NCBI GenBank assembly: GCA_937990735.1 | Contig: CALKQT010000034.1 | Location: 15,200-79,199 of the forward strand | DNA length: 64,000 bases | Reading direction: 5' to 3' | DNA from: an uncultured Campylobacter sp. | Lineage (GTDB): Bacteria; Campylobacterota; Campylobacteria; Campylobacterales; Campylobacteraceae | Shown here: positions 1 through 64,000 of the stretch, one piece after another | Numbering within the stretch: the first letter of the stretch is position 1 | Layout of the letters: every line of letters starts with the position of its first letter | Program-made: the position numbers and the translations under genes | Notes under the pieces: model-generated | Told to the model about the DNA's origin: nothing | Seen by the model: the letters and a program-made list of their open reading frames with translations, nothing else | Databases searched by the model: none

Positions 1-636
1 ACGATTAAAGCGGGCGCAAACGGCGTGGTAAACGGCTACCTGCACTCAAACGGCCGCGTAGGCGTCATCATCGCCGCAGCTTGCGATAGCGAGCAGACCG
101 CACAGAATGCGCAGGAGCTTATAAAAAATCTCTGCATGCACGCAGCCGCGATGAAACCTCAGGTTATCAGCTATAAAGAGCTTGATCCTGATTTTATCGA
201 AAAAGAATTTTTGGCTCTTAAAGGCGAGTTTGAGAAGGAAAACGAGGAGTTTGTGCGCTTAGGTAAGCCCCTTCATAAGATCCCGCAGTTTGGCTCGCGC
301 GCGCATCTAAGCGATGAAATTTTAGCCAAAGAGATCGAAGCTTTAAAAGACGAGCTTCGCAAGCAAAATAAACCTGAAAAAATTTGGGATAAAATTTTGC
401 CGGGTCAGATCGATCGCTTCATCGCCGATAATACTCAAATCGATCAGCGCCTCACGCTGCTAGGGCAATTTTACGTCATGGACGATAAGAAAACCGTTGA
501 GCAGGTGATTGACGAAGAAGCTAAAAAACTAGGTGGCAAAATCGAGATCGTAAAATACGTCCGCTTCGAAGTGGGCGAGGGTCTAGAGAAAAAGAGCGAA
601 GACTTCGCTGCCGAAGTAGCGGCTCAAATCGGCTAA
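1..636 (+). CDS. tsf: Elongation factor Ts, C-terminal part (5' end lies outside the window)
   Basis: Frame is open from nt 1 (TIKAGANGVVNGYLHSNGRVGV...). EF-Ts-like C-terminal pattern (GQFYVMDDKKTVEQV, VKYVRFEVGEG). Gene order matches C. jejuni tsf-ABC-acidic protein-gmk-tatA-argS. Confidence 0.85.
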   Translation, partial: TIKAGANGVVNGYLHSNGRVGVIIAAACDSEQTAQNAQELIKNLCMHAAAMKPQVISYKELDPDFIEKEFLALKGEFEKENEEFVRLGKPLHKIPQFGSRAHLSDEILAKEIEALKDELRKQNKPEKIWDKILPGQIDRFIADNTQIDQRLTLLGQFYVMDDKKTVEQVIDEEAKKLGGKIEIVKYVRFEVGEGLEKKSEDFAAEVAAQIG

Positions 637-638
637 AT

Positions 639-1280
639 ATGGAACTTCTAAAGGGCGTAAATCTTACTCACGCGTATGATTATACGCTCTTTGAAAATGT
701 AAGTTTAAGTGTCCAAGAGAGCGAGAGCATCGCCATTTTGGGCGTTAGCGGCTGCGGCAAATCGACCCTGCTTCATATTCTATGCACGCTTTTAAAACCG
801 AACTCGGGCGAAGTGATCTACGACGGGCGCAGTATTTACGAACTAAGCTCCGATGAGAGACTTAAAATTCGCCGTAACGACTTTGGCATAATATTTCAAT
901 CTCACTACCTTTTTAAGGGCTTCTCCTCCGGCGAAAATATCGAACTCGCTGCTAAACTTACGAATAATGCGATAGATGATGAAATTTTAAAAAAGCTTCA
1001 GATCGAACATACTTTAAAGCAAGGCGTGGGCGAGCTTAGCGGCGGACAGCAGCAGCGCGTGAGCATCGCTCGCATACTTTGCAAAAAGCCACGCATAATC
1101 TTTGCCGACGAGCCTACTGGAAATTTAGATAAGGATACCGCAAACGAGGTCATGAACGTGATTTTTGATTACGTAAAATCCAGTCGTGGCGCGCTCGTGC
1201 TCGTGACCCACGATGAGAATTTAGCGCAAAAATGCTGCAAAGTTTATCGACTAAATAACCGAAATTTAGCGCAAATATAA
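639..1280 (+). CDS. ABC transporter ATP-binding protein (LolD/FtsE-like)
   Basis: Walker [13 protein letters not shown] signature LSGGQQQRV, Walker B IIFADEPT. Starts 3 nt after the tsf stop. Confidence 0.85.
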
Positions 1281-1337
1281 GCAATTAATAACCAAAAATA
1301 TCTTACAATAGCCCAAATTCTTTCTAAAAGGTCATAA

Positions 1338-3422
1338 ATGAAAATTCTACTTGACAATCACAATGAGCAGGTTGCAAGTGTCGTAAATATTTGCTGCGAG
1401 CGCATCGGTGCGGACCTAGTAGCATATAGTGCGGACGAGAGTGAATATGATTTGACGATAAAAAATTATGAAGATGGCGATGATATTTCAAAATTTGATC
1501 TTAATAAAACGCTGTTTCTGACGCCTAAAAATGTCTCAGTACCAGGAGCGCGATACACCCTTACTAAGCCTTTTTCGCCGCTTGAGCTCATCACGTTTAT
1601 CAGCGAGTTTTCGATTCAAAATATGAGCGTGCAGGCGAAAGAAAAAATGGCGAAAGAATTTGCCGATGCAAGCTCTGTGATGAAAGAGATCGATGCGATT
1701 GACCAGGCAAATTCCACTTCGGGTAGTAATTTTGAAGAGCTTGTGGATAGCTTTTACGACTCCGGCAAGGATATACCGCTTTCGCAGCTGGCAAGCGACA
1801 TAGCGCCCGAGATTGCAGATGATGTGCCGCTTTCGCAGTTGGTAGGTGATATGCCGCGCGCGCCCGAGATCGCAGATGATATTCCGCTCTCACAGCTTGC
1901 AGATGAAGCAGCTCTTGCGGACACCATCGCCGATGATACGCCGCTTAACGCAGTCGCAGAAAAGATTGCGGATAATATCGCAGACGATATGCCTCTAAAC
2001 TTAGCTGCTGGCGATATCCCTGAGGATGTACCACTAAATAGTATCAGCACAAGCGAGTCTGCCGAAAGTAATAACACACCTCAGGGCGAAATTTCGCTCG
2101 CAAAGGATGACGCTCCAATAGCTCTAGCAGCGCTAGATGATGAAAATCCTAAGAATTTCAAAACAAATAAATCGCAGACAGAAGATGAAATTCCCGCCAC
2201 ACGGGCAAGCGAAACTTTACCGCTTGCGCAGCAAGATGAGCCGCAAAGAGCCGGCAGCTCTAATGAAACTGCTGTTGAAAAAAAGGCAGACGCTGCGCCT
2301 AATTTAGAGGAAGCGAAAGACTCTGCGGACGTTACGCTTAAACAACATGAGTCAGACGGCTCATTTGCCTATAAAACAGAGGAAAGAAAATCTGCCTCGC
2401 AAGTAGTGCAAGATGCGGCTGGCGCGTCTGTTAACAGTGGATTTGATATGGATTTTTCTAGGCTTTTCGATAGCGCTGGCATGCCCGTGGAGGAGTTTGG
2501 CGGATATGATAATTTTGCCGCGGCTGCGTTTGCTTCTGATGAAAAAGAGGATAAAAAATCTGCGCATGATAAAAATAAAGCGGCTACGGATTTTCAAAAA
2601 ACGCAAATTTCGTCTCAATACGAGGTCGCTTCAGATACGCCGATTGCGCTAGCGGGTGCGGGCGATATACCTCGCGAAAATCTTTATAACGCCGTTCCAT
2701 TTCAAAGCATGGAATTTACTGGCGGACTTGCACAGAATACGCCTATTTCTGCTCATAATGAAGCAGGGGATTCAATTGGCGCAAATTTCGCAGCTTCTAC
2801 AAATTTTAGTAATACCGGGACCACAAATTCTACTCCTGCGCCGAATTTTTCGGAGCTAAACTTACCGCACATATTAGATGCCTCAGATTTACCGAATCAA
2901 AGCGAACAATCTGATAGCGTTGCTGGCGGGTTTGCGGACGGATTTTTACGCGCTATGGAGGGCGATTTTGCAAACTCGTTTGCCGCAAACTCCGCAGATA
3001 GCGAGCAATTTAAATCCGGCAAGCCCGCAAAGAGCGCCGCGCAGCAGATAAAATTTAATGCTTCAAAGCCTATATCAAAGGCTTCGGAGCGCACCGAATT
3101 TAAAGCGCATAAATTCGGCGCGTCCGAGCAGGTAAATGAGATGAAATTTGGCGCACAAGCTATGCCGAATGAGCTTGCCGCTTCGGCTGCGGCGGAGTTT
3201 GCCAGCCTTATGGCAAGCGAGTTGGAGCCCAGCGCCAAAAGCGAGCCACTGCGTAACGAGCATATCAAAAAACCGAGCGCCGAGGAGCTGAAAACCAAGT
3301 TGCGCGATGATCTGGAAGCGGGCATCGCAAATACTATCGAGAGATTTGCGGGTAGCAAGGACGCCAAAGACGCGCTGAAGGACTTTAAGATCAATATTGA
3401 CATATCGTTTGGAGATAGATAG
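1338..3422 (+). CDS. Highly acidic repeat protein of unknown function, same position as the C. jejuni 'highly acidic protein' upstream of gmk
   Basis: 694-aa ORF, D/E/A/S-rich, with tandem PEIADD[VI]PLSQL units. About 95-aa N-terminal globular region. Its stop overlaps the gmk GTG start (TAGTG). Confidence 0.7.
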   Translation: MKILLDNHNEQVASVVNICCERIGADLVAYSADESEYDLTIKNYEDGDDISKFDLNKTLFLTPKNVSVPGARYTLTKPFSPLELITFISEFSIQNMSVQAKEKMAKEFADASSVMKEIDAIDQANSTSGSNFEELVDSFYDSGKDIPLSQLASDIAPEIADDVPLSQLVGDMPRAPEIADDIPLSQLADEAALADTIADDTPLNAVAEKIADNIADDMPLNLAAGDIPEDVPLNSISTSESAESNNTPQGEISLAKDDAPIALAALDDENPKNFKTNKSQTEDEIPATRASETLPLAQQDEPQRAGSSNETAVEKKADAAPNLEEAKDSADVTLKQHESDGSFAYKTEERKSASQVVQDAAGASVNSGFDMDFSRLFDSAGMPVEEFGGYDNFAAAAFASDEKEDKKSAHDKNKAATDFQKTQISSQYEVASDTPIALAGAGDIPRENLYNAVPFQSMEFTGGLAQNTPISAHNEAGDSIGANFAASTNFSNTGTTNSTPAPNFSELNLPHILDASDLPNQSEQSDSVAGGFADGFLRAMEGDFANSFAANSADSEQFKSGKPAKSAAQQIKFNASKPISKASERTEFKAHKFGASEQVNEMKFGAQAMPNELAASAAAEFASLMASELEPSAKSEPLRNEHIKKPSAEELKTKLRDDLEAGIANTIERFAGSKDAKDALKDFKINIDISFGDR
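1774..2045 (+). repeat. Coding tandem repeat (about 45-bp units, DD-x-PL-[SN]-x-[LV] peptide repeat) inside the acidic protein
   Basis: Repeated DIPLSQLA / DDVPLSQLV / DDIPLSQLA / DDTPLNAVA / DDMPLNLAA / EDVPLNSIS segments are visible in the translation and DNA. Confidence 0.75.
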
Positions 3423-4036
3423 TGAAAGGCAAAATTTTGCTCGTCTCCGGTCCCAGCGGCAGCGGCAAAAGCACGCTTATAAAGCGTCTTATCACAGAAT
3501 TCGGCGAGCAGATATACTTCTCGATCTCCTCTACGACTCGCGAAATGCGTGCGGGTGAAGCGGACGGCGTGAATTATCATTTCATAAGCGAGAGCGAGTT
3601 TCGCGCAGGCATCGAGCGTGGGGAGTTTTTAGAGTGGGCATTGGTCCACGGCAAATACTACGGTACTTCGCTAAAAGCCGCTACGAGCGAGCTTGAGCGG
3701 GGTAAGATCGTGATTTTTGACATCGATGTGCAAGGATATGAGATCGTGCGTAGCAAAGTGCCTAAAAGCGAGCTTACTAGCGTATTTATTACTACGCCGA
3801 GCTTGTCGGAGCTTAGAGATAGGTTGCGTGCTCGTGGCGATAATGATCCTGCCGATATTGCTTTACGCCTACAAAACGCGCAAGAGGAGATGGAGCGCCT
3901 AGGCGAGTATGATTATTTCATAATAAACGACCGCCTGGAAACGGCGTATGAAAATTTAAGATCGATCTATAAAACTATCAAATTAGAAACGGCGAGCCGC
4001 GACATAGGCAAGCTAATCGAAATTTGGAAAATTTAA
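3422..4036 (+). CDS. gmk: Guanylate kinase
   Basis: P-loop [14 protein letters not shown] motif, YHF...F, typical length of 204 aa. GTG start overlaps the upstream stop. Confidence 0.9.
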
Positions 4037-4046
4037 AGGAGAAAAA

Positions 4047-4262
4047 ATGGGTTCTATGAGTATTGGACACTGGCTGATTGTTTTGATCGTTGTTGTGTTG
4101 CTGTTCGGAGCGAAAAAAATCCCAGAGCTTGCAAAGGGTCTAGGACAGGGCATAAAGACTTTCAAAAAAGAGATGGAAGAGGACGACGAACCGCAAAAGG
4201 TCGAGAAAAAGATGGAACAAGAGGTTAAAGACGCCGAAATCAGCGATACTAAAAAGGCGTAA
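4047..4262 (+). CDS. tatA: Sec-independent (Tat) translocase protein TatA/E
   Basis: 71 aa. N-terminal TM helix followed by [21 protein letters not shown] amphipathic motif. RBS AAAGGAGA upstream. Confidence 0.85.
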
Positions 4263-4267
4263 AGGAT

Positions 4268-6064
4268 TTGAAAAATTTAGTCTTAAATGAAATTTTTAAA
4301 ATTTTATCTCGCAAAGTCGTTTTAGAAAAACCCAAAGATAAAAGTTTGGCTCATTACGCCTCGCCCGAGGCTTTCGCGCTAGCTAAGGAGCTGCGAAAGG
4401 CGCCAAAGCTTATCGCCGAGGAGCTTGCGGCTAAATTTAAAGATAGCGAAATTCTAAGCGCCACGGCGGTGAATGGCTATCTAAATTTTCACCTAAAGCC
4501 CGCCGTGTTGGGCGCTCTTGCTGAAAATGCCCTTAGACTGGGCGGCGATTTTGCGAAAAACGACGCCGAGCTTGGACGCGGAATTTTACTAGCTTCAAAG
4601 AAGCTTTGCGCGAGCGAGCCTGCTAGCAAAGGCTGTGCTGCAAATCTAGCTGCGAGAGGCAACGACACCGCCAAATCGCAAAATTCCGCCACTAGGCAAA
4701 ATTTTATTTCGCAGAATTCCGAAGAGGCGTCAAATTCTATCGCAGCATCAAATTGTGATGAGGCGCGGAATTCCGCCGCCGCGCCGCAAAAAATTCTACT
4801 CGAATACATTAGCGCTAATCCTACAGGTCCGCTTCATATCGGGCACGTGCGCGGCGCCGTTTATGGCGATACATTCGCCCGCATCGGAGGCTATCTGGGG
4901 CACCGCGTCGATACCGAGTACTACATCAACGACGCGGGCAATCAGATTGAGCTTTTGGGCACTTCGATCGCGCTTCGTGCGCGCGAGCTCGCGGGCGAGG
5001 ACGTGAGCTACCCCGAGAAATACTACCGCGGCGAGTATATCGACGAGATTATCCCTCTTGCGCGCGCTGAGTTCGGTGATGAAATTTTCCGCGACGAATC
5101 GCGGATCTTGCAGCTCGCGGAGTTTGCTAAAGACGAAGTGCTAAAGATCATCCAAAAAGATCTCGCAGACGCCGGCATCCATATCCAAAACTGGGCTAGC
5201 GAAAAGAGCCTCTACGGCGAGCTTGGGTCTACGATTAAGAAGCTCGAGCGTAGCGGCAAGATGCATGAGGCGGATGACAAAATTTGGATCCGTTCATCGC
5301 AGCTCGGCGACGAAAAGGATCGCGTCGTCATTCGCGAGGATGCGCGCCCGACCTATCTTGCGGGCGACATCGTCTATCACAACAACAAATTTGAGCGCGG
5401 TTACGATAGATACATCAACATCTGGGGAGCCGATCACCACGGCTACATCGCGCGCTTAAAGGCTGCCGTGCATTTTCTGGGCTACGACGAAAGCAGGCTC
5501 GAGATCATCCTAATGCAGATGGTAAATTTGCTCAAAGACGGGCAGACCTACAAAATGAGCAAGCGCGCGGGCAACGCGATTTTGATGAGCGACGTGCTCG
5601 CCGCGATCGGCAGGGACGCGATGCGATTTATCTTCATCAGCAAAAAGGGCGAGACGCCGCTTGAGTTCGACGTGGACGAGCTCGCGCGCGAGGATAGCAG
5701 CAATCCGATCTTTTACATCAACTACGCCCACGCGCGGGTCAATCAAATTTTTACCAAAGCGGGCAAGCGCGAGGCGGACGTCTTGGGCGCGGACTTCGGC
5801 ACGCTAGATGAAGCGGGGCTCGGCCTAGCTTTTGCGGCGCTTGGTTTGAATGAAATTTTAAACGACGCATTTAATTCGCGCGGCTTGCAGAAGCTGCCCG
5901 ATTTCCTAAAGGCGCTCGCAGCGGACTTTCACAAATACTACAACGAAAACCGCGTCGTAGGCAGCGAGAACGAGGATGCGAAGCTCAAGCTGTTCGCTCT
6001 CGTAGCGCTCAGTATCCGTACGGCGTTTGCTCTGATGGGCCTAAGCGCGAAAGAGAAAATGTAG
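4268..6064 (+). CDS. argS: Arginine--tRNA ligase carrying an in-frame low-complexity insertion of about 70 aa
   Basis: Class I motifs: HIGH (PTGPLHIGHVRG) and KMSK (YKMSKRAGN). TTG start 5 nt after tatA. About 68 aa longer than my recollection of C. jejuni ArgS (about 530 aa, not checked here). The extra segment lies between the N-terminal domain and HIGH. Confidence 0.9.
   Translation: MKNLVLNEIFKILSRKVVLEKPKDKSLAHYASPEAFALAKELRKAPKLIAEELAAKFKDSEILSATAVNGYLNFHLKPAVLGALAENALRLGGDFAKNDAELGRGILLASKKLCASEPASKGCAANLAARGNDTAKSQNSATRQNFISQNSEEASNSIAASNCDEARNSAAAPQKILLEYISANPTGPLHIGHVRGAVYGDTFARIGGYLGHRVDTEYYINDAGNQIELLGTSIALRARELAGEDVSYPEKYYRGEYIDEIIPLARAEFGDEIFRDESRILQLAEFAKDEVLKIIQKDLADAGIHIQNWASEKSLYGELGSTIKKLERSGKMHEADDKIWIRSSQLGDEKDRVVIREDARPTYLAGDIVYHNNKFERGYDRYINIWGADHHGYIARLKAAVHFLGYDESRLEIILMQMVNLLKDGQTYKMSKRAGNAILMSDVLAAIGRDAMRFIFISKKGETPLEFDVDELAREDSSNPIFYINYAHARVNQIFTKAGKREADVLGADFGTLDEAGLGLAFAALGLNEILNDAFNSRGLQKLPDFLKALAADFHKYYNENRVVGSENEDAKLKLFALVALSIRTAFALMGLSAKEKM
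4680..4795. repeat. AATT-core short-period repeat (15-18 bp spacing) inside argS
   Basis: AATT at 4682, 4700, 4715, 4733, 4751 and 4769, with spacings of 18, 15, 18, 18 and 18. Translated as QNS/QNF/QNS/NS/NC/NS units. Confidence 0.75.
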
Positions 6065-6104
6065 TCGCGCGGGCTACATTTCGCGCCGATAGCCCTAAAT
6101 CTCA

Positions 6105-6420
6105 CGAACGAAATTTTATGATTTAAAATACAAAGCGAAATTTTACTTAAAATTTATAGCTATGAAATTTTAAAGCTAGTTCTAAATTTACGGCTCATAA
6201 AATTTCGATTTTAGAATTTTACGAGCGGTTTCGCGGCATTGCTACGGCGCTGTTCGTAAAATTTAAAATTTGGCTGCAAATTTACTGCTTGCGGAATTTC
6301 AAAATTTCAAAATTTTGCGGCGTGGAAGTTCGAAGTAAAATTTTAAAACAAGGCTTGAGGTACTAAAATTTTTGTGCAGATTAAATTTCATGCGACGAAA
6401 TTTAATTCGTAGAATTCTCC
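6105..6420. repeat. Intergenic RAATTY-rich short-period repeat block
   Basis: Dense AAATTT/GAATTT/AAATTC motifs (for example gcgaaattttac, ctatgaaatttta, cggaatttcaaaatttcaaaattttgcgg). No credible ORF. Confidence 0.7.
6141..6228 (+). repeat. Left copy of an approximately 90-bp dispersed direct repeat (partner at 7564..7653)
   Basis: ttttacttaaaatttatagctatgaaattttaaagctagttctaaatttacggct... aligns with ttttacttgaaattctatcgctatgaaattttaaggcttagttctaaatttagggct... The first 60 nt or so are nearly identical. Confidence 0.75.
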
Positions 6421-6486
6421 TTGGCGGGATTTGCCTGCAAGAGTACTCCTTAAGCCCCGCGGTGCATCGCCGCAAAAAGGATAGAT

Positions 6487-7269
6487 ATGAGAAAGATCAT
6501 CGATATAGCGGCGCTTTCGCTCGCCGTTTGCATCTTGGTTATAGTGCTTTTTTGGCCGTCGCCCGTTTTGTCGTTCAAATGCTACCGCGGCGATGGCGTA
6601 AGCTGCGCGCAGCTGGGGCGCGACAAGCTCTCCCGCGGAGATTACGACGGCGCCAAGCTTGCTCTTGCTAGGGCTTGCGAGGCGGGCGAGAAGGATAGCT
6701 GCTTTGATTTGGGGGCCCTATACGATGGCGAGGGTAATGCGACGCAAGCGGGCGTATTTTATGCCGCAGCGTGCGATAAAAACGTCGCCGTAGCCTGCCA
6801 CAAGCTAGGCAACCTATATCAGCGAGGGCGCCTGAGTAGGGACTTCTCTGCGGCAGCTCGGCACTATATCAAGGCTTGCGATTTGGGCTACACCAAGAGC
6901 TGCCACAATGCGGCCGTGGTCTATTTCACAGGCGGCTTTGGACTTGCGGCGGATCAAGCAAAGGCAGTGAGCTTTTTCGAGCGAGGTTGCGACGGCGGGC
7001 TAGTGGATAGCTGCTATAACGTCGGCGTTGCGTATGATAAGGGCCTAGGCGCGCCGCAGGATCGCGATAAGGCGGAGAAGCTTTACACCAAATCCTGCGA
7101 GCTGGGCTACGGCGACGCCTGCAATAATTTAGGCTATTTGTATGTGATCAAGGGGGATCTGCGCGGATTTTCCAAGGGGCTTGGATGGGTCAAAAAGGGC
7201 TGCGACGCGGGCAATAAAAAATCCTGCCAGATTTACGAATTCATGAAAGAGCAAATTTTAAAGAAGTAG
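6487..7269 (+). CDS. Sel1-like repeat (SLR) cysteine-rich protein, Hcp-like, with N-terminal signal/TM segment
   Basis: Repeated C-x(7,8)-C-x-x-LG-x-x-Y...G units (ACEAGEKDSCFDLGALY, ACDKNVAVACHKLGNLY, SCELGYGDACNNLGYLY). RBS AAGGA upstream. Confidence 0.8.
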   Translation: MRKIIDIAALSLAVCILVIVLFWPSPVLSFKCYRGDGVSCAQLGRDKLSRGDYDGAKLALARACEAGEKDSCFDLGALYDGEGNATQAGVFYAAACDKNVAVACHKLGNLYQRGRLSRDFSAAARHYIKACDLGYTKSCHNAAVVYFTGGFGLAADQAKAVSFFERGCDGGLVDSCYNVGVAYDKGLGAPQDRDKAEKLYTKSCELGYGDACNNLGYLYVIKGDLRGFSKGLGWVKKGCDAGNKKSCQIYEFMKEQILKK

Positions 7270-7563
7270 GTGCTCGGTAGCCCCGCTCATGTTTCGGTTT
7301 GTACTGCCTGCCGTGCGCCGTCTGTTTTGTATTGCTCGCCGTGTGCCGTCTGTCCGTATGGCGTCTATTGCGCTATCCGCCTTGCACCGCATATTTATAC
7401 TGCCCGTTGCGAGATATCGGTTTTGCGATGGCTTTTGCGATATTGCCGTGGCAGGATTTGTGAGCTTTCGTAGCGCGCGCAATTTCGCCGAGATTTTACG
7501 ACGTGCGAAATTCAGTAAGACGTAATAGCCAGTGCATGCGATTAGCCAAATTTAGCGGCGGAG

Positions 7564-7653
7564 TTTTACTTGAAATTCTATCGCTATGAAATTTTAAGGC
7601 TTAGTTCTAAATTTAGGGCTTGCAGAATCTCAACTTTAAAATTTTATGGGCGG
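7564..7653 (+). repeat. Right copy of the approximately 90-bp dispersed direct repeat (partner at 6141..6228)
   Basis: See the partner entry. Together the two copies bracket the Sel1-repeat gene in the same orientation. Confidence 0.75.
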
Positions 7654-7743
7654 CGCTGCAAGCAAGACAAAATTTAGATTTTAAAATTTTACGGCGCGGA
7701 ATTTAGCGCGGAAGTAAAGCGCGAAGCTGTTTGAGGAGGTAAA

Positions 7744-8172
7744 TTGGAATATGAGATCACGGGCGAGGTTCGAAATCTCCGCGTCCACGCTGCAAGAGGA
7801 AATAGCAAAATTTGGGTATTTTTCGAGATAGACGGCGTGAAGCTGCGCGGCGAGTTTAACGATATCCCCGTGGAAGAGGGCGAGCTTGCGCGCGCGTATT
7901 TCATCCGCGGAGGATATGTGGGCAGCTACGTGATTACGAGGGTTCAGGTAGCGCGCAAACCAAGCCCCTTGCGCCGCAAGCTGGGGATCGCGACCGCCGT
8001 GTGCATGCTTGGCTTCGGCGCGGCGCTGTGGATCGTGGGCTTTGGGATTTTAAACGTCGGCGGGAGAGGCTCTCTAATTAATTTTGTCTGTGTCGCCGCG
8101 GCAGGGTTTGGGGTGCTAAAAGAGGGCGCGGGCAATCTTAAAATGTGGCTAAATCAGCGCACGTCCGAGTAG
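7744..8172 (+). CDS. Hypothetical membrane protein
   Basis: 142-aa ORF with TTG start preceded by GAGGAGG. Soluble N-terminal half, then two predicted TM helices (GIATAVCMLGFGAALWIVGFGIL, LINFVCVAAAGFGVL). Confidence 0.5.
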   Translation: MEYEITGEVRNLRVHAARGNSKIWVFFEIDGVKLRGEFNDIPVEEGELARAYFIRGGYVGSYVITRVQVARKPSPLRRKLGIATAVCMLGFGAALWIVGFGILNVGGRGSLINFVCVAAAGFGVLKEGAGNLKMWLNQRTSE

Positions 8173-8315
8173 ATCGCCGCCGCGACGCAAATTTCATAGA
8201 TTTACAAATCCGCCGAATAAAATTTACTCACGCCGCCGTATCTTTGCGACGTAAATTTTGCTAAAATTCGCTCAGGGCGCGAAATCTGCCGCGCAAATTT
8301 AGAAAAAGGTAAATT

Positions 8316-9359
8316 TTGAATATAAACGAAGCGATAGTTGCCACCGCCAAAAAGCAAAAAGAGTGTCGGCTAGCATTTGCAAAGTATCTGTTTTTGGGGA
8401 TTTTATTTATAATTATACTGCCCGTAGGCGGCGGATTTGCCGTATGGCATCTTTTTGAAAATCGCCTTGCACCGCTATTTTTCATCATTATCTATATTCC
8501 GTTTTTTCAAGCCGCGCTAATGGCTAACAGGGGCCGAGTGATCGACGAGCCGGGGGATTACAAAGCGTTTTATAAAGACGTTTTTGTCCGCGCTGCTATT
8601 CGGGGTACAGATCCAAATTTTAACTACGATCCGTTTGCCGGCATCAGCCGTAAAGAATTTCGCAAAATCGGCATCTATTCGCCCGACGAATTTCGTGCCG
8701 AAGATCAAATCAGTGGCATTTATAACGGCGTCAAATTTAGCCTCAGCGAAGCGACCCGCATCCCAAAACGGCGCGGCGCTGGAGCTAAGCGACTCGGCGG
8801 CGCTAAATTTGCTATCCGCGATAATTTTTGCATGGGAGGCGATGAAGGATATGCAGGCGTTCAGCGGCTCGGTCTTTTTTGTCGCTACGGCTTTCTATAC
8901 AATATATAGCAATGCCCAAGCCTTTAGCGGCTCGGTCTTGGTCTGCGAGTTTTACAAGAAATTTAGCGGGCAAACTATAGTGGCAAGCCGCATGCTAAAC
9001 ACCAGATTTTTGGGCGAAAAAGAGCAGATGGACGACATGTTTTTTAGCAAAGAATTCAGGGTCTTTGCGGACGATAAAGTAAGGGTACGGTATCTTTTGA
9101 CGCCGCGTTTATGGAGCGTCTGCGAGAGCTAAAGGAAAAATTCGCGGGGAAAATGGGGCTGAGCGCGGCGTTTATGGACGATAAGCTTTATCTATTTTTA
9201 AACGGAGCGAAAAACAAGTTTGAAACAACGCTCTTTTCGCCGCCGCCGAGCTTAGAGGACGCCGCAGGGATCAAAAATGAAATTTTAGAGCTTTTGCGGG
9301 TCATAGACGAGCTAAATTTGAACCCTGATTTGAGTAGAGCGGCGATTTTGGCTGATTAA
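8316..9359 (+). pseudogene. DUF3137-like membrane protein gene disrupted by two compensating frameshifts
   Basis: The reading frame runs 8316-frame, then +1 frame (8584 ORF), then back to the original frame at 9111. Restoring one T in the TTT run at 9108..9110 gives the continuous sequence ...YLLTPRFMERLRELKEKF. The family assignment is from memory of the pattern (FYK..F...F.Y.P..GI...F......ED.I.G...G..F.L.E). Confidence 0.55.
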
Positions 9360-9514
9360 ACGCGCGACGCTATTTGGCGGATAAAATCCGCTTGCACTGT
9401 GAGAGAGTGCATTACTTGTCGCCTATCGAAATACATTGCGGCTCGAGTGCTATTTCTCCGCCAGCCAAAATGTGCTACGCTTTGGTCGTATCCTTCCATG
9501 CCTATCGAGATGCG

Positions 9515-9784
9515 CTACGGATCGGATCGCTCATTTTCGCTACCGGCGGGAGCGCGTTTAAGTAGCTCCTGTTCGCGAGCGAATAATCTGCAAAATTTTT
9601 CCCAGTCGTGCAGATAGACGAGCCTGTGCTCTTTGCCATTTTCGTCTATGTAGATGCCTTGCGTCGAGCATAGGCTCATCTTTTGCCAGTAGCCGAAAAA
9701 CGGCAGTGCCTCGATGTCATCTTGCAGTACACCTCGCATCGTGCCGTTATCGTAAATTTTTAAATCATAATAAGTCATTTCCAT
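9515..9784 (-). CDS. Hypothetical small protein
   Basis: 89-aa ORF with no recognisable motif. Sits in a small accessory islet. Confidence 0.4.
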   Translation of the reverse strand: MEMTYYDLKIYDNGTMRGVLQDDIEALPFFGYWQKMSLCSTQGIYIDENGKEHRLVYLHDWEKFCRLFAREQELLKRAPAGSENERSDP

Positions 9785-9990
9785 TTTTAACCTTTCTAAA
9801 TTTTATATCTATGAAATTCTGCCGCGATAAAATTCTGCTTTCTTAAAATTTTATCGAGATAAAATTCCGTAAGTCGGATTTAGAATTTTAAAATTCCATG
9901 CGCCACGAAATTTGCTGTAAATTCCGCCCCTTTAAATTTTGCGGCGTCAATCCTCGATGAAGCCCTGTAGAATTTTACCGCAAGTAAAAT
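9785..9990. repeat. Intergenic RAATTY-rich short-period repeat block
   Basis: ctatgaaattctgcc, gataaaattctgc, cttaaaatttta, gataaaattccg, tagaattttaaaattcc, cgaaatttgc, gtaaattccgcc, ttaaattttgcgg. Confidence 0.7.
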
Positions 9991-10920
9991 TTAGCCTACC
10001 AGCGCCTTTAGCTGCTCGGCGTTTAGCCCATCCACCAAAATATAGCTCGTATCGATGAAGCGGTAGTTTTGCTTCGGCAGGCGCGCGATAAAATCGTCGT
10101 ATTCCAGCTCGGCGATTGCATGGTAGTTATCGGCGTCGTTTTCGTCGCCCTCGATGCCTATGAGTGCGATCTGCCAGCGCGCGACGTCGTTATTTTTCAG
10201 CATCTCCGTGTTTTGCCATTCCACAAACGGTTTGTAAGGCAGGATAGTAGGTAGGTCTTGCGTGAGCGCGTATGAGCCCATTATCGTGCCGTCATCTCCA
10301 TTTCGATAAAACCTCTGGCGCGCGCTGTAAGCGTCGAGATACTGCACCTCGGTTAGCCGCTTGCTAAACTCGGCAGAGGGGTTGTATGAGGCTAAAATTT
10401 CATCCATCATCGCGCGGTTTATCGCAAAAGGCCTCTCTACTCCGTAGCAAAAATTTACCTCCGTATCGCCACTTAAGTGCTGATCTATCGAATGCAGTCC
10501 CGCCGATATATCGCGCTCGTAGTCGAATTCCTCTATCCTGTCGTGGGTGTAAATTTCGCCGTTTTCATCCGCGATCTCGCCCCCCAGCTGCTTAGATAGC
10601 GCCTGTAGATATGAGATTGCCAAAACCCAATCAAATACCGTCGCTGGCGTATTTATGCGCACGGCGTAGCTTTGCTGCTCCTCGTCATATCTTAGCTCCA
10701 TCCCGCGCCCGCTCTTGCCTCGCACGCCCAAGATCAAGCACTCCTGCTCGCTCAAAGGCGATTTTAAAAACGCCCTCTCGTCAAAGTCCTCGGCGCTCTC
10801 GTCTATGCCAAATACCGATAGATCGGGTAGGAGCTCCAATGCCTTGCCTACGCTCATGGCGTCCGAATAGCCCATAAATAGCGGGCGCTTTTTGTTTTTG
10901 ACGCGGAATTCTACGCTCAT
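9991..10920 (-). CDS. Hypothetical protein (309 aa), no recognisable catalytic motif
   Basis: Start chosen at MSVEFRV (cat at 10918..10920), preceded by AAAGGAGAAAACG. The longer ORF to 10995 lacks an RBS. Confidence 0.6.
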   Translation of the reverse strand: MSVEFRVKNKKRPLFMGYSDAMSVGKALELLPDLSVFGIDESAEDFDERAFLKSPLSEQECLILGVRGKSGRGMELRYDEEQQSYAVRINTPATVFDWVLAISYLQALSKQLGGEIADENGEIYTHDRIEEFDYERDISAGLHSIDQHLSGDTEVNFCYGVERPFAINRAMMDEILASYNPSAEFSKRLTEVQYLDAYSARQRFYRNGDDGTIMGSYALTQDLPTILPYKPFVEWQNTEMLKNNDVARWQIALIGIEGDENDADNYHAIAELEYDDFIARLPKQNYRFIDTSYILVDGLNAEQLKALVG

Positions 10921-11081
10921 CGTTTTCTCCTTTGTTAAATTGGCAAAATTATAGCGAAATTTTACCCGCCGCAGCGGGCTAAATTTGTAGCGCAAGGAGT
11001 TGCAAAAAGTAAGCTTAAAGCTTTTTGGAAGTAGAATTTAAGTGGGTCACACAGGCGGTAAATTTAATCAAAGGAGCGAAA

Positions 11082-11720
11082 ATGACGAAAGATCAATGCT
11101 GCGTCCTAAAGCATTTGACGGCGGGCGAGACGGGCGGTTTTGGGAAAACGGGCGAGATGAATGACGGGGAGTTTTTGAACGCGCTTACCGGAAAAGGGCT
11201 TGTTTGGATGCTTGACTGGGTCGGCGAGGACGAGACGGGAGAGCTGGGTAAATTTATCAGCTCTAGGCTTGATGCGCTGCAAAGTGGCGTGGCTCTAGAG
11301 TGCGATAAAATTTACGCAAGGCTCGAAAAAGAAGCAAAAAAAGAGGGTTTCGAGCGCGGCGATGCGAGCCTATTTTTGATGAACGAGTTTCAAAAGGCGC
11401 TGAAAAAGAGCGATTTTAGGCTCTTTACTTTGGACCTTCATAGCGACGCTTATTATCTGCTCGTCGCGCACAAGGACGCCGAGAAAGATTTTAAAAAGCT
11501 AGGCAAGCGCGAGGAGCTATTTTGGGATATCGCGCCGTGGGGCAAGCGCCGCAAAAGGCAGATCCTTTACGTCATAAACTGCGAGTGCGGCGAGATGTCT
11601 GCGTGGCAGCTGGATGCGGACGAGCCGTCGCCAAGAGACGAGGTTTGCGAGGTCTGCGGGCGGGTGCTTTTTGACGCAGACGGCAATGCGATGCAGCCTT
11701 TGGAGAAGGAATTTATCTGA
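11082..11720 (+). CDS. Hypothetical protein with C-terminal CxC...CxxC zinc-ribbon-like motif
   Basis: Start at MTKDQ, preceded by AAAGGAGCGAAA. C-terminus is INCECGEMSAW...EVCEVCGRVLFD. Confidence 0.55.
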   Translation: MTKDQCCVLKHLTAGETGGFGKTGEMNDGEFLNALTGKGLVWMLDWVGEDETGELGKFISSRLDALQSGVALECDKIYARLEKEAKKEGFERGDASLFLMNEFQKALKKSDFRLFTLDLHSDAYYLLVAHKDAEKDFKKLGKREELFWDIAPWGKRRKRQILYVINCECGEMSAWQLDADEPSPRDEVCEVCGRVLFDADGNAMQPLEKEFI

Positions 11721-12408
11721 TCTTTTTACTTATCGCGGCTTTGCGTGCGAAGTTTCGGCTAGATGAAAAGTTAAATTTTATTGCGCAGCTCAGCAGGATT
11801 TGGCGCACAGGTTTGGTTTGCAGCTCGGCGGCGAAACGTAGTTTAAATTTAAGGCTTGCCGGGCGGCGGAATATGTTTTCATACGGCTCGCTTTGGTAGT
11901 AAAATACGCTTCGGCGCGGCTAGTTTTGCTTTGCTGTTTGCGTGAGCGGTAAAATTCGCGGCTTGCATTTGTATCTCGCAAGACCGCAGCGCAGGACGCA
12001 CTCTTTTAGCGCTTACGTTCCGCTTTTATGTTCTTGCCTCTCAAGTTCGCAGTCACAGACGTATCCGTTCAATGCTGCGCTAAATTTTGATTTTAATGGT
12101 TATGGACGCCAAGCCTGCTCCACCAAAAATCAAAATTTAGCTCTGCCTGCGATCACTAATTTTATAATCCTGTAAATTTAAAATTTTAAGCGTAAAATTT
12201 TGAACTAAAATCTCTAAATTTTAAATGCGATACGAGCTTACTGGCTCGCTTGTTATAAGGTTCGTAAACTCCGCCGCCGCATAAGCGACGAATTTATTCG
12301 ATAAAAATAAGACAAAATTTTAGCTAGAGCGCTCGAAAAGAATTCCGATGTTAGCACGCCCTTAAACGCGCTGTGTTTGAAATCCGAAACCGACGAGGTG
12401 CGGCGAGG

Positions 12409-13386
12409 CTAGCCGCGAGCTTTGGCGATGCACGCCTCAATCGCCGCCATCACCGCTGCGCGAAACCCCGCAGCCTCCAGTGCCGCCAGCCCCTCAATCG
12501 TCGTGCCTGCAGGCGAGCAGACCGCGTCTTTAAGCTCCGATGGGCGCTTGCCTCTTTGTAGCAGGCGCGCCGTGCCCTCTACTGCCGCCGCTACCGCGTC
12601 GTAGCACAGCGCTCGCGGCAGTCCGCCCCGTACGCCCGCGTCTGCCGCCGCCTCGATAAAGGTGCACATATACGCAGGTAAGCTGCCAGCAATCCCCGTA
12701 AATGCGGCAAAACCAGCCTCGTCTATCTCGTAGAATTTGCCGATTTTGGCGGCTAGCGCTCGCACGATCTCCCGACTGGCCTCATCAAAATACTCGCCGT
12801 AGCACAGCGCCGTAGCTGACGCGCCGATACCCGCAGCGACGTTTGGCATCGCGCGGGCTACAAAAACGTCCGCACCTACGATATTTTGGGCGCACTCCAG
12901 CTTGAAATTCGGCGCCAAAAGAAGCAGGATTTTGCCCGCAAGCTCAGGCGCGATCAGGCGCAAAATCCCCTCGTAGCTGGCGGGCTTGGTCGCGAGCACG
13001 ATAATATCCGCTTCGTGCGCCAGCTGCGTCTCGCCTTGCAAAATTTGCACGCCGTAGCGCTTGCGTAAGGTTTCGTTTTTGCTTCTAGCATAAGCTAGGA
13101 CTTGAAGCTTCGTATCGGAGCTGGACTGTGCGTAAGAGGAATTTTGCCCGTCGCTAGCGGAATTTTGCATATCGGGCTCGGAATTCCGCTCGCAAGCGGT
13201 AAAATTTTGAGTATCGGGCATAAAATTCCGCCCGTCGTGCGCGCAATTCTCTCCGCTCGCTGCGCAATTTTCCTTATCCTCTGTAAAATTTTCTCTGCTC
13301 GCCGTGCAATTTTGCCCGCCAGCTTTGCAAAGTGCGGCGATCATCGCCTCGCCCATATTTCCGCCGCCGATAAATCCCACTTTCAT
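12409..13386 (-). CDS. proC: Pyrroline-5-carboxylate reductase carrying an in-frame heptad-repeat insertion of about 68 aa
   Basis: N-terminal Rossmann motif MKVGFIGGGNMGEAM. C-terminal PGGTTI-like motif SPAGTTIEGL. RBS AAAGGAGC before the ATG at 13386. The insertion lies between the first Rossmann helix and the next strand. Confidence 0.85.
   Translation of the reverse strand: MKVGFIGGGNMGEAMIAALCKAGGQNCTASRENFTEDKENCAASGENCAHDGRNFMPDTQNFTACERNSEPDMQNSASDGQNSSYAQSSSDTKLQVLAYARSKNETLRKRYGVQILQGETQLAHEADIIVLATKPASYEGILRLIAPELAGKILLLLAPNFKLECAQNIVGADVFVARAMPNVAAGIGASATALCYGEYFDEASREIVRALAAKIGKFYEIDEAGFAAFTGIAGSLPAYMCTFIEAAADAGVRGGLPRALCYDAVAAAVEGTARLLQRGKRPSELKDAVCSPAGTTIEGLAALEAAGFRAAVMAAIEACIAKARG
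13140..13328. repeat. Nine tandem 21-bp units, each starting with AATT (exact 21-bp phase), inside proC
   Basis: AATT at 13140, 13161, 13182, 13203, 13224, 13245, 13266, 13287 and 13308. The units diverge outside the core (aattttgcccgtcgctagcgg, aattttgcatatcgggctcgg, aattccgctcgcaagcggtaa, ...). Confidence 0.9.
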
Positions 13387-13502
13387 TTTCGCTCCTTTTA
13401 AAGCTAAATTATGCCTCAATGATAGCTCAAAATTTCTTTATCCGCCCTTGCGGCGCGCGGTTTATCTACGTAAAAGCAAATTTTAGCTACAATCTCGCCT
13501 AA

Positions 13503-14546
<1,044 letters not shown>

Positions 14547-14559
14547 TTTCGGCTGAGCT

Positions 14560-15750
14560 TTGGCTAATACAAATCCACGCGGGCGCCGTAAAAAGCGCCA
14601 GATCAACTACGCAACGATCGCCTTTGTCGTAATCTTATGCTTTTTAAGCGGTGCGGTTACCTACGCGGTTTTGGATCTCGTATTTTCGGGCAATAAAGCC
14701 GCGTTGCAGCAAAGCTCGCGCAAACAAACTCCCGAGAGCCCTTCCGATTCTCGCGGTAAAAAGCCGCGTTTAAGCGCTGCACAGAAGGAAACTCTGATTC
14801 AAAAGGAGCTTGATAAGATCGCCGAGCAAAACGTAACCGCGCCTAAGATGAGCATCGAGCCCGCACGGCAGAATTCCGCAGGACAAAATTCTTCAAACGG
14901 CGATTCGCAAAATTCCGTAAATTCTATCGCTTCCTCAAATTCCGTCGCCGTAAATTCGGCAGGCGGCGGATCGGACGTAAATTTTACCGCGGCAAATTCC
15001 GCTTCAGAAAATTCCATAAATTCTACCGCGCAAAGCCACGCTTCTAGCGGCGCGGACGATCTTTCTAAATCGCCGCGCAAGGCTTTGCCCGCAGGCTCTC
15101 GCGCAAAGCTAGCGATCATCATCGACGACGTAGGTACCGGCGAGCAGGCGCAAAAGATTGCCGCGCTGCCCGTGCGAGTGACGCCATCCATCTTCCCGCC
15201 CGAGTATCAGCGCAAGGACACGCGCTCGCTCGCTCGCGGCTTTGAGCATTACGCGATCCACCTGCCGATGGAGGCGAGCTCTGCCAAAAATAATTCCGCG
15301 ACGCTGCGAGCTTCGGATAATTATGAAAAGCTGCAAGGCGTCATAGCGAAGCTACGCGCGGACTTTCCGAACGCTAAATTTATAAACAACCACACCGGTT
15401 CTAAATTTACCGCCGACGAGCGCGCGATGCAAAACCTACTGCGCGCGATGAACGAGCATGGATTTTTATTTATCGACTCGCGCACGAGCCCCGCTACCAA
15501 GGCTAAGGCGGCGATGAATGAGCTTGGCATGCGATACGTGCATCGCGATGTATTTTTGGATAATCAAAACAGCGTCGCCGCGGTGCGCAAAAAGCTGCGC
15601 GAAGCCGTCGCGCTTGCTAAAAAGCAGGGTTACGCCATCGCTATCGGCCATCCCAAAAGCTCCACTCTGCGCGCGCTTGCAAACAGCGCCGACATCCTAG
15701 GCGAGGTCGATTTAGTGTATTTGGACGAAATTTATGAGTACTACGAGTGA
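14560..15750 (+). CDS. Divergent polysaccharide deacetylase family protein (YibQ-like) with N-terminal TM anchor and low-complexity linker
   Basis: LAIIIDDVGTG...HLPMEA...INNHTGS...GHP motifs. TTG start. Confidence 0.75.
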   Translation: MANTNPRGRRKKRQINYATIAFVVILCFLSGAVTYAVLDLVFSGNKAALQQSSRKQTPESPSDSRGKKPRLSAAQKETLIQKELDKIAEQNVTAPKMSIEPARQNSAGQNSSNGDSQNSVNSIASSNSVAVNSAGGGSDVNFTAANSASENSINSTAQSHASSGADDLSKSPRKALPAGSRAKLAIIIDDVGTGEQAQKIAALPVRVTPSIFPPEYQRKDTRSLARGFEHYAIHLPMEASSAKNNSATLRASDNYEKLQGVIAKLRADFPNAKFINNHTGSKFTADERAMQNLLRAMNEHGFLFIDSRTSPATKAKAAMNELGMRYVHRDVFLDNQNSVAAVRKKLREAVALAKKQGYAIAIGHPKSSTLRALANSADILGEVDLVYLDEIYEYYE

Positions 15751-16522
15751 GCTCGGTTTTAAAATTCAAAGCCTAGCAAGGCTCGGTGCGAGCGAGCCCG
15801 CGCAGCTGTATTTTAGGGGCGAGCCGGCGCTACTGCAAAAGCGCCGCATCTCGATCGTGGGCTCGCGCAAGATGAGCGTTTATAGTAAAAATTTGATCCT
15901 GCGCCTTGCGCGCGCTTTGAGCGATGCGGACTTTTGCGTCGTAAGCGGCGCGGCGATCGGCTGCGACATAGCCGCGCACGAAGGGGCGTTTCCAAACACG
16001 ATTGCGGTTTTTGGAAACGGTCTTGATCAAATTTATCCCGCGCAAAACGCCACCATGATCGGCAAAATTTATGAGCGTAGCCTCGCGCTTAGCGAGTATG
16101 AGGACGGCGTGAGCGCGCGCGGATTTCAGTTTTTGCAGCGCAACCGCATCGTCGTGGCGCTGTCCGAAGCTCTGATTATCGCTCAAGCCGAGCCTCGCAG
16201 CGGCTCGCTGCAAAGCGCGCGCCTGGCTCGTGAGATGGGCGTGCCCGTGTACGTGCTGCCGCACCGAATGGACGAGAGCGCGGGCACGAATGATCTGCTC
16301 GCAAAATCTCAGGCGCGACTGATTGCGGATTTTGGCGAATTTGTCGCCTCTTTGGCTCCGCAGACGCCGCAAAACACTGAGCGCGCACGGGATGAGGTGA
16401 TGGAATTTTTAGCGCTAAATTCCGATCTGCAAGCGGCGATCGAGCGCTTCGGAGATAAAATTTACGAATACGAGCTTGAAGGCAGGATCGAAATTTTAGG
16501 CGCAAAGATAGTGGCAAAATAG
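15734..16522 (+). CDS. dprA: DNA processing protein DprA (Smf)
   Basis: IVGSRKMS.Y......L...L......VVSGAAIGCDIAAHEGA Rossmann-like DprA core. Overlaps the upstream gene by 17 nt. Confidence 0.85.
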   Translation: MSTTSELGFKIQSLARLGASEPAQLYFRGEPALLQKRRISIVGSRKMSVYSKNLILRLARALSDADFCVVSGAAIGCDIAAHEGAFPNTIAVFGNGLDQIYPAQNATMIGKIYERSLALSEYEDGVSARGFQFLQRNRIVVALSEALIIAQAEPRSGSLQSARLAREMGVPVYVLPHRMDESAGTNDLLAKSQARLIADFGEFVASLAPQTPQNTERARDEVMEFLALNSDLQAAIERFGDKIYEYELEGRIEILGAKIVAK

Positions 16523-16721
16523 CTGATGAGCGGCGTTTGCTCGCTATGACTTGTGCACCGCCGCTCGCCGGTACGGCTTGTTTGCACGGCGCGTAATCTG
16601 CGCAGTCGGTGTTTAAATTTAGAAAAAAAGCGGCTCGGTAAAATTTTACCTTCCGCAAGTAGCACTTGAGCTTAAAATAAACCCGCGCGGCTTGCCGAAG
16701 CTGAATTAAAAAGGATGAAAT

Positions 16722-17114
16722 TTGATAGTTGCGATCGATCTTGGGCTTAAACGTATCGGTGTGGCAGCGGCACCGGATGATAAGACGCCGCTTCCGTGCG
16801 AGCCGATCCTGCGCAAAAACCGCACCCAAGCCGCGCGCGAGCTAAGCGAACTGCTGCGCGAAAAGGGCGCCAGCGTGCTAGTGCTGGGCGTGCCGCGCGG
16901 CGGGGCAAGCGAAGAGGAGATGAGCAGGCGCATACGCCACTTCGCCTCGCTGCTGGATTTTGACGGCGAGATAAAATTTCAAGACGAGAGCTTTTCGAGC
17001 GCCGAAGCGGCGGAGTTTGTGAGCAAAGGCATTAAAGGCGGCGGCAAGGACGCGCGCTTTGATAGCATTGCCGCGACGATAATTTTACAGAGGTTTTTGT
17101 CGAGTAAGGGTTAG
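16722..17114 (+). CDS. ruvX: Putative pre-16S rRNA nuclease / Holliday-junction-resolvase-like protein YqgF
   Basis: N-terminal IVAIDLGLKRIGVA motif, 130 aa, TTG start. Confidence 0.85.
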   Translation: MIVAIDLGLKRIGVAAAPDDKTPLPCEPILRKNRTQAARELSELLREKGASVLVLGVPRGGASEEEMSRRIRHFASLLDFDGEIKFQDESFSSAEAAEFVSKGIKGGGKDARFDSIAATIILQRFLSSKG

Positions 17115-17560
17115 GTGCGTGCGCAGCAACGTAATTTGCGCGCAGCTGCGCAAGAGAGAATTGCCACTCATCTGTTTTGCCGACCACTTAATGCTCGCAA
17201 AATTTTATCTTGCCCGCCTAAACGGACGGATTTTATGCGCGCCGAAAGTCGGTAAAATTTCATCGTCTGCTAAAGCTCGGCAGAATTTTGATTTGCCTGT
17301 AAAGAGCCTGCGGAATTTATTTTGGCGGTAGCCGTAAATGACGCTTTAGGTAGTTAAACCGAGTGAGATTGACGGTGGTTTAAGCTTCAAGTAGTGAGGC
17401 TTATGTATTTTGGGATCTGCATTCGCGCGTACGGCTACTATTTAAGTTCTCGCAAAGCCTATTTAGGCGCAAAGAACGTGAAGTAAAAATCGCAAAAAGG
17501 CGCGGAGGTATCATAAAATAGGGCGCAAATTTTGCGATAAATTTCATTTAGGGAGCGGTT

Positions 17561-17941
17561 ATGTTTAAGATCACGATGTTGGTAAAAAAAGCGCCGGGTA
17601 TCACGCAGCAGGAGTTTGTGGCACACTGGGCGGCGCATTCACAAAAGGTTTTGGCTAATCAAAAGGCACTAAATATCGTCCGCTATGCAAAAACTATGCC
17701 CGTCTTTCCAGAGGGACAGAGCACCAGGCGCGAGACGGCGGCGTTTAGCTACGATGCGATGGGCGAGCTGTGGTATGAGAGCGTGCAGGCGTTTGCGGAG
17801 GCGCGAAACAGCGAGGCGGCGCGAGTGGTGCTAGCTGAGCTGATGGCGGATGAGGCGAGGTTTTGTGATATGAAAAACTCGGTAATGTGGTTCGGCGAGG
17901 AGGAGGAGGCTGCGATAGAGTTCGGCTCCAAAGAAGCGTAA
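17561..17941 (+). CDS. EthD-domain protein
   Basis: 126 aa. MFKITMLVKKAPGITQQEFVAHW pattern typical of the EthD/dimeric alpha-beta barrel family. RBS GGGAG. Confidence 0.6.
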   Translation: MFKITMLVKKAPGITQQEFVAHWAAHSQKVLANQKALNIVRYAKTMPVFPEGQSTRRETAAFSYDAMGELWYESVQAFAEARNSEAARVVLAELMADEARFCDMKNSVMWFGEEEEAAIEFGSKEA

Positions 17942-18737
17942 ATTTAAAGACCGAGAGGATAAAATTTCATGGATCGTATAAGCGGCGAAAAGCGGAAATT
18001 TATCGCTCATGACCGATATGCTTTTTTGGCATACAGCGCGCGGAATCGCGGCAAATATAGTGCTCATGGATGATGTGTGGGTGCAGCATACACATATGAA
18101 ATTTACGTACGCTATACAGATACTGCGCGGCCTAAATTATTTTAAGACTCACCATATCTAATTGGTGCGATCTAAGAATCCTGGGTATTGAGCCAAAACG
18201 CCTAAAGACGCATTATGCTTACGATTTTAGCATAGGCAAGCCGATTTTTCTAAGATAAAATTTAAAGGCTGGCAGCGTAAAATTTTTTAAAATTTCTAAG
18301 CAGCAATGCGAAATTTTCAAAAGTTTTCTAGGGCACGGCAAGATGCTTGTCGCGGGTTTGGTATGCAACAAAATATTTTACACACTAGATTATCGCCCTG
18401 ATAAATTACCATTGCAGAGGCTGTAGGTGCTTAAGACCTCAATGATTAAATACGTTTTAGTCCTATTATAAATACTATAGCCGTGGACAGTCATATAGAC
18501 GTGTGAGTAAAAATTGAGGCAAGCCAGCCATAAAAATAATCTTGCAAGTAAAATTTTAATTTGCCTTTTTAAAATTCCGCTCAAAGTTCCGTTTAAAATT
18601 TTATTCAAAAATTTTGCTTGGGATTTTGATAGGAATTTTGCAAAAATTCGCCGGAAATTTCACAGCTATTATCAAAAATTAAAATTTTATCCCTCGCTTT
18701 TTGCTATAATTATTTTTAAAATTTAAAAGGAGCAAAA

Positions 18738-19423
18738 ATGAAAATTTTAGCGTCGATTGCCGCACTAATCGTAGCAGCCTACTTGCTCGCGCAGATATTT
18801 TTCCCGCAAGGGGTCTCGTTTGTCGGATGCGGTGTCGGTAGGGCTAATTCGTGCGAAGACTATGGAGCATATTTGCTTGAGGAGCGAGATTATGAGGCGG
18901 CAAAAAGCCGTTTGAAAAAGCTTGTGAAGCAGGGCTGGAAAATAGCTGTGCTATCGCGGGGGATTTGTATTACGACGAGCAAAATTTATATAAAACTACA
19001 AAAGATAAGGGCAAGTCCGCGCGGTTTTATTCCAAAGCGTGCGAGCTGGGAGCTGCCAAAGCTTGCTACAACGCCGCGATAATCTCTTATAAAAATGCCG
19101 ATAAGAAAAATACGTTCGCATTTTTTGCCAAATCATGCGATTTGGGATTAGGCGAGGGCTGCTTGAACGCTGCGGTTGCTAGCTACGAAGAAAAAGACTA
19201 TCAGGGCGCTCTTAAGTTTTTCCTCAAATCTTGCGATGCCGCTTTGGCAGAGGGATGCCAAAGGGTCGGGCTAGTGTATTCAAAGAAGGAATTTGGCGAG
19301 CCGGATCTGGATAAGGCGATGATCTACTACGACAAGGCCTGCAAGCTGGGAGCTGAGTTTAGCTGCAATGTAGTAGCCGCGATGAATAAAATAAATGCAA
19401 GCGAGGCTAATGCGACTAAATAG
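18738..19423 (+). pseudogene. Sel1-like repeat cysteine-rich protein gene with a frameshift at an A5 run
   Basis: The signal-peptide frame (18738) and the SLR frame (18965 ORF, open from 18896) join if the A5 run at 18902..18906 were A6. This would give ...YEAAKKPFEKACEAGLENSCAIAGDLYYDEQ... Confidence 0.6.
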
Positions 19424-20067
19424 ATGGCAGGGCTAGCTAGATAATACCGGCGAGATCGAAATTAGTATAGAAATTTTGCGGAGCTTTATGGGATTTTATG
19501 AAATTCTGTGGAATTTTATTTCTAAATTTTATTGCTGAAATTCCGCATATTGCGATAATATCGATAGATAGTGGTTTTAAAATTTCAGTATTTTGGAAGT
19601 TTAGAATTTAATCTATGCTGGGGATTTTATTGACATAATTTTAATTTGTCATAGACTTACCCATCGCGATATAGGGATTTCATCATAATCATGGTGCTAA
19701 ATTATATATCGTTGAAGGAGAAAAAAATTGCGCAAACTAGCGAGTAGCTATGCAATCACAGCTGATATGGCGAAAATATCCGAAGAAGATCGCACGAGGT
19801 AATCAATCTGCGAAGTAAGTAAAATCAATTATCAAGTGGATGGAATCTATCAATAAACAAGTAAAATTATTCATCGCAAAGCAAGCAAAATCGATCTGTA
19901 AATGGGCAGATCAAGCTTAAAACTAACTCGAAGTAGCCTGTAAATAAACCAAATTGTAAGCAAGATAAATTTTAAGTAGGCATATTGTAAGAAAGTAAAA
20001 TTTTAGATGAGATAAGTGGGATAAATCGATTTCAAATCACCGTAGAAGTTGGATGAGGATTTTAATT

Positions 20068-21456
20068 TTAAAGCCCCATTTTTCCGGGATTTAAGATGTT
20101 TTTTGGATCGAACGCCCTTTTGATTGCGCGAAATAGCTCCATTTCTGCTGCGCTAAAAGCTAGTGGCATAAATTCTGCTTTGCTTAGCCCGATGCCGTGC
20201 TCGCCGCTGAGCGTACCGCCAAGACCAACTGCAGCTTTGAAAATTTCGGTGATTGCGTCATGTCCGCGTCGCACTTGAGCTTCATCTTTTTTGTCGGCGA
20301 CCATAACGTTGGTGTGGACGTTGCCATCGCCCGTGTGCCCGAAGCAGGGCACGCGCACACCGTATTTATCGCCGATGCGCGCGATACGGCGCAGTAGCTC
20401 GGGCAGCTGCGAGCGCGGGACGGTGATGTCCTCATTTAGCTTAAGCGTGCCGTAGATATTGATCGCCTGCGAACAGTTGCGTCTCGCAAACCAAATGCCC
20501 GCACGCTCCTCTTCGCTTTCTGCGATGCGAAAGTCGCTCGCGCCGTTTTGAACGAAAATTTCTTTTATGAGCGCGAGCTCCTCCAAAAGCACCGCTTCTA
20601 AATTGCCGTCGGTTTCGCAGATCAAAATCGCGCCCGCACCCTTCGGCAAGCCCTTGTGAAATTTCTCCTCGACCGCGGCTATGCACAGCGCGTCTAAAAA
20701 TTCCATCGCCACGGGCGTGATACCGGCAGCCATCGTCTTATACACGGCATTCATTGCTGCATCTACGCTAGGAAAGACGCCCATCGCAGTCTTTTTAAGC
20801 TTTGGCATCGGGATTAGTTTGAGCGTGATTTCGGTGATGATGGCAAGCGCACCTTCGCTTGCGATTAAAATTCCTGCCACGTTGAAGCCTGCGACATCTT
20901 TGATAGTGCGTTTGCCCGCTCGGATCACCTCTCCATTAGGCAGTACCGCACGCAGTGCCATTACGTAGTCTTTGGTGATGCCGTATTTTGCGGCGCGCAT
21001 ACCGCCGGAGTTTTCGGCGACATTGCCTCCTAGCGTGGAATAATCCTGGCTTGCGGGATCGGGCGGATAAAAAAGCCCGCGCGCTGCGGCTGCTTTTTGC
21101 AGATCGATATTTATGCAGCCGGGTTGGACTACGGCGAGTAGATTTTGCATGTCGATTTCTAGAATTTTATTCATATGTTTTTCAAATGCCAAAATCACTC
21201 CGCCGTTTGCGGCTAAAGATCCACCAGTAAAACCGCTACCTGCGCCTCTTGGAACTACAGGGATTAAATTTTCGTTGCAGAATTTTAAAATTTGACTGAC
21301 ATCGTCCTCACTTCGCGGGAAAAGCACGCCGTCCGGCAGGCAGCGTCTTTTCGTCGCGTCGTAGCAGTATGCTGTGCGATGAGCCTCGTCAAAATAGGCG
21401 TTATCCGCGCCTAATAGATTTGTAAAAAACGCTCGCGCGGCGCTATTCATCGCCAT
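20068..21456 (-). CDS. glcD: FAD-linked oxidase, glycolate oxidase subunit GlcD / D-lactate dehydrogenase family
   Basis: FAD-binding PCMH pattern (VVPRGAGSGFTGG) and C-terminal GGTLSGEHGIG...NPGK. Confidence 0.85.
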   Translation of the reverse strand: MAMNSAARAFFTNLLGADNAYFDEAHRTAYCYDATKRRCLPDGVLFPRSEDDVSQILKFCNENLIPVVPRGAGSGFTGGSLAANGGVILAFEKHMNKILEIDMQNLLAVVQPGCINIDLQKAAAARGLFYPPDPASQDYSTLGGNVAENSGGMRAAKYGITKDYVMALRAVLPNGEVIRAGKRTIKDVAGFNVAGILIASEGALAIITEITLKLIPMPKLKKTAMGVFPSVDAAMNAVYKTMAAGITPVAMEFLDALCIAAVEEKFHKGLPKGAGAILICETDGNLEAVLLEELALIKEIFVQNGASDFRIAESEEERAGIWFARRNCSQAINIYGTLKLNEDITVPRSQLPELLRRIARIGDKYGVRVPCFGHTGDGNVHTNVMVADKKDEAQVRRGHDAITEIFKAAVGLGGTLSGEHGIGLSKAEFMPLAFSAAEMELFRAIKRAFDPKNILNPGKMGL

Positions 21457-22171
21457 CTAAGCCCAGCAAATAGCGGTAGTGCTTGTCGTAATCGCTGATC
21501 GGGCCATTAGTAAAGTCCCAAATGACGGTCTTTATCTCGCCCACGCGTGAGTAAAACGGCAGCTGATAATAAGCTACGCTGCCGCTAGCAAACGTACGCA
21601 AAGGCTTGAAACTACCGCAGTCGGCAAATACGCCTTGTTTATCCATCGCGATAAAAATCAGTCCGGCGCTGTTTTGCGCGCAAATTTTACGAAAATCGTC
21701 ACGGCTGGGATTTGGCTTGCGGTTGTAGCTAAGATAGGCGCCGCCAAGATCTGGGTGGATAAAATTTATATTTGGAAAAGCTTTGATAACCTGCTCGTAA
21801 ATTTCGGCGTTAGGCGCGACGATTATGGCGCGGTCATAGAGGAAATTTAAGATCACTTTATCGCCGCTTGAGGGTAAAATTTTAGGCAGTGGCAGCGCCT
21901 CTTGAGCTAACATATCAAAGACCTCAAATCGCACCTTTGCCTTGCCTGCGCTTTTTTGCGTCACGACTGCGCGCGCGATGATGGAGCTCGCGCCGCTACC
22001 GAAATTATGCATCACTACTCCGCTGCTGCCTACGGCAATCGTAGGGCTATCTGTGATCTCGCCCGAACCATCCTTTACACTAAGTAGGGCGGTTTCGTAT
22101 CGCGGCATGTTAAATTCCGCCCCTATCGCCGCGCTTAAAAATAGACCTAAAATAAGTAAAGCTTTTTTCAA
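21443..22171 (-). CDS. Exported protein, PgbA N-terminal-domain-like (assignment from memory, tentative)
   Basis: Signal peptide MKKALLILGLFLSAAIGA. Position between glcD and the M23 peptidase is as in C. jejuni. Overlaps glcD by 14 nt. Confidence 0.5.
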   Translation of the reverse strand: MKKALLILGLFLSAAIGAEFNMPRYETALLSVKDGSGEITDSPTIAVGSSGVVMHNFGSGASSIIARAVVTQKSAGKAKVRFEVFDMLAQEALPLPKILPSSGDKVILNFLYDRAIIVAPNAEIYEQVIKAFPNINFIHPDLGGAYLSYNRKPNPSRDDFRKICAQNSAGLIFIAMDKQGVFADCGSFKPLRTFASGSVAYYQLPFYSRVGEIKTVIWDFTNGPISDYDKHYRYLLGLDGDE

Positions 22172-22309
22172 AATTCTGCTCCTGAATAAAATTTCGGCTA
22201 ATTATACATAAAACTTTGAAATTAGCGATAAAATTCCGCGGTATTTACGAAATATAAGCGTTTTTTCGTTACAATCCCGCCTTAAAATAATATTTCAAAG
22301 CGGTTTTAT

Positions 22310-23479
22310 ATGACTAGAATTTTTATATTGCTTTTTCTGTGGATAGGCGTAGTTTTTGCGAACAACCCCAGCGTAGAGAAGTTTGCCTGGCCAGATGGCG
22401 TGAGTCTGCTGCAATTTATGGAAACCGCGGGCATCCCCGCATCGGTGTATTATGACCTGGATAAAGAGGATCAGGAGCTTGCCGCTGAGGTGCGCGCGGG
22501 CGTGGAGTGTCAAATTTTGCGTGATCCAGCAGGTCGCGTCTCCCAGCTGTTAATCCCCGTCAGTGAGGAGCTTCAGATCCATATATACCGCGATAAATTC
22601 GGCACTTTTAGATTCGTTTATACTCCGATAGTTTATGAGGAAAACAGCTACTCTTTAGGAATTCAGATCGAAAGCTCGCCCTATCAAGACATCATCAAAG
22701 CTACGGGCAATGCGGCTTTAGCGAATGAGTTTATGCTTGTTTTTAAAAACGAGGTAAATTTTAAAAAGCTGCAAAAGGGCGATCGGCTCGTGATCCTATA
22801 CGAGCAAAAAACGCGCCTTGGCAAGCCTTTTGGCGGAGTAAATATCACCGCAGGAATGATCGAGGAAAATAAAAAGCCCAAATCGCTATATTTTTTCGAC
22901 GATAAATACTACGACCGAAGCGGTAAAAAGGTCGAATCTTTTCTGCTAATCACGCCGCTTGTTTATACTAGAATTTCATCCTATTTTACCCCTAAAAGAT
23001 TTCATCCGATTTTAAAGCGTTACCGCGCGCACTTAGGCGTGGATTATGCAGCTCCCAAAGGCACTAGGGTAAATGCCGCAGGAGCGGGCAAGATTAGCTT
23101 TGTAGGGCGTAAAAACGGCTACGGCAACACTGTCGAAATCAACCACGGAGGCGGTATCAGCACGCTTTATGCACATCTTAGCGGCTTTGCTAGCGGCACA
23201 AAAGCAGGCGTTAGTGTCAAGCAAGGTCAGTTAATCGCCTACGTGGGCTCGACCGGGCTTAGTTCGGGACCGCATCTGCACTTCGGACTTTATAAAAATA
23301 AGCAGGCGATAGATCCCCTTAAAGTAGTCAAGATTGAAAAAACTAACGTTATAAGCGCCGAGGAGCTTAAATTTAAAGCTCTCGTCAAAGATATGGATGC
23401 TAGAATGGCTGCGGCTAAAGACGGCTCGAAAAACCCGGCTAAATTTGAAAACTACGAGTCGCTTATCACGATAAATTAA
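22310..23479 (+). CDS. M23 (LytM-domain) family metallopeptidase
   Basis: HLGVDYAAP...G.V...G...GYGN.V.I.H..G..T.Y.HLS...GSTG.S.GPHLHF motifs. N-terminal signal sequence. Confidence 0.85.
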   Translation: MTRIFILLFLWIGVVFANNPSVEKFAWPDGVSLLQFMETAGIPASVYYDLDKEDQELAAEVRAGVECQILRDPAGRVSQLLIPVSEELQIHIYRDKFGTFRFVYTPIVYEENSYSLGIQIESSPYQDIIKATGNAALANEFMLVFKNEVNFKKLQKGDRLVILYEQKTRLGKPFGGVNITAGMIEENKKPKSLYFFDDKYYDRSGKKVESFLLITPLVYTRISSYFTPKRFHPILKRYRAHLGVDYAAPKGTRVNAAGAGKISFVGRKNGYGNTVEINHGGGISTLYAHLSGFASGTKAGVSVKQGQLIAYVGSTGLSSGPHLHFGLYKNKQAIDPLKVVKIEKTNVISAEELKFKALVKDMDARMAAAKDGSKNPAKFENYESLITIN

Positions 23480-23487
23480 GGCTGAAA

Positions 23488-24867
23488 ATGGAAAATAAAG
23501 AGCAGCTGGACGACGTCGAGGAAGCCAAAGCGCTTCTTGATGCGCACTTGGACGATACGCTTGAGCATGAGCTGAGCGCCGCCGATCTTACGGAGCATTT
23601 AAAAACTCTAAAAAAGCATGACGAAGAAAAATACGTAGAATTTCTAAAAAAGCTAGATCCTGAGGATCTTGCCGATGCTGCGCTTGAGATGCCCGAGCAT
23701 ATGCTCGAAGATGTCATCGAAACTCTGCCTCACGAAAAGATCGTCAAAGCGATCGAGGAGCTCGAAAGCGACGATCAGGCGGAGCTTTTGCAAAATATCG
23801 GCGAAATCGACGAGGACAAGGCCGAGCAGATTTTCTATGGGCTTGACGAGGACGATCGCCACGATATTCTTACTATCTCCAAATATAGCGAAGATGAGGC
23901 GGGCGCGTATATGCAGACCGAGGTCTTTAGCGCGAGGCAGGATCAGACTCTGGGGCAGGCGGTCGAGATGCTTCGCGTTATGCGCGAAAAGGACGAGATC
24001 GAAAACGTCTTTCAGCTCTTTGTACTTGATAAAAAAGGGCATCTGCTTACTACCTTTTCGACGTCCGATCTGATTTTATACGATTTTTCACTTACGCTGG
24101 AAGAAATTTCACAAAAATTCGGCGCCGAAAATAAAATCCACTTCGCCACCGATACCGATAAGATCGATGACGTGATCAAGGACTTTGAAGAATTCGATCT
24201 TAACGTCATTCCCGTAGTCGATGCTAACGGCGTGCTCATCGGGCGTATCACCGCCGACGATATCCACGATCTCATCCAAGAGCGCGCCACCGAGCAAATT
24301 TACAACCTCGCGGGCGTCGATGACGAAGCGGAGGACGATGAGACTACGATCTTTAAGGCGGGCCGCGCGCGCGCTGTGTGGCTAGCGGTAAATTTATGCA
24401 CGGCGATCGTAAGCTCCACGATCATCGGGCTTTTTGACGCCACTATCGAAAAGCTGGTCGCACTCGCCGTGCTTATGCCGATAGTCGCCTCCATGGGCGG
24501 TAACACCGGCACGCAGGCGCTTACCGTAACCGTGCGCCGCCTAGCCTTGGGCGAGATAGCGTTTAAAGACAAAAAGCAGGTTCTCTTTCGCGAGATCACG
24601 ATCGCTTTTATAAACGGCCTCATTTTTGCCACGCTGATGGGGTTTGTGGCGTATTTTTGGTTCGGCATTAAGCTTTTGGGGCTGGTGATTGCGATGTCAA
24701 TGGTGTTAAATTTAACTCTTGCGGGGCTTTTCGGCGCCGTCATTCCGATCACGCTTAAAAAATTAAATATCGACCCCGCCGTCGGCAGTTCCGTGTTGCT
24801 TACCACGGTAACGGATATCGTTGGATTTTTTAGCTTTTTAGGACTTGCGACATGGATACTACTATAA
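23488..24867 (+). CDS. mgtE: Magnesium transporter MgtE
   Basis: Acidic N-domain, tandem CBS region, C-terminal TM domain with GNTGTQ and DPA motifs. Confidence 0.9.
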   Translation: MENKEQLDDVEEAKALLDAHLDDTLEHELSAADLTEHLKTLKKHDEEKYVEFLKKLDPEDLADAALEMPEHMLEDVIETLPHEKIVKAIEELESDDQAELLQNIGEIDEDKAEQIFYGLDEDDRHDILTISKYSEDEAGAYMQTEVFSARQDQTLGQAVEMLRVMREKDEIENVFQLFVLDKKGHLLTTFSTSDLILYDFSLTLEEISQKFGAENKIHFATDTDKIDDVIKDFEEFDLNVIPVVDANGVLIGRITADDIHDLIQERATEQIYNLAGVDDEAEDDETTIFKAGRARAVWLAVNLCTAIVSSTIIGLFDATIEKLVALAVLMPIVASMGGNTGTQALTVTVRRLALGEIAFKDKKQVLFREITIAFINGLIFATLMGFVAYFWFGIKLLGLVIAMSMVLNLTLAGLFGAVIPITLKKLNIDPAVGSSVLLTTVTDIVGFFSFLGLATWILL

Positions 24868-25439
24868 AAAATTTTAAAATTTCCGAGCTTAAAAGCTCGA
24901 ATTTCGTTAAACCCTTTCGCTTAAATTTCGAAATGGACGGCGTGGCGCGCGCGTGGGACTGCGTCAAGGTGCACGATAGCGTCTCGATTTTGCTTTATCA
25001 TACGCAGCGCGACGCGCTTTTGCTCGTCAAGCAGTTTCGCCCCAGCGTGTGGTTTTATCAAGAGGAAGGCTTAATAAATTCGCCCGAGAAGGGCTACACC
25101 TATGAGCTTTGCGCGGGCATTTTGGACAAGGGTATCAGCGAGGAGCAAACGGCGATCGAAGAGGTGCTCGAAGAGACGGGATATGCCGTGAAGGATCTGA
25201 AATTTATCACGAGCTACTACAGCGCCCTGGGCTTTGCGGCGAACCGTCAAATTTTATACTTCGCGTGCATCGACGAATCGATGAAGATCGGTAGCGGCGG
25301 CGGCGTGGACGGCGAGAAGATCGAGCTTTTCTACCTGCCTGCGGCCAAGGCGCGGGAGTTTATGTTTGACGAAAAGATCGTGCGCGCGCCGGGGCTGATC
25401 CTAGCATTTCAGTGGTTTTTGAGCGAGTTTAAAGCTTAG
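24852..25439 (+). CDS. NUDIX hydrolase (nucleoside diphosphate-sugar pyrophosphatase-like)
   Basis: Nudix box: CAGILDKGISEEQTAIEEVLEETGY. Overlaps mgtE by 16 nt. Confidence 0.8.
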   Translation: MDTTIKNFKISELKSSNFVKPFRLNFEMDGVARAWDCVKVHDSVSILLYHTQRDALLLVKQFRPSVWFYQEEGLINSPEKGYTYELCAGILDKGISEEQTAIEEVLEETGYAVKDLKFITSYYSALGFAANRQILYFACIDESMKIGSGGGVDGEKIELFYLPAAKAREFMFDEKIVRAPGLILAFQWFLSEFKA

Positions 25440-25506
25440 CGGCGAGACGGAATTTCGCGTGCTGCTGCGCGCTTTTGCGTCTCGGCTTTAAATTTAAAGG
25501 ACGGCG

Positions 25507-26553
25507 ATGAGGGTTTTACTTAGGCTGTGCGTTATCGCGGCGTGTCTTTATGCAGCGATCGCGGCGGGACTTTATATCTTTCAGGGGCGGCTGATATTTT
25601 TGGGCGAGCCGCTAGATAAAAACTTCAAATTCAGTTTTGAAAATTCCGAATTTGCAGGAGTTGTGAATGTGCACGAGAGCGGCGCGCATTTAGATATGCA
25701 GGCGTCTGCTACGCAAAATGGCGCGGAGACAAATGGCGCCGCAGACGAAGGCGCTTCCGCAGCGAGCGGCACGAAAGAAGGCGGAGCCGCAGCGGACGAG
25801 ATCAAAAGCGAAGGCGCTCAAACTAGCGCCGAGTGCGTCGGCGAAAATACCGCTCGAGACGCCGTTACGGGCAATAACGCAAACGTCGCTGCGATAAAAT
25901 TTCAAGAGATCAATATCCCGTTTGAGGGCGAGCTGATAAACGGGCTGAAATTTAGTGCGGCAGAGCCTAAAGGCGCGATTTTATTCTTTCACGGCAACTT
26001 CGGCGACGTGAGCGTCTGGGGTGCATACGGCGCGGATTTTGCGGCTTTGGGATACGATTTTTATATTTTCGATTACCCGGGCTACGGCAAATCGGACGGC
26101 AAAATTTCATCGCAGGATCAGCTTTTTGCGAGTGCGGATGCGATGAGCCGCTACGTTTTAGCGCAGCATTCGCCAAGGAAGCTCGCGATGATCGGCTACT
26201 CGATCGGAAGCGGCATCGCGGCACAGCAGGCTGCGAAGTGGGACGCGGCACAGCTGATTTTGCTCGCGCCCTATTTTAGCTTCGAGCGGCTCGCGCACGA
26301 AAAAATCCCCTTCGTGCCGAAATTTTTGATCCGCTACAAGATTTCTACTGCGGAATTTTTGCACGCGGCACGCAGCACGCAGATCACGCTCATCCACGGA
26401 GCCGCAGATGAGCTGATACCGGTGCAGCACTGCCGCGATCTTGCGGGGTCTCTTAAGGCGGGCGATCTATTTTATGAAATACCAGACGCGCGGCATAACG
26501 GACTGCTGGCAATGCCCGATATTTGGGAAATTTTAAAAGAGAGGCTGCGCTAA
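25507..26553 (+). CDS. Alpha/beta hydrolase with N-terminal TM segment and an Ala/Gly/Glu-rich insertion of about 80 aa
   Basis: FFHGNFGD, nucleophile elbow GYSIGSG, C-terminal HGAADELIP...H. Confidence 0.7.
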   Translation: MRVLLRLCVIAACLYAAIAAGLYIFQGRLIFLGEPLDKNFKFSFENSEFAGVVNVHESGAHLDMQASATQNGAETNGAADEGASAASGTKEGGAAADEIKSEGAQTSAECVGENTARDAVTGNNANVAAIKFQEINIPFEGELINGLKFSAAEPKGAILFFHGNFGDVSVWGAYGADFAALGYDFYIFDYPGYGKSDGKISSQDQLFASADAMSRYVLAQHSPRKLAMIGYSIGSGIAAQQAAKWDAAQLILLAPYFSFERLAHEKIPFVPKFLIRYKISTAEFLHAARSTQITLIHGAADELIPVQHCRDLAGSLKAGDLFYEIPDARHNGLLAMPDIWEILKERLR

Positions 26554-26554
26554 T

Positions 26555-27110
26555 CTAGCGGAGCTCGGCGTAAAATTCCATGCAAAAATTCGACCGCTAA
26601 ATTTTAAAATTTTACGTAAAATTCCGCGCGGGCTAGGTCGTCGTAAAATCGCATGAAATTTTATAGCGGCAAAACACGGCGCCAAAAACAGGGGCGCAAT
26701 TTCAAATCAAAATTTGCGCACCGTTAGTGTAAATATAGAGCCAATTTTGTAGCGTTAAATTCTTTTTAGCGCATAGGTGCTGAAAATTTTAAACTAAAAT
26801 TTGCGCTAGACTGCAACGCCGTATGTTTTAGCCGCGATAAAATTCTGTGAAATTTTATCTCCGCAGCCGTTTATAAATTTCAAGTCTAAATTTTATATTT
26901 GCGCCCTGACGGCGCCATATTTTAGCCGCGTAGAATTTTGCCGCATAAAATACTGCCTAACAAAATTCTGCTGCGTAGATTTCAATTCACCGCGCTCAAA
27001 TTTTATCCGCCGCTCTGAAATTTATACCGCCGCGTCTAAATTTCTCCAGCCCGCCGCGCTTTACCGAAATTTATATTTAGTTGTTGTAAAATGCGTTTTT
27101 AAAAGGATTT
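26555..27110. repeat. Intergenic RAATTY-rich short-period repeat block (about 0.55 kb)
   Basis: No credible ORF. At the 3' end, AATT occurs at 26934, 26964, 26984, 26999, 27019, 27039 and 27068, mostly 15-20 bp apart, separated by GC-rich spacers (ccgccgc...). Confidence 0.75.
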
Positions 27111-27124
27111 TAGCGGTTTGTGAT

Positions 27125-27742
27125 ATGAGTATTTTAGAGTTTACAGAGTGCGTGGGCATCGCTTCGGCGGCGCTTAGCGGGTTTTTATTCGGCGTAAAGA
27201 AGGGCTGCGATTGGCTTGGGATCTTTATCGCGGCGTTTTTGACGGCGCTTGGCGGCGGGATCATGCGCGATACCTTAGTAAGCCGCGAAATCTACTCGTT
27301 TACGCACTATGCGCCCGTAACGATCGTGCTTGCAGTAAGCGCCGTAGCCATTTTTGCCAAGCTTTACGAAAACCGCGATTTGGAGGGTAAATTTTTATTT
27401 ATTCTAACCGATGCGATCGACGTCGTAAGCTTTTCGATCGTCGGAGCGATGGTCGCGCTAAGCTACAATCACAACGTTTTTGGCGTGGTGCTAATCGCAT
27501 TTTGCAACGGCGTGGGCGGCGGCATTTTGCGCGACGTACTGCTGAATGAAGTGCCGTGGTTTTTGCATACGGGGCTTTATGGCACGATAAGCATGGGCGT
27601 GGGCTTGATATATTTCGTGCTTGATGGATTGGGGCTTAGCGGCGCCTTTTCGGTGCTTATTTTGCTAGTTTTAGGGGTTGCGTTTCGCATGATGGCTTAT
27701 TACAAATCTTGGCATCTGCCTAAAGTGGAGTATAAAAAATGA
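27125..27742 (+). CDS. Trimeric intracellular cation channel (TRIC/UPF0126) family membrane protein
   Basis: Two UPF0126 repeats, each with a glycine-rich LGGGIMRD / VGGGILRD motif. Confidence 0.75.
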   Translation: MSILEFTECVGIASAALSGFLFGVKKGCDWLGIFIAAFLTALGGGIMRDTLVSREIYSFTHYAPVTIVLAVSAVAIFAKLYENRDLEGKFLFILTDAIDVVSFSIVGAMVALSYNHNVFGVVLIAFCNGVGGGILRDVLLNEVPWFLHTGLYGTISMGVGLIYFVLDGLGLSGAFSVLILLVLGVAFRMMAYYKSWHLPKVEYKK

Positions 27743-28908
27743 ACTATTTGATGGATAATTTCGCGCGCGTAAACGTAGCGCTAGTAAGAGGCGAGGGCTC
27801 GATAGTCTATGACGAAGCGGGCAAGGACTACGTGGATTTTGGCGCGGGCATCGGCGTAAACTGCCTGGGGCACGCAAACGAGATCGTGCTTGAAGCGATC
27901 GGCACGCAAGCCGCGCAGATCATCCACGGCTCAAATATCTATAGAATTCTGCCCCAAGAAGCCCTGGCTCAAAAGATTAGCGAGCTTTTAGGATACCGCA
28001 CATACGCGGTGTTTTGCAACTCGGGCGCGGAGGCTAACGAAGCTGCGATCAAAATGGCGCGCAAATACGGCACCGTAAACTTCCCTAATAAAAAATTTGA
28101 AATTCTAACTCTGCGAAATTCCTTCCACGGCCGCACGCTAGCGACGCTGCAAGCTACGGGGCAGGAGAAATTTCATCCGGAAATTTTTGCGCCCTATATG
28201 CCCGGGTTTAAATTTTTCGACGATATCGAGGATATCATCGCGCATATCGATGAAAATAGCGTCGCCGTGATGATAGAGCTAGTCCAGGGCGAGGGAGGTA
28301 TCAAGCCTCTGGATAAAGCTAGCGTGCAAAAGCTGGCGGCTGTTTTGAAAGAGAAAAAGCTGCTTTTGATCACCGACGAGGTGCAGTGCGGCGTATATCG
28401 CACGGGCGAGTTTGCGACGTCGCAAATTTACGACATCCGCCCCGACATCATCACCTTTGCCAAAGGTCTTGCGGGCGGCGTGCCGATCGGCGCGTGCGTG
28501 GCGCAGCAAAACATTTTCGCTCCGGGAGAGCACGGCAGCACCTTCGGCGGTAACTTTTTGGCGACCTCTACGGCGCTTGCGGTGCTTTCGCAACTTCAGT
28601 TTTTAAAAGCGAGCGGTAAGCTTGATAAGACTATAAAAAGATTTATCAAAAAACTAGACGGGCTCGCCGCAGACTATCCTAGCCTGATCGAAAAGCGCGT
28701 GGGGCTCGGTCTGATGCAAGGCCTCGTGCTGCGCGATGAAAAAAATCTGGGCGAGATCTTTAACAAAGCCCTGCAAAACGGACTTTTGATCCTAAAATCC
28801 GGCAAGCGCACCCTTAGATTTTTGCCTGCGCTAAATATCAAAAAACCGGAGATCAAAGAGGGCTTCGCGCGCCTACGCAAGAGCCTGGACGAGATAGTGC
28901 GGGCGTGA
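27739..28908 (+). CDS. argD: Acetylornithine aminotransferase (class III PLP aminotransferase)
   Basis: SGAEANEAAIK, DEVQCG..RTG, TFAKGLAGG (PLP lysine), GSTFGGN. Confidence 0.85.
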   Translation: MNYLMDNFARVNVALVRGEGSIVYDEAGKDYVDFGAGIGVNCLGHANEIVLEAIGTQAAQIIHGSNIYRILPQEALAQKISELLGYRTYAVFCNSGAEANEAAIKMARKYGTVNFPNKKFEILTLRNSFHGRTLATLQATGQEKFHPEIFAPYMPGFKFFDDIEDIIAHIDENSVAVMIELVQGEGGIKPLDKASVQKLAAVLKEKKLLLITDEVQCGVYRTGEFATSQIYDIRPDIITFAKGLAGGVPIGACVAQQNIFAPGEHGSTFGGNFLATSTALAVLSQLQFLKASGKLDKTIKRFIKKLDGLAADYPSLIEKRVGLGLMQGLVLRDEKNLGEIFNKALQNGLLILKSGKRTLRFLPALNIKKPEIKEGFARLRKSLDEIVRA

Positions 28909-29999
28909 AATTTAGCGATTTTTTTGAGGGCTGGCTAAACGAGAGCTACTACGCAAATGCCGCTAAAATCGGCAAGAGCGGCGATTTTTACACCGCCGTG
29001 AGCGTAGGAAGCTTCTTTGGGATCTGCATCGCGCGCGAAATTTTACGCCTAAGCGCGGATTTTGGCGCGAAGCAAGAGTTAAGCTTAGACGCGGCGGCAA
29101 GCCCAATTGCATCGCGGCAAAATTTTGCGGCGGCGTGCGAGCTAAATTTAGATGCTGTGCTCGCAGAAAAATCGCAAAATAACGCTAAAATCGCTATCGT
29201 AGAGATAGGATCGCACGACGGGCGACTGCTTTGCGACATAGTGCAAGCTATCTTTACGCTGGGCGGTGCGGCGGCGCTTGATAAATTTAGCTTCGCGATT
29301 ATCGAGCCGCACGAGCGCCTGCGCGAGCTGCAGCGGGCGAGCTTTGCGGAGAGCTTCGGCGGCGAAATCGCGCTAAAGCACTTCGCAAGCGCGCGCGAGG
29401 CGAAATTTAAAGATGCGATCTTTGTGGCAAATGAGCTTTTCGACGCCTTTAAATGCGAGGCGGTGGACGGCGAAAATATGCTTTTTATCGAAAGCGGTGC
29501 GGCAAAATTTGCTCCCATAAAAGAAAGTGAAATTTTGACCCTCGCGCGCAGATTCGGCATCTCGCGCGGCGAAATCCCGATCGGATGCTTTCGCTTTGCG
29601 CGCGAAATTTGCGCCAGCGCGCAGCGGTTTTATTTCATCGCCTTTGATTACGGACAGATGGGCTCTAGCGGCGATTTTAGCCTGCGGATTTACCGAAATC
29701 ACGAGGTTTTTAGCTTCTTTGAGGTGCAAAACTTGAGCGATTTTTACGGCAAAAGCGATCTTACCTACGACGTAAATTTTGAAATTTTACGTGCGGCGTT
29801 TGAGGACGCGGGCGCCGTGACGGCGGATTTTAAAAGACAGATCGCGGCTTTGATAGACTTCGGCGCGGTCCAGCTTTTAGAGCTTTTTATGCAAAAAAGC
29901 GGAGAGAAGGGCTACCTAAATGCGCTTTTGCAGTTCAATCACCTGCGCGCTGAGTTTGGCGAAAAGTTTAAGATGATAAAATTTAAAAAGGGGCTTTGA
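28905..29999 (+). CDS. SAM-dependent methyltransferase, MidA/NDUFAF7 (DUF185) family, with a short low-complexity insertion
   Basis: DFYTAVSVGSFFG, IVEIGSHDGRL, FVANELFDAF patterns. GTG start overlaps the argD stop. Confidence 0.65.
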   Translation: MKFSDFFEGWLNESYYANAAKIGKSGDFYTAVSVGSFFGICIAREILRLSADFGAKQELSLDAAASPIASRQNFAAACELNLDAVLAEKSQNNAKIAIVEIGSHDGRLLCDIVQAIFTLGGAAALDKFSFAIIEPHERLRELQRASFAESFGGEIALKHFASAREAKFKDAIFVANELFDAFKCEAVDGENMLFIESGAAKFAPIKESEILTLARRFGISRGEIPIGCFRFAREICASAQRFYFIAFDYGQMGSSGDFSLRIYRNHEVFSFFEVQNLSDFYGKSDLTYDVNFEILRAAFEDAGAVTADFKRQIAALIDFGAVQLLELFMQKSGEKGYLNALLQFNHLRAEFGEKFKMIKFKKGL

Positions 30000-30325
30000 T
30001 GAAAGCTTTTATCGATTGCGACTGCGAAATTTTGCAAAGGACGCTGGAGCTGTTTTTGAAGGATCGCGCTACAAGTGCGCAGGATTGCGACTTTGTGATA
30101 AGCGATGAGCCACAAAGCTCGGCAAAACCGCTATTTTTGATCGGCGAGGGCGGAGATCTGACGCTACCGTTTTCAAAGAGTGCCTTGCTATCGAAGCTGG
30201 AGGATTTTCAAGGCTCGCTAAAGCGGGATTTTAGCGAATATGACGCGGCGGAAGAGGAAATTTGCGCTCTATTTGATGAGTTTAAGGCAAGAATCATCGA
30301 AATTTTAAGAAGGCAAAATGGCTAA
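29996..30325 (+). CDS. Hypothetical protein (109 aa)
   Basis: ORF translationally coupled on both sides (ATGA overlap upstream, 8-nt overlap downstream). No recognisable motif. Confidence 0.5.
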   Translation: MMKAFIDCDCEILQRTLELFLKDRATSAQDCDFVISDEPQSSAKPLFLIGEGGDLTLPFSKSALLSKLEDFQGSLKRDFSEYDAAEEEICALFDEFKARIIEILRRQNG

Positions 30326-31775
30326 ATTTTCCAAACCCGCCGGCGCGCTCTTTACGCAAATCTCAAGCGGCATTTATAGGGGCAAAAAGCTCGCTCTGCC
30401 CGCGTTTTCGAGTACGCGCAGCACGAAAAGCATCGTAAAGGGCTCGTTTTTCGATACTTGGCGGGCGGAGTTGCGCGGCGCGGCGTTTATCGAGTGCTTC
30501 GGCGGTAGCGGCGCGATGGCGCTTGAAGCGCTAAGTAACGGCGCAAAAAACGTTTATGCGATCGAAAAGGATGTCGCCGCGCATAAGATAATGCGGAAAA
30601 ATTTCGAGTTTTTTGGGCTCGGCGCAAACGCGATTTTGGGTGATTGTTTCGAGCGACTACCCGAAATTTTGCACGAGCTGCAAGCGGATATGAACGGACG
30701 CTCGGGCGCGAATTCGCTAAATTTAAGCGGCAAAAATTTAGACAAAAACCATGCCGCCACCTACCGCAAAAATTTAGACGGCGAAAAAGACGGCTGTCGC
30801 AAAAGCTTTAGTGGCGTAGAGCAGGGCGAGAACCCATACTGCGGCACGCAAAGCGTAGAAGTGGAAGACGGCACGCAAAGCGGCGTGAAAGATTTTGCAA
30901 AATGCGGTACGCAAAACAGCGTGTCTTACGGCACGCAAAATGGCGCGCAGGGCGGCGCAAATGATGATTGCGCAGGCGAGGGTTTTGGCGATTGTGCCCA
31001 GATTAACGATTATGCGGGCGCTTCTAGTATAAAATATCGTGCGAATTCGCTAACTACGGATGCCGCGAGCTTTGGCGAAAAGGTTGACGATAACTGCGCT
31101 TCTCAATACGACGCGAGCGGCACCGAGACCGCTAATTGCAACTTAAATTTAAGCTCAAAATGCAGCGAGAGCTCTAATTTTGACGCAAATCGCGGTGCGG
31201 GCTTAGGCGCGAGCTGCGAAGAGAAAGAAATCTTAAATTTAGGCGAAAATTTTGATTCTAGCTGCAGAAAAAGTTTACATTCAAGCGCAAATTTCGTCTA
31301 TGATTCAAGAAAAAATTCCACTGCGAATTCTGACGGCAATTTTGGCGCTAGTTGCGAAGAAAATTCGCGCCCAAACGTAAATTTAACCCGTGGTTCAGGA
31401 AAAAATTTCGCCACCAACTCCCGTGAAAATTTAGCATGCGGTTTAGGCGAAAGCTCTACCGCAAACGATTTAGGCAAATGTTCTGCTGCAAATTCTAGCG
31501 AAAGCCATACCGTAAATTCTAGTGAAAATTCCGTCTCCGATCCCGCGCGCAGAGTGTTTGTCTATCTAGATCCGCCGTTTGCGATCAGGCAGGGCTTTGG
31601 CGAGATTTACGAGCGGGTGCTGGCGCTGATAGCGCGCCTAGGCTCCGTGCGGTGCGAGCTGCCAATCGCGATCGAGCATATGAGCGAGCTTGAGCTGCCG
31701 CCTAAAATCGGCGATTTCGCGCTGCTTAAATCGCGCAAATTCGGCGCTACGACGATGAGCTACTACGTAAAATGA
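30318..31775 (+). CDS. rsmD: RsmD-family 16S rRNA (guanine-N2)-methyltransferase split by an in-frame low-complexity insertion of about 288 aa
   Basis: N-terminal 121 aa (GIYRGKKL..P....TRST...VKGS.F, motif I ECFGGSGAMALEALS) and C-terminal 76 aa (motif IV VYLDPPF) together make a normal RsmD of about 197 aa. Confidence 0.7.
   Translation: MAKFSKPAGALFTQISSGIYRGKKLALPAFSSTRSTKSIVKGSFFDTWRAELRGAAFIECFGGSGAMALEALSNGAKNVYAIEKDVAAHKIMRKNFEFFGLGANAILGDCFERLPEILHELQADMNGRSGANSLNLSGKNLDKNHAATYRKNLDGEKDGCRKSFSGVEQGENPYCGTQSVEVEDGTQSGVKDFAKCGTQNSVSYGTQNGAQGGANDDCAGEGFGDCAQINDYAGASSIKYRANSLTTDAASFGEKVDDNCASQYDASGTETANCNLNLSSKCSESSNFDANRGAGLGASCEEKEILNLGENFDSSCRKSLHSSANFVYDSRKNSTANSDGNFGASCEENSRPNVNLTRGSGKNFATNSRENLACGLGESSTANDLGKCSAANSSESHTVNSSENSVSDPARRVFVYLDPPFAIRQGFGEIYERVLALIARLGSVRCELPIAIEHMSELELPPKIGDFALLKSRKFGATTMSYYVK
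30681..31544. repeat. Low-complexity, AATT-rich coding insertion inside rsmD
   Basis: Asn-[LSFC]-rich translation (NSLNLSGKNLDKN, NFDANRG, NFGASCEEN, NSSESHTVNSSENS). Internal repeats CGTQS/DGTQS/CGTQN/YGTQN and GASCEE(K/N). Confidence 0.65.
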
Positions 31776-32560
31776 AAAGCTTAAAGCAAATTTTAGATTA
31801 TTACGCCGATTTGAAAAATTGCGACGCGGATCTTTTCGGCGCGCCCGATCCGCTGCAGGTCGCAAAGGGACATCGAAACGACGTCGTAGCGCTCATCTGC
31901 GCGCTGTTTGCTTACGGTAACGCGGCTCAAATTTTAAAATTTCTCCACTCGCTTGATTTTTCGCTTTTAGACGGGAGCGATGAGCGCATTAGCGCGGAGC
32001 TTGCGGGCAAAAAATATAGATTTCAAAGCCCGCGCGACGTCGCTGAAATTTTTATAACTTTAAAGCGGCTTAAAAATAGCCTTAGCATCGAGGAGAGCGT
32101 GCTTCGCGGCATGCAAAAAAACGGACGGATCGAGGATGGGATAAATTTTTTAATCGGCGAGATTTACAGATTAAACCCCTACCGCAGCCCGGGATATGAG
32201 TTTTTTTTCGGGCGCGGCTTCGCGCAAAAGCCCACGTCTCCGTACAAGCGCTACAATCTCTTCCTGCGCTGGGCGGTGCGCGACAGCGACATCGATCTGG
32301 GGCTGTATAGAAAGATCGAAAAATCGCGCCTCCTCATCCCGCTCGATACCCATACGCATAAAGTTTCGCTTAAGCTTGGGCTGATCGATCGCAAGAGTTA
32401 CGATTTTGAGGCGGTTTTGCAGCTTACGCAAAGCTTAAGGCGCTTCGATCCGAGCGATCCCATCAAATACGACTTCGCGCTGTATCGCCTCGGACAGAGC
32501 GGCGAGATAGATAAAATTTTACCCGAACTGGGCGCAAATTTAAACAAAACCGCGGAGTAA
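31772..32560 (+). CDS. TIGR02757 (DUF2400) family protein
   Basis: DPLQ.......D.V.ALICALFAYGNA.QI and LIPLDTHT patterns recalled for this family. ATGA overlap with rsmD. Confidence 0.65.
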   Translation: MKSLKQILDYYADLKNCDADLFGAPDPLQVAKGHRNDVVALICALFAYGNAAQILKFLHSLDFSLLDGSDERISAELAGKKYRFQSPRDVAEIFITLKRLKNSLSIEESVLRGMQKNGRIEDGINFLIGEIYRLNPYRSPGYEFFFGRGFAQKPTSPYKRYNLFLRWAVRDSDIDLGLYRKIEKSRLLIPLDTHTHKVSLKLGLIDRKSYDFEAVLQLTQSLRRFDPSDPIKYDFALYRLGQSGEIDKILPELGANLNKTAE

Positions 32561-32564
32561 GTCG

Positions 32565-33060
32565 GCGGAATTTTACCTAACACGAGCTATGAAATTTTAT
32601 GAAGCTTTAGTGCGGGTGTGTGACGGAATTTTGCGCTGTTTTGCTACCGCATAAGTAGGGCCGGCTTTATGGATTTTGCCGTACGCCTTGAGTGCGGCGC
32701 GCCGAAATTTTATAGAATTTTGGTAAAAGATCACTTCATAAATTTCTGCAAATTTCACGGATAGATGCGCGAAATTTATAGGGCTATCTTGTAGAATTTG
32801 GGTAAAATTCCACAGCCTTGTGTTATTAAAATTTTATGAAATTTTGCAGCTCGCGCACGACGCGATAAATTGCATGGAGCTAAAACGGCAATCGCGCGGT
32901 AAATTTCATAAAATTTAAGCAGGAGCCGTGCGGCAAAATCCGATATAATTCCGTGGAATTTTATAAAATTGCATGGAATTCTAGCAGGCGCTCGTATGCA
33001 CTTTGCGGTGCATGAGCGGTTTGCGATCGTAATTGCGCGGAATTCTGGCAGGCGTTCATA
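32565..33060. repeat. Intergenic RAATTY-rich short-period repeat block (about 0.5 kb)
   Basis: gctatgaaatttta, acggaattttgcgc, ccgaaatttta, tagaattttgg, cataaatttctgc, gcaaatttcacgg, gcgaaatttata, gtagaatttggg, gtaaaattcc and so on. Confidence 0.7.
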
Positions 33061-33094
33061 GCGTGTGCCTGTGTGATTTGAGAAAAGGATAAAA

Positions 33095-33856
33095 ATGGAG
33101 CTTGAACTTTGGCAGTTTGCGGTGCTTTTTGCGGCGGCGTTTTTCGGCGGATTTATCGACTCGATCGCAGGCGGCGGCGGGCTGATCTCGCTGCCTGCGC
33201 TGCTTGCCGTGGGCGTTCCGCCGCATGTAGCGATCGCCACAAATAGATTTCAAGGCAGTTTCGGAAGCTTCACCGCCGCTTTAAATTTCATCCGCAAGGG
33301 CTATGTCGATGCGGCGGAGATCTTGCGCGGCGTGATTTTTACGTTCGTAGGCGGACTCATCGGCGCTTATGTCCTGCTCCTAATCGATGCGAAATTCCTA
33401 AACTATCTCATTCCGATCCTGCTGCTGGCGCTTTTCTTTTATATGATTTTTTCGCCGAACCTAGGCGAAGCGCCCGCCAAACCCAAGATGTCAAAAAAGA
33501 GCTTTTACGCGATTTTCGGGCTTATTTTGGGGTTTTACGACGGATTTTTCGGCCCTGGTACGGGCTCGTTTTGGACGTTTGCACTCGTGGGAATTTTAGG
33601 GCTATATATGAAAAAGGCGGTCGCACACACGAAGGTTTTAAATTTCACCTCAAACATCGTCTCTTTGGGCGTTTTTATCATCGGCGGGCAGATTTTATGG
33701 CTCGTCGGAGCGGTGATGGCGGTCGGACAGATCGCGGGCAGCTTCGCAGGCTCAAGCTTGGTGATGCGGTGCGACGTAAAATTCGTGCGCAAGATGCTTC
33801 TGTTCGTCGTTGCCGCCACGATTTTAAAGCTACTTTACGGACTGATTGCAAATTGA
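33095..33856 (+). CDS. TauE/SafE (DUF81) family sulfite/anion exporter-like membrane protein
   Basis: 253 aa, about 8 TM segments. GGFIDSIAGGGGLISLPAL and GFYDGFFGPGTGSF motifs. Confidence 0.8.
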   Translation: MELELWQFAVLFAAAFFGGFIDSIAGGGGLISLPALLAVGVPPHVAIATNRFQGSFGSFTAALNFIRKGYVDAAEILRGVIFTFVGGLIGAYVLLLIDAKFLNYLIPILLLALFFYMIFSPNLGEAPAKPKMSKKSFYAIFGLILGFYDGFFGPGTGSFWTFALVGILGLYMKKAVAHTKVLNFTSNIVSLGVFIIGGQILWLVGAVMAVGQIAGSFAGSSLVMRCDVKFVRKMLLFVVAATILKLLYGLIAN

Positions 33857-33959
33857 TTACAGATTGATTGAGGACCAATCTCGGGCTAATCTCAAGCCAA
33901 AATCATAGAATTTTATACAGGATTTCGTATAAAATTTCGCGTAAAATTTTATGAGCCCT

Positions 33960-34700
33960 CGTCGATATGTTACGACAGCGCCGCCTTACCGCCACGATAG
34001 TGCCGATTTTACTGCTACGGTGTCGATTTTGCCGCAGTGTCGCACCAAATTTACTGCGACACTGCAAATTTTAATTGTAGTGTCGATTTTATCATAGCTT
34101 CCGTATCTATTGTGCTGCGACGGGAGCCTAGCTTGTTGCTGGAATAACGCGCGGATATTGTCGTAACGTCGCACCGAACTTATTGCAGTAGCGCAGATCT
34201 TGCTGTAGTGTCGCGCCAGTCTCGCTTCGATGGCACTAATTTCCCGCTGCTGCGATGTTGGTTCTATTGCCGTTGTGTCGGAAGCCTCGCTTGTCGCGAG
34301 GTCTTTGATTTTATTTTTTCGATATCGCTGATTTTGCTCTGCGACATCGACGACTTCGTTACCGCGCTTGCTACTGCGAGGATTTTAATTGCGTTGTGCG
34401 GTGCCCACTGATTTTTATGACGGCGCTGTTTTTTCTGCTGCGATGGTGGCGATTTTGGCGCTGCTTTTACCGCCCCGCCGTCCGTATCACTACCGTGGGT
34501 GGCTTGATTTTGCTGTCGCGACATTGATGGTCTTGATGGTGCAAGGATTTGATTTGCTGCCGCAACGATGCCGATGAAGTTCCGTCCATCCGCATCGATT
34601 AAATTTAGCCGCACTGTCCGTATCTATTTCGTCGTATCGCCATGCATTCATTCGGTGCCGTCGATAGAGTCGTCGTATTGCCGAGCGCACAATGCTATCG
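33960..34700. repeat. Noncoding field of degenerate GATTTT-GCTG-N-GCGAC-like units, about 20-30 bp apart
   Basis: gccgattttactgctacgg, tgtcgattttgccgcagtg, gattttgctctgcgac, cttgctactgcgag, gattttaattgcgttgtgcgg, ttctgctgcgatgg, gattttggcgctgc, gattttgctgtcgcgac, gatttgctgccgcaac. Confidence 0.65.
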
Positions 34701-35066
34701 TGCCCGTGCTATGAAATTTTATATGTTTATGCCCACAAAATTTTAAAATACCGCTCCATAGATCATTTCGCCGTGCCGCCCGTACGTACTACCAAATCCA
34801 CTCGCAGCGATTAAATTTAGCCGCACCGCTGCGCCTGCCGTTTCACTCTGATATCGTAGGCGAAATTTTGCCTATCCATGCCATTTAAATTTGCCGTATC
34901 GCTACGTATCTGTTTCGCCTCGCCCGCCGAAATTTAGCAACCTCTCGCGTCAATTAAATTTCATCATACCCGCCGCATCCACGCCCGCCCGCAAAATTCC
35001 GCCGCCTAAAACAAAGTTAAAATATTTTGCGATAAAATGGGCAAAATTTTTCACAAAGGATTTACT

Positions 35067-35444
35067 ATGCAGATCATCTCGACTCCCGATGCGGCGCAGG
35101 CCATCGGGCCGTACTCTCAGGCGATCAAGACGGGCGGACTCATCTTTACCTCGGGGCAGATCGCGCTTAAGCCGGACGGCGAGTTCGTCGCGGGCGGCGT
35201 GGAGGCGCAGAGCAGGCAGGTTTTGCAAAACCTCGCCGCGATCCTGAAAGAAGCAGGCGCGACTCTGCAAGATGCCGTCAAAACGACGATTTTCCTAGCC
35301 GATATGGGCGATTTTGCCGCGGTGAACGAGATATACGCGGCGGCGTTCGGCGAGCACAAGCCCGCTCGCAGCACGGTGCAGGTCGCCAAACTCCCCAAAG
35401 GCGCGCTTGTGGAGATCGAAGTAATAGCGCTGGCTAGGGCCTAG
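35067..35444 (+). CDS. ridA: RidA family reactive-intermediate deaminase (YjgF/L-PSP)
   Basis: APAAIGPYSQA-like AAQAIGPYSQAIK, GQI.....G, VKTT.FL.DM.DF..VN..Y, PARS.V.V..LP....VEIE. Start at MQIIST. Confidence 0.85.
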   Translation: MQIISTPDAAQAIGPYSQAIKTGGLIFTSGQIALKPDGEFVAGGVEAQSRQVLQNLAAILKEAGATLQDAVKTTIFLADMGDFAAVNEIYAAAFGEHKPARSTVQVAKLPKGALVEIEVIALARA

Positions 35445-35694
35445 CGCTAAATTTAGATCACTAGAACTCTGCCGGTTCGCGTTTACGGTTAAAATTTGGA
35501 CGCGGGCTGCTCGAAATTTTAAACGGCTAGCTTTGGTTTTGAAGCTGCGCGCTTTTAAATTTAGATTTTCAAAGCCGCGCCAAATGCTCGCGGGTTTATG
35601 CAAACAGTGCGTCTGGTGCGCTAAGGCATTAAAATTTCTCACTCAAAATGGGATAAAAATAATAGAAAAACTTATTCAAAAATCTAAAAATATC

Positions 35695-36386
35695 ATGGCC
35701 GTGGGGCGCAGCGACATAGAGCCCGCATGGATCGCGCAGGCGCAGCGGCGGCTCAGTTTCGCACTGCCTGCGAGCTACAAGCAGATGCTGCTAAGATACG
35801 CTAGCGTCAGCGCGGCGGAGACGGAGCTAAAAATGATCGCGCCGCCCGAGTTTGCGGATAGTGCCGACGCCGACATCTGTTACACGTATGAGATAAATCT
35901 CAAAAATGGGCTATTTGCCGCGGACGAACTCGTGTTTTTGCAGCTCGAGGACGAGGAGTATTATTTTAAAATTTTGCCCGCAGGCGATGGCGGCGGTATA
36001 ACGGACGGCTCGCCAAACACGGCGCGCGGCAAGACGGCGGAGAGTACGAGCGGCAAAGCTGCGAGCGAGACAGTGCGCGATACGGTCGTCGCGACGGTAA
36101 CCGACGGTGCGAAAAATAGGGCGCCTGGCGACGAAGCGCGCGCGGAGAGATCGCCGATGTGGCGCGCAATATGAATGCAGAAGCGTCAGATGAAACGACG
36201 TGTAAAACAGCGGGCGCAACAACAAGCGAGGCGGCAGACGACGCAGCAAGTGGAGCGACGAAAAAGATAGCGAGCGAGCGGGTAGACGACGCGCCGTGCG
36301 AATACAAAGTCTATGTGCGCGACTACGCGGAGGGCGAGGATAGGCTTTTTGCGGACGATTTTTGCGGGTTTTTGGAAAAATTTTAA
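35695..36386 (+). pseudogene. SMI1/KNR4 (SUKH-1)-like protein gene, interrupted by a low-complexity segment and a frameshift
   Basis: N-terminal part has AQAQRRLSFALPASYKQMLLRY (SUKH-like i..aE..L...LP..Y...L). The C-terminal part (EYKVYVRDYAEGEDRLFADDFCGFLEKF) is in another frame (36159 ORF, open only from 36120). The frame switch must therefore lie in 36120..36174. The start codon is uncertain. Confidence 0.5.
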
Positions 36387-36418
36387 GACGAAATTTAAGG
36401 CAAAATCAGGAGCGACAA

Positions 36419-37435
36419 ATGGGACTGTTTGGCATTTTTAAAAAGGATCAATTTGACGTCGATGTGCGCCAGGACGGCATTTTCATAGGCGGCGTAAACT
36501 GCGAGTTTGATCTAGCTAAGCTTAACGAAGCCTTGGGACAGCCGCGCGTGATCAATGACGGAGAGGGCAAAAGCCGCTATTTTTGGGATGAGGCGGGGAT
36601 TTTCGCCTTCGTGCGCACAGGCGAGCCCGCAGAACCGAAGCTTACCGAGATAATTTTGATGCTTGAGGTCGCAAAGGGCGTGCAGCACGAGGTTCCGCGC
36701 AAGCTCTACGGCGGCGCATTCACGCTTGAGGGCAGACCGCCGCTTGAGGCCGTGCCTGAGCAGGAGCTGCGCGGCGCATATATATTTTTGGGGCTTAGCC
36801 TAGGCAAGTTCGAAGTCTCGCTAGCTCTCGCCGATGCCGTGCAGGAGCGCATAGGCGCGATGGACTTTGCCGAGCGCTTCGCTAAGCGCGACACCGACGA
36901 GATTGCAGATATCGTGCGAGCTGCGAAAATGCCGATAGGGCGCGTCTGCATCAATCAAAAGACAAAAAAGGTAAAGCGCAAGCCGAGCGATAAATTTAAG
37001 CTTCCGCGCGCGGCCGGCGAGACGCTAGCGTTTAAAAATTTCAATTTCAAAATCGCCGTGATGAACGAGCTGATGTATGAAAAATCCCTGCTACAGCCCA
37101 AATTTGACGTGTTTGAGTACTGCGAGGAGCGCGGCATCGATCCGTATGCAGATTTTGGCGCCCTACCGCAAGCCAAAAAGTGGTTTAAGGACTATCCGGT
37201 CCCCGCAAATTTGGCGGAGCAGGTGAGCGAGCTCTATCTTGACGGCGGAAATGAAATTTATCTGCAAATCGCGCCTGATTGGGACGGCGAGGATGAGCTT
37301 TTCGATATCAAAAACATTGACGCCGCCGAGCTTGCGCAATTCAAAAACCTTAAGAAAATCGAAACGACCGGCATCGACATATCTAAAAAGGCGCGAAAAG
37401 CCTGCGCAGATGCGGGGATCACGGTAGTTGATTGA
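36419..37435 (+). CDS. Hypothetical two-domain protein, immunity-protein-like (function unknown)
   Basis: Start at MGLFGIF, preceded by AGGAGCGACAA. C-terminal region YLDGGNEIYLQIAPDWDGEDELFDI. No enzymatic motif. Confidence 0.55.
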   Translation: MGLFGIFKKDQFDVDVRQDGIFIGGVNCEFDLAKLNEALGQPRVINDGEGKSRYFWDEAGIFAFVRTGEPAEPKLTEIILMLEVAKGVQHEVPRKLYGGAFTLEGRPPLEAVPEQELRGAYIFLGLSLGKFEVSLALADAVQERIGAMDFAERFAKRDTDEIADIVRAAKMPIGRVCINQKTKKVKRKPSDKFKLPRAAGETLAFKNFNFKIAVMNELMYEKSLLQPKFDVFEYCEERGIDPYADFGALPQAKKWFKDYPVPANLAEQVSELYLDGGNEIYLQIAPDWDGEDELFDIKNIDAAELAQFKNLKKIETTGIDISKKARKACADAGITVVD

Positions 37436-38063
37436 GCGCGGAAGTGGACTTTGAGCCATACAGCGCGCGGTTTTAAAAAAGCCGAAATAGGCTTTTAAAC
37501 GCTTTATAAATGCGCATTCCAGCGGGCATTCGGATGCGTTTTAAAAAGCTGAAGTAGGCTTTTAAACTGCGGTCGCGCTCTTAAAAGGTCATAATTGTTA
37601 CCGTGCCGCGCAAAATCCGCGTAAAATTCTACTTATATCGAGCGCTATAAATGAGCTTTTAAAGGTGGTCGGCAAGGCTTTGGCGCTTAATTTGGCGCGT
37701 GTTAAAAGCTTAGGGGCTCGTTTGCAGCATAAGAGCTGCGTCGCTGAATGCGCGAGATGAGTGCGTCGCGCGAGTAAATAATTTTCTTTTCGGCTTTTAT
37801 GGAAAATTCACTGCGCAGCAAGAGAGCTAAATTTACCGCTTTTAAATTTTAAAATTTATAAAGAGCGGCGCGCGCGGCTTTTAATGTGCGATTAAATTTA
37901 GACTTCATATAGATTAAATTCTAGGCGCGGTTAAATTTGCATTTTTAATTCCGTTTGTAGCTGTATCATGTCATAAAATAGGGCAAGAGAACAGAGCACG
38001 ATCAAGAGCAGATCAAATTAAAATTTCGTCTTTGGAATTTAGCCTAAATTTATGCTCGCACTT

Positions 38064-38279
38064 AAGAAGTGGTTTTGCGCGCTGATACCGAAAGCCTAGA
38101 AGATGTTTTAAATGCTCAAGTCGAGAAAGTATTTTGCAGGCTGGCTCGCAAGAAAGTGTTTTTTATAAGCTGATTGATGGGCTAGAAAGTGTTTTGAAAG
38201 CTAGTACCAGTGGGCTTAGAAAGTATTTTTGAGAGCCCGCACCAAAAGGGTATTTTAAAGCAGCAAGGCGTGGGCTCCT
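38064..38279 (+). repeat. Seven tandem direct repeats (27-34 bp) with core AGAARGTRTTTT
   Basis: aagaagtggttttgcg..., agaagatgttttaaatg..., agaaagtattttgcagg..., agaaagtgttttttataag..., agaaagtgttttgaaagc..., agaaagtatttttgagag..., aaagggtattttaaagc... Confidence 0.75.
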
Positions 38280-38313
38280 TCACAATTTTACCATGCCGCT
38301 TCGAGGCTAAATT

Positions 38314-39000
38314 TCATAGCCGCATAAAGCTGTCGTCGTAGCCGCCTTCTAGCTTGCGGCGCATATCCTCGCGCCATTTTGGCGTAAGCGTCGTAAGCCG
38401 GTTAAATTTTGCTAACAGCCCTTCATTGATACGCTCGCCGTAAAATAGACGGTTGAGCTCCATCACGCTCATCATAGCGGGGTCGCGCTCTACGACGTAG
38501 ATCTCGTCGCCCGCGCGGCACGAGCCCGCCTCTAGCACGCGGTAGTACCAGCCGGTAAGTCCGCTGCGCGCGATCTCCGCCGTCATCTCCGCGTTGCCCC
38601 AGCGCATCGAGAGCTTGTAGCAGGGCTTGCGCGGCTGGCTTACTTGCAGTACCAGCGAGCCTATGCGGTGCACATCGCCGATGCATACGTTTTGCTCGTG
38701 TAGTCCGCTGATCGTGAGGTTTTCGCCCATTGCGCCGTAGGCTAGATTTTTAAGCCCCAAAAACCTCTCCCACGCGGCGTAATTTTGCAGCGAGTTGGCA
38801 AAAATTGCCTTTTCCTCTCCGCCGTGATGCAGCGTGTCGGCTACCGCGTCGCCCTCGAATCCAAGCTCATTTGCGTGCACTTCGCCCGCTCTGGCTTGCT
38901 TGAATATCGCCGTCTCCCAGCGTTTTTTTAGAGGCTGCGTAGCGCGCTCGTCGCCGTAAGTGCGCGGTTGCCCGGTCAGTAATGCCTTTAAAACGGGCAT
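38314..39000 (-). CDS. MOSC-domain protein (YiiM-like)
   Basis: TAIFKQ...G.V.......GD..AD...HGG..KA pattern and G....VSQPR.PC.KL MOSC core. Start at MPVLKAL (cat at 38998..39000), preceded by GGAGCGAAAA. Confidence 0.75.
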   Translation of the reverse strand: MPVLKALLTGQPRTYGDERATQPLKKRWETAIFKQARAGEVHANELGFEGDAVADTLHHGGEEKAIFANSLQNYAAWERFLGLKNLAYGAMGENLTISGLHEQNVCIGDVHRIGSLVLQVSQPRKPCYKLSMRWGNAEMTAEIARSGLTGWYYRVLEAGSCRAGDEIYVVERDPAMMSVMELNRLFYGERINEGLLAKFNRLTTLTPKWREDMRRKLEGGYDDSFMRL

Positions 39001-39146
39001 TTTTCGCTCCTTAAAATTTGCATCCGTTCTCCTTAGATCATAAAATTTAGGCAAGAATTTTAGCTCGAAAAGAATTTTAAAATTCTAAATTTTGAGGCGA
39101 TTTTGCGCTAAATTCCAAGTGTGGGCTTGAAATTTAGCGCACGGCG

Positions 39147-40559
39147 TTATTTGTAGTCGTTCGCGTCGTAACTTTTGCCGTCGTTAAAGTCGCTCAAAAG
39201 CCGCACGACGACGGGGCTAAGTAGGATGATTGCGATTAGGTTTGGGATCACCATCAGTCCGTTAAACATATCGGCTAGCCCCCAGACGAGGTCGATCTTT
39301 TGCACGCTTCCGATAAATACGAATGCAACGACTAAAATTTGCAAGAGCTTGACGAATTTTGCGCCCAGGAGGTATCGCACGTTGATCTCGGCGAAATAAT
39401 ACCAGCCCAAAATCGTAGTAAATGCGAAGAAAAATAGGCAGATCGCCACGAAGCCGTAGCCGCCGCTGCGACCCAAAATTTGCGATGCGAAGGCTTCTTG
39501 CACCAGCGAGATGCCCGAAAATACCGCCTTGCCGTTTTCGAAGGTGACTATGTCGGTGCTGAGTACGACGAAAACGGTGATATTAAGCACGATGAAGGTA
39601 TCGACGAAAACGCCCATTATGCCGAGCACGGCTTGATCTACGGGGTGTTTGACGTTTGCCGCGGCGTGTGCGTGCGGCGTCGAGCCCATGCCCGCTTCGT
39701 TTGAAAAGAGCCCGCGCGCGATGCCGTATCTCATCGCAGTGGCGATCGTAGCGCCCGTAGCGCCGCCCCAAGCAGCCGATGGATCAAACGCAGCTTTGAA
39801 TATCAGCGCGATGACGGATGGAATTTTATCGAAATTTGAGCCGATGATGACGAGACCCACCAGCACGTAGCAGATCGCCATTAGTGGCACGACCTTTTCG
39901 GCTACGCGTGCGATCGCTTTGACGCCGCCGAAAAAGATGACGCAGCAGATAAGTGCTAAGGCTGCGCCGCTTGCCCACTTCGGGATTCCAAATGCACTGC
40001 TAAAGCCGTCTGAAATGGAGTTTGCCTGCACCATATTGCCCATGAAGCCCAAAGCAAAGATGATAGCTAGCGCAAAAAACGCCGCTAAAGGCTTAGCAAG
40101 GGGGCTTTTGAGTCCGCGACTGATGTAAAACGCGGGACCTCCGATCATATGTCCGCTGTCGTCCTTAGTGCGGTAAATTTGAGCCAGGCAGATCTCTGCA
40201 AAGTTCGTCGCCATGCCTAAAAACGCCGCGCACCACATCCAAAATATCGCGCCCGGTCCGCCCATAATTAACGCGGTGCTGGCGCCTACCAGGTTGCCCG
40301 TACCGACCTGTGCCGCGATTGCTGTGGCGACGGCTTGGAACGAGCTCATGCCGCTTTTGCCCGCAGCCGCGCCGTGCAGAGAGAAGTTGCCGAAAAGCTT
40401 GCGCGCGCCCATTTTAAATTTAAAAATCTGCACCAGGTGCAAGCGCGCCGTAAAATACGCGCCGGTGCCGCAAAGTAGGGCGATTAGAAAGTACGGACCC
40501 CACAAAAAGGAGTTGATCGCGTCAATTGTGGCGGTGAGTTTGTCGAGAAAATTTTGCAT
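39147..40559 (-). CDS. Alanine/glycine:cation symporter (AGCS) family transporter
   Basis: 470 aa, multi-TM. SSFQAVATAIAAQVGTGNLVG and FSNEAGMGSTPHAHA signatures. Confidence 0.9.
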   Translation of the reverse strand: MQNFLDKLTATIDAINSFLWGPYFLIALLCGTGAYFTARLHLVQIFKFKMGARKLFGNFSLHGAAAGKSGMSSFQAVATAIAAQVGTGNLVGASTALIMGGPGAIFWMWCAAFLGMATNFAEICLAQIYRTKDDSGHMIGGPAFYISRGLKSPLAKPLAAFFALAIIFALGFMGNMVQANSISDGFSSAFGIPKWASGAALALICCVIFFGGVKAIARVAEKVVPLMAICYVLVGLVIIGSNFDKIPSVIALIFKAAFDPSAAWGGATGATIATAMRYGIARGLFSNEAGMGSTPHAHAAANVKHPVDQAVLGIMGVFVDTFIVLNITVFVVLSTDIVTFENGKAVFSGISLVQEAFASQILGRSGGYGFVAICLFFFAFTTILGWYYFAEINVRYLLGAKFVKLLQILVVAFVFIGSVQKIDLVWGLADMFNGLMVIPNLIAIILLSPVVVRLLSDFNDGKSYDANDYK

Positions 40560-40789
40560 GTTCTTTTCCGTGAATTTAAGATGCGAAAATATATTTTAAA
40601 AACTCTTAAATTCCTATAAATCGAGGGAAATTTAAGCGAAATTTTAAAGCGTTTTTATAATTTTACTCAGCATTGAGCAAAGCGGTATGTGCCGTTTGCT
40701 CTGCATGCCAGCTTGCCAGATAAGCAGCTTAGAATTCGCGCCTTAGCTGTCGAAATTTGCAAAGCAATCAACTGAAATTTTAAGCCTTA

Positions 40790-41620
40790 TTATTCATCAC
40801 CGCCGATTTTGAAGATAAACATCTTGCAAGCGTTACAAAAGGCAGGGATCAGGCTAAAGAGGCGCCCTTTGAGGCTCCAGTGCTCGCGGTACATTTTCAT
40901 CATCGCGGCCTCCCTGACGAAGCGGATACGCGCAGGCTCCCAGCTCTGCACCTCCGCGCCGCCATTGATACCCATTTTAAAGGGCGCGTTTTGCATGTAT
41001 CGCATCGCGTCGTGGCGTTTAGAGTCGAATTTTCTTACCGAAAACTCGCTCATGAAGTCGCTCAGCACGTAGCCGCTAAATTTTTGCGAAAGCGCGATAA
41101 AAAATTTTTTAAATTCCTCCTTTTCAAAATACATACTCACCCCCTCCAAGATGAAGATGTAGCTCGCGCTGCCGTGCTTTGCGACCAGCTCATCCATCCA
41201 CGAGGGATCTAGCATCGAGTAGGGCAGACTGAAGTTATTCTTTGCTTTGGGCAGTAGTGCGTCGCGTGCGGCGATGACATCGTGTAGGTCGAGGTCGTAA
41301 AATAGGGTGCTCGGTAGGTCTTTTTGCAATCTAAGCGGGCGAGTGTCGAGCCCCGCGCCAAGTTGCACGATGATAGGGCGGTCGAACTCCGCCGCGAGCC
41401 GCAGCGTCTCGTCGTCGAAAAATTTCGCACGTATCACGGTGCCCGTCTTGCTAAGGCGCGCATCGTTAAATTTTGCAAAATCATAATCGATCTGTTCGAC
41501 CACGGCGCTTGAAAAGGGATCATTTAGGATTGGATCCGCGTCTTTGAAATCCAAGTGGCGCATATAGACATTGATTAGCAGCGTCTCGGAGACGTTATTT
41601 TTAAAATTTAACTTTTGCAT
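40790..41620 (-). CDS. Class I SAM-dependent O-methyltransferase, LCMT/TcmP-like
   Basis: VQLGAGLDTRPLRL motif. Start chosen at MQKLNF (cat at 41618..41620). The upstream 57 codons of the ORF look noncoding. Confidence 0.7.
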   Translation of the reverse strand: MQKLNFKNNVSETLLINVYMRHLDFKDADPILNDPFSSAVVEQIDYDFAKFNDARLSKTGTVIRAKFFDDETLRLAAEFDRPIIVQLGAGLDTRPLRLQKDLPSTLFYDLDLHDVIAARDALLPKAKNNFSLPYSMLDPSWMDELVAKHGSASYIFILEGVSMYFEKEEFKKFFIALSQKFSGYVLSDFMSEFSVRKFDSKRHDAMRYMQNAPFKMGINGGAEVQSWEPARIRFVREAAMMKMYREHWSLKGRLFSLIPAFCNACKMFIFKIGGDE

Positions 41621-41972
41621 GAAGTGCCTTTCTTGCGGTATTATTGCGAGCAAATACCGCTTATTTTTAATATGCATTATTATATCCTTGCTAAATAAAA
41701 TTTCAATAAAATGATATGAAATTTTATTTAGAGGTAGAATTTTAAATTCGCGCCGCGGGTTTTGGCTATAATATTGCCGCGTAAAGCTCAATAAATTTTT
41801 GAAATTTTACGCGATGCAAAGCGCGGGTAAAATTTAGAATTTTAAAAGCTATAAAATTTATTAGCTCCGGCGACCCAGATGCGCAGCTATAGTGCGGATA
41901 GTAAATTTAGTCCGCACAGCTTTATTTTTGTCTAAATATTTCATTGTATAATTCTTAGCTTTTGGAGGTTAT

Positions 41973-42611
41973 ATGGAAAAATCGCGGCTGGGACTACTGC
42001 AAACCGAGGCTATCGCCACGCTTAGCGACGAGGAGCTTGCAATGTTCGAGCACCAAGTCATTAAAAAAGGCTATGTTTTTTATAGCGAGGCGCCTAAAGT
42101 TTTTATTTTTAAAAGCGGGCAGGCGAAGCTTTCGTTTTTTGAAGACGGCGAAGAATTCATCATCAACTACCTAAATAAGGACAATATTACCATTCTTAAT
42201 GAAATTTGCGCGCTTGAGTTTTTAGAGGACAGCGAAATTTATACGATCGATGCGAGCGGACTAGGGGATATCTTGGCAAATCGCAGTTTTTGCGAGGCGT
42301 ATATAAAAATTTTAACAGAGATAATTCTGCTGCAGCGCAAAATCACACGCTCTATACTTTTTGAAAATGCAAAAGGGCGCATCGCGAGCTTTTTGATCGA
42401 GCTTGCAAACGAGCAGAATTTTCATCAAAATGGCTACAAATACGTCTTTTTGCCCTTTTCGCTAAAGGTGCTTTCATCCTTCGTGGGGCTCAAGCGCCAA
42501 AGCGCGAGTACCGCGTTTAATGAGCTTGTAAAAGATAACGTAATTCAAAAAATCAGTCAGCACGAGTTTTTGATCCTGGACTACGACAGATTGCTTAGCT
42601 ACTGTGTTTAG
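41973..42611 (+). CDS. Crp/Fnr family transcriptional regulator
   Basis: N-terminal cNMP-binding-like beta-roll, a RIASFLIELA linker helix, and a C-terminal HTH (LSSFVGLKRQSASTAFNELVKDNVI). No N-terminal Fnr-type Cys cluster is seen. Confidence 0.8.
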   Translation: MEKSRLGLLQTEAIATLSDEELAMFEHQVIKKGYVFYSEAPKVFIFKSGQAKLSFFEDGEEFIINYLNKDNITILNEICALEFLEDSEIYTIDASGLGDILANRSFCEAYIKILTEIILLQRKITRSILFENAKGRIASFLIELANEQNFHQNGYKYVFLPFSLKVLSSFVGLKRQSASTAFNELVKDNVIQKISQHEFLILDYDRLLSYCV

Positions 42612-42614
42612 GCT

Positions 42615-43010
42615 CGGGCTAGAGTTTTTAAAGCATTTATGCGGCTTACGTTACGGCTTAAGCGCGAAATTTTGTCTAAAGTTACGGCGCAAAATTTTGC
42701 CTAGATTTACAGCATAAAATTTTTATCAAGAGCTTGGTTTTAGAATTCCATCCCGAATTTCGTTTAGGATTTCGTCTAAAATTTTAACTTATATAAAATT
42801 TGGGTTTGTGATCTCGTTTAAAATTTTAACGCGTAATTCGCTTTTGGATTTTATCCGCTATCCTAAAACGCAAAGCTTTGGAATTTTAAATTTAGCGGCA
42901 GGCTATGGAATTTAAAATTTTAAATCAAGCTGGAATTTTATGGGTTGCAATGGAATTTAAAATTTTGGATCGAACGAAATTTTACGTATCGGAATTTTTA
43001 AAATTTAAGA
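42615..43010. repeat. Intergenic RAATTY-rich short-period repeat block
   Basis: gcgaaattttgtc, gcaaaattttgcc, cataaaattttta, ttagaattccatcccgaatttcg, ctaaaattttaac, tatggaatttaaaattttaaatc, ctggaattttatgg, aatggaatttaaaattttgg. Confidence 0.7.
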
Positions 43011-43039
43011 AATTAAAAATGCGCGGCAAAGTGCCGCGC
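43008..43039 (-). terminator. Rho-independent terminator downstream of focA (end of the hyf-focA operon)
   Basis: Perfect 8-bp GC-rich stem gcgcggca/tgccgcgc (43021..43039) with a 3-nt loop. On the minus strand it is followed by ATTTTTAATTTCTT. Confidence 0.55.
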
Positions 43040-43074
43040 CGTATTTTGTTTATATCGTGCTGAAGCGCGATAGA

Positions 43075-43938
43075 TTAGTCTTTCTTTTTCATATCGTATT
43101 TATTGACCATAAATCCGACCAAGCCTACGAAAAATAGACCGCCGCAGATGTTGCCTAGCGTAACCGGGATCATATTTTTAACGATGAAATTTCCCCAGTT
43201 TATTGAATCTATTTGAGCCGCTGTTACGCCGTGAAGCGAGCTTGCAAGAGCATTTACATCGCCACCCGCAGCCGCAAGGTAGTGGCCTTTAGCGATGATG
43301 CCTTCAGTTAGGATAAACATATTTGCCACGCAGTGTTCCATCGAGCAAGCTACGAATGCGCCGATCATCCACATAATTGCAAAGAATTTACCCGATAGAT
43401 TGCTCTCGCTGGTCGCAGTCCAGATAGACATACATACAAACACGTTACAAAAAATTCCGCGAATGAATAGCTCATGAAAAGGTGCGTTTATTTTGCCGGC
43501 TGCCGCAGGAATGAAGTGTTGCAAGATGTAGCCGTCATATTTAAGCGGAAGTCCTGAGTAATAATACATATACGCGATTAACGCGCCGCCTACGAAGTTA
43601 AAGCACCAAACGATAGCCCAATAGCCGATAGTTTTACCTAGCGGTAATTTGCCGTCGGCAGCAGGTACGCCCGTTAAAACCGAGCTAGTAAATAGATGCC
43701 CACCGTAAAAAACCACCATCATCAGACCGCAGCTAAAGGTAATACCGCCGATGAAATTCGATAAGCCAATAGATTGCTTTTCAGCCATTCCGACGGTCGA
43801 GTGAGCCCAGAAAATATCGCCCATAGCGATTGCAGCGCCCGCCATTATAGCTAGAAAAATTATGCTAATTAGCGGGGTATGCGCCTTGTGTTGCATCGAA
43901 CTAGACACCGCTTGCGCGGTTTCTGCAGGATTTAACAT
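43075..43938 (-). CDS. focA: Formate/nitrite transporter family channel (formate channel FocA-like)
   Basis: 287 aa, six TM segments. FNT signatures (GG.LFTS, central His in SMEHCVANMF). RBS GAGGAGGAG. Directly follows hycI. Confidence 0.9.
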   Translation of the reverse strand: MLNPAETAQAVSSSMQHKAHTPLISIIFLAIMAGAAIAMGDIFWAHSTVGMAEKQSIGLSNFIGGITFSCGLMMVVFYGGHLFTSSVLTGVPAADGKLPLGKTIGYWAIVWCFNFVGGALIAYMYYYSGLPLKYDGYILQHFIPAAAGKINAPFHELFIRGIFCNVFVCMSIWTATSESNLSGKFFAIMWMIGAFVACSMEHCVANMFILTEGIIAKGHYLAAAGGDVNALASSLHGVTAAQIDSINWGNFIVKNMIPVTLGNICGGLFFVGLVGFMVNKYDMKKKD

Positions 43939-44394
43939 TTACTCCTCCTCATTTAAATTTGAATCAATTTCTAAGATACGCTCATAAGCTTTTTGCGCAC
44001 TTTTTTTTGCGCTCTCGCTTAGTCCTTCTTTAAAATCAAGGACATTATCGAGCAGGACGCTTATGCCCAAAAACAATGTCTTTGGGCAAATTTTGCGCAA
44101 ATAGCTTAGAAGCACCGGCGTAGGTAGGTTATGCGTCGAGTATATGTAGTCGCGATCGTTGCTGAGGTCGAAAAATTCTATCTTATCCTCATCAAAGCCG
44201 CTCATTGCATCTACTACGATCAGAATTTCAGGGGCGAATTCCCTAAGGGCAGCAAATTCGTTTTCGGGCACATCCTGCCCATAAAAAACGCGCCAGTCTT
44301 TTAGATTCGCCTCGACTATTCGCCCCGTTTCATTGCCCACGTCATCGTCGCCACGAAGGGGATTGCCGATACAAAGCAACGCCTTTCGCATCAA
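43939..44394 (-). CDS. hycI: Hydrogenase 3/4 large-subunit maturation endopeptidase HycI
   Basis: LLCIGNPLRGDDDVG...P.ILIVVDA...STHNLP aligns with the E. coli HycI pattern (LLCVGNSMMGDDGAG...LLIVDA...TTHNMP). Confidence 0.85.
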   Translation of the reverse strand: MMRKALLCIGNPLRGDDDVGNETGRIVEANLKDWRVFYGQDVPENEFAALREFAPEILIVVDAMSGFDEDKIEFFDLSNDRDYIYSTHNLPTPVLLSYLRKICPKTLFLGISVLLDNVLDFKEGLSESAKKSAQKAYERILEIDSNLNEEE

Positions 44395-44735
44395 AAATCC
44401 TTCCTTAGCACGAAGTATCCTTCGCGCATATTTTTTAGCAGATCTTTAAGCTCACATTCGCAAAGCTGAGGGATTAGCTTAGCTGCGTGCTCGGCAAAAA
44501 TTTCAATCTCGAAATACTTGCTTAGGTTACCGATCTTAAATTTAACGTAGTCGCCCGAGTTTTCGATGATGCGTTTAAATTCTTCATCGTCTATTTCAAG
44601 CACCTTTTCGCTAAAATCTATCGTACCTACGCCGTGACCGACGCAGGTGGAAAAAACCTTGATATCCTTTAGCTCTTTAGGTAGATTTTCGTTTTCATCC
44701 ATATGCCGCTTTGTAAGCTTAAAAACCTCAATCAT
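44391..44735 (-). CDS. hycH: Formate hydrogenlyase maturation protein HycH/HyfJ-like
   Basis: KLTKRHMDENENLP and VFSTCVGHGVGTIDF resemble E. coli HycH QLSRKFIDENDATP and YYSLAIGHHLGVIDC. Position between hyfI and hycI. Confidence 0.65.
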   Translation of the reverse strand: MIEVFKLTKRHMDENENLPKELKDIKVFSTCVGHGVGTIDFSEKVLEIDDEEFKRIIENSGDYVKFKIGNLSKYFEIEIFAEHAAKLIPQLCECELKDLLKNMREGYFVLRKDF

Positions 44736-45556
44736 CGTTTGCTCCAGACCTCTTTTTGCGGATCGATTTTAAATTCCTCCGTAGCGCGGGCATATTTTAG
44801 ATACACGTCATTGTGTAATAGCGCCATGCACTCCGCGTATCTAGGATCCTCTTCGGTATGGATAGCGTTAAGTAGAGCCTCGCGAGAAGCTTTTGGATCG
44901 TGAACGTCAGATGAGGTTTTGATCGCATCCATATATTTTGCAAATAAAACTCTTCCGAAAATATAGCTCATCAGCCTCTTAGCTTCAGCTTGCAGATCGC
45001 GCTCGAATAAAATATCGCCGATAACTGAACTCTTAACTGGTGGCGGAAGAGTACTATCTTGCTCGTAGCTCTTCTTTTGAAGCTTTTGATCAATAATGCC
45101 AAGCGCCATGCCAAGACCATAGATGATGCTAGCAGGATGCGGAGGGCAGCCGGGGATATAAACATCTACCGGTACAATCTTATCGATGCCGCTCCATACG
45201 CTATATGCGTCGTGAAAAATTCCGCCAGTACTTCCGCAGGCTCCCAGAGCCACTACGATCTTTGGATCAGGTGCAGCCTCATAAGCGCGAAGCAGCGGAT
45301 AATACATCTGGCGAGTAACCGGACCGGTGCAGACTAAGATATCTGCGTGGCGAGGGTTGGCTACGAGTTTAAATCCGAAGCGCTCCGGATCCCACATCGG
45401 CGTGATAGAAGCAAAAATTTCGATTTCACAGCCGTTGCAACTTCCGCAGTCGATACGATAAACGCTGAAGCTTCGTTTGATATTTTTCAAAAGCTCCAAT
45501 TTTGCGGTTAGATCGTTTGCGTTTTTAATATTTTCGGGGACTTGATACAAACTCAT
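44732..45556 (-). CDS. hyfI: Hydrogenase-4/FHL small subunit (NuoB-like) HyfI/HycG
   Basis: CGSCNGCEIE, GACGSTGG, IPGCPP cluster-N2-type motifs. Start at MSLYQV (cat at 45554..45556) with GGAGGCAATAAA upstream and an ATGA overlap with hyfH. Confidence 0.9.
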   Translation of the reverse strand: MSLYQVPENIKNANDLTAKLELLKNIKRSFSVYRIDCGSCNGCEIEIFASITPMWDPERFGFKLVANPRHADILVCTGPVTRQMYYPLLRAYEAAPDPKIVVALGACGSTGGIFHDAYSVWSGIDKIVPVDVYIPGCPPHPASIIYGLGMALGIIDQKLQKKSYEQDSTLPPPVKSSVIGDILFERDLQAEAKRLMSYIFGRVLFAKYMDAIKTSSDVHDPKASREALLNAIHTEEDPRYAECMALLHNDVYLKYARATEEFKIDPQKEVWSKR

Positions 45557-46092
45557 TTTATTGCCTCCTCTATACCTTTGGTCATTCTCTCGACCGCTTG
45601 AGCTTTTTTGCATTCAGGACAGATATAGAGATATTTTTTAGCTTCTTCTAATCTGCCTGGGAGCAAATTTGCAGTACTTAGCTTTTCTAGCGTGTAATTG
45701 ATGAGCCTTTTTGGGGTCATCGGCTTGCCGCAGCAGCTGCATTTCTCCATCTCAAGCTCGCCGTGTTGGATAAGCGCGCTTTTATCAAATTTTACCGCTA
45801 ACTCAAAGCTATTGCCTAGCCTTACTGCTCCCGTAGGGCATACCTCGTCGCAGCGACCGCAAAATATGCAGCGTCCGCAGTCAAATTCCCAAATTAGTTT
45901 AGTTTGGGCTTCGTTCATCTTAAGCTCGATCGCATTGGATGGGCAGGCGATACCACATGCAGCACAGCCTATGCAAAGCTCGTAGGTGTATTCAGGTTGC
46001 CCACGAAAATTCTCGGGCACGATGTATGGCTCAAACGGATAAGCATAGGTCGCCTTACCATATTTTTCGGTAATGTCGAATAATTTCATCAT
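45553..46092 (-). CDS. hyfH: Hydrogenase-4/FHL 2x[4Fe-4S] ferredoxin subunit (NuoI-like) HyfH/HycF
   Basis: CIGCAACGIACP and CIFCGRCDEVCP motifs. Confidence 0.9.
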   Translation of the reverse strand: MMKLFDITEKYGKATYAYPFEPYIVPENFRGQPEYTYELCIGCAACGIACPSNAIELKMNEAQTKLIWEFDCGRCIFCGRCDEVCPTGAVRLGNSFELAVKFDKSALIQHGELEMEKCSCCGKPMTPKRLINYTLEKLSTANLLPGRLEEAKKYLYICPECKKAQAVERMTKGIEEAIK

Positions 46093-47825
46093 CTTAAATC
46101 CTTTTTGCTAACCTTGCCGTCTTGGCAAAATTTCTTAAGGTCTTTTTCGGTTAGAATTTTACTCTTTCCGCTATTAATATCGACTAAAGTTACGCGCTCA
46201 GTGCATGAGTAGCACGGATCCATCGAGCATACGATTAGCGCCGCATCGGAGATGTTATTTCCGCGGAATTGAAATCGTAAGCTCGGCCAGTTGTTATACG
46301 TAGCGGCGCGACATCTCCAGCGGTAAACCTTCTGTGCGTTTCCTTGCATGATCCAGTGGACGTTTTCGCCTCGCGGCGCTTCGTCGTGACCTAAAGCGTA
46401 GTTTTCCGGTCTGATCATAGTCTGTGGATCGATCATTATCGGAGTTTGCGGCATTTGATGCAAGCACTGCCTGATGATGTGGATCGATTGTTTAAGCTCT
46501 TTATATCTTACGACTTCGCGGCTGAATACATCGCCACCGTGCTCTACGGCTACTTCGAATTCTATCTTGTTGAAGAAATCATAAGGGTGATCGTAGCGAT
46601 TGTCGCGTTTAAAACCGGAAGCTCTCATATTTGGACCTACCGGGCTAAAATCACGCGCCACTTTGCGATCTAATACGCCCACACCCTTCCAGCGACCGAT
46701 TTGGCGTTTATCCTCCATAACGGCGTCCCAAATTTCAGAAATTTGAACATCAAGTTTATTGATGATCTCGATGCTCTTGCGAATTTCATTGTCGGTCATA
46801 TCACGGCGAAGTCCGCCCATAATTACATTGCCGTAAGTCTTGCGGCCGCCGGTTACGAGCTGAGCTAGCTCCATAGAATACTCGCGCACCCTAAAGATAT
46901 GCATGAAGGCGTTGTAGTTACCTGTTACCTCGCAGGCTAGACCGATATTTAAAAGATGGCTGTGAAGACGCTCGATCTCAAGGCAGATTACGCGGATAGC
47001 TTGCGCACGAAGCGGAATTTCAAGCTTGATGGCTTTCTCTGCTGCTTCAATACACGCAATCGCATGAGCGTAGCCGCAAATTCCGCAGACGCGCTCTGCT
47101 AAATAGCCCATCTGATCGTAATTCATTCGGTTTTCAGCTAGTTTCTCCATACCGCGGTGTTGATAAAATAAGCGGTAGTCTGCATCGATAATCTCATCGC
47201 CATCGCAAAATAGTCTGAAGTGTCCCGGCTCATCGCTCGTTACGTGAAGAGGTCCAAGTGGAACATCTACTACGCCGTCGCCGCTAGGAAATAAAAACTC
47301 TGCATTAGGCTCGTCTTTATGATCTACAGGATCAGGCCTATAGCGATAGTCCATTGCGTCTTTGCGAAGTGGATGAAGCCCATCTGGCCAATCGTCGCTT
47401 AACACCAAACGGCGTTTATCAGGCAAGCCCTCAGCGATTAAGCCGAACATATCGAAAGCTTCTCTTTCGTACCATACGCAAGCAGGCACTAAAGGAGTAA
47501 CTGACGGGAATGTAGGATCCGATCCGGGAATTAGCGTCCTAACGGTGATGAAGCATTTATCCTCTGCGGCGAAATCCTCCGCTTCGGTCATTTTGCCACC
47601 TTCCATAGATATCGCATAGTAAAGCGCGAAATTTCCGTTTAGCTCGCGCTCATCGTTAGGGATCATCGTGCTGATAAAACCGCCGACGTCATAATATAGC
47701 GTCTTAACCGCAAGCGGTAGATCATTTCTATCCACTAAAACGGTGATTTGATCCTCGGCTTGGCGGGTAACTTCTAAGACCTTGACTTTGGTCTTTAAAA
47801 TTTCTATAAATTTATCGCCTCTCAT
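46089..47825 (-). CDS. hyfG: [NiFe] hydrogenase-4/FHL large subunit (NuoC-NuoD fusion) HyfG/HycE
   Basis: N-terminal Ni-binding RVCGICGYAH and C-terminal DPCYSCTER, followed by a 34-aa extension of the kind removed by HycI. Confidence 0.95.
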   Translation of the reverse strand: MRGDKFIEILKTKVKVLEVTRQAEDQITVLVDRNDLPLAVKTLYYDVGGFISTMIPNDERELNGNFALYYAISMEGGKMTEAEDFAAEDKCFITVRTLIPGSDPTFPSVTPLVPACVWYEREAFDMFGLIAEGLPDKRRLVLSDDWPDGLHPLRKDAMDYRYRPDPVDHKDEPNAEFLFPSGDGVVDVPLGPLHVTSDEPGHFRLFCDGDEIIDADYRLFYQHRGMEKLAENRMNYDQMGYLAERVCGICGYAHAIACIEAAEKAIKLEIPLRAQAIRVICLEIERLHSHLLNIGLACEVTGNYNAFMHIFRVREYSMELAQLVTGGRKTYGNVIMGGLRRDMTDNEIRKSIEIINKLDVQISEIWDAVMEDKRQIGRWKGVGVLDRKVARDFSPVGPNMRASGFKRDNRYDHPYDFFNKIEFEVAVEHGGDVFSREVVRYKELKQSIHIIRQCLHQMPQTPIMIDPQTMIRPENYALGHDEAPRGENVHWIMQGNAQKVYRWRCRAATYNNWPSLRFQFRGNNISDAALIVCSMDPCYSCTERVTLVDINSGKSKILTEKDLKKFCQDGKVSKKDLR

Positions 47826-47827
47826 TT

Positions 47828-49312
47828 TTAACCTCTCATCATTATTCTAACGCCGTTTTCGACGAGCATCCAAAAATCACCTACGTGCCATACGCCGAAA
47901 ATTATCACTAAAGCGCAAAGCAAGATTAGCGGTAAATTTTCAAACAAGCTCATCTCTTTAGCATAAACCACTTCACCTTTAGGCGTACCGAAGCTCGCTA
48001 GATTAAAGTGCGCGAAGTCCGCAATGAAAATAATTACGAGCGCGATCGCAAATAATGCTACGGCTATGTATTGACCGCTGGCTATCGCGCCTTTGAAAAC
48101 GTTAAATTCGCTTACAAAGATCGCAAACGCAGGAACACCTACGAGCGAGCAAACCGCAGCACCAAACATTATCGTAGTAAGCGGAGCGATTTTTACCATA
48201 CCGCCCATTCTAGACATATCTTTGTGACCGTAAATTCTAGCGATATTACCGGTAGAGCAAAATGCAAGAGCCTTGGTAAAGCTGTGAGCCAAGCAGTGAA
48301 AGATCGCGGCAAGCAAGCCGAAATATCCACCGATACCTAGCGCAAATGCAATAACACCCATATGAACGACCGAGTGGTAAGCAAACATCCTCTTTACGTC
48401 GTGTTGGCGAACAAGGAAAATTCCTGCTATAAATAGCGTGATCGTACCGGAAATTAACATTACGGATTGAACGAAGTCAAAGCCTACAGCTTGAGCTGTG
48501 ATAGCGTAATATCTAAATATCGCTAGCATCGCACATTTTAAAAGCACACCCGAAAGTAGTGCCGAAATCGGAGCCGGACCTTCTGCGTGAACATCAGGAA
48601 GCCAAGTGTGAGTAGGAGCAAGTCCTGCTTTGGTTCCAAAGCCGATTAGAGCGAATATAAAGATAAGCTTAGCGGCATCGCCGTTTAAATTTTTGGCATT
48701 ATCCATAATGCTCGTCCAAAGCATCGAAGCCTCGCCATCGCCTGTAATTTTGAATGTAGCCGCATATAGTAAAACGGTCGCATAAAGCGCGAACGCTAAA
48801 CCGATCGAGCAGATAACGATATATTTATAACCGCTCTCGGTAGATTTTTTATCTTTATGAATAGCGACCAAAAATACCGAAGCTAACGTAGTAGCCTCTA
48901 CCGCGGCCCACATAAACGCGACGTTGTTGCAGATAACGCTAAGCGTCATCGTAAAAACGAAAACGTGGCAGAGCGCATAGTATTTTCTAAGATCGCTAAG
49001 ATCCAGATGACCGCCCTGTATCTCCCACTTCATATAGGTGGTAGAGTATAGATTTACCAAAAAGCCTGTTACGGCGATTAGCACTAAAAATACGCAACCT
49101 AGGCTATCTAGGAATAGGAATTTGTCGTATGCGTAAAACGCCTCGGCATTGCCGCTTAGAAGCTTGCCTACGTTACAGAGTAGCCCTGCGGATGTAACCG
49201 CAGAAATCAAAACGTGTAGCGTGCTTAGGAGCTTGAAATTCTTAGGGCATAAGAATAATATCAGCGCTCCGAGCAACGGAAAAATTAATATAAAAGCTAA
49301 ACTATTCATCAT
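47828..49312 (-). CDS. hyfF: Hydrogenase-4 antiporter-like membrane subunit (NuoM/N-like) HyfF (or HyfD-type)
   Basis: 494 aa, about 14 TM segments. Mrp/ND-type motifs (THTWLPDVHAEGPAPISALLSG). Confidence 0.85.
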   Translation of the reverse strand: MMNSLAFILIFPLLGALILFLCPKNFKLLSTLHVLISAVTSAGLLCNVGKLLSGNAEAFYAYDKFLFLDSLGCVFLVLIAVTGFLVNLYSTTYMKWEIQGGHLDLSDLRKYYALCHVFVFTMTLSVICNNVAFMWAAVEATTLASVFLVAIHKDKKSTESGYKYIVICSIGLAFALYATVLLYAATFKITGDGEASMLWTSIMDNAKNLNGDAAKLIFIFALIGFGTKAGLAPTHTWLPDVHAEGPAPISALLSGVLLKCAMLAIFRYYAITAQAVGFDFVQSVMLISGTITLFIAGIFLVRQHDVKRMFAYHSVVHMGVIAFALGIGGYFGLLAAIFHCLAHSFTKALAFCSTGNIARIYGHKDMSRMGGMVKIAPLTTIMFGAAVCSLVGVPAFAIFVSEFNVFKGAIASGQYIAVALFAIALVIIFIADFAHFNLASFGTPKGEVVYAKEMSLFENLPLILLCALVIIFGVWHVGDFWMLVENGVRIMMRG

Positions 49313-49956
49313 TAACCCCTTAAATTCGAAGCTTTAGACGTATCAAGTCCGTCATAAGCTTTGTAAAATCTAACCGCCAAAACGCTCATAATGATAACCG
49401 CAAAGATCGCGTCGGTTAAAATTCCAAGCTCGACTAGCTCGTGAGAGTTGTAAGCCATAAGCGCAAGGCTTAGGTGGATGCCGTTTTCAAATAGGCAGTA
49501 GGCCAGAATTTGCTTGATGAAAGAATTTCTTAGCATGAAGCCGAAAATTCCCATCATAAATACGGTTACTGCCGCTATTAGAACGATTCTTTCTTGAATA
49601 AGAGAGAATTGAAGCAAGATCGGATTGATTGTCATCGCAATCGCTAGCGAAAATCCCATCGCAATAACGGGGCTTACGAAAAAGCCGCCTACCGGCTCAT
49701 CCTCGCTGATCACATCCAGCTTTTTAACTAGCCAAAATAAAATTCCTGGCACGAAAATAACCTTCGTAAAAAACGCCACTATCGCCCAAATTCTAAGCTG
49801 CGGCGCATTGAAATTAGAATACAGCATAAAAAATATGCTTACCAAAAGTAGCGTCTGAATCGCGTAAATTCCGATCGAAAGCTTTAAATTTCTAAGTCCG
49901 AATACCGCGAGTGACGTTACGATCATACAAATTGCTAAAATATCGATACTATTCAT
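49312..49956 (-). CDS. hyfE: Hydrogenase-4 membrane subunit HyfE
   Basis: 214-aa polytopic membrane protein. Size and position match E. coli HyfE (216 aa). Confidence 0.8.
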   Translation of the reverse strand: MNSIDILAICMIVTSLAVFGLRNLKLSIGIYAIQTLLLVSIFFMLYSNFNAPQLRIWAIVAFFTKVIFVPGILFWLVKKLDVISEDEPVGGFFVSPVIAMGFSLAIAMTINPILLQFSLIQERIVLIAAVTVFMMGIFGFMLRNSFIKQILAYCLFENGIHLSLALMAYNSHELVELGILTDAIFAVIIMSVLAVRFYKAYDGLDTSKASNLRG

Positions 49957-49957
49957 C

Positions 49958-50887
49958 TTAAAATCCTACTACGTAAAGCGTTAATGCCGCAAAAGCAATG
50001 GCAAGAGCGCCGCATGAAATTTTGCGCATGCTCGAAGTCATTCTGAAGCGTGGCCCAAAGTTGTCGATGAAAACGGCTGCTACGTAAAATACGCCAGTTT
50101 TTAGCACAAAGATTATGATCGCTAAAAGCGGATTGCTAAAATTCCACGGCTCAAATATCGTTAGGAATAATCCGATCATCGCAAATTGCTTCAAAATAAG
50201 CGCCGCTTGCACTAAGCCCAAATCGCTGCCTGCGTATTCGCCAAGTAGACCTTCTTGAAGCTCTTGCTCGGCTTCGGCAAGATCAAATGGCTTTCTGCCA
50301 GTCTCGACATACATACACCATAAAAACGCAATCGAAGCGACAGCAAAGCTTGGAATTTGATAGCCGATCTGACCGCTGCGTACCATCTGCTGGATCTCAA
50401 CTAAATTTGAAGTTCCCGCAGCCATCATTACTACAATTAGGCACATCATCATAACAGGCTCGACAAAAACGGCAAGCATCTGCTCGCGTCCACCGCCGGT
50501 TGCGGCAAACGGGTTACCGCTGTCTATCGAAGCCGCACCGAATACAAAGCGCAAAAGCGCGCCTAGATATAGGATAACGAAAATATCCGAATACGCTCCG
50601 AAAAGGGTATCTTTGCTGTATGTAATAGGAATAGCCGCCAAAATCGCCGCCGAAGTAGCGAAAAGGAAAAACGGCGCCCATCTAAATACCCAGTGGCTGC
50701 ACGCAGGAACGGTCCTGCCGCGCTTAAAAAGCTTAATAATATCGCGGTAAGTCTGGAAAAAATCGCTTCCTTGTTTCGACTGAAGCTTGGCTCGAAGTTT
50801 TCTCGCCATACCGTCGAAGAGTGGAGCGACTAGGACGATAACCGCGACTTGAAATATCATTAAAAATATAGTTTGTATAGTCTGCAT
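49958..50887 (-). CDS. hyfC: Hydrogenase-4/FHL membrane subunit (NuoH-like) HyfC/HycD
   Basis: 309 aa. NuoH-type motifs (R.PFDLAEAE.EL..G...EY.G). Confidence 0.9.
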   Translation of the reverse strand: MQTIQTIFLMIFQVAVIVLVAPLFDGMARKLRAKLQSKQGSDFFQTYRDIIKLFKRGRTVPACSHWVFRWAPFFLFATSAAILAAIPITYSKDTLFGAYSDIFVILYLGALLRFVFGAASIDSGNPFAATGGGREQMLAVFVEPVMMMCLIVVMMAAGTSNLVEIQQMVRSGQIGYQIPSFAVASIAFLWCMYVETGRKPFDLAEAEQELQEGLLGEYAGSDLGLVQAALILKQFAMIGLFLTIFEPWNFSNPLLAIIIFVLKTGVFYVAAVFIDNFGPRFRMTSSMRKISCGALAIAFAALTLYVVGF

Positions 50888-50897
50888 CTCAAACCTC

Positions 50898-52871
50898 CTA
50901 GATCAAGAAATATCCGACGCCCAGTATCGCGCAAAGATAGATTAGGATGTAAAGCGTATATAAATTTGCATAGCCGCTTTGAATAATTCCTATCTTATCG
51001 GCGATCTTCTTACTCCAATCGATTACCGGTTGATAAATCATCGTCCACCAAATGTCTTGTGGGTGGTTGTGATACTCGATCGGTCCGAAGTAGCCGTTTT
51101 GCTCTATTCTGCGTTTATGACCTCTAAATAACCAGTCCATAATCTTTCTTAAATCGCCGGTAAAAGGACCGCCGGTCATCTGCATGCGAGGGCTATATTT
51201 AAAGCCGCATGCCCAAGGATCGGTCTCGCGAGGTTTGTCGCGATTTGCTTTCATAACTGCTAGGATGATAAACGGAAGCAGCATTGTAGAGCACAAAATC
51301 ACTGCAATAAGAGGAGTTGAGACGATACTTCCCAAAGGCGAAGTGATTGACGAAGCGCCTAGGCTTGCAACATACCCGCTATTGGAAGTGATAGAATTTA
51401 CTGCCTGCATTATGTAATCAACTATGAAGTGTGCGCCTACGCCAAATCCCACGCAGCCTATCATCAAAATGATCATTCCTAAAACCATTCCTAGTGGGCT
51501 TTCTTTTGCATTTTCCCAAATTTTTTCATCTCTTGGGGTTCCTGCGAAGATTACCGCATAAAGCTTAAGGTGCATACCGACCAAAACGCCCGTAAGCGCG
51601 AGCGCAACGACTGCTAAAGAGAAGGCGTATCTTATGAAAATTCCGCTTTCCTTAGCGCCTTGAAGCATTCCTTGATAGGTAAACCACTCTGAAACGAAGC
51701 CGTTTACCGGAGGAAGCGCTGCGATACCCATGATACCGATAAACATACCGACGGCAGTTAGAGGCATTTTTTTAGCTAGACCTCCTAGTACATCCATATT
51801 TTGCGTATGAGTAGCGTGGATTACAGAGCCTGCACATAAGAATAAAAGGCCTTTGAATATTGCGTGGTTTACTACGTGATAACAGCCCGCTAAAAATCCA
51901 ACTGCAGCTAGCGTTACATTGCCTGCTGCGACGCCGTAAATTCCGGTGCCAAGACCCAGCAAGATAATGCCGATATTTTCAACCGAGTGGTACGCAAGAA
52001 GCGCTTTGAAGTCGTGCTGGCACAACGCGTATAAAACGCCGAAAAGCGAACTAGCTGCTCCTAGGATCAAAACTGCAAGCCCAAAATAGATGCTTAGCGG
52101 CAAAAATAGCGTAAATTTAACAAGGGTAAAGAGCGCTACTTTGATCATAACGCCGCTCATTAGCGCGGAGACGTTTGATGGAGCCGCAGGGTGAGCTTGC
52201 GGTAGCCAGACGTGGAAAGGCCACATTCCCGCTTTTGAGCCGAAGCCGACCAAAAACAAGATGAATGCTGCTACAGAAGCGCCCATCGGCATATTTACTT
52301 TTCCCCACTCTGCAAATTCGAAGCTGCCTGCGTAGTTTGCAATGATAAGTAATCCACAGGTGATACAAAATGCACCGATCTGCGCTATACCTAGATATAC
52401 CATAACGGCTTTGAGCGTGCCTTTGCCATCGTTTACTATGATTAGAAATGACGAGATTAGCGTCATAAGCTCCCATAAAACAGCGAAGCAAAATACATTA
52501 TCTGCGCTGATGACTAAAAGCATAGATAAGATGAAGGTATTAAATAAACATGCAAAAACGCCGATATTTGCCTTTCCGATATATTCCTCAGCATAGCTCA
52601 TGCCATAAACGCTGCTTGCAAAGCCTATGAAAACGACTACGAAACTGAAGAAATTTCCAAGCGGACTTAAAGCAAATTTTGGCGCATATAAGAAAGTGCC
52701 GCCCAAAACGAAGCTGTCGCTTACGCCCATATTGGCTACGAAATGACACATCGCATAAAAACAGCTGATAGCACCTAATCCAAATCCCACCTTAACGGCA
52801 GTTTTTGGAGCGCAGTATAAAAGAATACTAATTACTGCACTGACGATAAATAAAGTATAGACGCTTATCAT
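50898..52871 (-). CDS. hyfB: Hydrogenase-4/FHL antiporter-like membrane subunit (NuoL-like) HyfB/HycC
   Basis: Start at MISVYTL (cat at 52869..52871), ATGA overlap with hyfA. WLPQAHPAAPSNVSALMSG motif. About 657 aa. Confidence 0.9.
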   Translation of the reverse strand: MISVYTLFIVSAVISILLYCAPKTAVKVGFGLGAISCFYAMCHFVANMGVSDSFVLGGTFLYAPKFALSPLGNFFSFVVVFIGFASSVYGMSYAEEYIGKANIGVFACLFNTFILSMLLVISADNVFCFAVLWELMTLISSFLIIVNDGKGTLKAVMVYLGIAQIGAFCITCGLLIIANYAGSFEFAEWGKVNMPMGASVAAFILFLVGFGSKAGMWPFHVWLPQAHPAAPSNVSALMSGVMIKVALFTLVKFTLFLPLSIYFGLAVLILGAASSLFGVLYALCQHDFKALLAYHSVENIGIILLGLGTGIYGVAAGNVTLAAVGFLAGCYHVVNHAIFKGLLFLCAGSVIHATHTQNMDVLGGLAKKMPLTAVGMFIGIMGIAALPPVNGFVSEWFTYQGMLQGAKESGIFIRYAFSLAVVALALTGVLVGMHLKLYAVIFAGTPRDEKIWENAKESPLGMVLGMIILMIGCVGFGVGAHFIVDYIMQAVNSITSNSGYVASLGASSITSPLGSIVSTPLIAVILCSTMLLPFIILAVMKANRDKPRETDPWACGFKYSPRMQMTGGPFTGDLRKIMDWLFRGHKRRIEQNGYFGPIEYHNHPQDIWWTMIYQPVIDWSKKIADKIGIIQSGYANLYTLYILIYLCAILGVGYFLI

Positions 52872-53467
52872 TTTGCGCCTCCTTCTTTTTTGGCGACGCA
52901 ACTGATTTCGCCGTTTAATACGTCTTTTGCAAAAGCATTAGCCGCATCGTAGTCTATCGCAAAGCCCAATTTATGCTTACCCTCTTTAGGATCTATCATA
53001 ATGATAGCGCTAGTTGGGCAAACCTCGACGCATGCAGGACCGTTTTCGCGTCCGTTGCATAGATCGCATTTGATAGCTGTGCTTTTGGCACCCGCTTGGC
53101 TTTCGATCTCGAGATAATACTTCGGCTCGACCGCATAATTTACTGACGGCATAAGCTCTGCATTCGAGCTGATCGCGCCATAAGGACAGGCGAGCGTACA
53201 CATCTTGCATCCGATGCAAATTTCTTCGTGTAATTCGATATAGTTATTATCGAAGCGAAGCGCACCGGTAGGGCAGACATTTGCGCATGGTCCGTCATCG
53301 CACTGCCTGCACTGCGTAGGCATAACGCCGTAAGCCTGTCTAAGCACGGTAAGTCGCGATTTAGCAAGCTTACCGCGCTCGTAGGCACTTGAGTAACAGG
53401 CTGCCATGCACGTCGTGCAACCGATACATCGTTTGTAATCGCAGATTACAAATTTATGTTGTTTCAT
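52868..53467 (-). CDS. hyfA: Hydrogenase-4/FHL multi-[4Fe-4S] ferredoxin subunit HyfA/HycB
   Basis: Four Cys clusters: CIGCTTCMAAC, CRQCDDGPCANVCP, CIGCKMCTLACP, CDLCNGRENGPACVEVCP. Confidence 0.9.
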   Translation of the reverse strand: MKQHKFVICDYKRCIGCTTCMAACYSSAYERGKLAKSRLTVLRQAYGVMPTQCRQCDDGPCANVCPTGALRFDNNYIELHEEICIGCKMCTLACPYGAISSNAELMPSVNYAVEPKYYLEIESQAGAKSTAIKCDLCNGRENGPACVEVCPTSAIIMIDPKEGKHKLGFAIDYDAANAFAKDVLNGEISCVAKKEGGAK

Positions 53468-53861
53468 ACCTTTCTCCTTGACTTAAGGAATTTTAAAAAT
53501 TTTTTACTAAAAATTTTGGTGTAATTATATTTAAGTCCGCAAAAAAATTCCGTCATTTATCTGACGATATTTGGAATTTATTTGATAAATTTGCTTTAAA
53601 AGCTTAAATTTAAAAACTAAATTCTTTTTTAAACCGGTTCGTTGATTATTTGCTTAAAAAGTCTAGTATGTAAGTATTGAAGTATATTTTAAAATTTAAA
53701 TTACTACTGAAATTACCCTAACTTACTCCTAATTATAATTGAAAAAATTCTTTTAGCTTAAGGCAAAATTTCAATTTTATTTTAGGTAAGAATTTATATA
53801 ATTGTGCCGAAATTGCATATATGGTAATTTTGCATGTTTAGTATTTTCGAAAGGAGAAAAT

Positions 53862-56129
53862 ATGGCGAATAAAGGCAAGGTCATATGCCCTTATTGTGGC
53901 ACAGGCTGTCAAATCGAGCTGACTGCGGAAGACAATTATATCAAATCCGCAACCGGCGTAAGCGACAACCCAGTAAATCAAGGTTGTTTATGTTTGAAAG
54001 GTTATTACGGATGGAATTACGTAGGCTCTAGAGATAGGCTTACTACTCCGCTAATTCGTAAAAAGAATGGCAAATTTAGTAAAGACGGCGATTTGGTCGA
54101 GGCTAGCTGGGACGAAGCGCTTGATTTGGTTGCTAAAAAGATGCTCGAGGTTAAAGAAAAATACGGCGCCGACGCGATAGCCGGAAACTATTCTGCACGC
54201 TGTACGCATGAGGATAACTACGTAGCGCAGAAGCTACTTAGAATTTTAGGCACGAATAATATCGATCACTGCGCGCGCATTTGACACGCTCCGACTGTGG
54301 CAGGTCTTGCCAAAACAATCGGTAACGGAGCGGCTACAAATAGCTTCACGGAGATCGGAACTCACAGCAACTGCATTATGATGATCGGCTCAAACCCGGA
54401 AAATGGCCATCCGATCGTAGCTATGCACGTTCAAAGAGCGTTAAATAGAGGCGCTAAACTCATCGTCATTGACCCGGTTAAGACGGAATTTGCAAATCGC
54501 GCAGATATCCACCTCCAGCTTGAGCCGGAGCACAATATCCCAGTCATCAACGCTTTAATCCATGCTATTATCGACGAGGATTTGGTAAATCACGAATTCG
54601 TTGAGAAATACACCAAGGGTTTTGAATATGTAAAAGAAGCGGTTAAGGATTATTCGCCTGAAGCCGTAGCCAAATACACTAGGCTAAACGCCGAGGATAT
54701 CAGAAAAGCGGCTAGAATTTACGCTACTACGCGACCTGCGGTTATCACGCACGGCATGGGCGTAACTCACTTCAACCACGGCGTGGGCGCGGTCTGCGAC
54801 ATTTCAAATTTAATGCTCGTAACGGGCAACGTAGGCGAGCTAGGCAGTGGCGATCTACCGATCCGCGGACAAGAAAACGTTCAAGGCTGCTGCGATATGG
54901 GTATGCTTCCTAACGTATTTACCGGCTATAAAGCTGTAACCGACGAGAGTGCCCGTGATTGGTTTGAGCGCCAGTGGAATTTACCAAAAGGTCATCTAAA
55001 CGGCAAGATCGGCATTCATAAAACCGAAGTGCCTGACGCAATTCTTGATGGTAGGGTAAAATTCTTCTGGACGATGGGCGAAAACCCGGTTATGACCGAT
55101 CCGAACGCAAACCACTTCTTGCGCGCGATTTCGCAGGTAGAGATGTATGTGATCCAAGATATTTTCTTAACCGAGACGAGCCGCAAAGCAGATGTCGTGC
55201 TTCCTGGAGCTTGTAGCGGCGAGAAGGAGGGCACTTATGCTAATGCCGAGCGCCGCGTACAGCATAGCGAGATTGTAGTTGCCCCTCCGGGACAAGCTAG
55301 ACAAGACTGGGCTATCATCTGCGAGCTTGCCAGACGCTTAGGACTAGGGGATTATTTCACATTTCAATCTCCAGAGCAGATTTGGGAAGAGGTGCGCAGG
55401 GTAGCTCCGCACAACTACGGCGGAATGAGCTATTACCGTATCAAAAAATACCACGGACTTCACTGGCCGTGCCCTGATGAGAATTCTATGGGCGGACCTG
55501 CATTGTACCTTGATAAAAAATTCTTTACTCCAGACGGTAAAGGAAATTTCGTCCCAGTTCTATTTGTGGATGATAAGAGCAAGATTGAAAGCGCCAAAGA
55601 GGAGTTTGCAAAGCGTATGAATATGCCGAAAGATTATCCTGTAATGGCGGGCTCCGTGGACGAGAAGACCGACGAGGAGTTCCCAATCCAGCTTCTAACT
55701 ACGCGTAAGGTTTACGAGTACGCAGGAGGCGCGATGACTAGGCGCTCTAAGACCGTCGAGCAGGGCGGCGACGCGATAGGACCGATTGCGGAAATGAATC
55801 CGAAACTCGCCGAGCGATATGGAATTTCACAGGGCGATTTCATCGTCGCGTGGAGCCGCTACGGCTATATCGCGATCAAGGCGGACATCACCGAGTGTAT
55901 AATGGATGGTATCATTCAGATGTCTTATCACTACTGGGAGAGCTGCTGCAACGAACTAACCAGCGGCGGCTGGGATCTCATCGCCAAAACGCCTACGTTT
56001 AAGGCAGCGATTCAGATCAAAAAGATCGACGAAGAGGAATTTTTGCGTATCCGCGAGCTTAAGCGCATTAAGTTTCAGACCAACAAGGTCGTTTACGACG
56101 ACTTCCACCATCATCCGATTAAATTCTAA
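53862..56129 (+). CDS. fdhF: Formate dehydrogenase H (molybdopterin, selenocysteine-containing). In-frame TGA at 54282..54284 is read as Sec (residue 141)
   Basis: The two track ORFs (…HCARI-TGA-HAPTVAGL…) are in the same frame (54297-54282=15). N-terminal 4Fe-4S motif CPYCGTGC...C. E. coli FdhF has Sec at 140 in the same context. RBS AAAGGAGAAAAT before the ATG at 53862. Confidence 0.9.
54285..54331 (+). promoter_or_regulatory. Bacterial SECIS hairpin immediately 3' of the UGA codon of fdhF
   Basis: Outer stem gctccg (54288..54293) / cggagc (54326..54331). Apical hairpin ggca-GGTCT-tgcc (54299..54311), resembling the E. coli fdhF apical GGUC loop. Confidence 0.65.
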
Positions 56130-56145
56130 GAATTTAATCTTATCC

Positions 56146-56181
56146 GTAGATTCGGGGGCTATGCTTCCGAATCTACTTTTT
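56146..56181 (+). terminator. Rho-independent terminator of fdhF
   Basis: 10-bp stem gtagattcgg (56146..56155) / ccgaatctac (56167..56176), followed by TTTTT (56177..56181). Lies 17 nt after the stop codon. Confidence 0.7.
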
Positions 56182-57078
56182 AACAATCAATTCAAATAAT
56201 ATGAAATTTTTAGCGATCTAGCCGTCTCGCGATATTTTAAAGATCAAAAATTTCAAGAATTCAATAAATTTCGCGGTATTAATACGCTTTTTTGCGTAGT
56301 TGCACTATCGATAAAAGGGTATAGAAATTTATCTGCTATTTCATTTAATAGATGCGACGGCAGAGACCGGGCATTCGTGATTTATCAAATCCTAATAAAT
56401 GTAGTCTCTATAAGAGCGGCGCAATGGAGTAAATTTTAAAGATAAGCATGATAATAAGGCCATTTTATCGCGACAAATCTTATCAAATTACATTATTGAT
56501 TAAATTTTAACGCGCGCAGGCTGATTTTATGCGAATTAGTCTATATTGTCAAGTAGCGCTGTAATTTTAATAACGCAAATGCGATTTTTGTGATTTTGAT
56601 AGATGAATGCAAAAGGCTCATAGGCTTTTAAAGCGCAAGACACGGTTTTTAATCTTAATGGTCGCAAATGCCGGTCTATGGCATAGCCGGAGTAGTTTCG
56701 CACTTCGCCTGAAATCAATAAATTTTGATTTTAAAATTTTAGATTTAAAATTCCGAATTCCGTCGTGCTTGGAATTCACAATTTTTAGAATTTTGTTTCA
56801 TCGCGTGTTTTTCTATTTCACGCGGGAGTCGCTCGCTGCACTAGATAGATCGCGCTGCTTGCGATGTTAAAGCTATTGCGCCAAAGCTTCTGCCTGCTTG
56901 CGGATGAGATTTATGAACTGGGCTCCGGCATTGAAGTTATTGCGCCAAAGCTTCTGCGGCAGAATTCCATCTACTTTATGCAAAAGTAGTTAAAATTTCT
57001 GCCGCTTGTCGCACTTGAGTTACTTATTGCGCCGGTCTGTTCGTCGCGCTTTAATTTTTATCGCTCGCAGCGCCCGCT

Positions 57079-58272
57079 TTACTTTGTCGCGCCTAAATTT
57101 TTGCCGTCCGTCGCGTTAGAATCGCTTGCAGCGCCGTGATTTTCGCTGCTTGCAGAATCTGAGTTTGTCGCACCGCTAGAGCCTGTAGAGATTGGATTTG
57201 CTGCACTTTCGCCCGCGATACCGCTTACGTTATTTATGTAGGCTACGGTGCTTATTTTATTCCATTCTCTACCGATTTTCAAAAATGCGCGCTGGCTGTC
57301 TAGGATCTCTTTAAACATCGGATCTTTCGCCGCTTCTTCGTCTAAGATTTCATTCGTTGCTTTTTTAAGCGCGGCTATCACGTCCGCAGGGAAGTCGCGC
57401 ACCTGCACATCCGGAAACTGCGCTTTTAGCTCCGCCCAAATGCGAGCGTTTTCGTAAAAGCCCTTATTTTGGAAGTTCTCGCCAGCAAGTCTTGCTGCAG
57501 CCTCTAAGATCGCTTGAAGATCCGCAGGCAGCTTCTCTAGTGCCTTTTGATTTACCAGCAGCTGGCAGTCTCCCATAGGCTCTTGCCAGCCTGTGTAGTA
57601 GTATTTAGCCACTTTGTGAAATCCAAGTGGCATATCATAGACGGGGCTTACCCACTCGACCGCGTCGATCGTACCCATCTCTAACGCCATAAATAGCTCG
57701 CCCGTAGGCACCGTGTTTATAGTGGCACCTAGCTTGCTCATCACCTCTCCGCCTAGCCCCGGTATGCGGAATTTAAGCCCTTGCAAATCTGCGACTGAGT
57801 TGATCTCTTTTTTAAACCAACCGCCCATTTGCATGCCGGTAGATCCCATCAAAAAGGTCTTCATGCCGTATTGCGCGAACATCTTATCATTAAGCTCTCG
57901 CCCACCACCATAGTAATACCACGCGTGCTGCTCATCAGTAGTCATACCGAAAGGCACTGCCGTCCAGAGCATAGTTTTGGCGTCTTTGCCTTTATAATAA
58001 TAAAGCGAAGTATATCCTAGATCGTATTGCCCGCTTTTGACGAAGTCGAATACGCCAAAGCTTGCCTTGTGCTTGCTCGGCGTATCGATGCGGATCTGAA
58101 GCCTACCACCGCTAAGGCTTTCGGCATAGTTTTTAAAATCCTCGGCGGCAGCGCCCAAAACGGGCGTAGTCGCCTCCCACGTACTAGCAAGTCTTAGGCG
58201 ATAGACCTTATCGTCGCCGAAAAGCTGCGAGCCCAAAAGCATGAGACATGCAAACAAAAAAATCTTTTTCAT
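57079..58272 (-). CDS. TRAP transporter substrate-binding protein (DctP family) with a low-complexity C-terminal tail. No dctQM genes adjacent
   Basis: Signal peptide MKKIFLFACLMLLGSQLFG (start cat at 58270..58272). DctP-like core (W....P......A..F...V...SGG.L.I, LKFRIPGLGGEV, TG.E.P). Confidence 0.8.
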   Translation of the reverse strand: MKKIFLFACLMLLGSQLFGDDKVYRLRLASTWEATTPVLGAAAEDFKNYAESLSGGRLQIRIDTPSKHKASFGVFDFVKSGQYDLGYTSLYYYKGKDAKTMLWTAVPFGMTTDEQHAWYYYGGGRELNDKMFAQYGMKTFLMGSTGMQMGGWFKKEINSVADLQGLKFRIPGLGGEVMSKLGATINTVPTGELFMALEMGTIDAVEWVSPVYDMPLGFHKVAKYYYTGWQEPMGDCQLLVNQKALEKLPADLQAILEAAARLAGENFQNKGFYENARIWAELKAQFPDVQVRDFPADVIAALKKATNEILDEEAAKDPMFKEILDSQRAFLKIGREWNKISTVAYINNVSGIAGESAANPISTGSSGATNSDSASSENHGAASDSNATDGKNLGATK

Positions 58273-58859
58273 TTCTATCCTTTCATAAAGTTTTAAATTC
58301 ATAAAATTTCAAAATTTAGCGCGACGTCTGCTTAAAATTTAATTGCGTCCTGCGTTACTGCTACGAAATTCTGCTTCATGGTGTCTATTTTATCGACACG
58401 TTGCTTTCTATTCTATTTTACGACGCTTCATCTTATAGGCACCTTGCTTTGCAGGTGTCTTATTTCGCGATATTTTGTTTCTAAACGCCCTGCCCAAGCT
58501 TTTTATTTTACAATGCCTGGCTTTGCGACGATAGAGTGCCGCGTTCGTTTAATTTCGCTACGTTCGGATGTTACCACATCTGCACCATATCTAGCGATAA
58601 TATTTTATCAAGCGCGCTTGCTTAAAAGCTTCCGGCGCGGATCTTTTTCTCTTAGAAATGACAAAAGTATCTTAAAGTGCCATTTACGCGCTTTTGCAGA
58701 TAAAATTCTCCTTTCCTTTCAAAGCGAGCTTTGTCATTATCGGCAAGCTTAGACGCTACGCCATTTTTTGATCTTAGACGGCAGGATCGTGCTTTTAAAT
58801 TTAAAATTCCGCAATCAGCGCACTCTTTGTACCGCATCGGCAAGCGGAGAGTGCGCCTT

Positions 58860-59337
58860 TATATTTGAATTTTGCGCCTTAGTCGAGCGCAAAATTCCGC
58901 GCGGAGTTTTGATGCAAATTCCGCACGAAGCCTAGATTAGAATTTTACGCAGAGCTGCCCCGCGTTGTCTAAAATTTTTTACAAAATTCCATGCCGCAAA
59001 ATGCACTTAAAATTTTAAATTTGCTATTGCGCGGAATTTCTTAGCGTAAATTCTAAGCCTTGAAATTTTGCTCTTGTTTGACAGCATAAAATTTTAAAAT
59101 AAAATTCTGTAGCCGCCATGCCTTAAAATTTTATTTGCAAAACATACTTTTTAAATTTTAAAATTTTAAATCTAAACCCGCAAAATTCCGTATTTTGCGT
59201 TTTTGAAATTCTATTTAGTAAAATTTTATCTCGCGGATCTCTCGCTCTATAAATTTTTGCGCTAAATGAAATTATACTCCACAAGTTTGCGCTTCGTAAA
59301 ATTTTATCTCGCAAAATTTCGCTTAAAATTTCGCGAG
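58860..59337. repeat. Intergenic RAATTY-rich short-period repeat block
   Basis: ttgaattttgcgcc, gcgcaaaattccgcg, gcaaattccgc, tagaattttacgc, ctaaaattttttacaaaattccatgcc, cttaaaattttaaatttgc, gcggaatttctt, gtaaattctaagccttgaaattttgc and so on. Confidence 0.7.
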
Positions 59338-59580
59338 CTAGCCCTTATTTTCGAATAGCTCCGCGTGTTTGCCGCGCAAAAACTCAACCACGGCTATCAC
59401 CTCGTCCGCGCCGCTAGCGTCAGAGTTTGCAAGCACCGTATCGATGTTTTCGATATACAGCTGCGCCGCATCGGCGAGCCGCTCGCGCTTGATGCCCGCA
59501 TAAAGCAGCATTGCGTCAAGCAGGATGTTGATCTCGTAGATGAGGTCCTGCTCGGCGATTTTTTCGTCATTAGTTTTCAT
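59338..59580 (-). CDS. Hypothetical small acidic protein (80 aa)
   Basis: ORF overlaps the 3' end of the DHH gene by 11 nt (same strand). No motif recognised. Confidence 0.45.
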   Translation of the reverse strand: MKTNDEKIAEQDLIYEINILLDAMLLYAGIKRERLADAAQLYIENIDTVLANSDASGADEVIAVVEFLRGKHAELFENKG

Positions 59581-60622
59581 CTTCTTCCTTTGAAATTTGA
59601 GTTTTTTTCTCGATTAGATCCACGATTTGTGCCTTTACGGCTTCGTACGAACTCGCGTCCTTAAAGCCCGCAAACATCCCGCCGCTAGCGTTTACGTGCC
59701 CGCCGCCGCCAAGGAGCAGCTTTGCCATTTCGCTAACGTCGATTTTGCCGTCGGCGCGGAAGCTGAGCGTTTTTTTGCTTGTTACGTCGATGAAAAAATC
59801 GACATCGGGGTTCTGCGTCAAAAAGTCGTTGCCGATGACGCTTACGTTGCCGATATTGTAGGTCAAAATGCCCTTTTTATCGAGATATCTGATCTCAAAG
59901 CGCTGCTTTTGCGCGCTTAGGCGATCGACTACGAAGTGCGAGACGAGATTGCTTAGCGTATCGTCGCGCTTGCTTTTAAAAAATTCTTTCTTTATGCCGT
60001 GCAGCGCGTTATCTAGCGCGATGTGAGCGTCTGGCTCGTCTTGAAATTTAAAAATTTTTTCCAGCAAGAAAAAGATATAATCCCTGCTCTCCCGCTCGAA
60101 CATGATCTTATTGATCTCTTTCGCGCCCGAGACCATGCTGAGGCAGACCTTGCCGAGCTCAAACTCGCTCTGCTCTTTCAGCCAGATATCCACGGCGTTT
60201 ACGACGCGCACGAGCTTATCCAGCCGCGGCGAGCCGCCGAACATCGCGCTAAAAAAATCATAAGTGATCTTCGTGGCGCAGCGCGAAGAGTCCAAAAAAT
60301 ACCACGGGAATTTCTTCGCGCACTCAAGTCCGCTTTGATGATGATCCAGAAGGATCGCGCGGGCGTTGCGACGGGCTAGTTCGCCGCTAAATTTCTCGCA
60401 TTGCGCAGGCAGCAAATTTAGATCGGTGATCAAAACTAGGCTTTTTTCGTCCGCGTCTGCAGCGAGCCGCTCGTCAATACTAGCGAGGATGAGATCAAAT
60501 TTTTCGTTTATCTCCTTGCCGTAGTTGGCATTGAAAAATTCTACGTCCGTCAAATAGTGCGCCGCGACGAACTGCGCGCCGTAGCCGTCCAGATCGGTGT
60601 GGCTTAGGTGATATATTTTCAT
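59570..60622 (-). CDS. DHH/DHHA1 family phosphoesterase (NrnA-like)
   Basis: Motifs HTDLDGYGA, ITDLN, DHHQSG, GGGHVNASG. Confidence 0.8.
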   Translation of the reverse strand: MKIYHLSHTDLDGYGAQFVAAHYLTDVEFFNANYGKEINEKFDLILASIDERLAADADEKSLVLITDLNLLPAQCEKFSGELARRNARAILLDHHQSGLECAKKFPWYFLDSSRCATKITYDFFSAMFGGSPRLDKLVRVVNAVDIWLKEQSEFELGKVCLSMVSGAKEINKIMFERESRDYIFFLLEKIFKFQDEPDAHIALDNALHGIKKEFFKSKRDDTLSNLVSHFVVDRLSAQKQRFEIRYLDKKGILTYNIGNVSVIGNDFLTQNPDVDFFIDVTSKKTLSFRADGKIDVSEMAKLLLGGGGHVNASGGMFAGFKDASSYEAVKAQIVDLIEKKTQISKEEDEN

Positions 60623-61032
60623 TTGCGCTCTTTGCCGATGATATCTGCTAGCGTGATCGTATCCATATACTCATCGACTTTCTCTTGAAGCTCGCCAAAC
60701 ATTAGATTGATGCGGCACAGCGTACGACCGTTCGGGCAGGCGTCGATCCCCTCGGCGGTGCAGTCAAATACCGTCGCCTTGCGTCTTTCGGCGCTTTTGA
60801 TGATCTCGCTTAGCGTGATCTCGTCCGCATTGCGCGCGAGTACAAAGCCGCCTTTGGCGCCTTTGAAGGAATTTAAAAGTCTCGCGCGAGCTAAATTTTG
60901 TAAAATTTTAGCCAAAAAGCTGCGTGAAATTCCAAGCTCGCTAGAGATCGAATCGACATCCATCGATTCCTCCTTGCCCGCGATGCAGATCATTGAAAGC
61001 AGGGCGTATTCGCTTGCTTTTGTAAAAAGCAT
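60619..61032 (-). CDS. Rrf2 family transcriptional regulator (three-Cys, possible Fe-S type)
   Basis: N-terminal wHTH: ASEYALLSMICIAG......SELGISRSFLAKILQNLARARLLNSFKGAKGGFVLA. Cys triad C-x8-C-x7-C (CTAEGIDACPNGRTLC). ATGA-type overlap with the DHH gene. Confidence 0.85.
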   Translation of the reverse strand: MLFTKASEYALLSMICIAGKEESMDVDSISSELGISRSFLAKILQNLARARLLNSFKGAKGGFVLARNADEITLSEIIKSAERRKATVFDCTAEGIDACPNGRTLCRINLMFGELQEKVDEYMDTITLADIIGKERK

Positions 61033-61136
61033 TTATTTTCTCCTTTGGTGTCAAAGCGTGCATTTTACACAAAGAAAGCAAAAATTTAGGTTAATTAAGT
61101 ATAATCGCCTCCTATTTTACCGATCAGGAGGTCATC

Positions 61137-61409
61137 ATGGCTTTAGACACGGCTCAAAAAGCACAGATAGTTGCGAAATTCGCTAGAAGAGAGAAAGATA
61201 CAGGTTCTGCGGAGGTGCAAATCGCGCTTCTTACTGAGAGGATCACGCTTCTTACCGCTCATTTGCAAGCAAATCCGAAAGATTTTTCATCTCGCTTAGG
61301 ACTGCTAAAGCTAGTAGGTCAGCGCAAAAGAATGATGAAATATCTTAAAAACAAAGACTACTCGGTTTACTCCAAGCTCGTTAGCGAGTTAAATTTAAGA
61401 GATAAATAA
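61137..61409 (+). CDS. rpsO: 30S ribosomal protein S15
   Basis: MALDTAQKAQIV..F.R...DTGS.EVQIALLTERI..LT.HL..N.KD..SR.GLL.LVG.R...L.YL. Confidence 0.95.
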   Translation: MALDTAQKAQIVAKFARREKDTGSAEVQIALLTERITLLTAHLQANPKDFSSRLGLLKLVGQRKRMMKYLKNKDYSVYSKLVSELNLRDK

Positions 61410-61601
61410 GCTTCTTTGCTCGCGGCGGCATCTGTTTGTCTGCTGCGGTTTTATACACGGCGTCCGTCATACGGCGGGCGCTTTTTTTATGCCTGGAATT
61501 TCGGCTTCCGTTTCGCTTACAAAATGTTTAAATTTATTTGGAATTTTTGAAGGTTGGCCAAATTCAGTACGGATGAGTAAATTTAATTTTAAAGGATTTT
61601 T

Positions 61602-62207
61602 GTGAACTATTTCCACGGTATCGCGATTGATGTGAAAAAAGATCCCGAATTTCACACAGAAAGCCCTGCGGATGCGAGTATTTCGAATGGCGCAGCTTGT
61701 GCGGTAGTATGGAAATTCCGGCTAAAAGGGCAGGGCGCGGATCTTTTTAAAATAGAAACGGACGATAGTTTTTATATTTTTGCAGGCGATGAAGTCGCCG
61801 GTTATGCTCCGGGCGGCGATGATGACAAAGAGGCGGGCTGCTTGAAAAATATCTCAAAAGGCGTAGATACCTTAGGCACTTATCGTTTGTCCGAGCCCAT
61901 TTTGCCGGCCGGGAGACGCGGAGTGGGCTATATTGCGACCGACATAATAGTCTGCGCCGTATTTTGTATCACCGGAAATTTCTTTATCGGCGGCTATATA
62001 TGGGGACTTTTAGCTTTTGCTTTGTTCGCGATTTGGAATGATTTTTTTGAACGTAGCGATTTCCAAAAAGCTATGAAAAAATACGAAGCAGATAGAGCTA
62101 AAAAGATCGAATACGACGAGTTTATAGCAAGCTTTGAAAGACGCGTCGCAAGTGAGAAGATCGACGAAAATACCGGATTGATCACTAAAACAGAACCGAA
62201 TAAATAA
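61602..62207 (+). CDS. Hypothetical membrane protein
   Basis: 201-aa ORF, GTG start. Two central TM helices (IIVCAVFCITGNFFIGGYIWGLLAFALFAIW) and a charged C-terminal tail. Confidence 0.5.
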   Translation: MNYFHGIAIDVKKDPEFHTESPADASISNGAACAVVWKFRLKGQGADLFKIETDDSFYIFAGDEVAGYAPGGDDDKEAGCLKNISKGVDTLGTYRLSEPILPAGRRGVGYIATDIIVCAVFCITGNFFIGGYIWGLLAFALFAIWNDFFERSDFQKAMKKYEADRAKKIEYDEFIASFERRVASEKIDENTGLITKTEPNK

Positions 62208-62401
62208 CGCAAAATTAAGAATTTTATCCTTTCTAAATGTGCCACTGCGCTCGTTATGGCGTATTTAATCGATGAAAATAGCTTTAGTGCAGCAAAATTT
62301 TATATTGCAAGGCGATATTTGCTTTGCAAATTTTCAAAAATGCTCGCCGTTAAAATTTAAAACTTAAATCTTTTTTGCAAAATACGCGTTGCATCTACTC
62401 G

Positions 62402-63106
62402 TTATTTAAACGCCGCAAAACTCATAAAATTCGCCCATTTAAAAATACTCTCGACGCGCTTAAAGCCCGCGCTTAGCGCCAAGGCGCGGTTTTCCGCCTC
62501 AGTGTAGGGCACAAGCACGTTTTCAAGCGCCTCGCGTTTTTGCGCGATTTCGTAGCGCGAGTAGCCCTGCGCGCGCTTGTAATCCTCGTAAATTTCGATC
62601 ATCTGACGCGCGAGCGCAGGCTCTTCGTAGATGATCTTTTCGCTAAAGATCAAAACCCCGCCCTCGCGCAATCCGTCGTAAATTTTACTCACGAGCGCGG
62701 CGCGGCGCGGCGGCCTGATGAACTGCAGAGTGTAGTTTAAAATCACGGCGTCGCAGTCCGCGAGGTTCGCATCCAGCACATCCGATACGCTAAGCTCGAG
62801 CTTAGCGCCGAACGCTGCCGCCTTGGCGCGGGCGTTTTGTATCATCGCCTCCGAGCTGTCGATGCCGCACAGCCGCAGATCGGGGCGCAGCGCAAACAGC
62901 GCCAGTAGCGCGGTCGCAGTCGAGCAGCCAAGATCGATCACGCGCGCCTTTTGCGGCAGTATCCGCGCCAAAAGCTCGCTGCTAAGCCGCGTGCTTGCCT
63001 CATAAAACGGCACGCTGCGCCCGATCATATCATCAAAAACCGACGCGACGCTGGCGTCAAACTCAAACTGTTTTTTGATAGGCTCTTTAAAAATTTCGTC
63101 TTTCAT
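62402..63106 (-). CDS. cmoA: Carboxy-S-adenosyl-L-methionine synthase (tRNA cmo5U pathway)
   Basis: F.FD..VA.VF.DMI.RSVP.Y and SAM motif I VIDLGCSTA. Start at MKDEIF (cat at 63104..63106), preceded by AAAAGGAAACGG. Confidence 0.85.
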   Translation of the reverse strand: MKDEIFKEPIKKQFEFDASVASVFDDMIGRSVPFYEASTRLSSELLARILPQKARVIDLGCSTATALLALFALRPDLRLCGIDSSEAMIQNARAKAAAFGAKLELSVSDVLDANLADCDAVILNYTLQFIRPPRRAALVSKIYDGLREGGVLIFSEKIIYEEPALARQMIEIYEDYKRAQGYSRYEIAQKREALENVLVPYTEAENRALALSAGFKRVESIFKWANFMSFAAFK

Positions 63107-64000
63107 CCGTTTCCTTTTTAGTTTCGCTATTCGCACAGCACTCGATTTATACTTCCTACGCATGCTAAACGCAGAATTCTCACGCCGTGCTTTCTGCACT
63201 TACGCGACACTCTATTTGCGACTGCTACGCATGGAATTTTTGCGCTTAGTTTGCCCCGCGCGAAGCATGCCTAAATTTTAAACGCAGCATGAGCACTTTT
63301 GATGCAAGCGAGCTGTATCCAAGTTTGCGCCCAACTTCTAGCCCGGACACGCTCGATGCATGATTAAATTTCACGTCTTGCTTGACAGACCCTAAAATTC
63401 CGCGCCGCGCGAATACATCCTTAAAATTTTGCGCTGTATTTAGCGGGCTTTAGAATTTCGCAGTGTTAAATTTTACGCCGTCAAATCTAGCACTGCCAAA
63501 ACAGCTCCTTTAAATTCTTTAATTACGAACTTAAACTAAAAGCATAGTCAAAGTTTTATTAGTAGAATTTCGCGCCCATTTTGCGATTTTATGCGCCGCA
63601 AAAATAGAGGCGCTTGGTAAAATTTACGTTTGACTATGCGCATAATTTAGCCGCTTGGCTCTTGCTCGGCAGCTTATCCCTGCTAAATTTTAAAGCTTCG
63701 CAGCGCAACTAAGATTTTTTATCGCCCTTAATTTTTGGCGCGGCTTGCACTTGCCTTGTTTTGCATGAGCTGAAGCTCAAGGTGCGTTAAAGTCCTGCAG
63801 GCGGTACGTCGTTAAAATTTAACGACTTTTTAGCAGCTTGCGCGCCGCTTTTGTGTACACTTCCCATATGGCATCGCAGACGCAGGCGGTGCACCAAGTA
63901 TTCTCAATGACAACGGGCGCATGACTTTTATACGGGACGACGCAAATGGCTCATTTAATGCGCTATAGATGCGAAGCGCAGACGGATGCATCAAATCAAG

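Follow-up and report, generated by a model that had tools for sequence, protein, structure and literature searches.

The window investigated in this study, a 64-kb stretch of DNA from an uncultured Campylobacter sp., harbors the gene argS, and the ORF list assigns to it a protein of 598 residues, the length already given by an earlier reading of the letters alone (hereafter the sequence-only reading). By Pfam, residues 6-76 match Arg_tRNA_synt_N, the catalytic domain begins at residue 168 and DALR spans 484-598. The C. jejuni ArgS structure 3FNR matched this protein from residue 161 onward (E = 2e-169), and H190, I191, G192 and H193 of the HIGH motif were invariant in the ArgS alignment. The helix in which the N-terminal domain ends was modelled by AlphaFold2 (AF2) with a pLDDT of 85-94. 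Alignments of ArgS confirmed the earlier claim of about 70 extra residues (105-174), which separate the N-terminal domain from the catalytic core; the insert is bounded by ...FAKNDAELGRG and ILLEYISANPTGPLHIGH. The same reading had placed the N-terminal domain on the anticodon side, which is the wrong side, as this domain is, by established knowledge of ArgRS structures, the Add-1 domain on the D-loop side of the tRNA, the anticodon-binding domain being the C-terminal DALR. The features of the locus are collected in Table 1.

Table 1. Coordinates of argS, its insert, and the repeats and motif sites in and around the insert (positions in the window).
Feature	Position	Strand	Basis and remarks
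argS (arginine--tRNA ligase)	4268..6064	+	Pfam Arg_tRNA_synt_N, tRNA-synt_1d, DALR_1; 598 aa; TTG start
N-terminal (Add-1) domain, ending in helix 78-94 and FAKND segment	4283..4567	+	Pfam residues 6-76; AF2
Clade-specific in-frame insert, residues ~105-174, predicted disordered	4580..4789	+	Alignments; AF2; dN/dS
RAATTY GAATTT, upstream insert border	4581..4586	.	RAATTY in 35/36 orthologues
Non-repetitive insert half LLASKKLCASEPASKGCAANLAARGNDTAK	4586..4675	+	Alignments; in every clade member; without RAATTY
Length-variable insert half, in-frame AAT-TNN sites, degenerate ~18-bp spacing	4676..4789	+	Repeat analysis; orthologue alignments
Direct repeat copy 1, TCGCAAAATTCCG	4676..4688	+	Repeat family D2; bounds 33-bp and 87-bp deletions
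RAATTY AAATTC, Asn-Ser	4681..4686	.	RAATTY in 36/36; flanks vary only A/G, C/T
RAATTY AAATTT, Asn-Phe	4699..4704	.	RAATTY in 36/36
Direct repeat copy 2, TCGCAGAATTCCG	4709..4721	+	Bounds 33-bp and 54-bp deletions
RAATTY GAATTC, Asn-Ser	4714..4719	.	RAATTY in 36/36
RAATTY AAATTC, Asn-Ser	4732..4737	.	RAATTY in 36/36
AAATTG, AATT but not RAATTY, core polymorphic	4750..4755	.	AATT in 33/36 (AACT, AAAT variants); RAATTY in 0/36
Direct repeat copy 3, GCGCGGAATTCCG	4763..4775	+	Bounds 54-bp and 87-bp deletions
RAATTY GAATTC, Asn-Ser	4768..4773	.	RAATTY in 35/36
First Rossmann-fold strand KILLEYISANPTGPL and HIGH motif (4835-4846), catalytic core	4790..4846	+	AF2 strand 175-183
RAATTY AAATTC, downstream insert border (Lys-Ile of KILLEY)	4791..4796	.	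RAATTY in 36/36

With reference to the alignments, the insert was confined to one clade of uncultured gut Campylobacter and was kept in all ~50 clade genomes examined; it was absent from every ArgS outside the clade, and the Campylobacter ArgS among these always measured 517-546 aa. An essential synthetase does tolerate a lineage-specific in-frame insert, as had been supposed, and it does so across a whole clade and at variable lengths. In the AF2 model, insert residues 108-170 received a pLDDT of 26-34, below 50 throughout and with no secondary structure, between well folded flanks. The dN/dS of the insert was 0.44-0.49, which is relaxed but short of full neutrality, vs 0.06 in the rest of ArgS, and the entropies of the three codon positions were 0.205, 0.247 and 0.331 within the insert vs 0.054, 0.023 and 0.279 outside it. 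A folded lineage-specific ArgRS insertion domain is contradicted by the low pLDDT, the lack of secondary structure, the dN/dS (0.44 vs 0.06) and the natural partial deletions described below. A segment constant in sequence and length across the genus and without AATT phasing, which the sequence-only reading had named as the outcome that would overturn it, was not what we found. Taken jointly with the uptake or methylation explanation set out below, the ArgS segment is rather probably a clade-specific intrinsically disordered expansion of the linker from the N-terminal domain to the catalytic core, with strongly relaxed constraint at the protein level.

As to where the insert came from, tandem duplication of flanking coding sequence was unsupported. 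Smith-Waterman scores were set against codon or residue shuffles (P = 0.24 for downstream DNA, 0.19 for upstream DNA, 0.46 and 0.07 for protein), hhalign of 36-sequence profiles gave a probability of 0.1, and the half at 4586-4675 had no significant similarity to the flanking sequence. A weak and unproven resemblance of EPASKGCAANLAARGNDTAK to the upstream KPAVLGALAENALRLGGDFAK was also seen.

The sequence-only reading had listed six AATT in the insert, and its positions (starts at 4682, 4700, 4715, 4733, 4751 and 4769), spacings (18, 15, 18, 18 and 18) and readings as Asn plus Ser, Phe or Cys were all reproduced on the sequence, as the six share the phase AAT-TNN and are read QNS, QNF, QNS, SNS, SNC and RNS. 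Two further AATT, at 4582 and 4792, occupy the insert borders in another phase (GG-AATT-TT, read G-I, and AA-AATT-C, read K-I). None of 5000 codon shuffles of argS reached six same-phase AATT in 92 bp; the shuffles gave a mean of 2.2 AATT per 92-bp window, and 8.3 per gene vs 21 observed.

The in silico check for strain-to-strain polymorphism that had been proposed earlier disclosed ArgS lengths of 598, 597, 591, 587, 580 and 569 aa among close relatives in the clade, the form of this window being the longest seen. The deletions in related genomes amount to 3, 21, 33, 54 and 87 bp, all within 4676..4789, and yield natural variants short of 7, 11, 18 or 29 insert residues. Their endpoints coincide with the short direct repeat TCGCRRAATTCCG, and the length variants are deletions between RAATTY-containing direct repeats. 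Tandem Repeats Finder (TRF), applied to 4200-5200 with a minimum score of 30, returned no tandem array, and the periodicity of the insert consists of short imperfect repeats of 13-18 nt. A coding tandem repeat (VNTR or minisatellite) was therefore rejected, given the empty TRF result, the 13-nt repeats that bound the deletions and the fact that only 54 bp is a multiple of ~18 bp; the tract is at most a decayed array. The neighbour-joining tree of clade ArgS is star-like, and the direction of change cannot be polarised from it; the short variants are scattered over this tree, indicating either recurrent deletion or recombination. The star-like shape is itself compatible with frequent recombination.

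Comparison of 36 orthologues revealed that the relevant motif is RAATTY, and not AATT as the sequence-only reading had assumed. Every one of the 19 RAATTY sites in argS is retained as such in 35-36 of the 36 orthologues, and the flanks of these sites change only between A and G and between C and T, so that Ser and Phe may replace each other. The sole polymorphic AATT cores of the gene belong to its three AATT sites that are not RAATTY, one of which is the AAATTG at 4751. Within the insert, the entropy of AATT cores was 0.028 vs 0.296 at non-core positions (0 of 20000 permutations), that of RAATTY cores was 0.009 vs 0.233 at other A/T positions, and variable positions made up 1 of 20 RAATTY core bases vs 26 of 75 other A/T. 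The Asn codon at 4661, outside the motifs, toggles between AAT and AAC (entropy 0.96), and the Asn codons in RAATTY are never AAC. Over 34 aligned loci of 7.8 kb, the fraction of intact RAATTY cores was 0.93 for coding and 0.85 for intergenic DNA vs 0.75 and 0.61 for any hexamer, though such conservation counts are not independent events because the compared sequences are related and recombining. The conserved unit is the RAATTY hexamer, and neither the surrounding sequence nor the encoded peptide. The antisense ORF at 4489-4809 (106 aa, ...EF...EF...) was rejected as a source of this constraint, since non-RAATTY positions vary in every phase.

The same hexamer pervades the window, in which 644 RAATTY were counted vs ~75 expected from base composition (8.6x). 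AATT was the most over-represented tetramer under a Markov model, and AAATTT, which accounts for 391 of the 644 sites, reached 19x expectation. In a logo built from the window's 795 AATT sites, only R (0.89) and Y (0.89) carried information, with none beyond the hexamer, and AATT density was 26.7 per kb in intergenic DNA vs 8.6 in coding DNA. The excess of RAATTY in the window arises through context-dependent synonymous codon choice: Asn is written AAT in 82% of cases before T[CT]N, 34% before T[AG]N and 50% elsewhere, Lys is written AAA in 94% before TTY vs 60%, and Ile is written ATT in 67% after NRA codons vs 22% (p from 6e-14 to 5e-32 for the three codon-context tests). Four or more further ORFs of the window contain in-frame tracts rich in AAT-TNN, and AATT-centred degenerate repeats crowd its intergenic regions. 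Across 19 Campylobacter argS loci of 28 to 52% GC, RAATTY per kb was flat against GC (rho 0.15) and the observed/expected ratio climbed with GC from 1.9 to 8-10 (rho 0.87, p = 1e-6).

Various studies have connected this hexamer with methylation and DNA uptake in the genus. Methylated RAATTY is required for DNA uptake by C. jejuni (PMC10046745, PMC8468864). RAATTY comes at intervals of about 60 bp in C. jejuni, a species with an orphan methylase for this motif, and DNA with methylated RAATTY transforms this species better than unmethylated or motif-free DNA, a comparison that the preprint takes from the primary study (bioRxiv 10.1101/2024.09.10.611283). In C. fetus, RAATTY methylation is universal and the motif is under-represented in prophages (PMC13436318). 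These reports record RAATTY methylation in C. jejuni, C. coli, C. fetus and C. hyointestinalis (PMC10046745, PMC8468864, PMC13436318). In the 64-kb window, Pfam searches of the 45 longer ORFs found no DNA methyltransferase domain, of the ctsM type or otherwise, and a motif search gave a sole [DNS]PP[YFW] motif, which lies in an RsmD-like ORF; DprA is encoded in the window. Methylation and competence in the uncultured clade are assumed here, being carried over by analogy from other Campylobacter species.

As in known uptake sequences, RAATTY is over-represented, conserved above background and placed in coding DNA with a frame bias, at poorly conserved positions and through synonymous choice. 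Logo, site conservation and codon context agree on exactly R-AATT-Y, the specificity of the CtsM/RAATTY methylation system, although an R...Y flank preference is also expected of a rigid A-tract with a narrow minor groove, whose edges are free of YpR steps, and hexamer specificity alone does not identify a methylase. We consider it rather probable, by analogy with C. jejuni, that the ArgS linker, being permissive, has gathered copies of an uptake or methylation motif. RAATTY would be kept as the target of a genus-wide CtsM-type m6A methyltransferase, and the methylated hexamer would be the signal required for uptake in natural transformation, as in C. jejuni. RAATTY being rare by chance at 48% GC, drive or selection would enrich it where the protein tolerates it, either by biased uptake and recombination (molecular drive, as proposed for the USS and DUS uptake sequences) or by selection for methylation sites. 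One methylated RAATTY site may be enough for uptake in C. jejuni; if so, ~10 RAATTY per kb exceeds any obvious need, and the density would be attributable to drive. AAT-TCN (Asn-Ser) is the only fully polar reading of RAATTY, which would explain the one shared phase in a hydrophilic disordered linker. The variable half may be what is left of an in-frame array, now decayed, whose ~18-bp units each had a single RAATTY at the centre and which slippage or unequal recombination among motif-bearing units would have expanded and would now be trimming. In this genome, a protein appears to serve as a store for a DNA signal.

RAATTY might also owe its DNA-level maintenance to something else than uptake, be it an A-tract or narrow-minor-groove site for a nucleoid-associated protein, DNA curvature or methylation-based regulation, with the ArgS linker being merely tolerant. 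We regard this as unlikely, even though the density peaks in intergenic DNA, the classic A-tract AAATTT is dominant, the logo implies hexamers without flanking YpR steps, as A-tract physics favours, and no methylase gene was found among the window ORFs searched. The information ends sharply at six bases with A/G and C/T interchangeable at the flanks, which is the degenerate site of the known Campylobacter methylase (PMC13436318). Moreover, the synonymous-site enrichment extends throughout ordinary coding sequence, beyond promoters, and one hexamer is held at a constant density across the genus whatever the GC. To our knowledge there is no RAATTY-binding nucleoid protein, which also counts against this explanation.

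A protein-level role of the insert, as a tRNA- or partner-binding arm or a regulatory disordered tail in which Asn-Ser/Phe is conserved as amino acids, is very unlikely. The retention of the insert in every clade genome examined, a dN/dS below 1 and an invariant Asn at five positions would all accord with such a role; however, natural variants dispense with up to 29 of the ~70 residues, the region is modelled at a pLDDT of only 26-34, and the motif Asn is always AAT at the same time as the non-motif Asn toggles. The residue after Asn switches between Ser and Phe, keeping the first base T and the pyrimidine class of the second base, and RAATTY shows the same degree of conservation at synonymous sites, in intergenic DNA and in other phases. 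On inspection, a PglB N-glycosylation sequon (D/E-X-N-X-S/T) was rejected, since ArgS is a cytoplasmic protein and its motifs contain no N-X-S/T, and the missing sequon likewise speaks against a protein-level role. Of the two alternatives left by the sequence-only reading, neutral loop filler under DNA-level selection fits well with the dN/dS, the pLDDT and the near-invariant RAATTY cores, and an acquired function found no support, given the variants without 29 residues.

It is most improbable that some small mobile or dispersed repeat landed here in frame and so gave the insert, with the AATT-rich intergenic repeats as its other copies. Similar AAT-TNN-rich tracts do occur in other ORFs, AATT-centred degenerate repeats abound between genes, and the similar words GGAATTTTAC and AAAATTCTAC border the insert. 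Nevertheless, the putative copies share only the hexamer in the logo, and the in-frame tracts of the window differ in length and in period (18, 21 and 15-24 bp). Searches of the window with the insert gave only matches of 9-14 nt around RAATTY by blastn(-short) and nothing significant by tblastn. The best inverted repeat across the tract measures 26 nt at 73% complementarity, short of a palindrome or hairpin. The idea that one AATT-core repeat had been inserted here as a discrete element was thus not sustained, since the 795 AATT sites share only RAATTY and the insert matches the window over just 9-14 nt. Equally improbable, and already disfavoured, is a wholly neutral origin of the insert, through slippage during replication of a low-complexity tract and free of drive or selection on any motif, AATT recurring only through the duplicated unit: degenerate 18-bp spacing, short direct repeats and indels mediated by direct repeats suit it, but the units have diverged nearly everywhere except at RAATTY cores, the non-RAATTY AATT site is decaying and RAATTY sites are not, and synonymous codon choice favours RAATTY window-wide.

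Accumulation of an uptake or methylation motif, the reading preferred here, resembles the USS of Haemophilus and the DUS of Neisseria, in that a short motif is hugely over-represented, here RAATTY throughout the window, and its accumulation is explicable by uptake bias and recombination. USS and DUS prefer poorly conserved positions and particular reading frames (PMC2817400), and RAATTY within genes likewise favours certain frames and positions of low conservation, inflating particular peptides, here Asn-Ser and Asn-Phe (compare Findlay and Redfield, PMC2817400). Unlike USS and DUS, RAATTY is a degenerate palindrome of 6 bp whose action in C. jejuni depends strictly on m6A methylation, it reaches ~10 per kb here as compared with ~1 per kb, and it clusters in lineage-specific in-frame inserts of housekeeping enzymes, beyond an overlay on existing codons; an uptake bias for it is known only for C. 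jejuni, where it depends on methylation (PMC10046745, PMC8468864), and is presumptive for this clade. The methylation-dependent discrimination by CtsM/RAATTY in C. jejuni concerns the same hexamer in the same genus. The CtsM/RAATTY studies dealt with genomes of 30-33% GC, in which RAATTY is common by composition (low-GC loci ~1.9x); here, by contrast, the motif is actively kept at 8.6x expectation at 48% GC and shapes protein sequences.

Other systems share single aspects of the locus. In Plasmodium, housekeeping proteins including aminoacyl-tRNA synthetases carry disordered, fast-evolving and length-polymorphic Asn-containing inserts that are attributed to DNA-level processes. The ArgS insert is likewise disordered, fast-evolving and length-polymorphic in an essential enzyme; the Plasmodium inserts go with extreme AT bias and homopolymer slippage, whereas here the GC is 48% and Asn comes every 5-6 residues, always with the codon AAT and a T after it. 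The Rickettsia palindromic elements (RPE), which Ogata et al. reportedly described in 2000, lie in frame in essential genes and give peptides of DNA-level origin that housekeeping proteins tolerate at their surface or in linkers. The insert is similar as an extra segment of DNA-level origin tolerated in frame in a housekeeping protein, but RPE measure 100-150 bp and are alike over the full length of their copies, and the copies here share a hexamer only. Cyanobacterial HIP1 (GCGATCGC) is a highly iterated methylated palindrome of coding and non-coding DNA, with a reported methylation-dependent rise in natural transformation (bioRxiv 10.1101/2024.09.10.611283). Unlike RAATTY, HIP1 is 8 bp long, GC-rich and non-degenerate. 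We know of no HIP1 in phased in-frame arrays inside essential enzymes.

In a wider sense, RAATTY in higher-GC Campylobacter could be a selfish genus-wide DNA word, a proposal we make tentatively, which is held at constant density against base composition, biases synonymous codons, and seeds and preserves Asn-Ser/Phe-studded disordered in-frame inserts in essential enzymes (ArgS, ProC, an RsmD-like methyltransferase and others). If this is true, an uptake signal would directly make new protein sequence. The length-polymorphic ArgS tract offers a convenient strain marker for an abundant uncultured gut Campylobacter clade. Hexamer conservation, codon-context bias and phase-locked Asn-Ser tracts together provide, from sequence alone, a signature for uncultured bacteria by which uptake or methylation motifs may be detected in metagenome-assembled genomes. 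Should the link to methylation and uptake hold, the RAATTY uptake-motif model would be widened from C. jejuni to the whole genus, and argS would show with unusual clarity how a signal in the DNA, and not protein function, can prescribe stretches of essential proteins. Disordered inserts could then be both born and retained under the drive of such a signal.

In the arginyl-tRNA synthetase gene of the window, alignment with other Campylobacter ArgS and inspection of the ORF and its codon phase bore out the sequence-only reading of about 70 extra residues (~105-174, between ...FAKNDAELGRG and ILLEYISANPTGPLHIGH) carrying six in-frame AATT sites, starting at 4682, 4700, 4715, 4733, 4751 and 4769 and thus spaced by 18, 15, 18, 18 and 18 bp. 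All six (6/6) share the codon phase AAT-TNN and are read QNS, QNF, QNS, SNS, SNC and RNS; two further AATT, at 4582 and 4792, lie at the insert borders in a different phase. This cluster is not due to chance: in 5000 codon shuffles of argS, six AATT in 92 bp never occurred, and the gene holds 21 AATT against 8.3 in the shuffles. The closest solved structure, C. jejuni ArgS 3FNR, aligns only from residue 161. An antisense ORF of 106 aa also covers the insert, with the palindromic motifs read as Glu-Phe, and was judged spurious.

Coordinates of argS, its insert and other features (positions are those of the window unless stated)
Feature	Position	Strand	Remarks
argS, arginine--tRNA ligase	4268..6064	+	ORF, TTG start, 598 aa
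ArgS Arg_tRNA_synt_N	residues 6-76		Pfam
ArgS class-I catalytic domain	from residue 168		Pfam
ArgS DALR	residues 484-598		Pfam
ArgS insert	4580..4789	+
TCGCRRAATTCCG direct repeat copies	4676, 4709, 4763		spacings 33 and 54 bp
Antisense ORF over the insert	4489-4809	-	106 aa
ArgS insert locus of another Campylobacter	L076 3001-4638		P0070
694-aa ORF upstream of gmk	1338-3422	+	no Pfam match
its 51-57 bp repeats	1770-1917		DIPLSQLA units
its in-frame AATT runs	2784-2844, 3007-3145
ProC ORF	12409-13419	-	pyrroline-5-carboxylate reductase
ProC insert	13140-13308		N-terminal, ~65 aa
Divergent polysaccharide deacetylase ORF	14560-15750	+
its N-terminal linker	14872-15019
DprA (DNA_processg_A)	15734-16522	+
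RsmD-like methyltransferase ORF	30318-31775	+	DPPF motif
RsmD-like insert	30700-31440		roughly 250-300 aa

Among 5.8 billion proteins searched for ArgS relatives, the insert was confined to one tight clade annotated as uncultured Campylobacter sp. (identity to the query at least 89%), whose lengths of 598, 597, 591, 587, 580 and 569 aa provide in silico the length polymorphism that the earlier reading had proposed to check; all other Campylobacter ArgS found measured 517-546 aa. Among the GTDB species representatives, about 50 metagenome-assembled genomes belong to the clade, one labelled C. gracilis, and their records indicate metagenomes from human gut and stool. The nearest outgroups, L078 (42% GC, 531 aa) and L077 (34% GC, 534 aa), share the gmk-tatA-argS gene order with the clade and lack the extra segment. 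A separate 17-residue insert with two in-frame RAATTY (ATA AAT TTC, GAA AAT TCG) occupies the same linker between N-domain and catalytic core in L076/P0070 (46.5% GC, 545 aa), so that this linker is a recurrent landing site; inserts of ~17 residues in the same linker also occur in the entries P0061 and P0114 (545-546 aa) of other Campylobacter lineages. The clade loci (L001-L054, about 50 GTDB species-level genomes) have argS about 95% identical in a star-like tree without resolved structure, a pattern suggestive of an uncultured gut Campylobacter population with great diversity and much recombination. One metagenomic bin, ERR589518_bin.19 (L049, L055), contains two different argS, one of the clade type and one 68% identical, without the insert, on a contig of 51.7% GC; two Campylobacter species were probably binned together.

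As a protein, the insert is a linker expansion, disordered and for the most part free of constraint, and several observations argue for this. In an AlphaFold2 model built from a 25-sequence alignment (mean pLDDT 76.8), residues 108-170 have pLDDT 26-34 and zero secondary structure between the N-terminal domain helix 78-94 and the first Rossmann strand 175-183. Across 36 full-length orthologues, entropy at the three codon positions is 0.205/0.247/0.331 in the insert and 0.054/0.023/0.279 elsewhere in argS, and dN/dS (Nei-Gojobori) is 0.44 in the insert, or 0.49 once the motif codons are left out, versus 0.06 in the rest of ArgS. Natural alleles lack 1, 7, 11, 18 or 29 insert residues. These values and partial deletions led us to reject a folded insertion domain, and the alleles leave the suggested acquired function unsupported. 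DNA alignment of the variants showed that indels arise between motif-containing repeats, as the 33-, 54- and 87-bp deletions have their endpoints at three copies of TCGCRRAATTCCG; further deletions are of 21 bp and 3 bp. The short alleles are dispersed over the star-like tree (mean nucleotide divergence about 4.8%), compatible with recurrent deletion, recombination or both.

The DNA of the same segment supports the reading of neutral filler under DNA-level selection. Mean entropy in the insert is 0.028 at AATT cores against 0.296 at other positions (0/20000 permutations), and 1/20 A/T positions vary in RAATTY cores versus 26/75 other A/T positions. RAATTY accounts for 19/22 consensus AATT sites in argS, and 19/19 of these stay RAATTY in 35-36/36 genomes, with only A<->G and C<->T changes at their flanks, where, for example, TCC<->TTC exchanges Ser and Phe. 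The only polymorphic cores are the three non-RAATTY ones (4751 AAATTG, 5070 CAATTC, 5873 TAATTC). AAC is never used for Asn within RAATTY sites of the 36 orthologues, while at the non-motif Asn codon at 4661 AAT and AAC alternate (entropy 0.96). Taken together, the fixed hexamers, the polymorphic other cores and the absence of AAC show that the constraint in argS acts on DNA, on the RAATTY hexamer specifically.

The same preference extends over the window, where the 795 AATT sites, combined in a symmetrised logo, have information only at positions -1 (R 0.89) and +4 (Y 0.89), and zero farther out. At 47.7% GC, RAATTY occurs 644 times where base composition predicts ~75, and AAATTT 391 times (19 times expectation). 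AATT ranks first among tetramers in a Markov model; its density per kb is 8.6 in coding sequence, 26.7 between genes and about 37 in the insert. Asn is written AAT at 82% before T[CT]N, 34% before T[AG]N and 50% elsewhere (p = 6e-14, 82% vs 50%), Lys AAA at 94% before TTY vs 60% (p = 3e-11), Ile ATT at 67% after NRA codons vs 22% (p = 5e-32), and Ser TCN at 79% after AAT vs 44%; this context-dependent synonymous choice is exactly what creates RAATTY. In 34 aligned 7.8-kb loci, the intact fraction of RAATTY cores was 0.93 within genes and 0.85 between them, against 0.75 and 0.61 for any hexamer and 0.72 for non-RAATTY AATT in coding sequence. Among 19 Campylobacter argS loci of 28-52% GC, RAATTY density is flat with GC (5.6-14.2 per kb, rho 0.15) and its observed/expected ratio increases with GC, starting at 1.9 and reaching 8-10 (rho 0.87, p = 1e-6); in loci of Helicobacter and Desulfovibrionaceae the density is 0.8-4.5 per kb. 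ORFs of at least 90 aa cover only about 79% of the window, and long intergenic regions (e.g. 6080-6480, 18544-18743, 42660-43020, 53616-53815, 59010-59330) carry dense RAATTY with GC-rich spacers of 9-25 bp; a search for repeat families longer than ~30 nt at 70% identity gave none in the window. GGCC is strongly depleted (49 observed vs 226 expected, ratio 0.22), CCGG and GTAC stand at about half expectation and GTCGAC, GTATAC and ACTAGT are absent; this looks like restriction-site avoidance, the reverse of the RAATTY pattern.

Other AATT-rich ORFs were noticed in the window. The ProC insert splits the Rossmann domain and carries nine AATT at exactly 21-bp spacing (6/9 RAATTY), all read Asn plus C/F/S (QNC, ENF, ENC, ..., QNS), the protein measuring 336 aa versus 257 aa in outgroup L078. 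The RsmD-like ORF matches Pfam Cons_hypoth95 in two stretches, and its low-complexity insert has many AAT-TNN (NS/NL/NF/NC) that stand 12-42 bp apart. The deacetylase linker holds ten in-frame AAT-TCN/TTT (QNSAGQNSSNGDSQNSVNSIASSNS...), and counterparts of the 694-aa ORF in outgroups differ widely in length (434, 623, 675 aa).

Campylobacter has a conserved m6A methyltransferase that modifies RAATTY, named CtsM in C. jejuni and CfeMI in C. fetus, and C. jejuni DNA uptake requires methylated RAATTY (PMC10046745, PMC8468864, PMC13436318; bioRxiv 10.1101/2024.09.10.611283). Uptake sequences of other bacteria, where they fall in coding DNA, collect in certain frames and at positions of low conservation (PMC2817400). 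We propose that uptake bias with recombination, or selection for methylation sites, would enrich RAATTY in a lineage of 48% GC such as this one, with sites building up wherever a protein can accommodate them. Within a hydrophilic linker, AAT-TCN (Asn-Ser) is the sole fully polar phase, the other two imposing Ile, or Lys/Glu then Phe, which would explain the phase-locking; slippage among ~18-bp motif-bearing units would have built the ArgS tract and would now trim it. Weak points of this mechanism are that the first half of the insert is free of RAATTY, that the physics of A-tracts also predicts the R...Y preference of RAATTY, and that Pfam scans of 45 ORFs and a [DNS]PP[YFW] motif search found no DNA methylase gene in the 64-kb window. 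The window also encodes DprA, a recombination mediator used in natural transformation. We hold the tie of RAATTY conservation to uptake or methylation with moderate confidence. A recognisable VNTR was rejected since Tandem Repeats Finder reported no array and only short, imperfect direct repeats of 13-18 nt were detected. The "same repeat inserted" of the earlier reading proved to be a motif rather than an element, and an RPE-like element (Rickettsia palindromic elements) was rejected, as blastn and tblastn searches of the window with the insert as query matched only 9-14 nt around hexamers, the logo is the hexamer only, and no similarity to flanking coding sequence was detected.

A limited literature search found no papers on RAATTY enrichment in high-GC Campylobacter or on RAATTY-phased inserts. 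The nearest known behaviour is that of the USS/DUS uptake sequences of Haemophilus and Neisseria in coding regions and of the cyanobacterial palindrome HIP1, from which RAATTY differs as a 6-bp degenerate palindrome of methylation-dependent function, at a density of about 10 per kb, clustering in housekeeping enzymes within in-frame inserts specific to a lineage. Our confidence is high in the descriptive core, that is, a disordered linker with RAATTY kept at the DNA level, both locus-wide and window-wide. In summary, we somewhat favour the explanation that a permissive disordered linker of ArgS has been accumulating an uptake or methylation motif in these Campylobacter.

Follow-up and report, generated by a model that had tools for sequence, protein, structure and literature searches.

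An in-frame 21-bp tandem repeat in Campylobacter proC carries AATT cores that are conserved as DNA and fit the RAATTY methylation motif

Coding tandem repeats and low-complexity, disordered insertions occur in housekeeping proteins, the Asn-rich inserts of Plasmodium proteins being one example, and Rickettsia palindromic elements (RPEs) are dispersed palindromic mobile elements of roughly 100 to 150 bp with recognizable DNA copies. To our knowledge, tandem in-frame arrays that form loops in housekeeping enzymes have not been described for the uptake words USS (Pasteurellaceae) or DUS (Neisseria). Uptake sequences elsewhere favor poorly conserved residues, show reading-frame bias and conservation that is independent of the protein, and leave a footprint in peptide composition (PMC2817400). 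The cyanobacterial word HIP1 has been linked to methylation and transformation (bioRxiv 10.1101/2024.09.10.611283). Within Campylobacter, RAATTY is methylated in C. jejuni, C. coli, C. fetus, and C. hyointestinalis (PMC4294202, PMC13436318, PMC10046745), with 27,514 RAATTY positions on both strands of 1.6 Mb in C. jejuni (PMC4294202) and 24,750 in C. fetus (PMC13436318). DNA uptake by C. jejuni requires methylated RAATTY, a requirement that, as relayed in PMC10046745 (citing Beauchamp et al. 2017), has been shown for C. jejuni alone.

We analyzed a stretch of 64,000 nucleotides (the window) from an uncultured Campylobacter sp., in which the original prediction had placed nine regularly spaced AATT cores inside the proC gene. 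The features of this locus are as follows.

12409 to 13386, minus strand: proC coding sequence, pyrroline-5-carboxylate (P5C) reductase, 325 aa
13318 to 13386, minus strand: β1, GxGxxG loop, and helix αA of the NADPH-binding Rossmann fold, directly upstream of the insert (from AF2 and PDB)
13114 to 13317, minus strand: lineage-specific insert, residues 24 to 91, between αA and β2; predicted disordered loop
13123 to 13311, minus strand: nine 21-nt units encoding the heptads NCTASRE, NFTEDKE, NCAASGE, NCAHDGR, NFMPDTQ, NFTACER, NSEPDMQ, NSASDGQ, and NSSYAQS
13140 to 13311, no strand assigned: nine AATT cores, plus-strand starts at 13140 + 21n for n = 0 to 8 (13140, 13161, 13182, 13203, 13224, 13245, 13266, 13287, and 13308)
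13102 to 13401, plus strand: antisense open reading frame (ORF) of 99 aa with GIL/KIL heptads, open through the array (from the ORF list)
13524 to 14546, plus strand: ilvC, ketol-acid reductoisomerase (Pfam KARI_N and KARI_C), divergent from proC

Apart from its insert, ProC is an ordinary P5C reductase, as had been proposed. Pfam domains P5CR_dimer (PF14748; 1.1e-32) and a split F420_oxidored (PF03807; 2.7e-13) were both matched past their cutoffs, and matches to P5C reductases in the PDB were as strong as 5e-37. proC starts with the ATG at 13386 (MKVGFIGGGNMG); an upstream TTG at 13419 was rejected, and the homologues all begin MKVGF. The GxGxxG motif reads GGGNMG (residues 7 to 12), and the β1/GxGxxG/αA columns (13318 to 13386) are invariant across the alignment. 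The ilvC start lies 138 bp past the proC start. We judged the antisense ORF at 13102 to 13401 not to be a gene, because the sense pair AAT TTA produces a TAA stop in most orthologues and neither frame has a codon-position signature.

All nine AATT cores were recovered at a spacing of exactly 21 bp. On the coding strand, every core is read as AAT|TNN (Asn followed by Phe, Cys, or Ser), the nine heptads match the predicted list exactly, and the block is in frame within proC, right behind the first Rossmann helix (MKVGFIGGGNMGEAMIAALCKAGG). Six of the nine cores are RAATTY; the other three, in the Asn-Cys units, are CAATTY on the plus strand (AAATTG or GAATTG in the coding sense). AATT occurs at 795 of the 64,000 positions (0.0124), so that by our own arithmetic eight more at fixed spacing have a P of ~6e-16 per start. 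No other run of at least four AATT at period 21 exists in the window, and no AATT run at any period from 5 to 60 is longer than the array. Given the peptide and genome codon usage, AATT in 9/9 heptads is expected with a P of ~7e-4 to 5e-3. The spacers have diverged, as the original prediction held, with an in-register identity of about 0.365. This value exceeds that of codon-permuted controls (0.294 ± 0.019; P = 0.002), which argues that the nine head-to-tail units, of a length divisible by 3 and with similarity above chance, are a true but old tandem repeat. Units 0 and 2 still share 17/21 bases, and TRF picked up only the three best-preserved copies (13243 to 13313, period 21). No Rfam family was matched at 11500 to 14000, and the array has no significant mRNA structure or hairpin (fold z = −1.5; 15/200 shuffles folded equally well or better). 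An N-glycosylation sequon (D/E-X-N-X-S/T) was considered and rejected by inspection, as Asp/Glu lies at −1 instead of −2 and ProC is cytoplasmic.

The insert lies where P5C reductases in the PDB have ~3 residues opposite query residues 24 to 90. An AF2 model assigned β1 to residues 2 to 7, αA to 10 to 22, coil to 23 to 94, and β2 to 95 to 99, with a pLDDT of 24 to 31 (~25) over residues 26 to 91 in a model that was weak as a whole (mean, 55.9); the block is modeled as a low-pLDDT coil between αA and β2, a loop of ~67 residues that is predicted to be disordered. ProC proteins are mostly 255 to 275 aa, and the insert is missing from C. curvus ProC and from nearly all others. It occupies one orthologous site across related uncultured Campylobacter species, of which there are more than 40, and, in an eroded form, in C. 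concisus, where the homologous loop carries a single AATT; the AATT constraint described below is therefore not universal in the genus. Among close relatives, ProC length is 304, 311, 318, 325, or 332 aa, in steps of 7 residues, and also 329 and 336 aa. The number of units ranges from ~6 to 10, with particular 7-residue units deleted or duplicated whole. The copy-number junctions are located in a GAA-AAT-T microhomology common to the units, and some alleles are out of register (spacings of 9 + 12, 42, or 54 bp). Nucleotide diversity at codon positions 1/2/3 was 0.110/0.124/0.122 in the insert versus 0.032/0.020/0.144 in the remaining proC. Since all three positions of the insert evolve at the synonymous rate, the insert peptide is essentially unconstrained. 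In all relatives, most units still begin with Asn; several Cys positions also show fair conservation, and the reading frame stays intact throughout. With its low pLDDT, relaxed peptide constraint, and absence from most orthologues, the insert has the properties of a disordered, dispensable loop, which probably contributes nothing to the enzyme.

The AATT of each unit is conserved as a DNA word, not as amino acids. Across 29 proC genes of equal length, aligned without gaps, diversity was 0.045 in the cores versus 0.124 in the spacers, with segregating sites at 8/36 versus 84/153 positions (P = 4e-4); these and the other diversity statistics tally alleles in related, recombining sequences and hence do not count independent events. 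Diversity was 0.01 at unit position 4 (T) and 0.18 at position 5: the residue after Asn switches among Phe, Ser, and Cys, with the codon-initial T constant. Synonymous T/C polymorphism affected 2/38 AAT|T codons versus 39/107 other NNY codons (P = 1.2e-4). A general NNT|T codon-context effect was discarded as the cause, as other NNT|T codons were polymorphic in 3/12 cases. Alignment bias was likewise set aside, as the proC set is gap-free and the test on the RsmD-like insert described below held on columns without nearby gaps.

Three further AATT-studded segments were found in other genes of the window.

14860 to 15040, plus strand: second segment, in the linker of a divergent polysaccharide deacetylase (coding sequence 14560 to 15750), with 10 frame-0 AATT at irregular spacing
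30693 to 31505, plus strand: third segment, an insert of ~270 aa that splits an RsmD-like methyltransferase domain (coding sequence 30318 to 31775; Pfam Cons_hypoth95 matched in two stretches)
4568 to 4790, plus strand: fourth example, a low-complexity insert in arginyl-tRNA synthetase (ArgRS; coding sequence 4268 to 6064) at the junction of the N-terminal and catalytic domains, containing NSATRQNFISQNSEEASNSIAASNCDEARNS

Diversity in the deacetylase linker was 0.021 for AATT versus 0.187 for the other linker positions, and indels there start and stop at AAAATT cores. In the RsmD-like gene, whose product is 225 to 497 aa long in relatives, 22/25 AATT are in frame 0, and diversity was 0.032 in the cores versus 0.127 (P = 6e-4). 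The ArgRS insert holds an AATT run of period 18 (4715 to 4769). Altogether, at least 5 of the 56 genes in the window, housekeeping enzymes included, have in-frame low-complexity inserts with an AATT core, and core spacing in the other inserts is irregular but in multiples of 3. Inserts carry one AATT per 31 nt, compared with one per 124 nt for the remaining coding DNA, and all proC-insert cores are in frame 0 versus 151/128/152 AATT over the three frames of genes overall; the word thus combines a preference for weakly constrained protein regions with a reading-frame bias. Over three inserts, AATT ranked as the most conserved of 44 tetramers, and Asn-Ser was encoded as AAT-TCN in 20/22 cases in inserts versus 16/46 elsewhere, AGC being the commonest Ser codon.

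A logo built from 38 cores and their orthologues gave R at 92%, AATT at 93 to 98%, and Y at 91%, that is, RAATTY; the flanks held no added information, and no longer motif was found around AATT. The Asn-Cys cores AAATTG and GAATTG are conserved equally despite being non-RAATTY. The original prediction of a DNA-level constraint was therefore upheld in three independent inserts, in which core diversity is 3 to 9 times lower than spacer diversity and the third base of AAT is nearly invariant. That the constraint acts on DNA follows from the held synonymous site, the T fixed through Phe/Ser/Cys exchange, the R-AATT-Y logo, and the recurrence in at least two other inserts. The accompanying claim that the unit is an undescribed element has to be recast, because the conserved hexamer is a known Campylobacter methylation motif; no earlier descriptions of AAATTT or RAATTY over-representation, or of such inserts, were found in the literature searched.

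The same word is abundant well beyond the inserts. RAATTY exceeds the base-composition expectation 8.6-fold (window) and 11.8-fold (clade loci); at 48 to 52% G+C, sites average one per 99 bp of the window and one per 102 bp over 329 kb of clade loci. A second-order Markov model puts AATT first among tetramers (observed/expected, 1.57), and 81% of AATT fall in RAATTY. Genes contain 348 RAATTY, whereas synonymous shuffling leaves 150 ± 9 (z = 23); of all 4,096 hexamers, AAATTT comes first against synonymous-codon shuffles. RAATTY is thus over-represented against base composition, Markov, and codon-shuffle expectations alike. In 7 kb of aligned DNA, AATT was conserved above class-matched sites (permutation P < 2e-4), which, together with the synonymous-site and core-versus-spacer results, places conservation of the motif at protein-neutral sites. 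Flank changes at AATT kept R and Y in 80% of cases versus 64% in the background; as a hexamer, AAATTT alone was clearly conserved in the 7 kb, and GAATTT, AAATTC, and GAATTC were not. Other A/T-rich tetramers also exceeded codon shuffles, so a general effect of A/T tracts, or a mutation bias that depends on context, may account for part of the signal. In codon context, NNT is preferred ahead of A, C, and T.

The exact 21-bp period, about 2 × 10.5, together with cores conserved as DNA in an array that starts 75 bp into proC and ~210 to 385 bp from the ilvC start, could point to a phased protein-binding or curved-DNA array that sets the cores on one helix face for a regulator or nucleoid protein at proC-ilvC. 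We regard this as improbable. The number of units and the register vary among species and alleles, as described above, and the cores are conserved equally well at the irregular multiple-of-3 spacing of the deacetylase, RsmD-like, and ArgRS inserts. Nothing outside the hexamer is informative. The AATT core recurs in noncoding DNA as had been claimed, but the 21-bp period does not: outside the array period 21 yields one three-member AATT run (12175 to 12217), as does almost every period from 8 to 45. Across the window, AATT shows no 10- to 11-bp or 21-bp periodicity; most of the excess lags (24, 42, and 45) are divisible by 3, with clusters of them in the coding inserts. The proposal that 21 bp stands for two helical turns thus found no support, with variable unit number, irregular spacing in other inserts, and no 10.5- or 21-bp signal elsewhere. 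In-frame repeats always have a period divisible by 3, and the value of 21 goes back to the amplification of a single 7-codon unit in a coding region, where lengths other than multiples of 3 are not retained. A functional heptad repeat in the protein, for instance a Cys/Asn metal-binding, regulatory, or interaction module with Asn under selection, would account for the retained Asn, the fairly conserved Cys, and the intact frame, yet it is just as hard to credit: diversity is equal across codon positions and at the synonymous level, entire units are gained and lost, pLDDT is ~25, and C. curvus and nearly all other ProC proteins lack the insert. Constraint also extends to the third, synonymous base of AAT, the residue after Asn flips among Phe, Ser, and Cys with its first base T constant, and the preferred Ser codon AGC is avoided in Asn-Ser.

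An RPE-like mobile or dispersed repeat family that colonizes genes in frame, as the original prediction had envisaged by precedent, could explain why at least five window genes share one core, and tblastn between the inserts gave a weak compositional similarity (E = 0.002, with composition-based statistics off). It is nonetheless very improbable, as blastn searches with the block or unit over the remaining window sequence returned chance matches of ≤13 nt only and no dispersed copies; the block contains neither a long palindrome nor a hairpin of any stability, and Rfam was blank. The insertion site is orthologous and fixed in more than 40 species and C. concisus, and growth is local, through unit duplication. 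Tandem repeats can be misassembled, but an assembly artifact or chance can practically be dismissed: the proC DNA is base-for-base identical in four retrieved contigs, no two of which share a sample or an assembly, the identical protein is encoded on 19 contigs from different metagenome samples, the register is kept in orthologues, and the probability of chance is negligible. The most serious competitor, though still an unlikely one, is a neutral relic, in which the cores were inherited from the amplified unit and persist as a context- or methylation-dependent mutational cold spot with neither selection nor drive. The units do share descent from one unit, codon-context effects exist, several A/T-rich oligomers are enriched, and TTT codons in the inserts are also seldom polymorphic. 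Against it, core diversity (0.02 to 0.05) lies far under the synonymous diversity of the same genes (0.12 to 0.14), the constraint is specific to AAT|T among NNT|T codons, three unrelated inserts share one R-AATT-Y logo, and a 9- to 12-fold excess could not arise without a directional force unless the bias were very strong.

We consider it highly likely that the array is a tandem repeat that forms a predicted dispensable loop and that its cores are conserved as a DNA word. The proC array is an old, degenerate, in-frame 21-bp repeat that forms a predicted disordered surface loop of an otherwise normal ProC and grows and shrinks unit by unit, with GAA-AAT-T junctions as expected of slippage or unequal recombination, and its peptide is under essentially no selection except for upkeep of the reading frame. 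The cores may be copies of RAATTY, the motif of CtsM/CfeMI-type methylation in Campylobacter, and a genome-wide force may hold RAATTY near one per 100 bp against a G+C content of 48 to 52%; candidate forces are selection for motif density and uptake-biased recombination like that of USS and DUS. Unconstrained loops would then be where RAATTY sites could build up, with AAT|TYN (Asn-Ser, Asn-Phe, or Asn-Leu) apparently being the motif reading that loops tolerate. That the cores are maintained through this link to methylation and uptake is an inference to which we give slightly less than even chances, and the explanation as a whole, which blends the array and loop with the RAATTY link, is the one we moderately favor. 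No DNA adenine methyltransferase motif or CtsM-like gene for RAATTY was found within the 64-kb window. A dprA gene lies at 15734 to 16522; dprA is widespread.

Compared with the described systems, RAATTY here resembles USS, DUS, and HIP1 as a short word that is over-represented genome-wide, conserved apart from the protein, located at weak protein positions, and frame-biased. It differs from USS and DUS in that the word is a degenerate hexamer and in that recognition in C. jejuni needs methylation, not sequence alone. The core logo equals the published RAATTY of the m6A methyltransferases CtsM, M.CjeIAI, and CfeMI, and site density in C. jejuni and C. fetus is comparable to the one per 99 to 102 bp here; however, a G+C content of 30 to 33% makes the motif cheap in those species, whereas at 48 to 52% its excess is 9- to 12-fold. 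Like Plasmodium inserts, the proC insert is an in-frame, repeat-derived, Asn-rich surface loop that is length-variable, near-neutral, and made by slippage. Unlike them, its Asn is a by-product of a DNA word, its genome is not AT-rich, its spacers are GC-rich, and its conserved element is a hexamer constrained at synonymous sites with no homopolymeric run. It shares with RPEs an extra in-frame peptide in a housekeeping-protein loop with function preserved, but is a local 21-bp tandem without dispersed copies or a hairpin.

The proC loop is best read as coding DNA conserved for its word, with the Asn-X dipeptides a by-product of translating RAATTY. It raises the testable question of whether the Campylobacter RAATTY mark is a mere label or, as with USS and DUS, a sequence that selection or drive acts on across the genome. 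A genome-wide force would predict a near-constant site density in species from 30% to 52% G+C, along with constrained neutral sites and a build-up in tolerant loops. A more far-reaching possibility, which we hold only tentatively and think rather unlikely, is that RAATTY in this higher-G+C clade is a self-recognition and uptake signal under drive or density selection, a force that preserves synonymous-position sites and also builds and maintains disordered in-frame segments in ProC, ArgRS, the RsmD-like protein, and the deacetylase. For annotators and structural modelers, lineage-specific repeat loops of this kind are not evidence of function, and their copy number is a neutral strain marker. 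If the uptake or density reading is true, a DNA-uptake or methylation code would shape protein length and disorder in these campylobacters.

The nine AATT cores of the array start at positions 13140 to 13308, each 21 bases from the next, exactly the period originally reported, and every core reads on the coding (minus) strand as AAT|TNN; all nine heptads so obtained match the original list. Given that AATT occupies 1.24% of positions in the window, our own arithmetic puts the chance of eight more at one fixed spacing at ~6e-16. Elsewhere in the window, AATT never recurs four or more times at period 21, and no period between 5 and 60 gives a run as long. TRF detected only the 3.4 best-preserved copies because the 17-nt spacers are just 36.6% identical. 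In-register spacer identity (0.365) exceeds that of codon-permuted controls (0.294 ± 0.019; P = 0.002), and 17 of 21 bases agree between units 0 and 2; the array is therefore an old tandem repeat, not a chance coincidence of cores. It is upheld by four independent metagenome assemblies with base-identical proC, and the same ProC protein was found on 19 contigs, which excludes an assembly artefact. The gene carrying the array is as follows.

12409-13386, minus strand: proC, pyrroline-5-carboxylate reductase, with Pfam P5CR_dimer and a split F420_oxidored domain

The product is an ordinary enzyme of its kind. Its residues 3 to 23 align to β1 and αA of solved P5CR structures, and the alignment restarts at about residue 91; thus, ~67 residues stand in for a turn of ~3 residues. 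An AlphaFold2 model recovered β1 (residues 2 to 7), αA (10 to 22), and β2 (95 to 99) and rendered residues 23 to 94 as coil (pLDDT ~25); it was built from a shallow alignment and has a mean pLDDT of 55.9, so only its Rossmann part is trustworthy. The αA-β2 turn of Rossmann folds lies at the sheet edge, away from the dinucleotide site, and a loop placed there should do no harm to the enzyme.

All of the nearest ProC homologues belong to uncultured Campylobacter associated with humans. ProC proteins are mostly 255 to 275 aa; these relatives have lengths of 304, 311, 318, 325, and 332 aa, i.e., seven-residue steps, and lengths of 329 and 336 aa result from an 18-residue duplication. In over 40 GTDB species representatives, units are orthologous one by one, and length changes correspond to named units lost or duplicated, with junctions in a shared GAA-AAT-T, a hallmark of slippage or unequal recombination. 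A homologous insert of ~50 residues occupies this site in Campylobacter concisus ProC and keeps the heptad register, with one AATT only. The 301-aa ProC of Campylobacter curvus (P0124) is without the αA-β2 insert; one of its later loops holds a different low-complexity insert (…KFNGADDFGVVNDKNSDDTKTRKFDANDSNLTVPRGENASQP…). The loop that has expanded in ProC thus differs between species. Compared with loci L001 to L051, the 3′ third of the proC insert (units 6 to 9, 13123-13185) is dimorphic among species (…NSEPDMQNSASDGQNSS… versus …NSANLEQNFASRERDSA…), and the pairing of these forms with differing 5′ parts suggests recombination between lineages.

Such AATT inserts occur in at least 5 of the 56 genes of the window, arginyl-tRNA synthetase among them.

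4268-6064: arginyl-tRNA synthetase; Asn-Ser/Asn-Phe low-complexity insert at ~4568-4790 with frame-0 AATT
1338-3422: 694-aa protein without Pfam match; Asn-Ser/Asn-Phe low-complexity insert at ~2784-2870 with frame-0 AATT
30318-31775: RsmD-like methyltransferase, with Pfam Cons_hypoth95 in two stretches

The arginyl-tRNA synthetase insert includes a period-18 AATT run (4715-4769). In close relatives (L063 to L101), the RsmD-like methyltransferase ranges from 225 to 497 aa with flanks 92 to 94% identical; short alleles join '…GANS|SESH…', an indel of ~780 bp bounded by two AATT cores, so the insert as a whole is polymorphic for presence or absence. The original claim that core and period recur in noncoding DNA held for the core. 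Intergenic DNA at 9790-9990 is insert-like, with AAAATTY cores every 10 to 23 bp and GC-rich spacers; five of its AATT, at 9799-9863, are spaced by exactly 16 bp. The claim did not hold for the period, as the window has one three-member period-21 run outside the array, as at almost every other period. Directly downstream of the deacetylase gene that neighbors proC lies the natural-transformation gene dprA (15734-16522; DNA_processg_A, 6e-53), followed by ruvX (16722-17114). A 25-bp tandem repeat (2.5 copies; consensus AGCGCAAAATTTTGCCTAAAGTTAC, with the palindrome GCAAAATTTTGC at its center) is located at 42661-42723, and ARAGORN found no tRNA or tmRNA genes in the 64 kb.

Diversity in proC was calculated from 29 genes of identical length, which required no alignment. 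At codon positions 1, 2, and 3, it was 0.110, 0.124, and 0.122 in the insert, versus 0.032, 0.020, and 0.144 in the rest of the gene; the insert peptide is effectively unconstrained, except that the frame is never broken. The RsmD-like insert (~270 residues; 0.120, 0.112, and 0.129) evolves neutrally too. With diversity statistics counting alleles and not events, the four core positions of the proC unit had a diversity of 0.045, versus 0.124 for the 17 spacer positions, and 8 of 36 core sites segregated, versus 84 of 153 spacer sites (P = 4e-4; Fisher test). The core phase had the lowest diversity of all 21 phases. Cores were also less diverse in the deacetylase linker (0.021 versus 0.187 elsewhere) and the RsmD-like insert (0.032 versus 0.127 in gap-free columns; P = 6e-4), and AATT was the most conserved of 44 tetramers with the three inserts pooled. 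The T opening the post-Asn codon had a diversity of 0.01 and the following base 0.18, so the residue switches among Phe, Ser, and Cys while the T is kept, a pattern that protein-level selection does not readily explain. In the same inserts, silent T/C polymorphism affected 2 of 38 AAT|T Asn codons, compared with 39 of 107 other NNY codons (P = 1.2e-4) and 3 of 12 other NNT|T codons. AGC is the most frequent Ser codon, yet Asn-Ser was written AAT-TCN in 20 of 22 cases inside inserts; outside them, the count was 16 of 46. Across 38 cores and all orthologues, the logo was R (92%), AATT (93 to 98%), and Y (91%), i.e., RAATTY.

AATT is the top over-represented tetramer of the window (observed/expected, 1.57; second-order Markov model), and 81% of its sites are RAATTY; AAATTT occurs at 19 times the zero-order expectation. 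Genes contain 348 RAATTY, versus 150 ± 9 after synonymous-codon shuffling (z = 23), and against such shuffles AAATTT ranks first of 4,096 hexamers. No information beyond the hexamer was found in the flanks. At a G+C content of 47.7%, the window has one RAATTY per 99 bp; clade loci totaling 329 kb, at 51.9% G+C, have one per 102 bp, so the density is 9- to 12-fold over composition. This resembles the density in Campylobacter jejuni (27,514 positions on both strands of ~1.6 Mb; PMC4294202) and Campylobacter fetus (24,750 positions; PMC13436318), whose genomes are 30 to 33% G+C. In the three inserts, AATT occurs once every 31 nt, a density four times that of other coding DNA (once every 124 nt), and lies in frame 0; genes overall have no frame preference. 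In a 7-kb alignment of the proC region from 35 species, AATT was more conserved than class-matched random sites (P < 2e-4) and ranked 5th of 135 tetramers. GATC ranked first, at 0.54 of class expectation (42 sites; 9409-16386 versus L001 to L051), which suggests a second methylation-type palindrome under constraint. Over the whole window, GGCC (0.22), CCGG (0.50), and GTAC (0.56) are strongly under-represented (second-order Markov model), as is typical of restriction-site avoidance.

Core versus spacer diversity in the three inserts and the synonymous test bear out the DNA-level constraint originally proposed. Its attribution to helical phasing is not supported, as over-represented AATT lags are mostly multiples of 3. 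The suggested analogy to Rickettsia palindromic elements also fails: neither the block nor its unit has dispersed copies in the window, the array forms no significant hairpin as RNA or DNA, and Rfam gave no match. An antisense gene spanning the array was rejected because its ORF is interrupted in most orthologues. We are confident that the array is an in-frame repeat of 21 bp, prone to slippage and encoding a dispensable, disordered loop, that its period is set by the amplified seven-codon unit and the need to keep frame, and that RAATTY-type cores are constrained at the DNA level while spacers and peptide drift.

RAATTY is methylated by Campylobacter species (PMC4294202, PMC13436318), and C. 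jejuni DNA uptake needs methylated RAATTY (PMC10046745, citing Beauchamp et al. 2017). It is possible, though somewhat doubtful, that the cores are linked to methylation and uptake and owe their retention to being RAATTY. Whether through selection for site density or through uptake-biased recombination, such sites would be preserved and also allowed to accumulate at places acceptable to the protein, in the frame giving harmless Asn-Ser, Asn-Phe, or Asn-Leu. Uptake sequences (USS and DUS) follow the same pattern according to Findlay and Redfield (PMC2817400), both in the pile-up of the motif at protein-tolerated places and in the frame bias. Against a role for RAATTY, proC cores are AATTG in three of nine cases, yet conserved, and other A/T-rich words are also enriched; no RAATTY methyltransferase gene was found in the 64-kb window. 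A mutational cold spot, instead of selection or drive, could conceivably keep the cores.

Disordered loops derived from in-frame repeats are already known, and so are uptake or methylation words that are over-represented; no prior account of the following combination was found in the literature searched. It comprises the ~10-fold enrichment of a methylation/uptake hexamer in a mid-G+C Campylobacter, the constraint on RAATTY at synonymous sites, and RAATTY as the conserved framework of inserts in housekeeping enzymes that evolve neutrally and are prone to indels.

What the first reader, a model, noticed from the sequence alone, without database searches (positions are those of the whole stretch)
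26555..27110. Many of the longer intergenic regions are filled with phased RAATTY motifs: curved DNA or a methylation/uptake mark?
Blocks at 6105-6420, 7545-7705, 9785-9990, 19460-19620, 26555-27110, 32565-33060, 42615-43010, 58860-59337 and 63390-63720 consist largely of AAATTT/GAATTT/AAATTC/GAATTC cores separated by short GC-rich spacers. At 26934-27068 the AATT spacing is 30, 20, 15, 20, 20 and 29 bp. Two non-exclusive ideas follow. (1) A-tract-like cores phased at about two helical turns would give intrinsically bent DNA, acting as nucleoid or promoter architecture. (2) In C. jejuni, N6-adenine methylation of RAATTY by the CtsM methyltransferase has been reported as the mark that licenses DNA for natural transformation. 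A genome that packs RAATTY into its spacers, and even into genes, would be densely self-marked, functionally analogous to DNA uptake sequences. dprA lies in this same window. Some intergenic regions (0.4-1.1 kb) are unusually long for a Campylobacter, suggesting active expansion.
Basis: inference. Interest (0 to 1): 0.75.

Follow-up and report, generated by a model that had tools for sequence, protein, structure and literature searches.

The report
Genome-wide RAATTY hexamer over-representation
This oral Campylobacter (C. gracilis-like) packs its whole genome, and above all its unusually long gene spacers, with the six-base site RAATTY, the site that a related species methylates to recognise its own DNA during uptake, so the pattern looks like a dense genome-wide "self" mark, not curved promoter DNA or a mobile repeat.

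Summary
RAATTY occurs 644 times in 64 kb (10/kb, about 9x the base-composition expectation). AAATTT is the commonest hexamer in a 48% GC window. The nine listed blocks carry 24-57 sites/kb.

The signal is not confined to spacers. Inside genes RAATTY is 2.3x a synonymous-codon shuffle (z=20), with equal counts in all three frames. Of the 16 NAATTN words, only the four RAATTY are enriched; the other twelve are mostly depleted. 81% of all AATT lies in RAATTY.

All six Campylobacter loci tested show the excess: 2.3-2.9x in this species, C. concisus and an uncultured Campylobacter of about 38% GC, and 1.3x in C. jejuni. None of 11 outgroup loci does.

The blocks are unique sequence, not a repeat family. 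One whole 652-bp block is present or absent between close relatives. Coding density is 79%, against 91-95% in other Campylobacter loci.

Site spacing has a modest 10-10.5 bp period and none at 21 bp. Density is equal in convergent gaps, so this is not promoter architecture.

Best reading: a CtsM-type methylation and uptake self-mark accumulated by biased uptake. The methyltransferase gene and the methylation itself could not be tested.

The parts
1..64000 (.). Window-wide RAATTY over-representation. There are 644 sites (10.1/kb), AAATTT is the commonest hexamer (391), and 81% of all AATT lies in RAATTY.
   Evidence: Replicated on 18 kb of flanking DNA of the same species (10.4-11.0/kb, 84-88% of AATT in RAATTY).
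26555..27110 (.). The flagged spacer between a hydrolase gene and a Gly_transporter-family gene. It has 20 RAATTY sites (36/kb) at 40% GC, no ORF over 67 aa and no Rfam match.
26989..27043 (.). Local tandem repeat of 19 bp x 2.8 copies (unit ACCGCCGCTCTAAATTTTAT). It produces the quoted 20-bp spacings.
6105..6420 (.). RAATTY block, 18 sites (57/kb). Part of it (6135-6271) is 75% identical to 7558-7689.
7545..7705 (.). RAATTY block, 8 sites (50/kb). It is the partner of the 139-bp duplication.
9785..9990 (.). RAATTY block, 11 sites (53/kb), inside a 1081-bp convergent gap.
19460..19620 (.). RAATTY block, 7 sites (43.5/kb).
32565..33060 (.). RAATTY block, 17 sites (34/kb).
42615..43010 (.). RAATTY block, 18 sites (45.5/kb), in a convergent gap. 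It contains a 25-bp tandem unit x 2.5 copies.
58860..59337 (.). RAATTY block, 23 sites (48/kb), in a convergent gap.
63390..63720 (.). RAATTY block, 8 sites (24/kb), the weakest of the nine.
30648..31547 (+). Low-complexity insert of about 290 aa splitting an RsmD-like gene (30318-31775). 19 of the gene's 22 RAATTY sites share one codon phase (xxR AAT TYx). It is an intergenic-type block kept open in frame.
15734..16522 (+). dprA, a natural-transformation gene. It shows that at least part of a competence pathway is encoded.
16694..16710 (.). Site between dprA and ruvX where a close relative (L003, 91-94% identical) carries an extra 652-bp RAATTY-rich block (30.7/kb) that this window lacks.

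Best explanation
The blocks are the most visible part of a genome-wide, DNA-level over-representation of the palindromic hexamer RAATTY in a Campylobacter gracilis-like oral bacterium.

Shown: the enriched unit is exactly RAATTY. The excess acts in all reading frames and in non-coding DNA. It is specific to the genus Campylobacter. Sites diverge about half as fast as neighbouring A/T bases. Non-coding DNA, free of coding constraint, reaches 20-57 sites/kb.

Inferred: as in C. jejuni, an orphan CtsM-type N6-adenine methyltransferase methylates RAATTY, and the competence machinery preferentially takes up DNA carrying the methylated site. Fragments with more sites are then taken up and recombined more often. 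Site-creating changes spread and near-cognate AATT contexts are converted or lost, in the manner of molecular drive at DNA uptake sequences. This would hold site density at roughly 7-11/kb across the genus whatever the GC content.

In the C. gracilis lineage the same bias accompanies the gain, loss and local duplication of RAATTY-rich non-coding segments. The weak 10-10.5 bp phasing would put neighbouring sites on one face of the helix, which suits a protein reader and incidentally gives some intrinsic curvature.
For: Flank specificity. In genes, against a synonymous-codon shuffle, AAATTT is 3.2x (z=23), AAATTC 2.1x and GAATTT 1.6x. AAATTG is 0.36x, AAATTA 0.46x, CAATTT 0.50x and GAATTG 0.09x. 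In non-coding DNA all four RAATTY words are 2.7-3.4x an order-2 Markov expectation, and the other twelve NAATTN words are 0-0.8x.

Unit length. AAAATTTT occurs 61 times against about 62 expected from its 7-mers, and there is no longer consensus.

Frame independence. Counts are 115/120/118 in frames 0/1/2, against 83/25/46 expected.

Phylogenetic match. The synonymous-shuffle excess is 2.3-2.9x in the window, its flank, C. concisus and an uncultured Campylobacter of about 38% GC. It is 1.25-1.5x in three lower-GC Campylobacter loci including C. jejuni (z=4-6). It is 0.67-1.21x in 11 non-Campylobacter loci.

Density. Campylobacter loci and genomes mostly hold about 7-10 sites/kb from 28% to 50% GC (one uncultured locus has 5.5/kb). 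Other Campylobacterota of similar GC hold 1.4-4/kb. Published counts give 8.3/kb for C. jejuni and 3-4/kb for its phages (PMC4889913).

Literature. RAATTY m6A is universal in C. jejuni, C. coli and C. fetus. CtsM-methylated RAATTY licenses uptake in C. jejuni (PMC10046745, PMC8437040, PMC13436318).

Conservation. A/T bases inside RAATTY differ from the 91-94% identical relative at 5.3% against 12.8% outside in non-coding DNA, and at 7.4% against 16.3% at third codon positions.

Mobile DNA. The signature is weaker on two C. concisus plasmids (o/e 2.1-2.3, 54-64% of AATT in RAATTY) than on the chromosome locus (4.4, 92%). This parallels the depletion reported in C. fetus prophages.

Competence. 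dprA is present.
Against: No DNA methyltransferase gene was found in the window or its 19 kb of flanks. A ctsM homologue could not be searched for because no CtsM sequence could be obtained. Methylation and competence of this organism are unknown.

Methylation-dependent uptake has been shown only in C. jejuni, the species with nearly the weakest enrichment. One methylated site is reported to be enough for uptake of a fragment, so selection for about 10 sites/kb is not obviously needed.

GAATTC is not enriched in genes (20 observed against 18 expected), although it is a RAATTY site.

The R...Y flank rule also equals 'no flexible YpR step next to AATT', so a purely structural reader is not excluded.

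The amelioration gradient and the lower divergence are also expected from a host-specific mutation bias.
Confidence: 0.45

Rival explanations
1. Structural or nucleoid reading. RAATTY (AATT with no flexible YpR step beside it, most often A3T3) is selected as a rigid element with a narrow minor groove. Such elements bend DNA or bind a nucleoid-associated protein, and helically phased copies in spacers organise the chromosome. Methylation is irrelevant.
For: AAATTT outnumbers its isomer TTTAAA by 391 to 152. From general knowledge (Hagerman 1986), AnTn bends DNA and TnAn does not. RAATTY pair distances show a 10-10.5 bp period that 0 of 500 random placements reach, in the blocks and in all gaps. 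AA/TT shows a weak 10.5-11 bp signal in gaps (z about 3). C. jejuni promoters are known to carry a periodic signal in place of a -35 box (Petersen 2003, cited in PMC3353397).
Against: A4T4 is no more enriched than its 7-mers predict. AAAAAA/TTTTTT are at expectation in genes and 0.16x in spacers, so longer A-tracts are not favoured. AAATTC is enriched and AAATTG depleted, a difference at the outermost base that matches a known enzyme specificity. The periodicity is modest and absent for W content against dinucleotide shuffles in the blocks. Density is equal in convergent gaps. The excess is just as strong within genes. The phylogenetic limit coincides with the distribution of RAATTY methylation.
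Confidence: 0.2
2. Neutral by-product. A lineage-specific, context-dependent mutation or repair bias creates or preserves RAATTY and erodes other AATT contexts while the genome drifts to higher GC. Possible causes are m6A-protected sites or a very-short-patch-like repair tied to the methyltransferase. The motif has no function of its own.
For: The excess rises with GC content within the genus, from 1.3x at 28% GC to 2.3-2.9x at 38-50%. Sites diverge at about half the background rate. The signature is weaker on plasmids. An order-3 Markov model already explains most of the non-coding excess (RAATTY words 1.1-1.4x). 7 of 13 sites in shared genes are orthologous with C. concisus.
Against: Non-coding densities of 20-57/kb, and RAATTY-rich DNA that is lineage-specific (the 652-bp indel block and the insert in the RsmD-like gene), exceed any plausible ancestral density. 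Sites are therefore made, not merely retained. Only 4 of 23 sites are shared with C. jejuni. No such repair system is known for m6A (from general knowledge).
Confidence: 0.2
3. Promoter architecture. The blocks are the Campylobacter periodic AT-rich upstream promoter signal, written in AAATTT because the rest of the genome is GC-rich.
For: A periodic promoter signal is known in C. jejuni (Petersen 2003, via PMC3353397). Density is somewhat raised in the 100 bp upstream of starts (16-17/kb).
Against: Convergent gaps, which need no promoter, hold 19/kb and are the longest gaps. Tandem gaps hold 24/kb and divergent gaps 25/kb. Sigma-70-like hits in the flagged block number 2, against 1.6 in shuffles. 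The bias is equally present inside genes.
Confidence: 0.05
4. Dispersed repeat, MITE or REP family. The blocks are copies of a mobile or repeated element.
For: One pair, 6135-6271 and 7558-7689, is 75% identical over 139 bp. There are many 2-3-copy tandem micro-duplications of units containing RAATTY. A whole block is an indel between relatives.
Against: All-against-all BLAST of the gaps finds no family, only weak low-complexity matches. The 652-bp indel block has no second copy in about 150 kb of held DNA of this and related species. No terminal inverted repeats were found, and inverted repeats in the flagged block are 72-92% matches of AT-rich words.
Confidence: 0.03

Closest known systems
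CtsM (M.CjeNI, Cj0208) RAATTY methylation-dependent natural transformation of Campylobacter jejuni
   Same: The same genus and exactly the same hexamer, including the degenerate R and Y flanks. The site is dense, at about 8-10/kb. dprA is present. Mobile DNA carries fewer sites.
   Different: Neither the methyltransferase, the methylation nor uptake dependence is shown for this organism. The statistical excess here is much larger: 2.3x against 1.3x by synonymous shuffle, and 81-92% against 43% of AATT lying in RAATTY. In the library searched, the C. jejuni system is not described as a motif driven to over-representation.
DNA uptake sequences (Neisseria DUS, Pasteurellaceae USS)
   Same: A short, lineage-specific motif over-represented in coding DNA (all frames) and non-coding DNA. 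It is weaker in recently acquired DNA. Accumulation by uptake bias is the standard explanation.
   Different: DUS and USS are 9-12 bp sequence-specific words at about 1/kb, read directly by a receptor. Here the word is a 6-bp degenerate palindrome at about 10/kb, whose specificity would come from methylation. No receptor is known.
HIP1 (GCGATCGC), the highly iterated palindrome of cyanobacteria
   Same: A short palindrome that is hugely over-represented genome-wide. It overlaps methyltransferase sites and was recently reported to raise natural transformation in a homology- and methylation-dependent way (bioRxiv 10.1101/2024.09.10.611283, abstract).
   Different: A different sequence, phylum and density. 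HIP1 is a fixed 8-mer, whereas RAATTY is degenerate and AT-rich in a GC-richer background.
Phased A-tract curved DNA and the periodic upstream signal of C. jejuni RpoD promoters (Petersen et al. 2003)
   Same: AnTn cores with spacing of about 10-10.5 bp in non-coding DNA.
   Different: The phasing is weak. It is not tied to promoter-bearing gaps, longer A-tracts are not favoured, and the same word is enriched inside genes.

Membership tests
CtsM/RAATTY methylation-gated uptake system | RAATTY sites present at high density in the organism's own DNA | tested here: met
   10.1/kb in the window and 10.4-11.0/kb in the flanks. Only the R...Y-flanked AATT words are enriched.
CtsM/RAATTY methylation-gated uptake system | Orphan N6-adenine methyltransferase orthologous to CtsM (Cj0208) in the genome | not testable with these tools
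   None lies in the 64-kb window or its 19 kb of flanks. No CtsM sequence could be obtained. The M.RsrI-based searches led to unrelated PF01555 enzymes.
CtsM/RAATTY methylation-gated uptake system | m6A at the third base of RAATTY | not testable with these tools
   Needs SMRT or nanopore data, or ApoI/XapI digestion.
CtsM/RAATTY methylation-gated uptake system | Uptake or transformation depends on the methylated site | not testable with these tools
   An experiment is needed. So far this is shown only for C. jejuni (PMC8437040).
CtsM/RAATTY methylation-gated uptake system | Competence genes present | tested here: inconclusive
   dprA is present. The rest of the machinery lies outside the held DNA.
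DNA uptake sequence (DUS/USS-like) | Lineage-specific motif over-represented against composition, in genes in all frames and in spacers | tested here: met
DNA uptake sequence (DUS/USS-like) | Weaker in mobile or recently acquired DNA of the same host | tested here: met
   C. concisus plasmids show o/e 2.1-2.3 against 4.4 for the chromosome locus. Literature reports the same for C. jejuni phages and C. fetus prophages.
DNA uptake sequence (DUS/USS-like) | Long (9-12 bp) specific word read by a receptor | tested here: not met
   There is no consensus beyond the hexamer, and A4T4 is at expectation.
Intrinsically curved DNA from phased A-tracts | A-tract or AnTn cores repeated in phase with the helix (about 10-11 bp) | tested here: inconclusive
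   The 10-10.5 bp period of RAATTY pair distances is significant against random placement. It is weak or absent for W and AA/TT against dinucleotide shuffles in the blocks. There is no period at 20-21 bp.
Intrinsically curved DNA from phased A-tracts | Anomalous gel migration or measured curvature | not testable with these tools
   An experiment is needed.
Campylobacter periodic promoter signal | Confined to promoter-bearing regions upstream of genes | tested here: not met
   Convergent gaps hold 19/kb, against 24/kb in tandem and 25/kb in divergent gaps.
Dispersed repeat, MITE or REP element | Multiple alignable copies with defined ends | tested here: not met
Structured non-coding RNA | Rfam match or strongly non-random folding | tested here: not met
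   There is no Rfam hit at gathering score in the window. The flagged block has one chance-level hit (E=0.17). The fold z-score is -2.25.

The most novel reading that the evidence does not exclude
RAATTY is a methylation-gated DNA-uptake and self-recognition signal for the whole genus Campylobacter. Under this reading, uptake bias has driven it, DUS-like, to a near-constant density of about one site per 100 bp, whatever the genome GC content. In the C. concisus and C. gracilis lineages the drive is strong enough that almost every AATT in the genome has been converted to the RAATTY context. In C. gracilis it also builds new non-coding DNA and even in-frame gene inserts.
Probability: 0.3. Interest if true: 0.8.

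Novelty: new variant of a known kind. Interest (0 to 1): 0.6.

Why it matters
If the reading is right, this would be the first case where a degenerate 6-bp methylation site, and not a long sequence word, shows the genomic footprint of a DNA uptake signal. It would extend methylation-gated transformation from C. jejuni to the oral and human-hosted Campylobacter species.

The hypothesis becomes directly testable from genomes alone. RAATTY excess should track ctsM and competence genes across species, and it should be lower in prophages and plasmids.

It also offers an explanation for the unusually low coding density of C. gracilis-type genomes.

There are practical uses. The RAATTY signature (10/kb at about 48% GC, with more than 80% of AATT in RAATTY) is a sharp binning marker for these organisms in metagenomes. 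ApoI/XapI-based methyl-enrichment could pull them out of oral samples.

Tried and rejected
1. Dispersed-repeat idea. All-against-all BLAST of the gaps and a repeat finder on the flagged block gave only one 139-bp pair and AT-rich chance matches. The 652-bp indel block has no second copy.

2. RNA genes. There are no tRNAs and no Rfam hits. The fold z-score is -2.25, as expected from self-complementary AAATTT words.

3. Promoter and terminator scan of the flagged block: counts equal the shuffles.

4. Periodicity at 20-21 bp: absent in every test. The AATT-centre spectrum against dinucleotide shuffles was discarded, because shuffling lowers the number of sites.

5. Hunt for ctsM. The PNAS paper is not held. 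A 'CtsM' hit in a CASP paper was a false match.
- I rebuilt M.RsrI residues 46-270 from a PDB alignment and searched with it. I then ran the representative-library search and followed the only 364-aa AT-rich candidate, P0214, and ten others. None is from Campylobacter.
- PMC4687069 reports that Prokka names the C. coli RAATTY enzyme 'FokIM_2', from which I infer a D12-class enzyme, so the M.RsrI route was the wrong family.
- The third homologue search (ArgD) returned only proteins 97-100% identical. It identified the organism as C. gracilis-like but gave no other species.
- Extending both window edges by 10 kb found no DNA methyltransferase.

Only six Campylobacter loci were obtained; named C. 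gracilis, C. rectus, C. showae and C. curvus genomes were not sampled.

Full report
**Organism and setting.** The window is 48% GC. Its ArgD is 98% identical to that of Campylobacter gracilis (2.28-Mb genome). Identical proteins occur on human oral metagenome contigs labelled 'uncultured Campylobacter sp.'. The genes include tsf, gmk, argS, proC, ilvC, dprA, ruvX, mgtE, argD and a formate-hydrogenlyase cluster. No tRNA and no Rfam family is present.

**Checking the observation.**
- All nine blocks are RAATTY-dense, at 24-57 sites/kb against 8.4/kb elsewhere.
- The quoted spacings at 26934-27068 are exact. They partly reflect a 19-bp tandem repeat at 26989-27043.
- The window holds 644 RAATTY sites (10.1/kb), 8.6x the mononucleotide expectation and 3.4x an order-2 Markov expectation.
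- AAATTT, with 391 copies, is the single most frequent hexamer at 19x expectation. Its isomer TTTAAA has 152 copies.
- 18 kb of flanking DNA of the same species, not used before, gives the same figures: 10.4-11.0/kb, with AAATTT the top hexamer.

**The signal is genome-wide and acts on DNA.** I called genes with a greedy ORF rule (58 genes, 79% coding).
- RAATTY occurs at 7.0/kb in genes and 21/kb outside them.
- Shuffling synonymous codons within each gene keeps the protein and the codon usage. It predicts 153 sites; 353 are seen (2.3x, z=20.5).
- The three reading frames hold 115, 120 and 118 sites, although the shuffle predicts 83, 25 and 46. A coding or codon-usage effect would not equalise the frames.

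**The unit is exactly RAATTY.**
- Among the 16 NAATTN words, only the four RAATTY are enriched. In genes AAATTT is 3.2x, AAATTC 2.1x, GAATTT 1.6x and GAATTC 1.1x. In spacers all four are 2.7-3.4x the order-2 model.
- The other twelve words are mostly 0.1-0.5x. For example AAATTG is 0.36x, AAATTA 0.46x, CAATTT 0.50x and GAATTG 0.09x.
- 81% of all AATT tetramers lie in RAATTY, against 25-37% expected.
- Nothing longer is selected. AAAATTTT occurs 61 times against about 62 predicted from its 7-mers. The flanks show only a weak T-A...T-A preference.
- Long homopolymer A-tracts are at expectation in genes and depleted in spacers (0.16x).
- This R...Y rule is the published specificity of the Campylobacter methyltransferase M.CjeNI/CtsM (PMC3526280, PMC4889913).

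**Distribution across species.** I fetched loci around ilvC from public genomes and applied the same synonymous-shuffle test.
- Window 2.31x and its flank 2.60x.
- C. concisus 2.63x, and an uncultured Campylobacter (38% GC) 2.94x.
- Two lower-GC Campylobacter loci 1.51x and 1.25x, and C. jejuni 1.31x (z=5).
- Eleven loci from Sulfurospirillum, Arcobacter, Helicobacteraceae and beta/gamma-proteobacteria give 0.67-1.21x.

In C. concisus 92% of AATT is RAATTY. Site density mostly stays near 7-10/kb in Campylobacter from 28% to 50% GC (one uncultured locus has 5.5/kb), but is 1.4-4/kb in other Campylobacterota of similar GC. Published counts agree. C. jejuni has 27,280 motif instances on both strands in a genome I take from memory as about 1.64 Mb, which gives 8.3 sites/kb. 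Its phages have 3-4/kb (PMC4889913). C. fetus prophages are depleted (PMC13436318). Two C. concisus plasmids carry a diluted signature (o/e 2.1-2.3, 54-64% of AATT in RAATTY) compared with the chromosome locus (4.4, 92%).

**Conservation and turnover.**
- Against a 91-94% identical relative (L003), A/T bases inside RAATTY differ at 5.3% (16/300) in non-coding DNA, against 12.8% (186/1455) outside. At third codon positions the figures are 7.4% and 16.3%.
- Seven of 13 sites in shared genes are orthologous with C. concisus, and 4 of 23 with C. jejuni (small numbers).
- The spacers are not copies of one element.
- Whole blocks come and go. L003 has a 652-bp non-coding block (30.7 sites/kb) between dprA and ruvX that the window lacks, and it has no second copy.
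- By my reading of the consensus units, roughly half of the 44 small tandem duplications contain RAATTY.
- An RsmD-like gene is split by a low-complexity insert of about 290 aa. 19 of the gene's 22 sites share one codon phase, while the other two frames are full of stops.
- Coding density is 79% here and 67% in L003, against 91-95% in C. concisus, C. jejuni and two other Campylobacter loci. The longest gaps are convergent.

**Phasing and curvature.**
- RAATTY pair distances in spacers show a 10-10.5 bp period that none of 500 random placements reach.
- There is no signal at 20-21 bp.
- W content and AA/TT show at most z about 3 against dinucleotide shuffles.
- Density is 19, 24 and 25/kb in convergent, tandem and divergent gaps. 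The blocks are therefore not specifically promoter DNA, although a periodic promoter signal is known in C. jejuni (Petersen 2003, cited in PMC3353397).

**Interpretation.** The sequence evidence shows a RAATTY-specific, frame-blind, genus-restricted process that creates and preserves sites. The simplest link is to the one known RAATTY reader in this genus. Accumulation by uptake bias would follow the model proposed for DUS/USS (general knowledge) and be echoed by HIP1 in cyanobacteria (abstract).

This step is inference. I could not obtain a CtsM sequence, found no DNA methyltransferase in 83 kb, and have no methylome. A structural or nucleoid role, or a context-dependent mutation bias, remains possible. 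The R...Y rule also amounts to the absence of YpR steps next to AATT.

**Novelty.** Full-text searches for AAATTT or RAATTY together with Campylobacter found methylome and transformation papers, but none describing this over-representation or its gradient across the genus. I therefore class the finding as a new variant of a known kind.

Noticed in passing
30318-31775 (+): An RsmD-like 16S rRNA methyltransferase gene of 485 aa. Its two conserved halves are separated by a low-complexity insert of about 290 aa (rich in N, S, G, A and C). The insert carries most of the gene's 22 RAATTY sites, 19 of them in a single codon phase (Asn-Phe/Leu). The other two frames hold 19-21 stops.
   Followed up: partly
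6135-6271 and 7558-7689: A 139-bp segment, 75% identical, is duplicated on both sides of a Sel1-repeat gene (6487-7269). It is the only clear inter-spacer homology in the window.
   Followed up: partly
window 16694-16710 versus L003:5396-6047: A close relative (91-94% identical) has a 652-bp RAATTY-rich non-coding block between dprA and ruvX that is absent here. The block has no ORF over 76 codons and no other copy in the held DNA.
   Followed up: yes
whole window (genes): Several 6-bp palindromes are nearly absent compared with a synonymous shuffle (observed/expected): GTATAC 0/5.9, GTCGAC 0/7.0, TGTACA 0/5.8, ACATGT 0/3.9, ACTAGT 0/3.6, CCATGG 1/8.3, AGATCT 8/26, TGGCCA 3/14. This looks like restriction avoidance. 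AAGCTT is enriched (53/21, z=7) and CGATCG is enriched (41/24).
   Followed up: no
43075-53467 (-): The formate-hydrogenlyase / hydrogenase-4-like cluster (HycI, HycH, Oxidored_q6, Complex1 49/30 kDa, antiporter-like subunits) has the lowest RAATTY excess in the window (o/e 2.6-5 for most genes) and lower GC. It may be a later acquisition, or its membrane proteins may be under stronger coding constraint.
   Followed up: no
9991-11720 and 35533-37435: Clusters of DUF4299, DUF6630, SUKH_5-like and DUF6892/DUF7738 genes, which are immunity-protein-like accessory genes. They nevertheless carry a near-normal RAATTY density (4.7-7.2/kb).
   Followed up: no
4037-4267: One of only two 'gaps' of 100 bp or more with zero RAATTY sites (the other is 36175-36361). 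It is in fact a 71-aa TatA/B/E gene, called on the matching metagenome contig.
   Followed up: yes
whole window; L003: Coding density is only 79% (67% in the relative's 10.7 kb), against 91-95% in other Campylobacter loci by the same ORF rule. The longest spacers (0.6-1.1 kb) lie between convergent genes.
   Followed up: partly
L088, L089 (C. concisus 13826 plasmids pCCON31 and pCCON16): The plasmids carry a diluted RAATTY signature (o/e 2.1-2.3, 54-64% of AATT in RAATTY) compared with the C. concisus chromosome locus L012 (4.4, 92%).
   Followed up: yes
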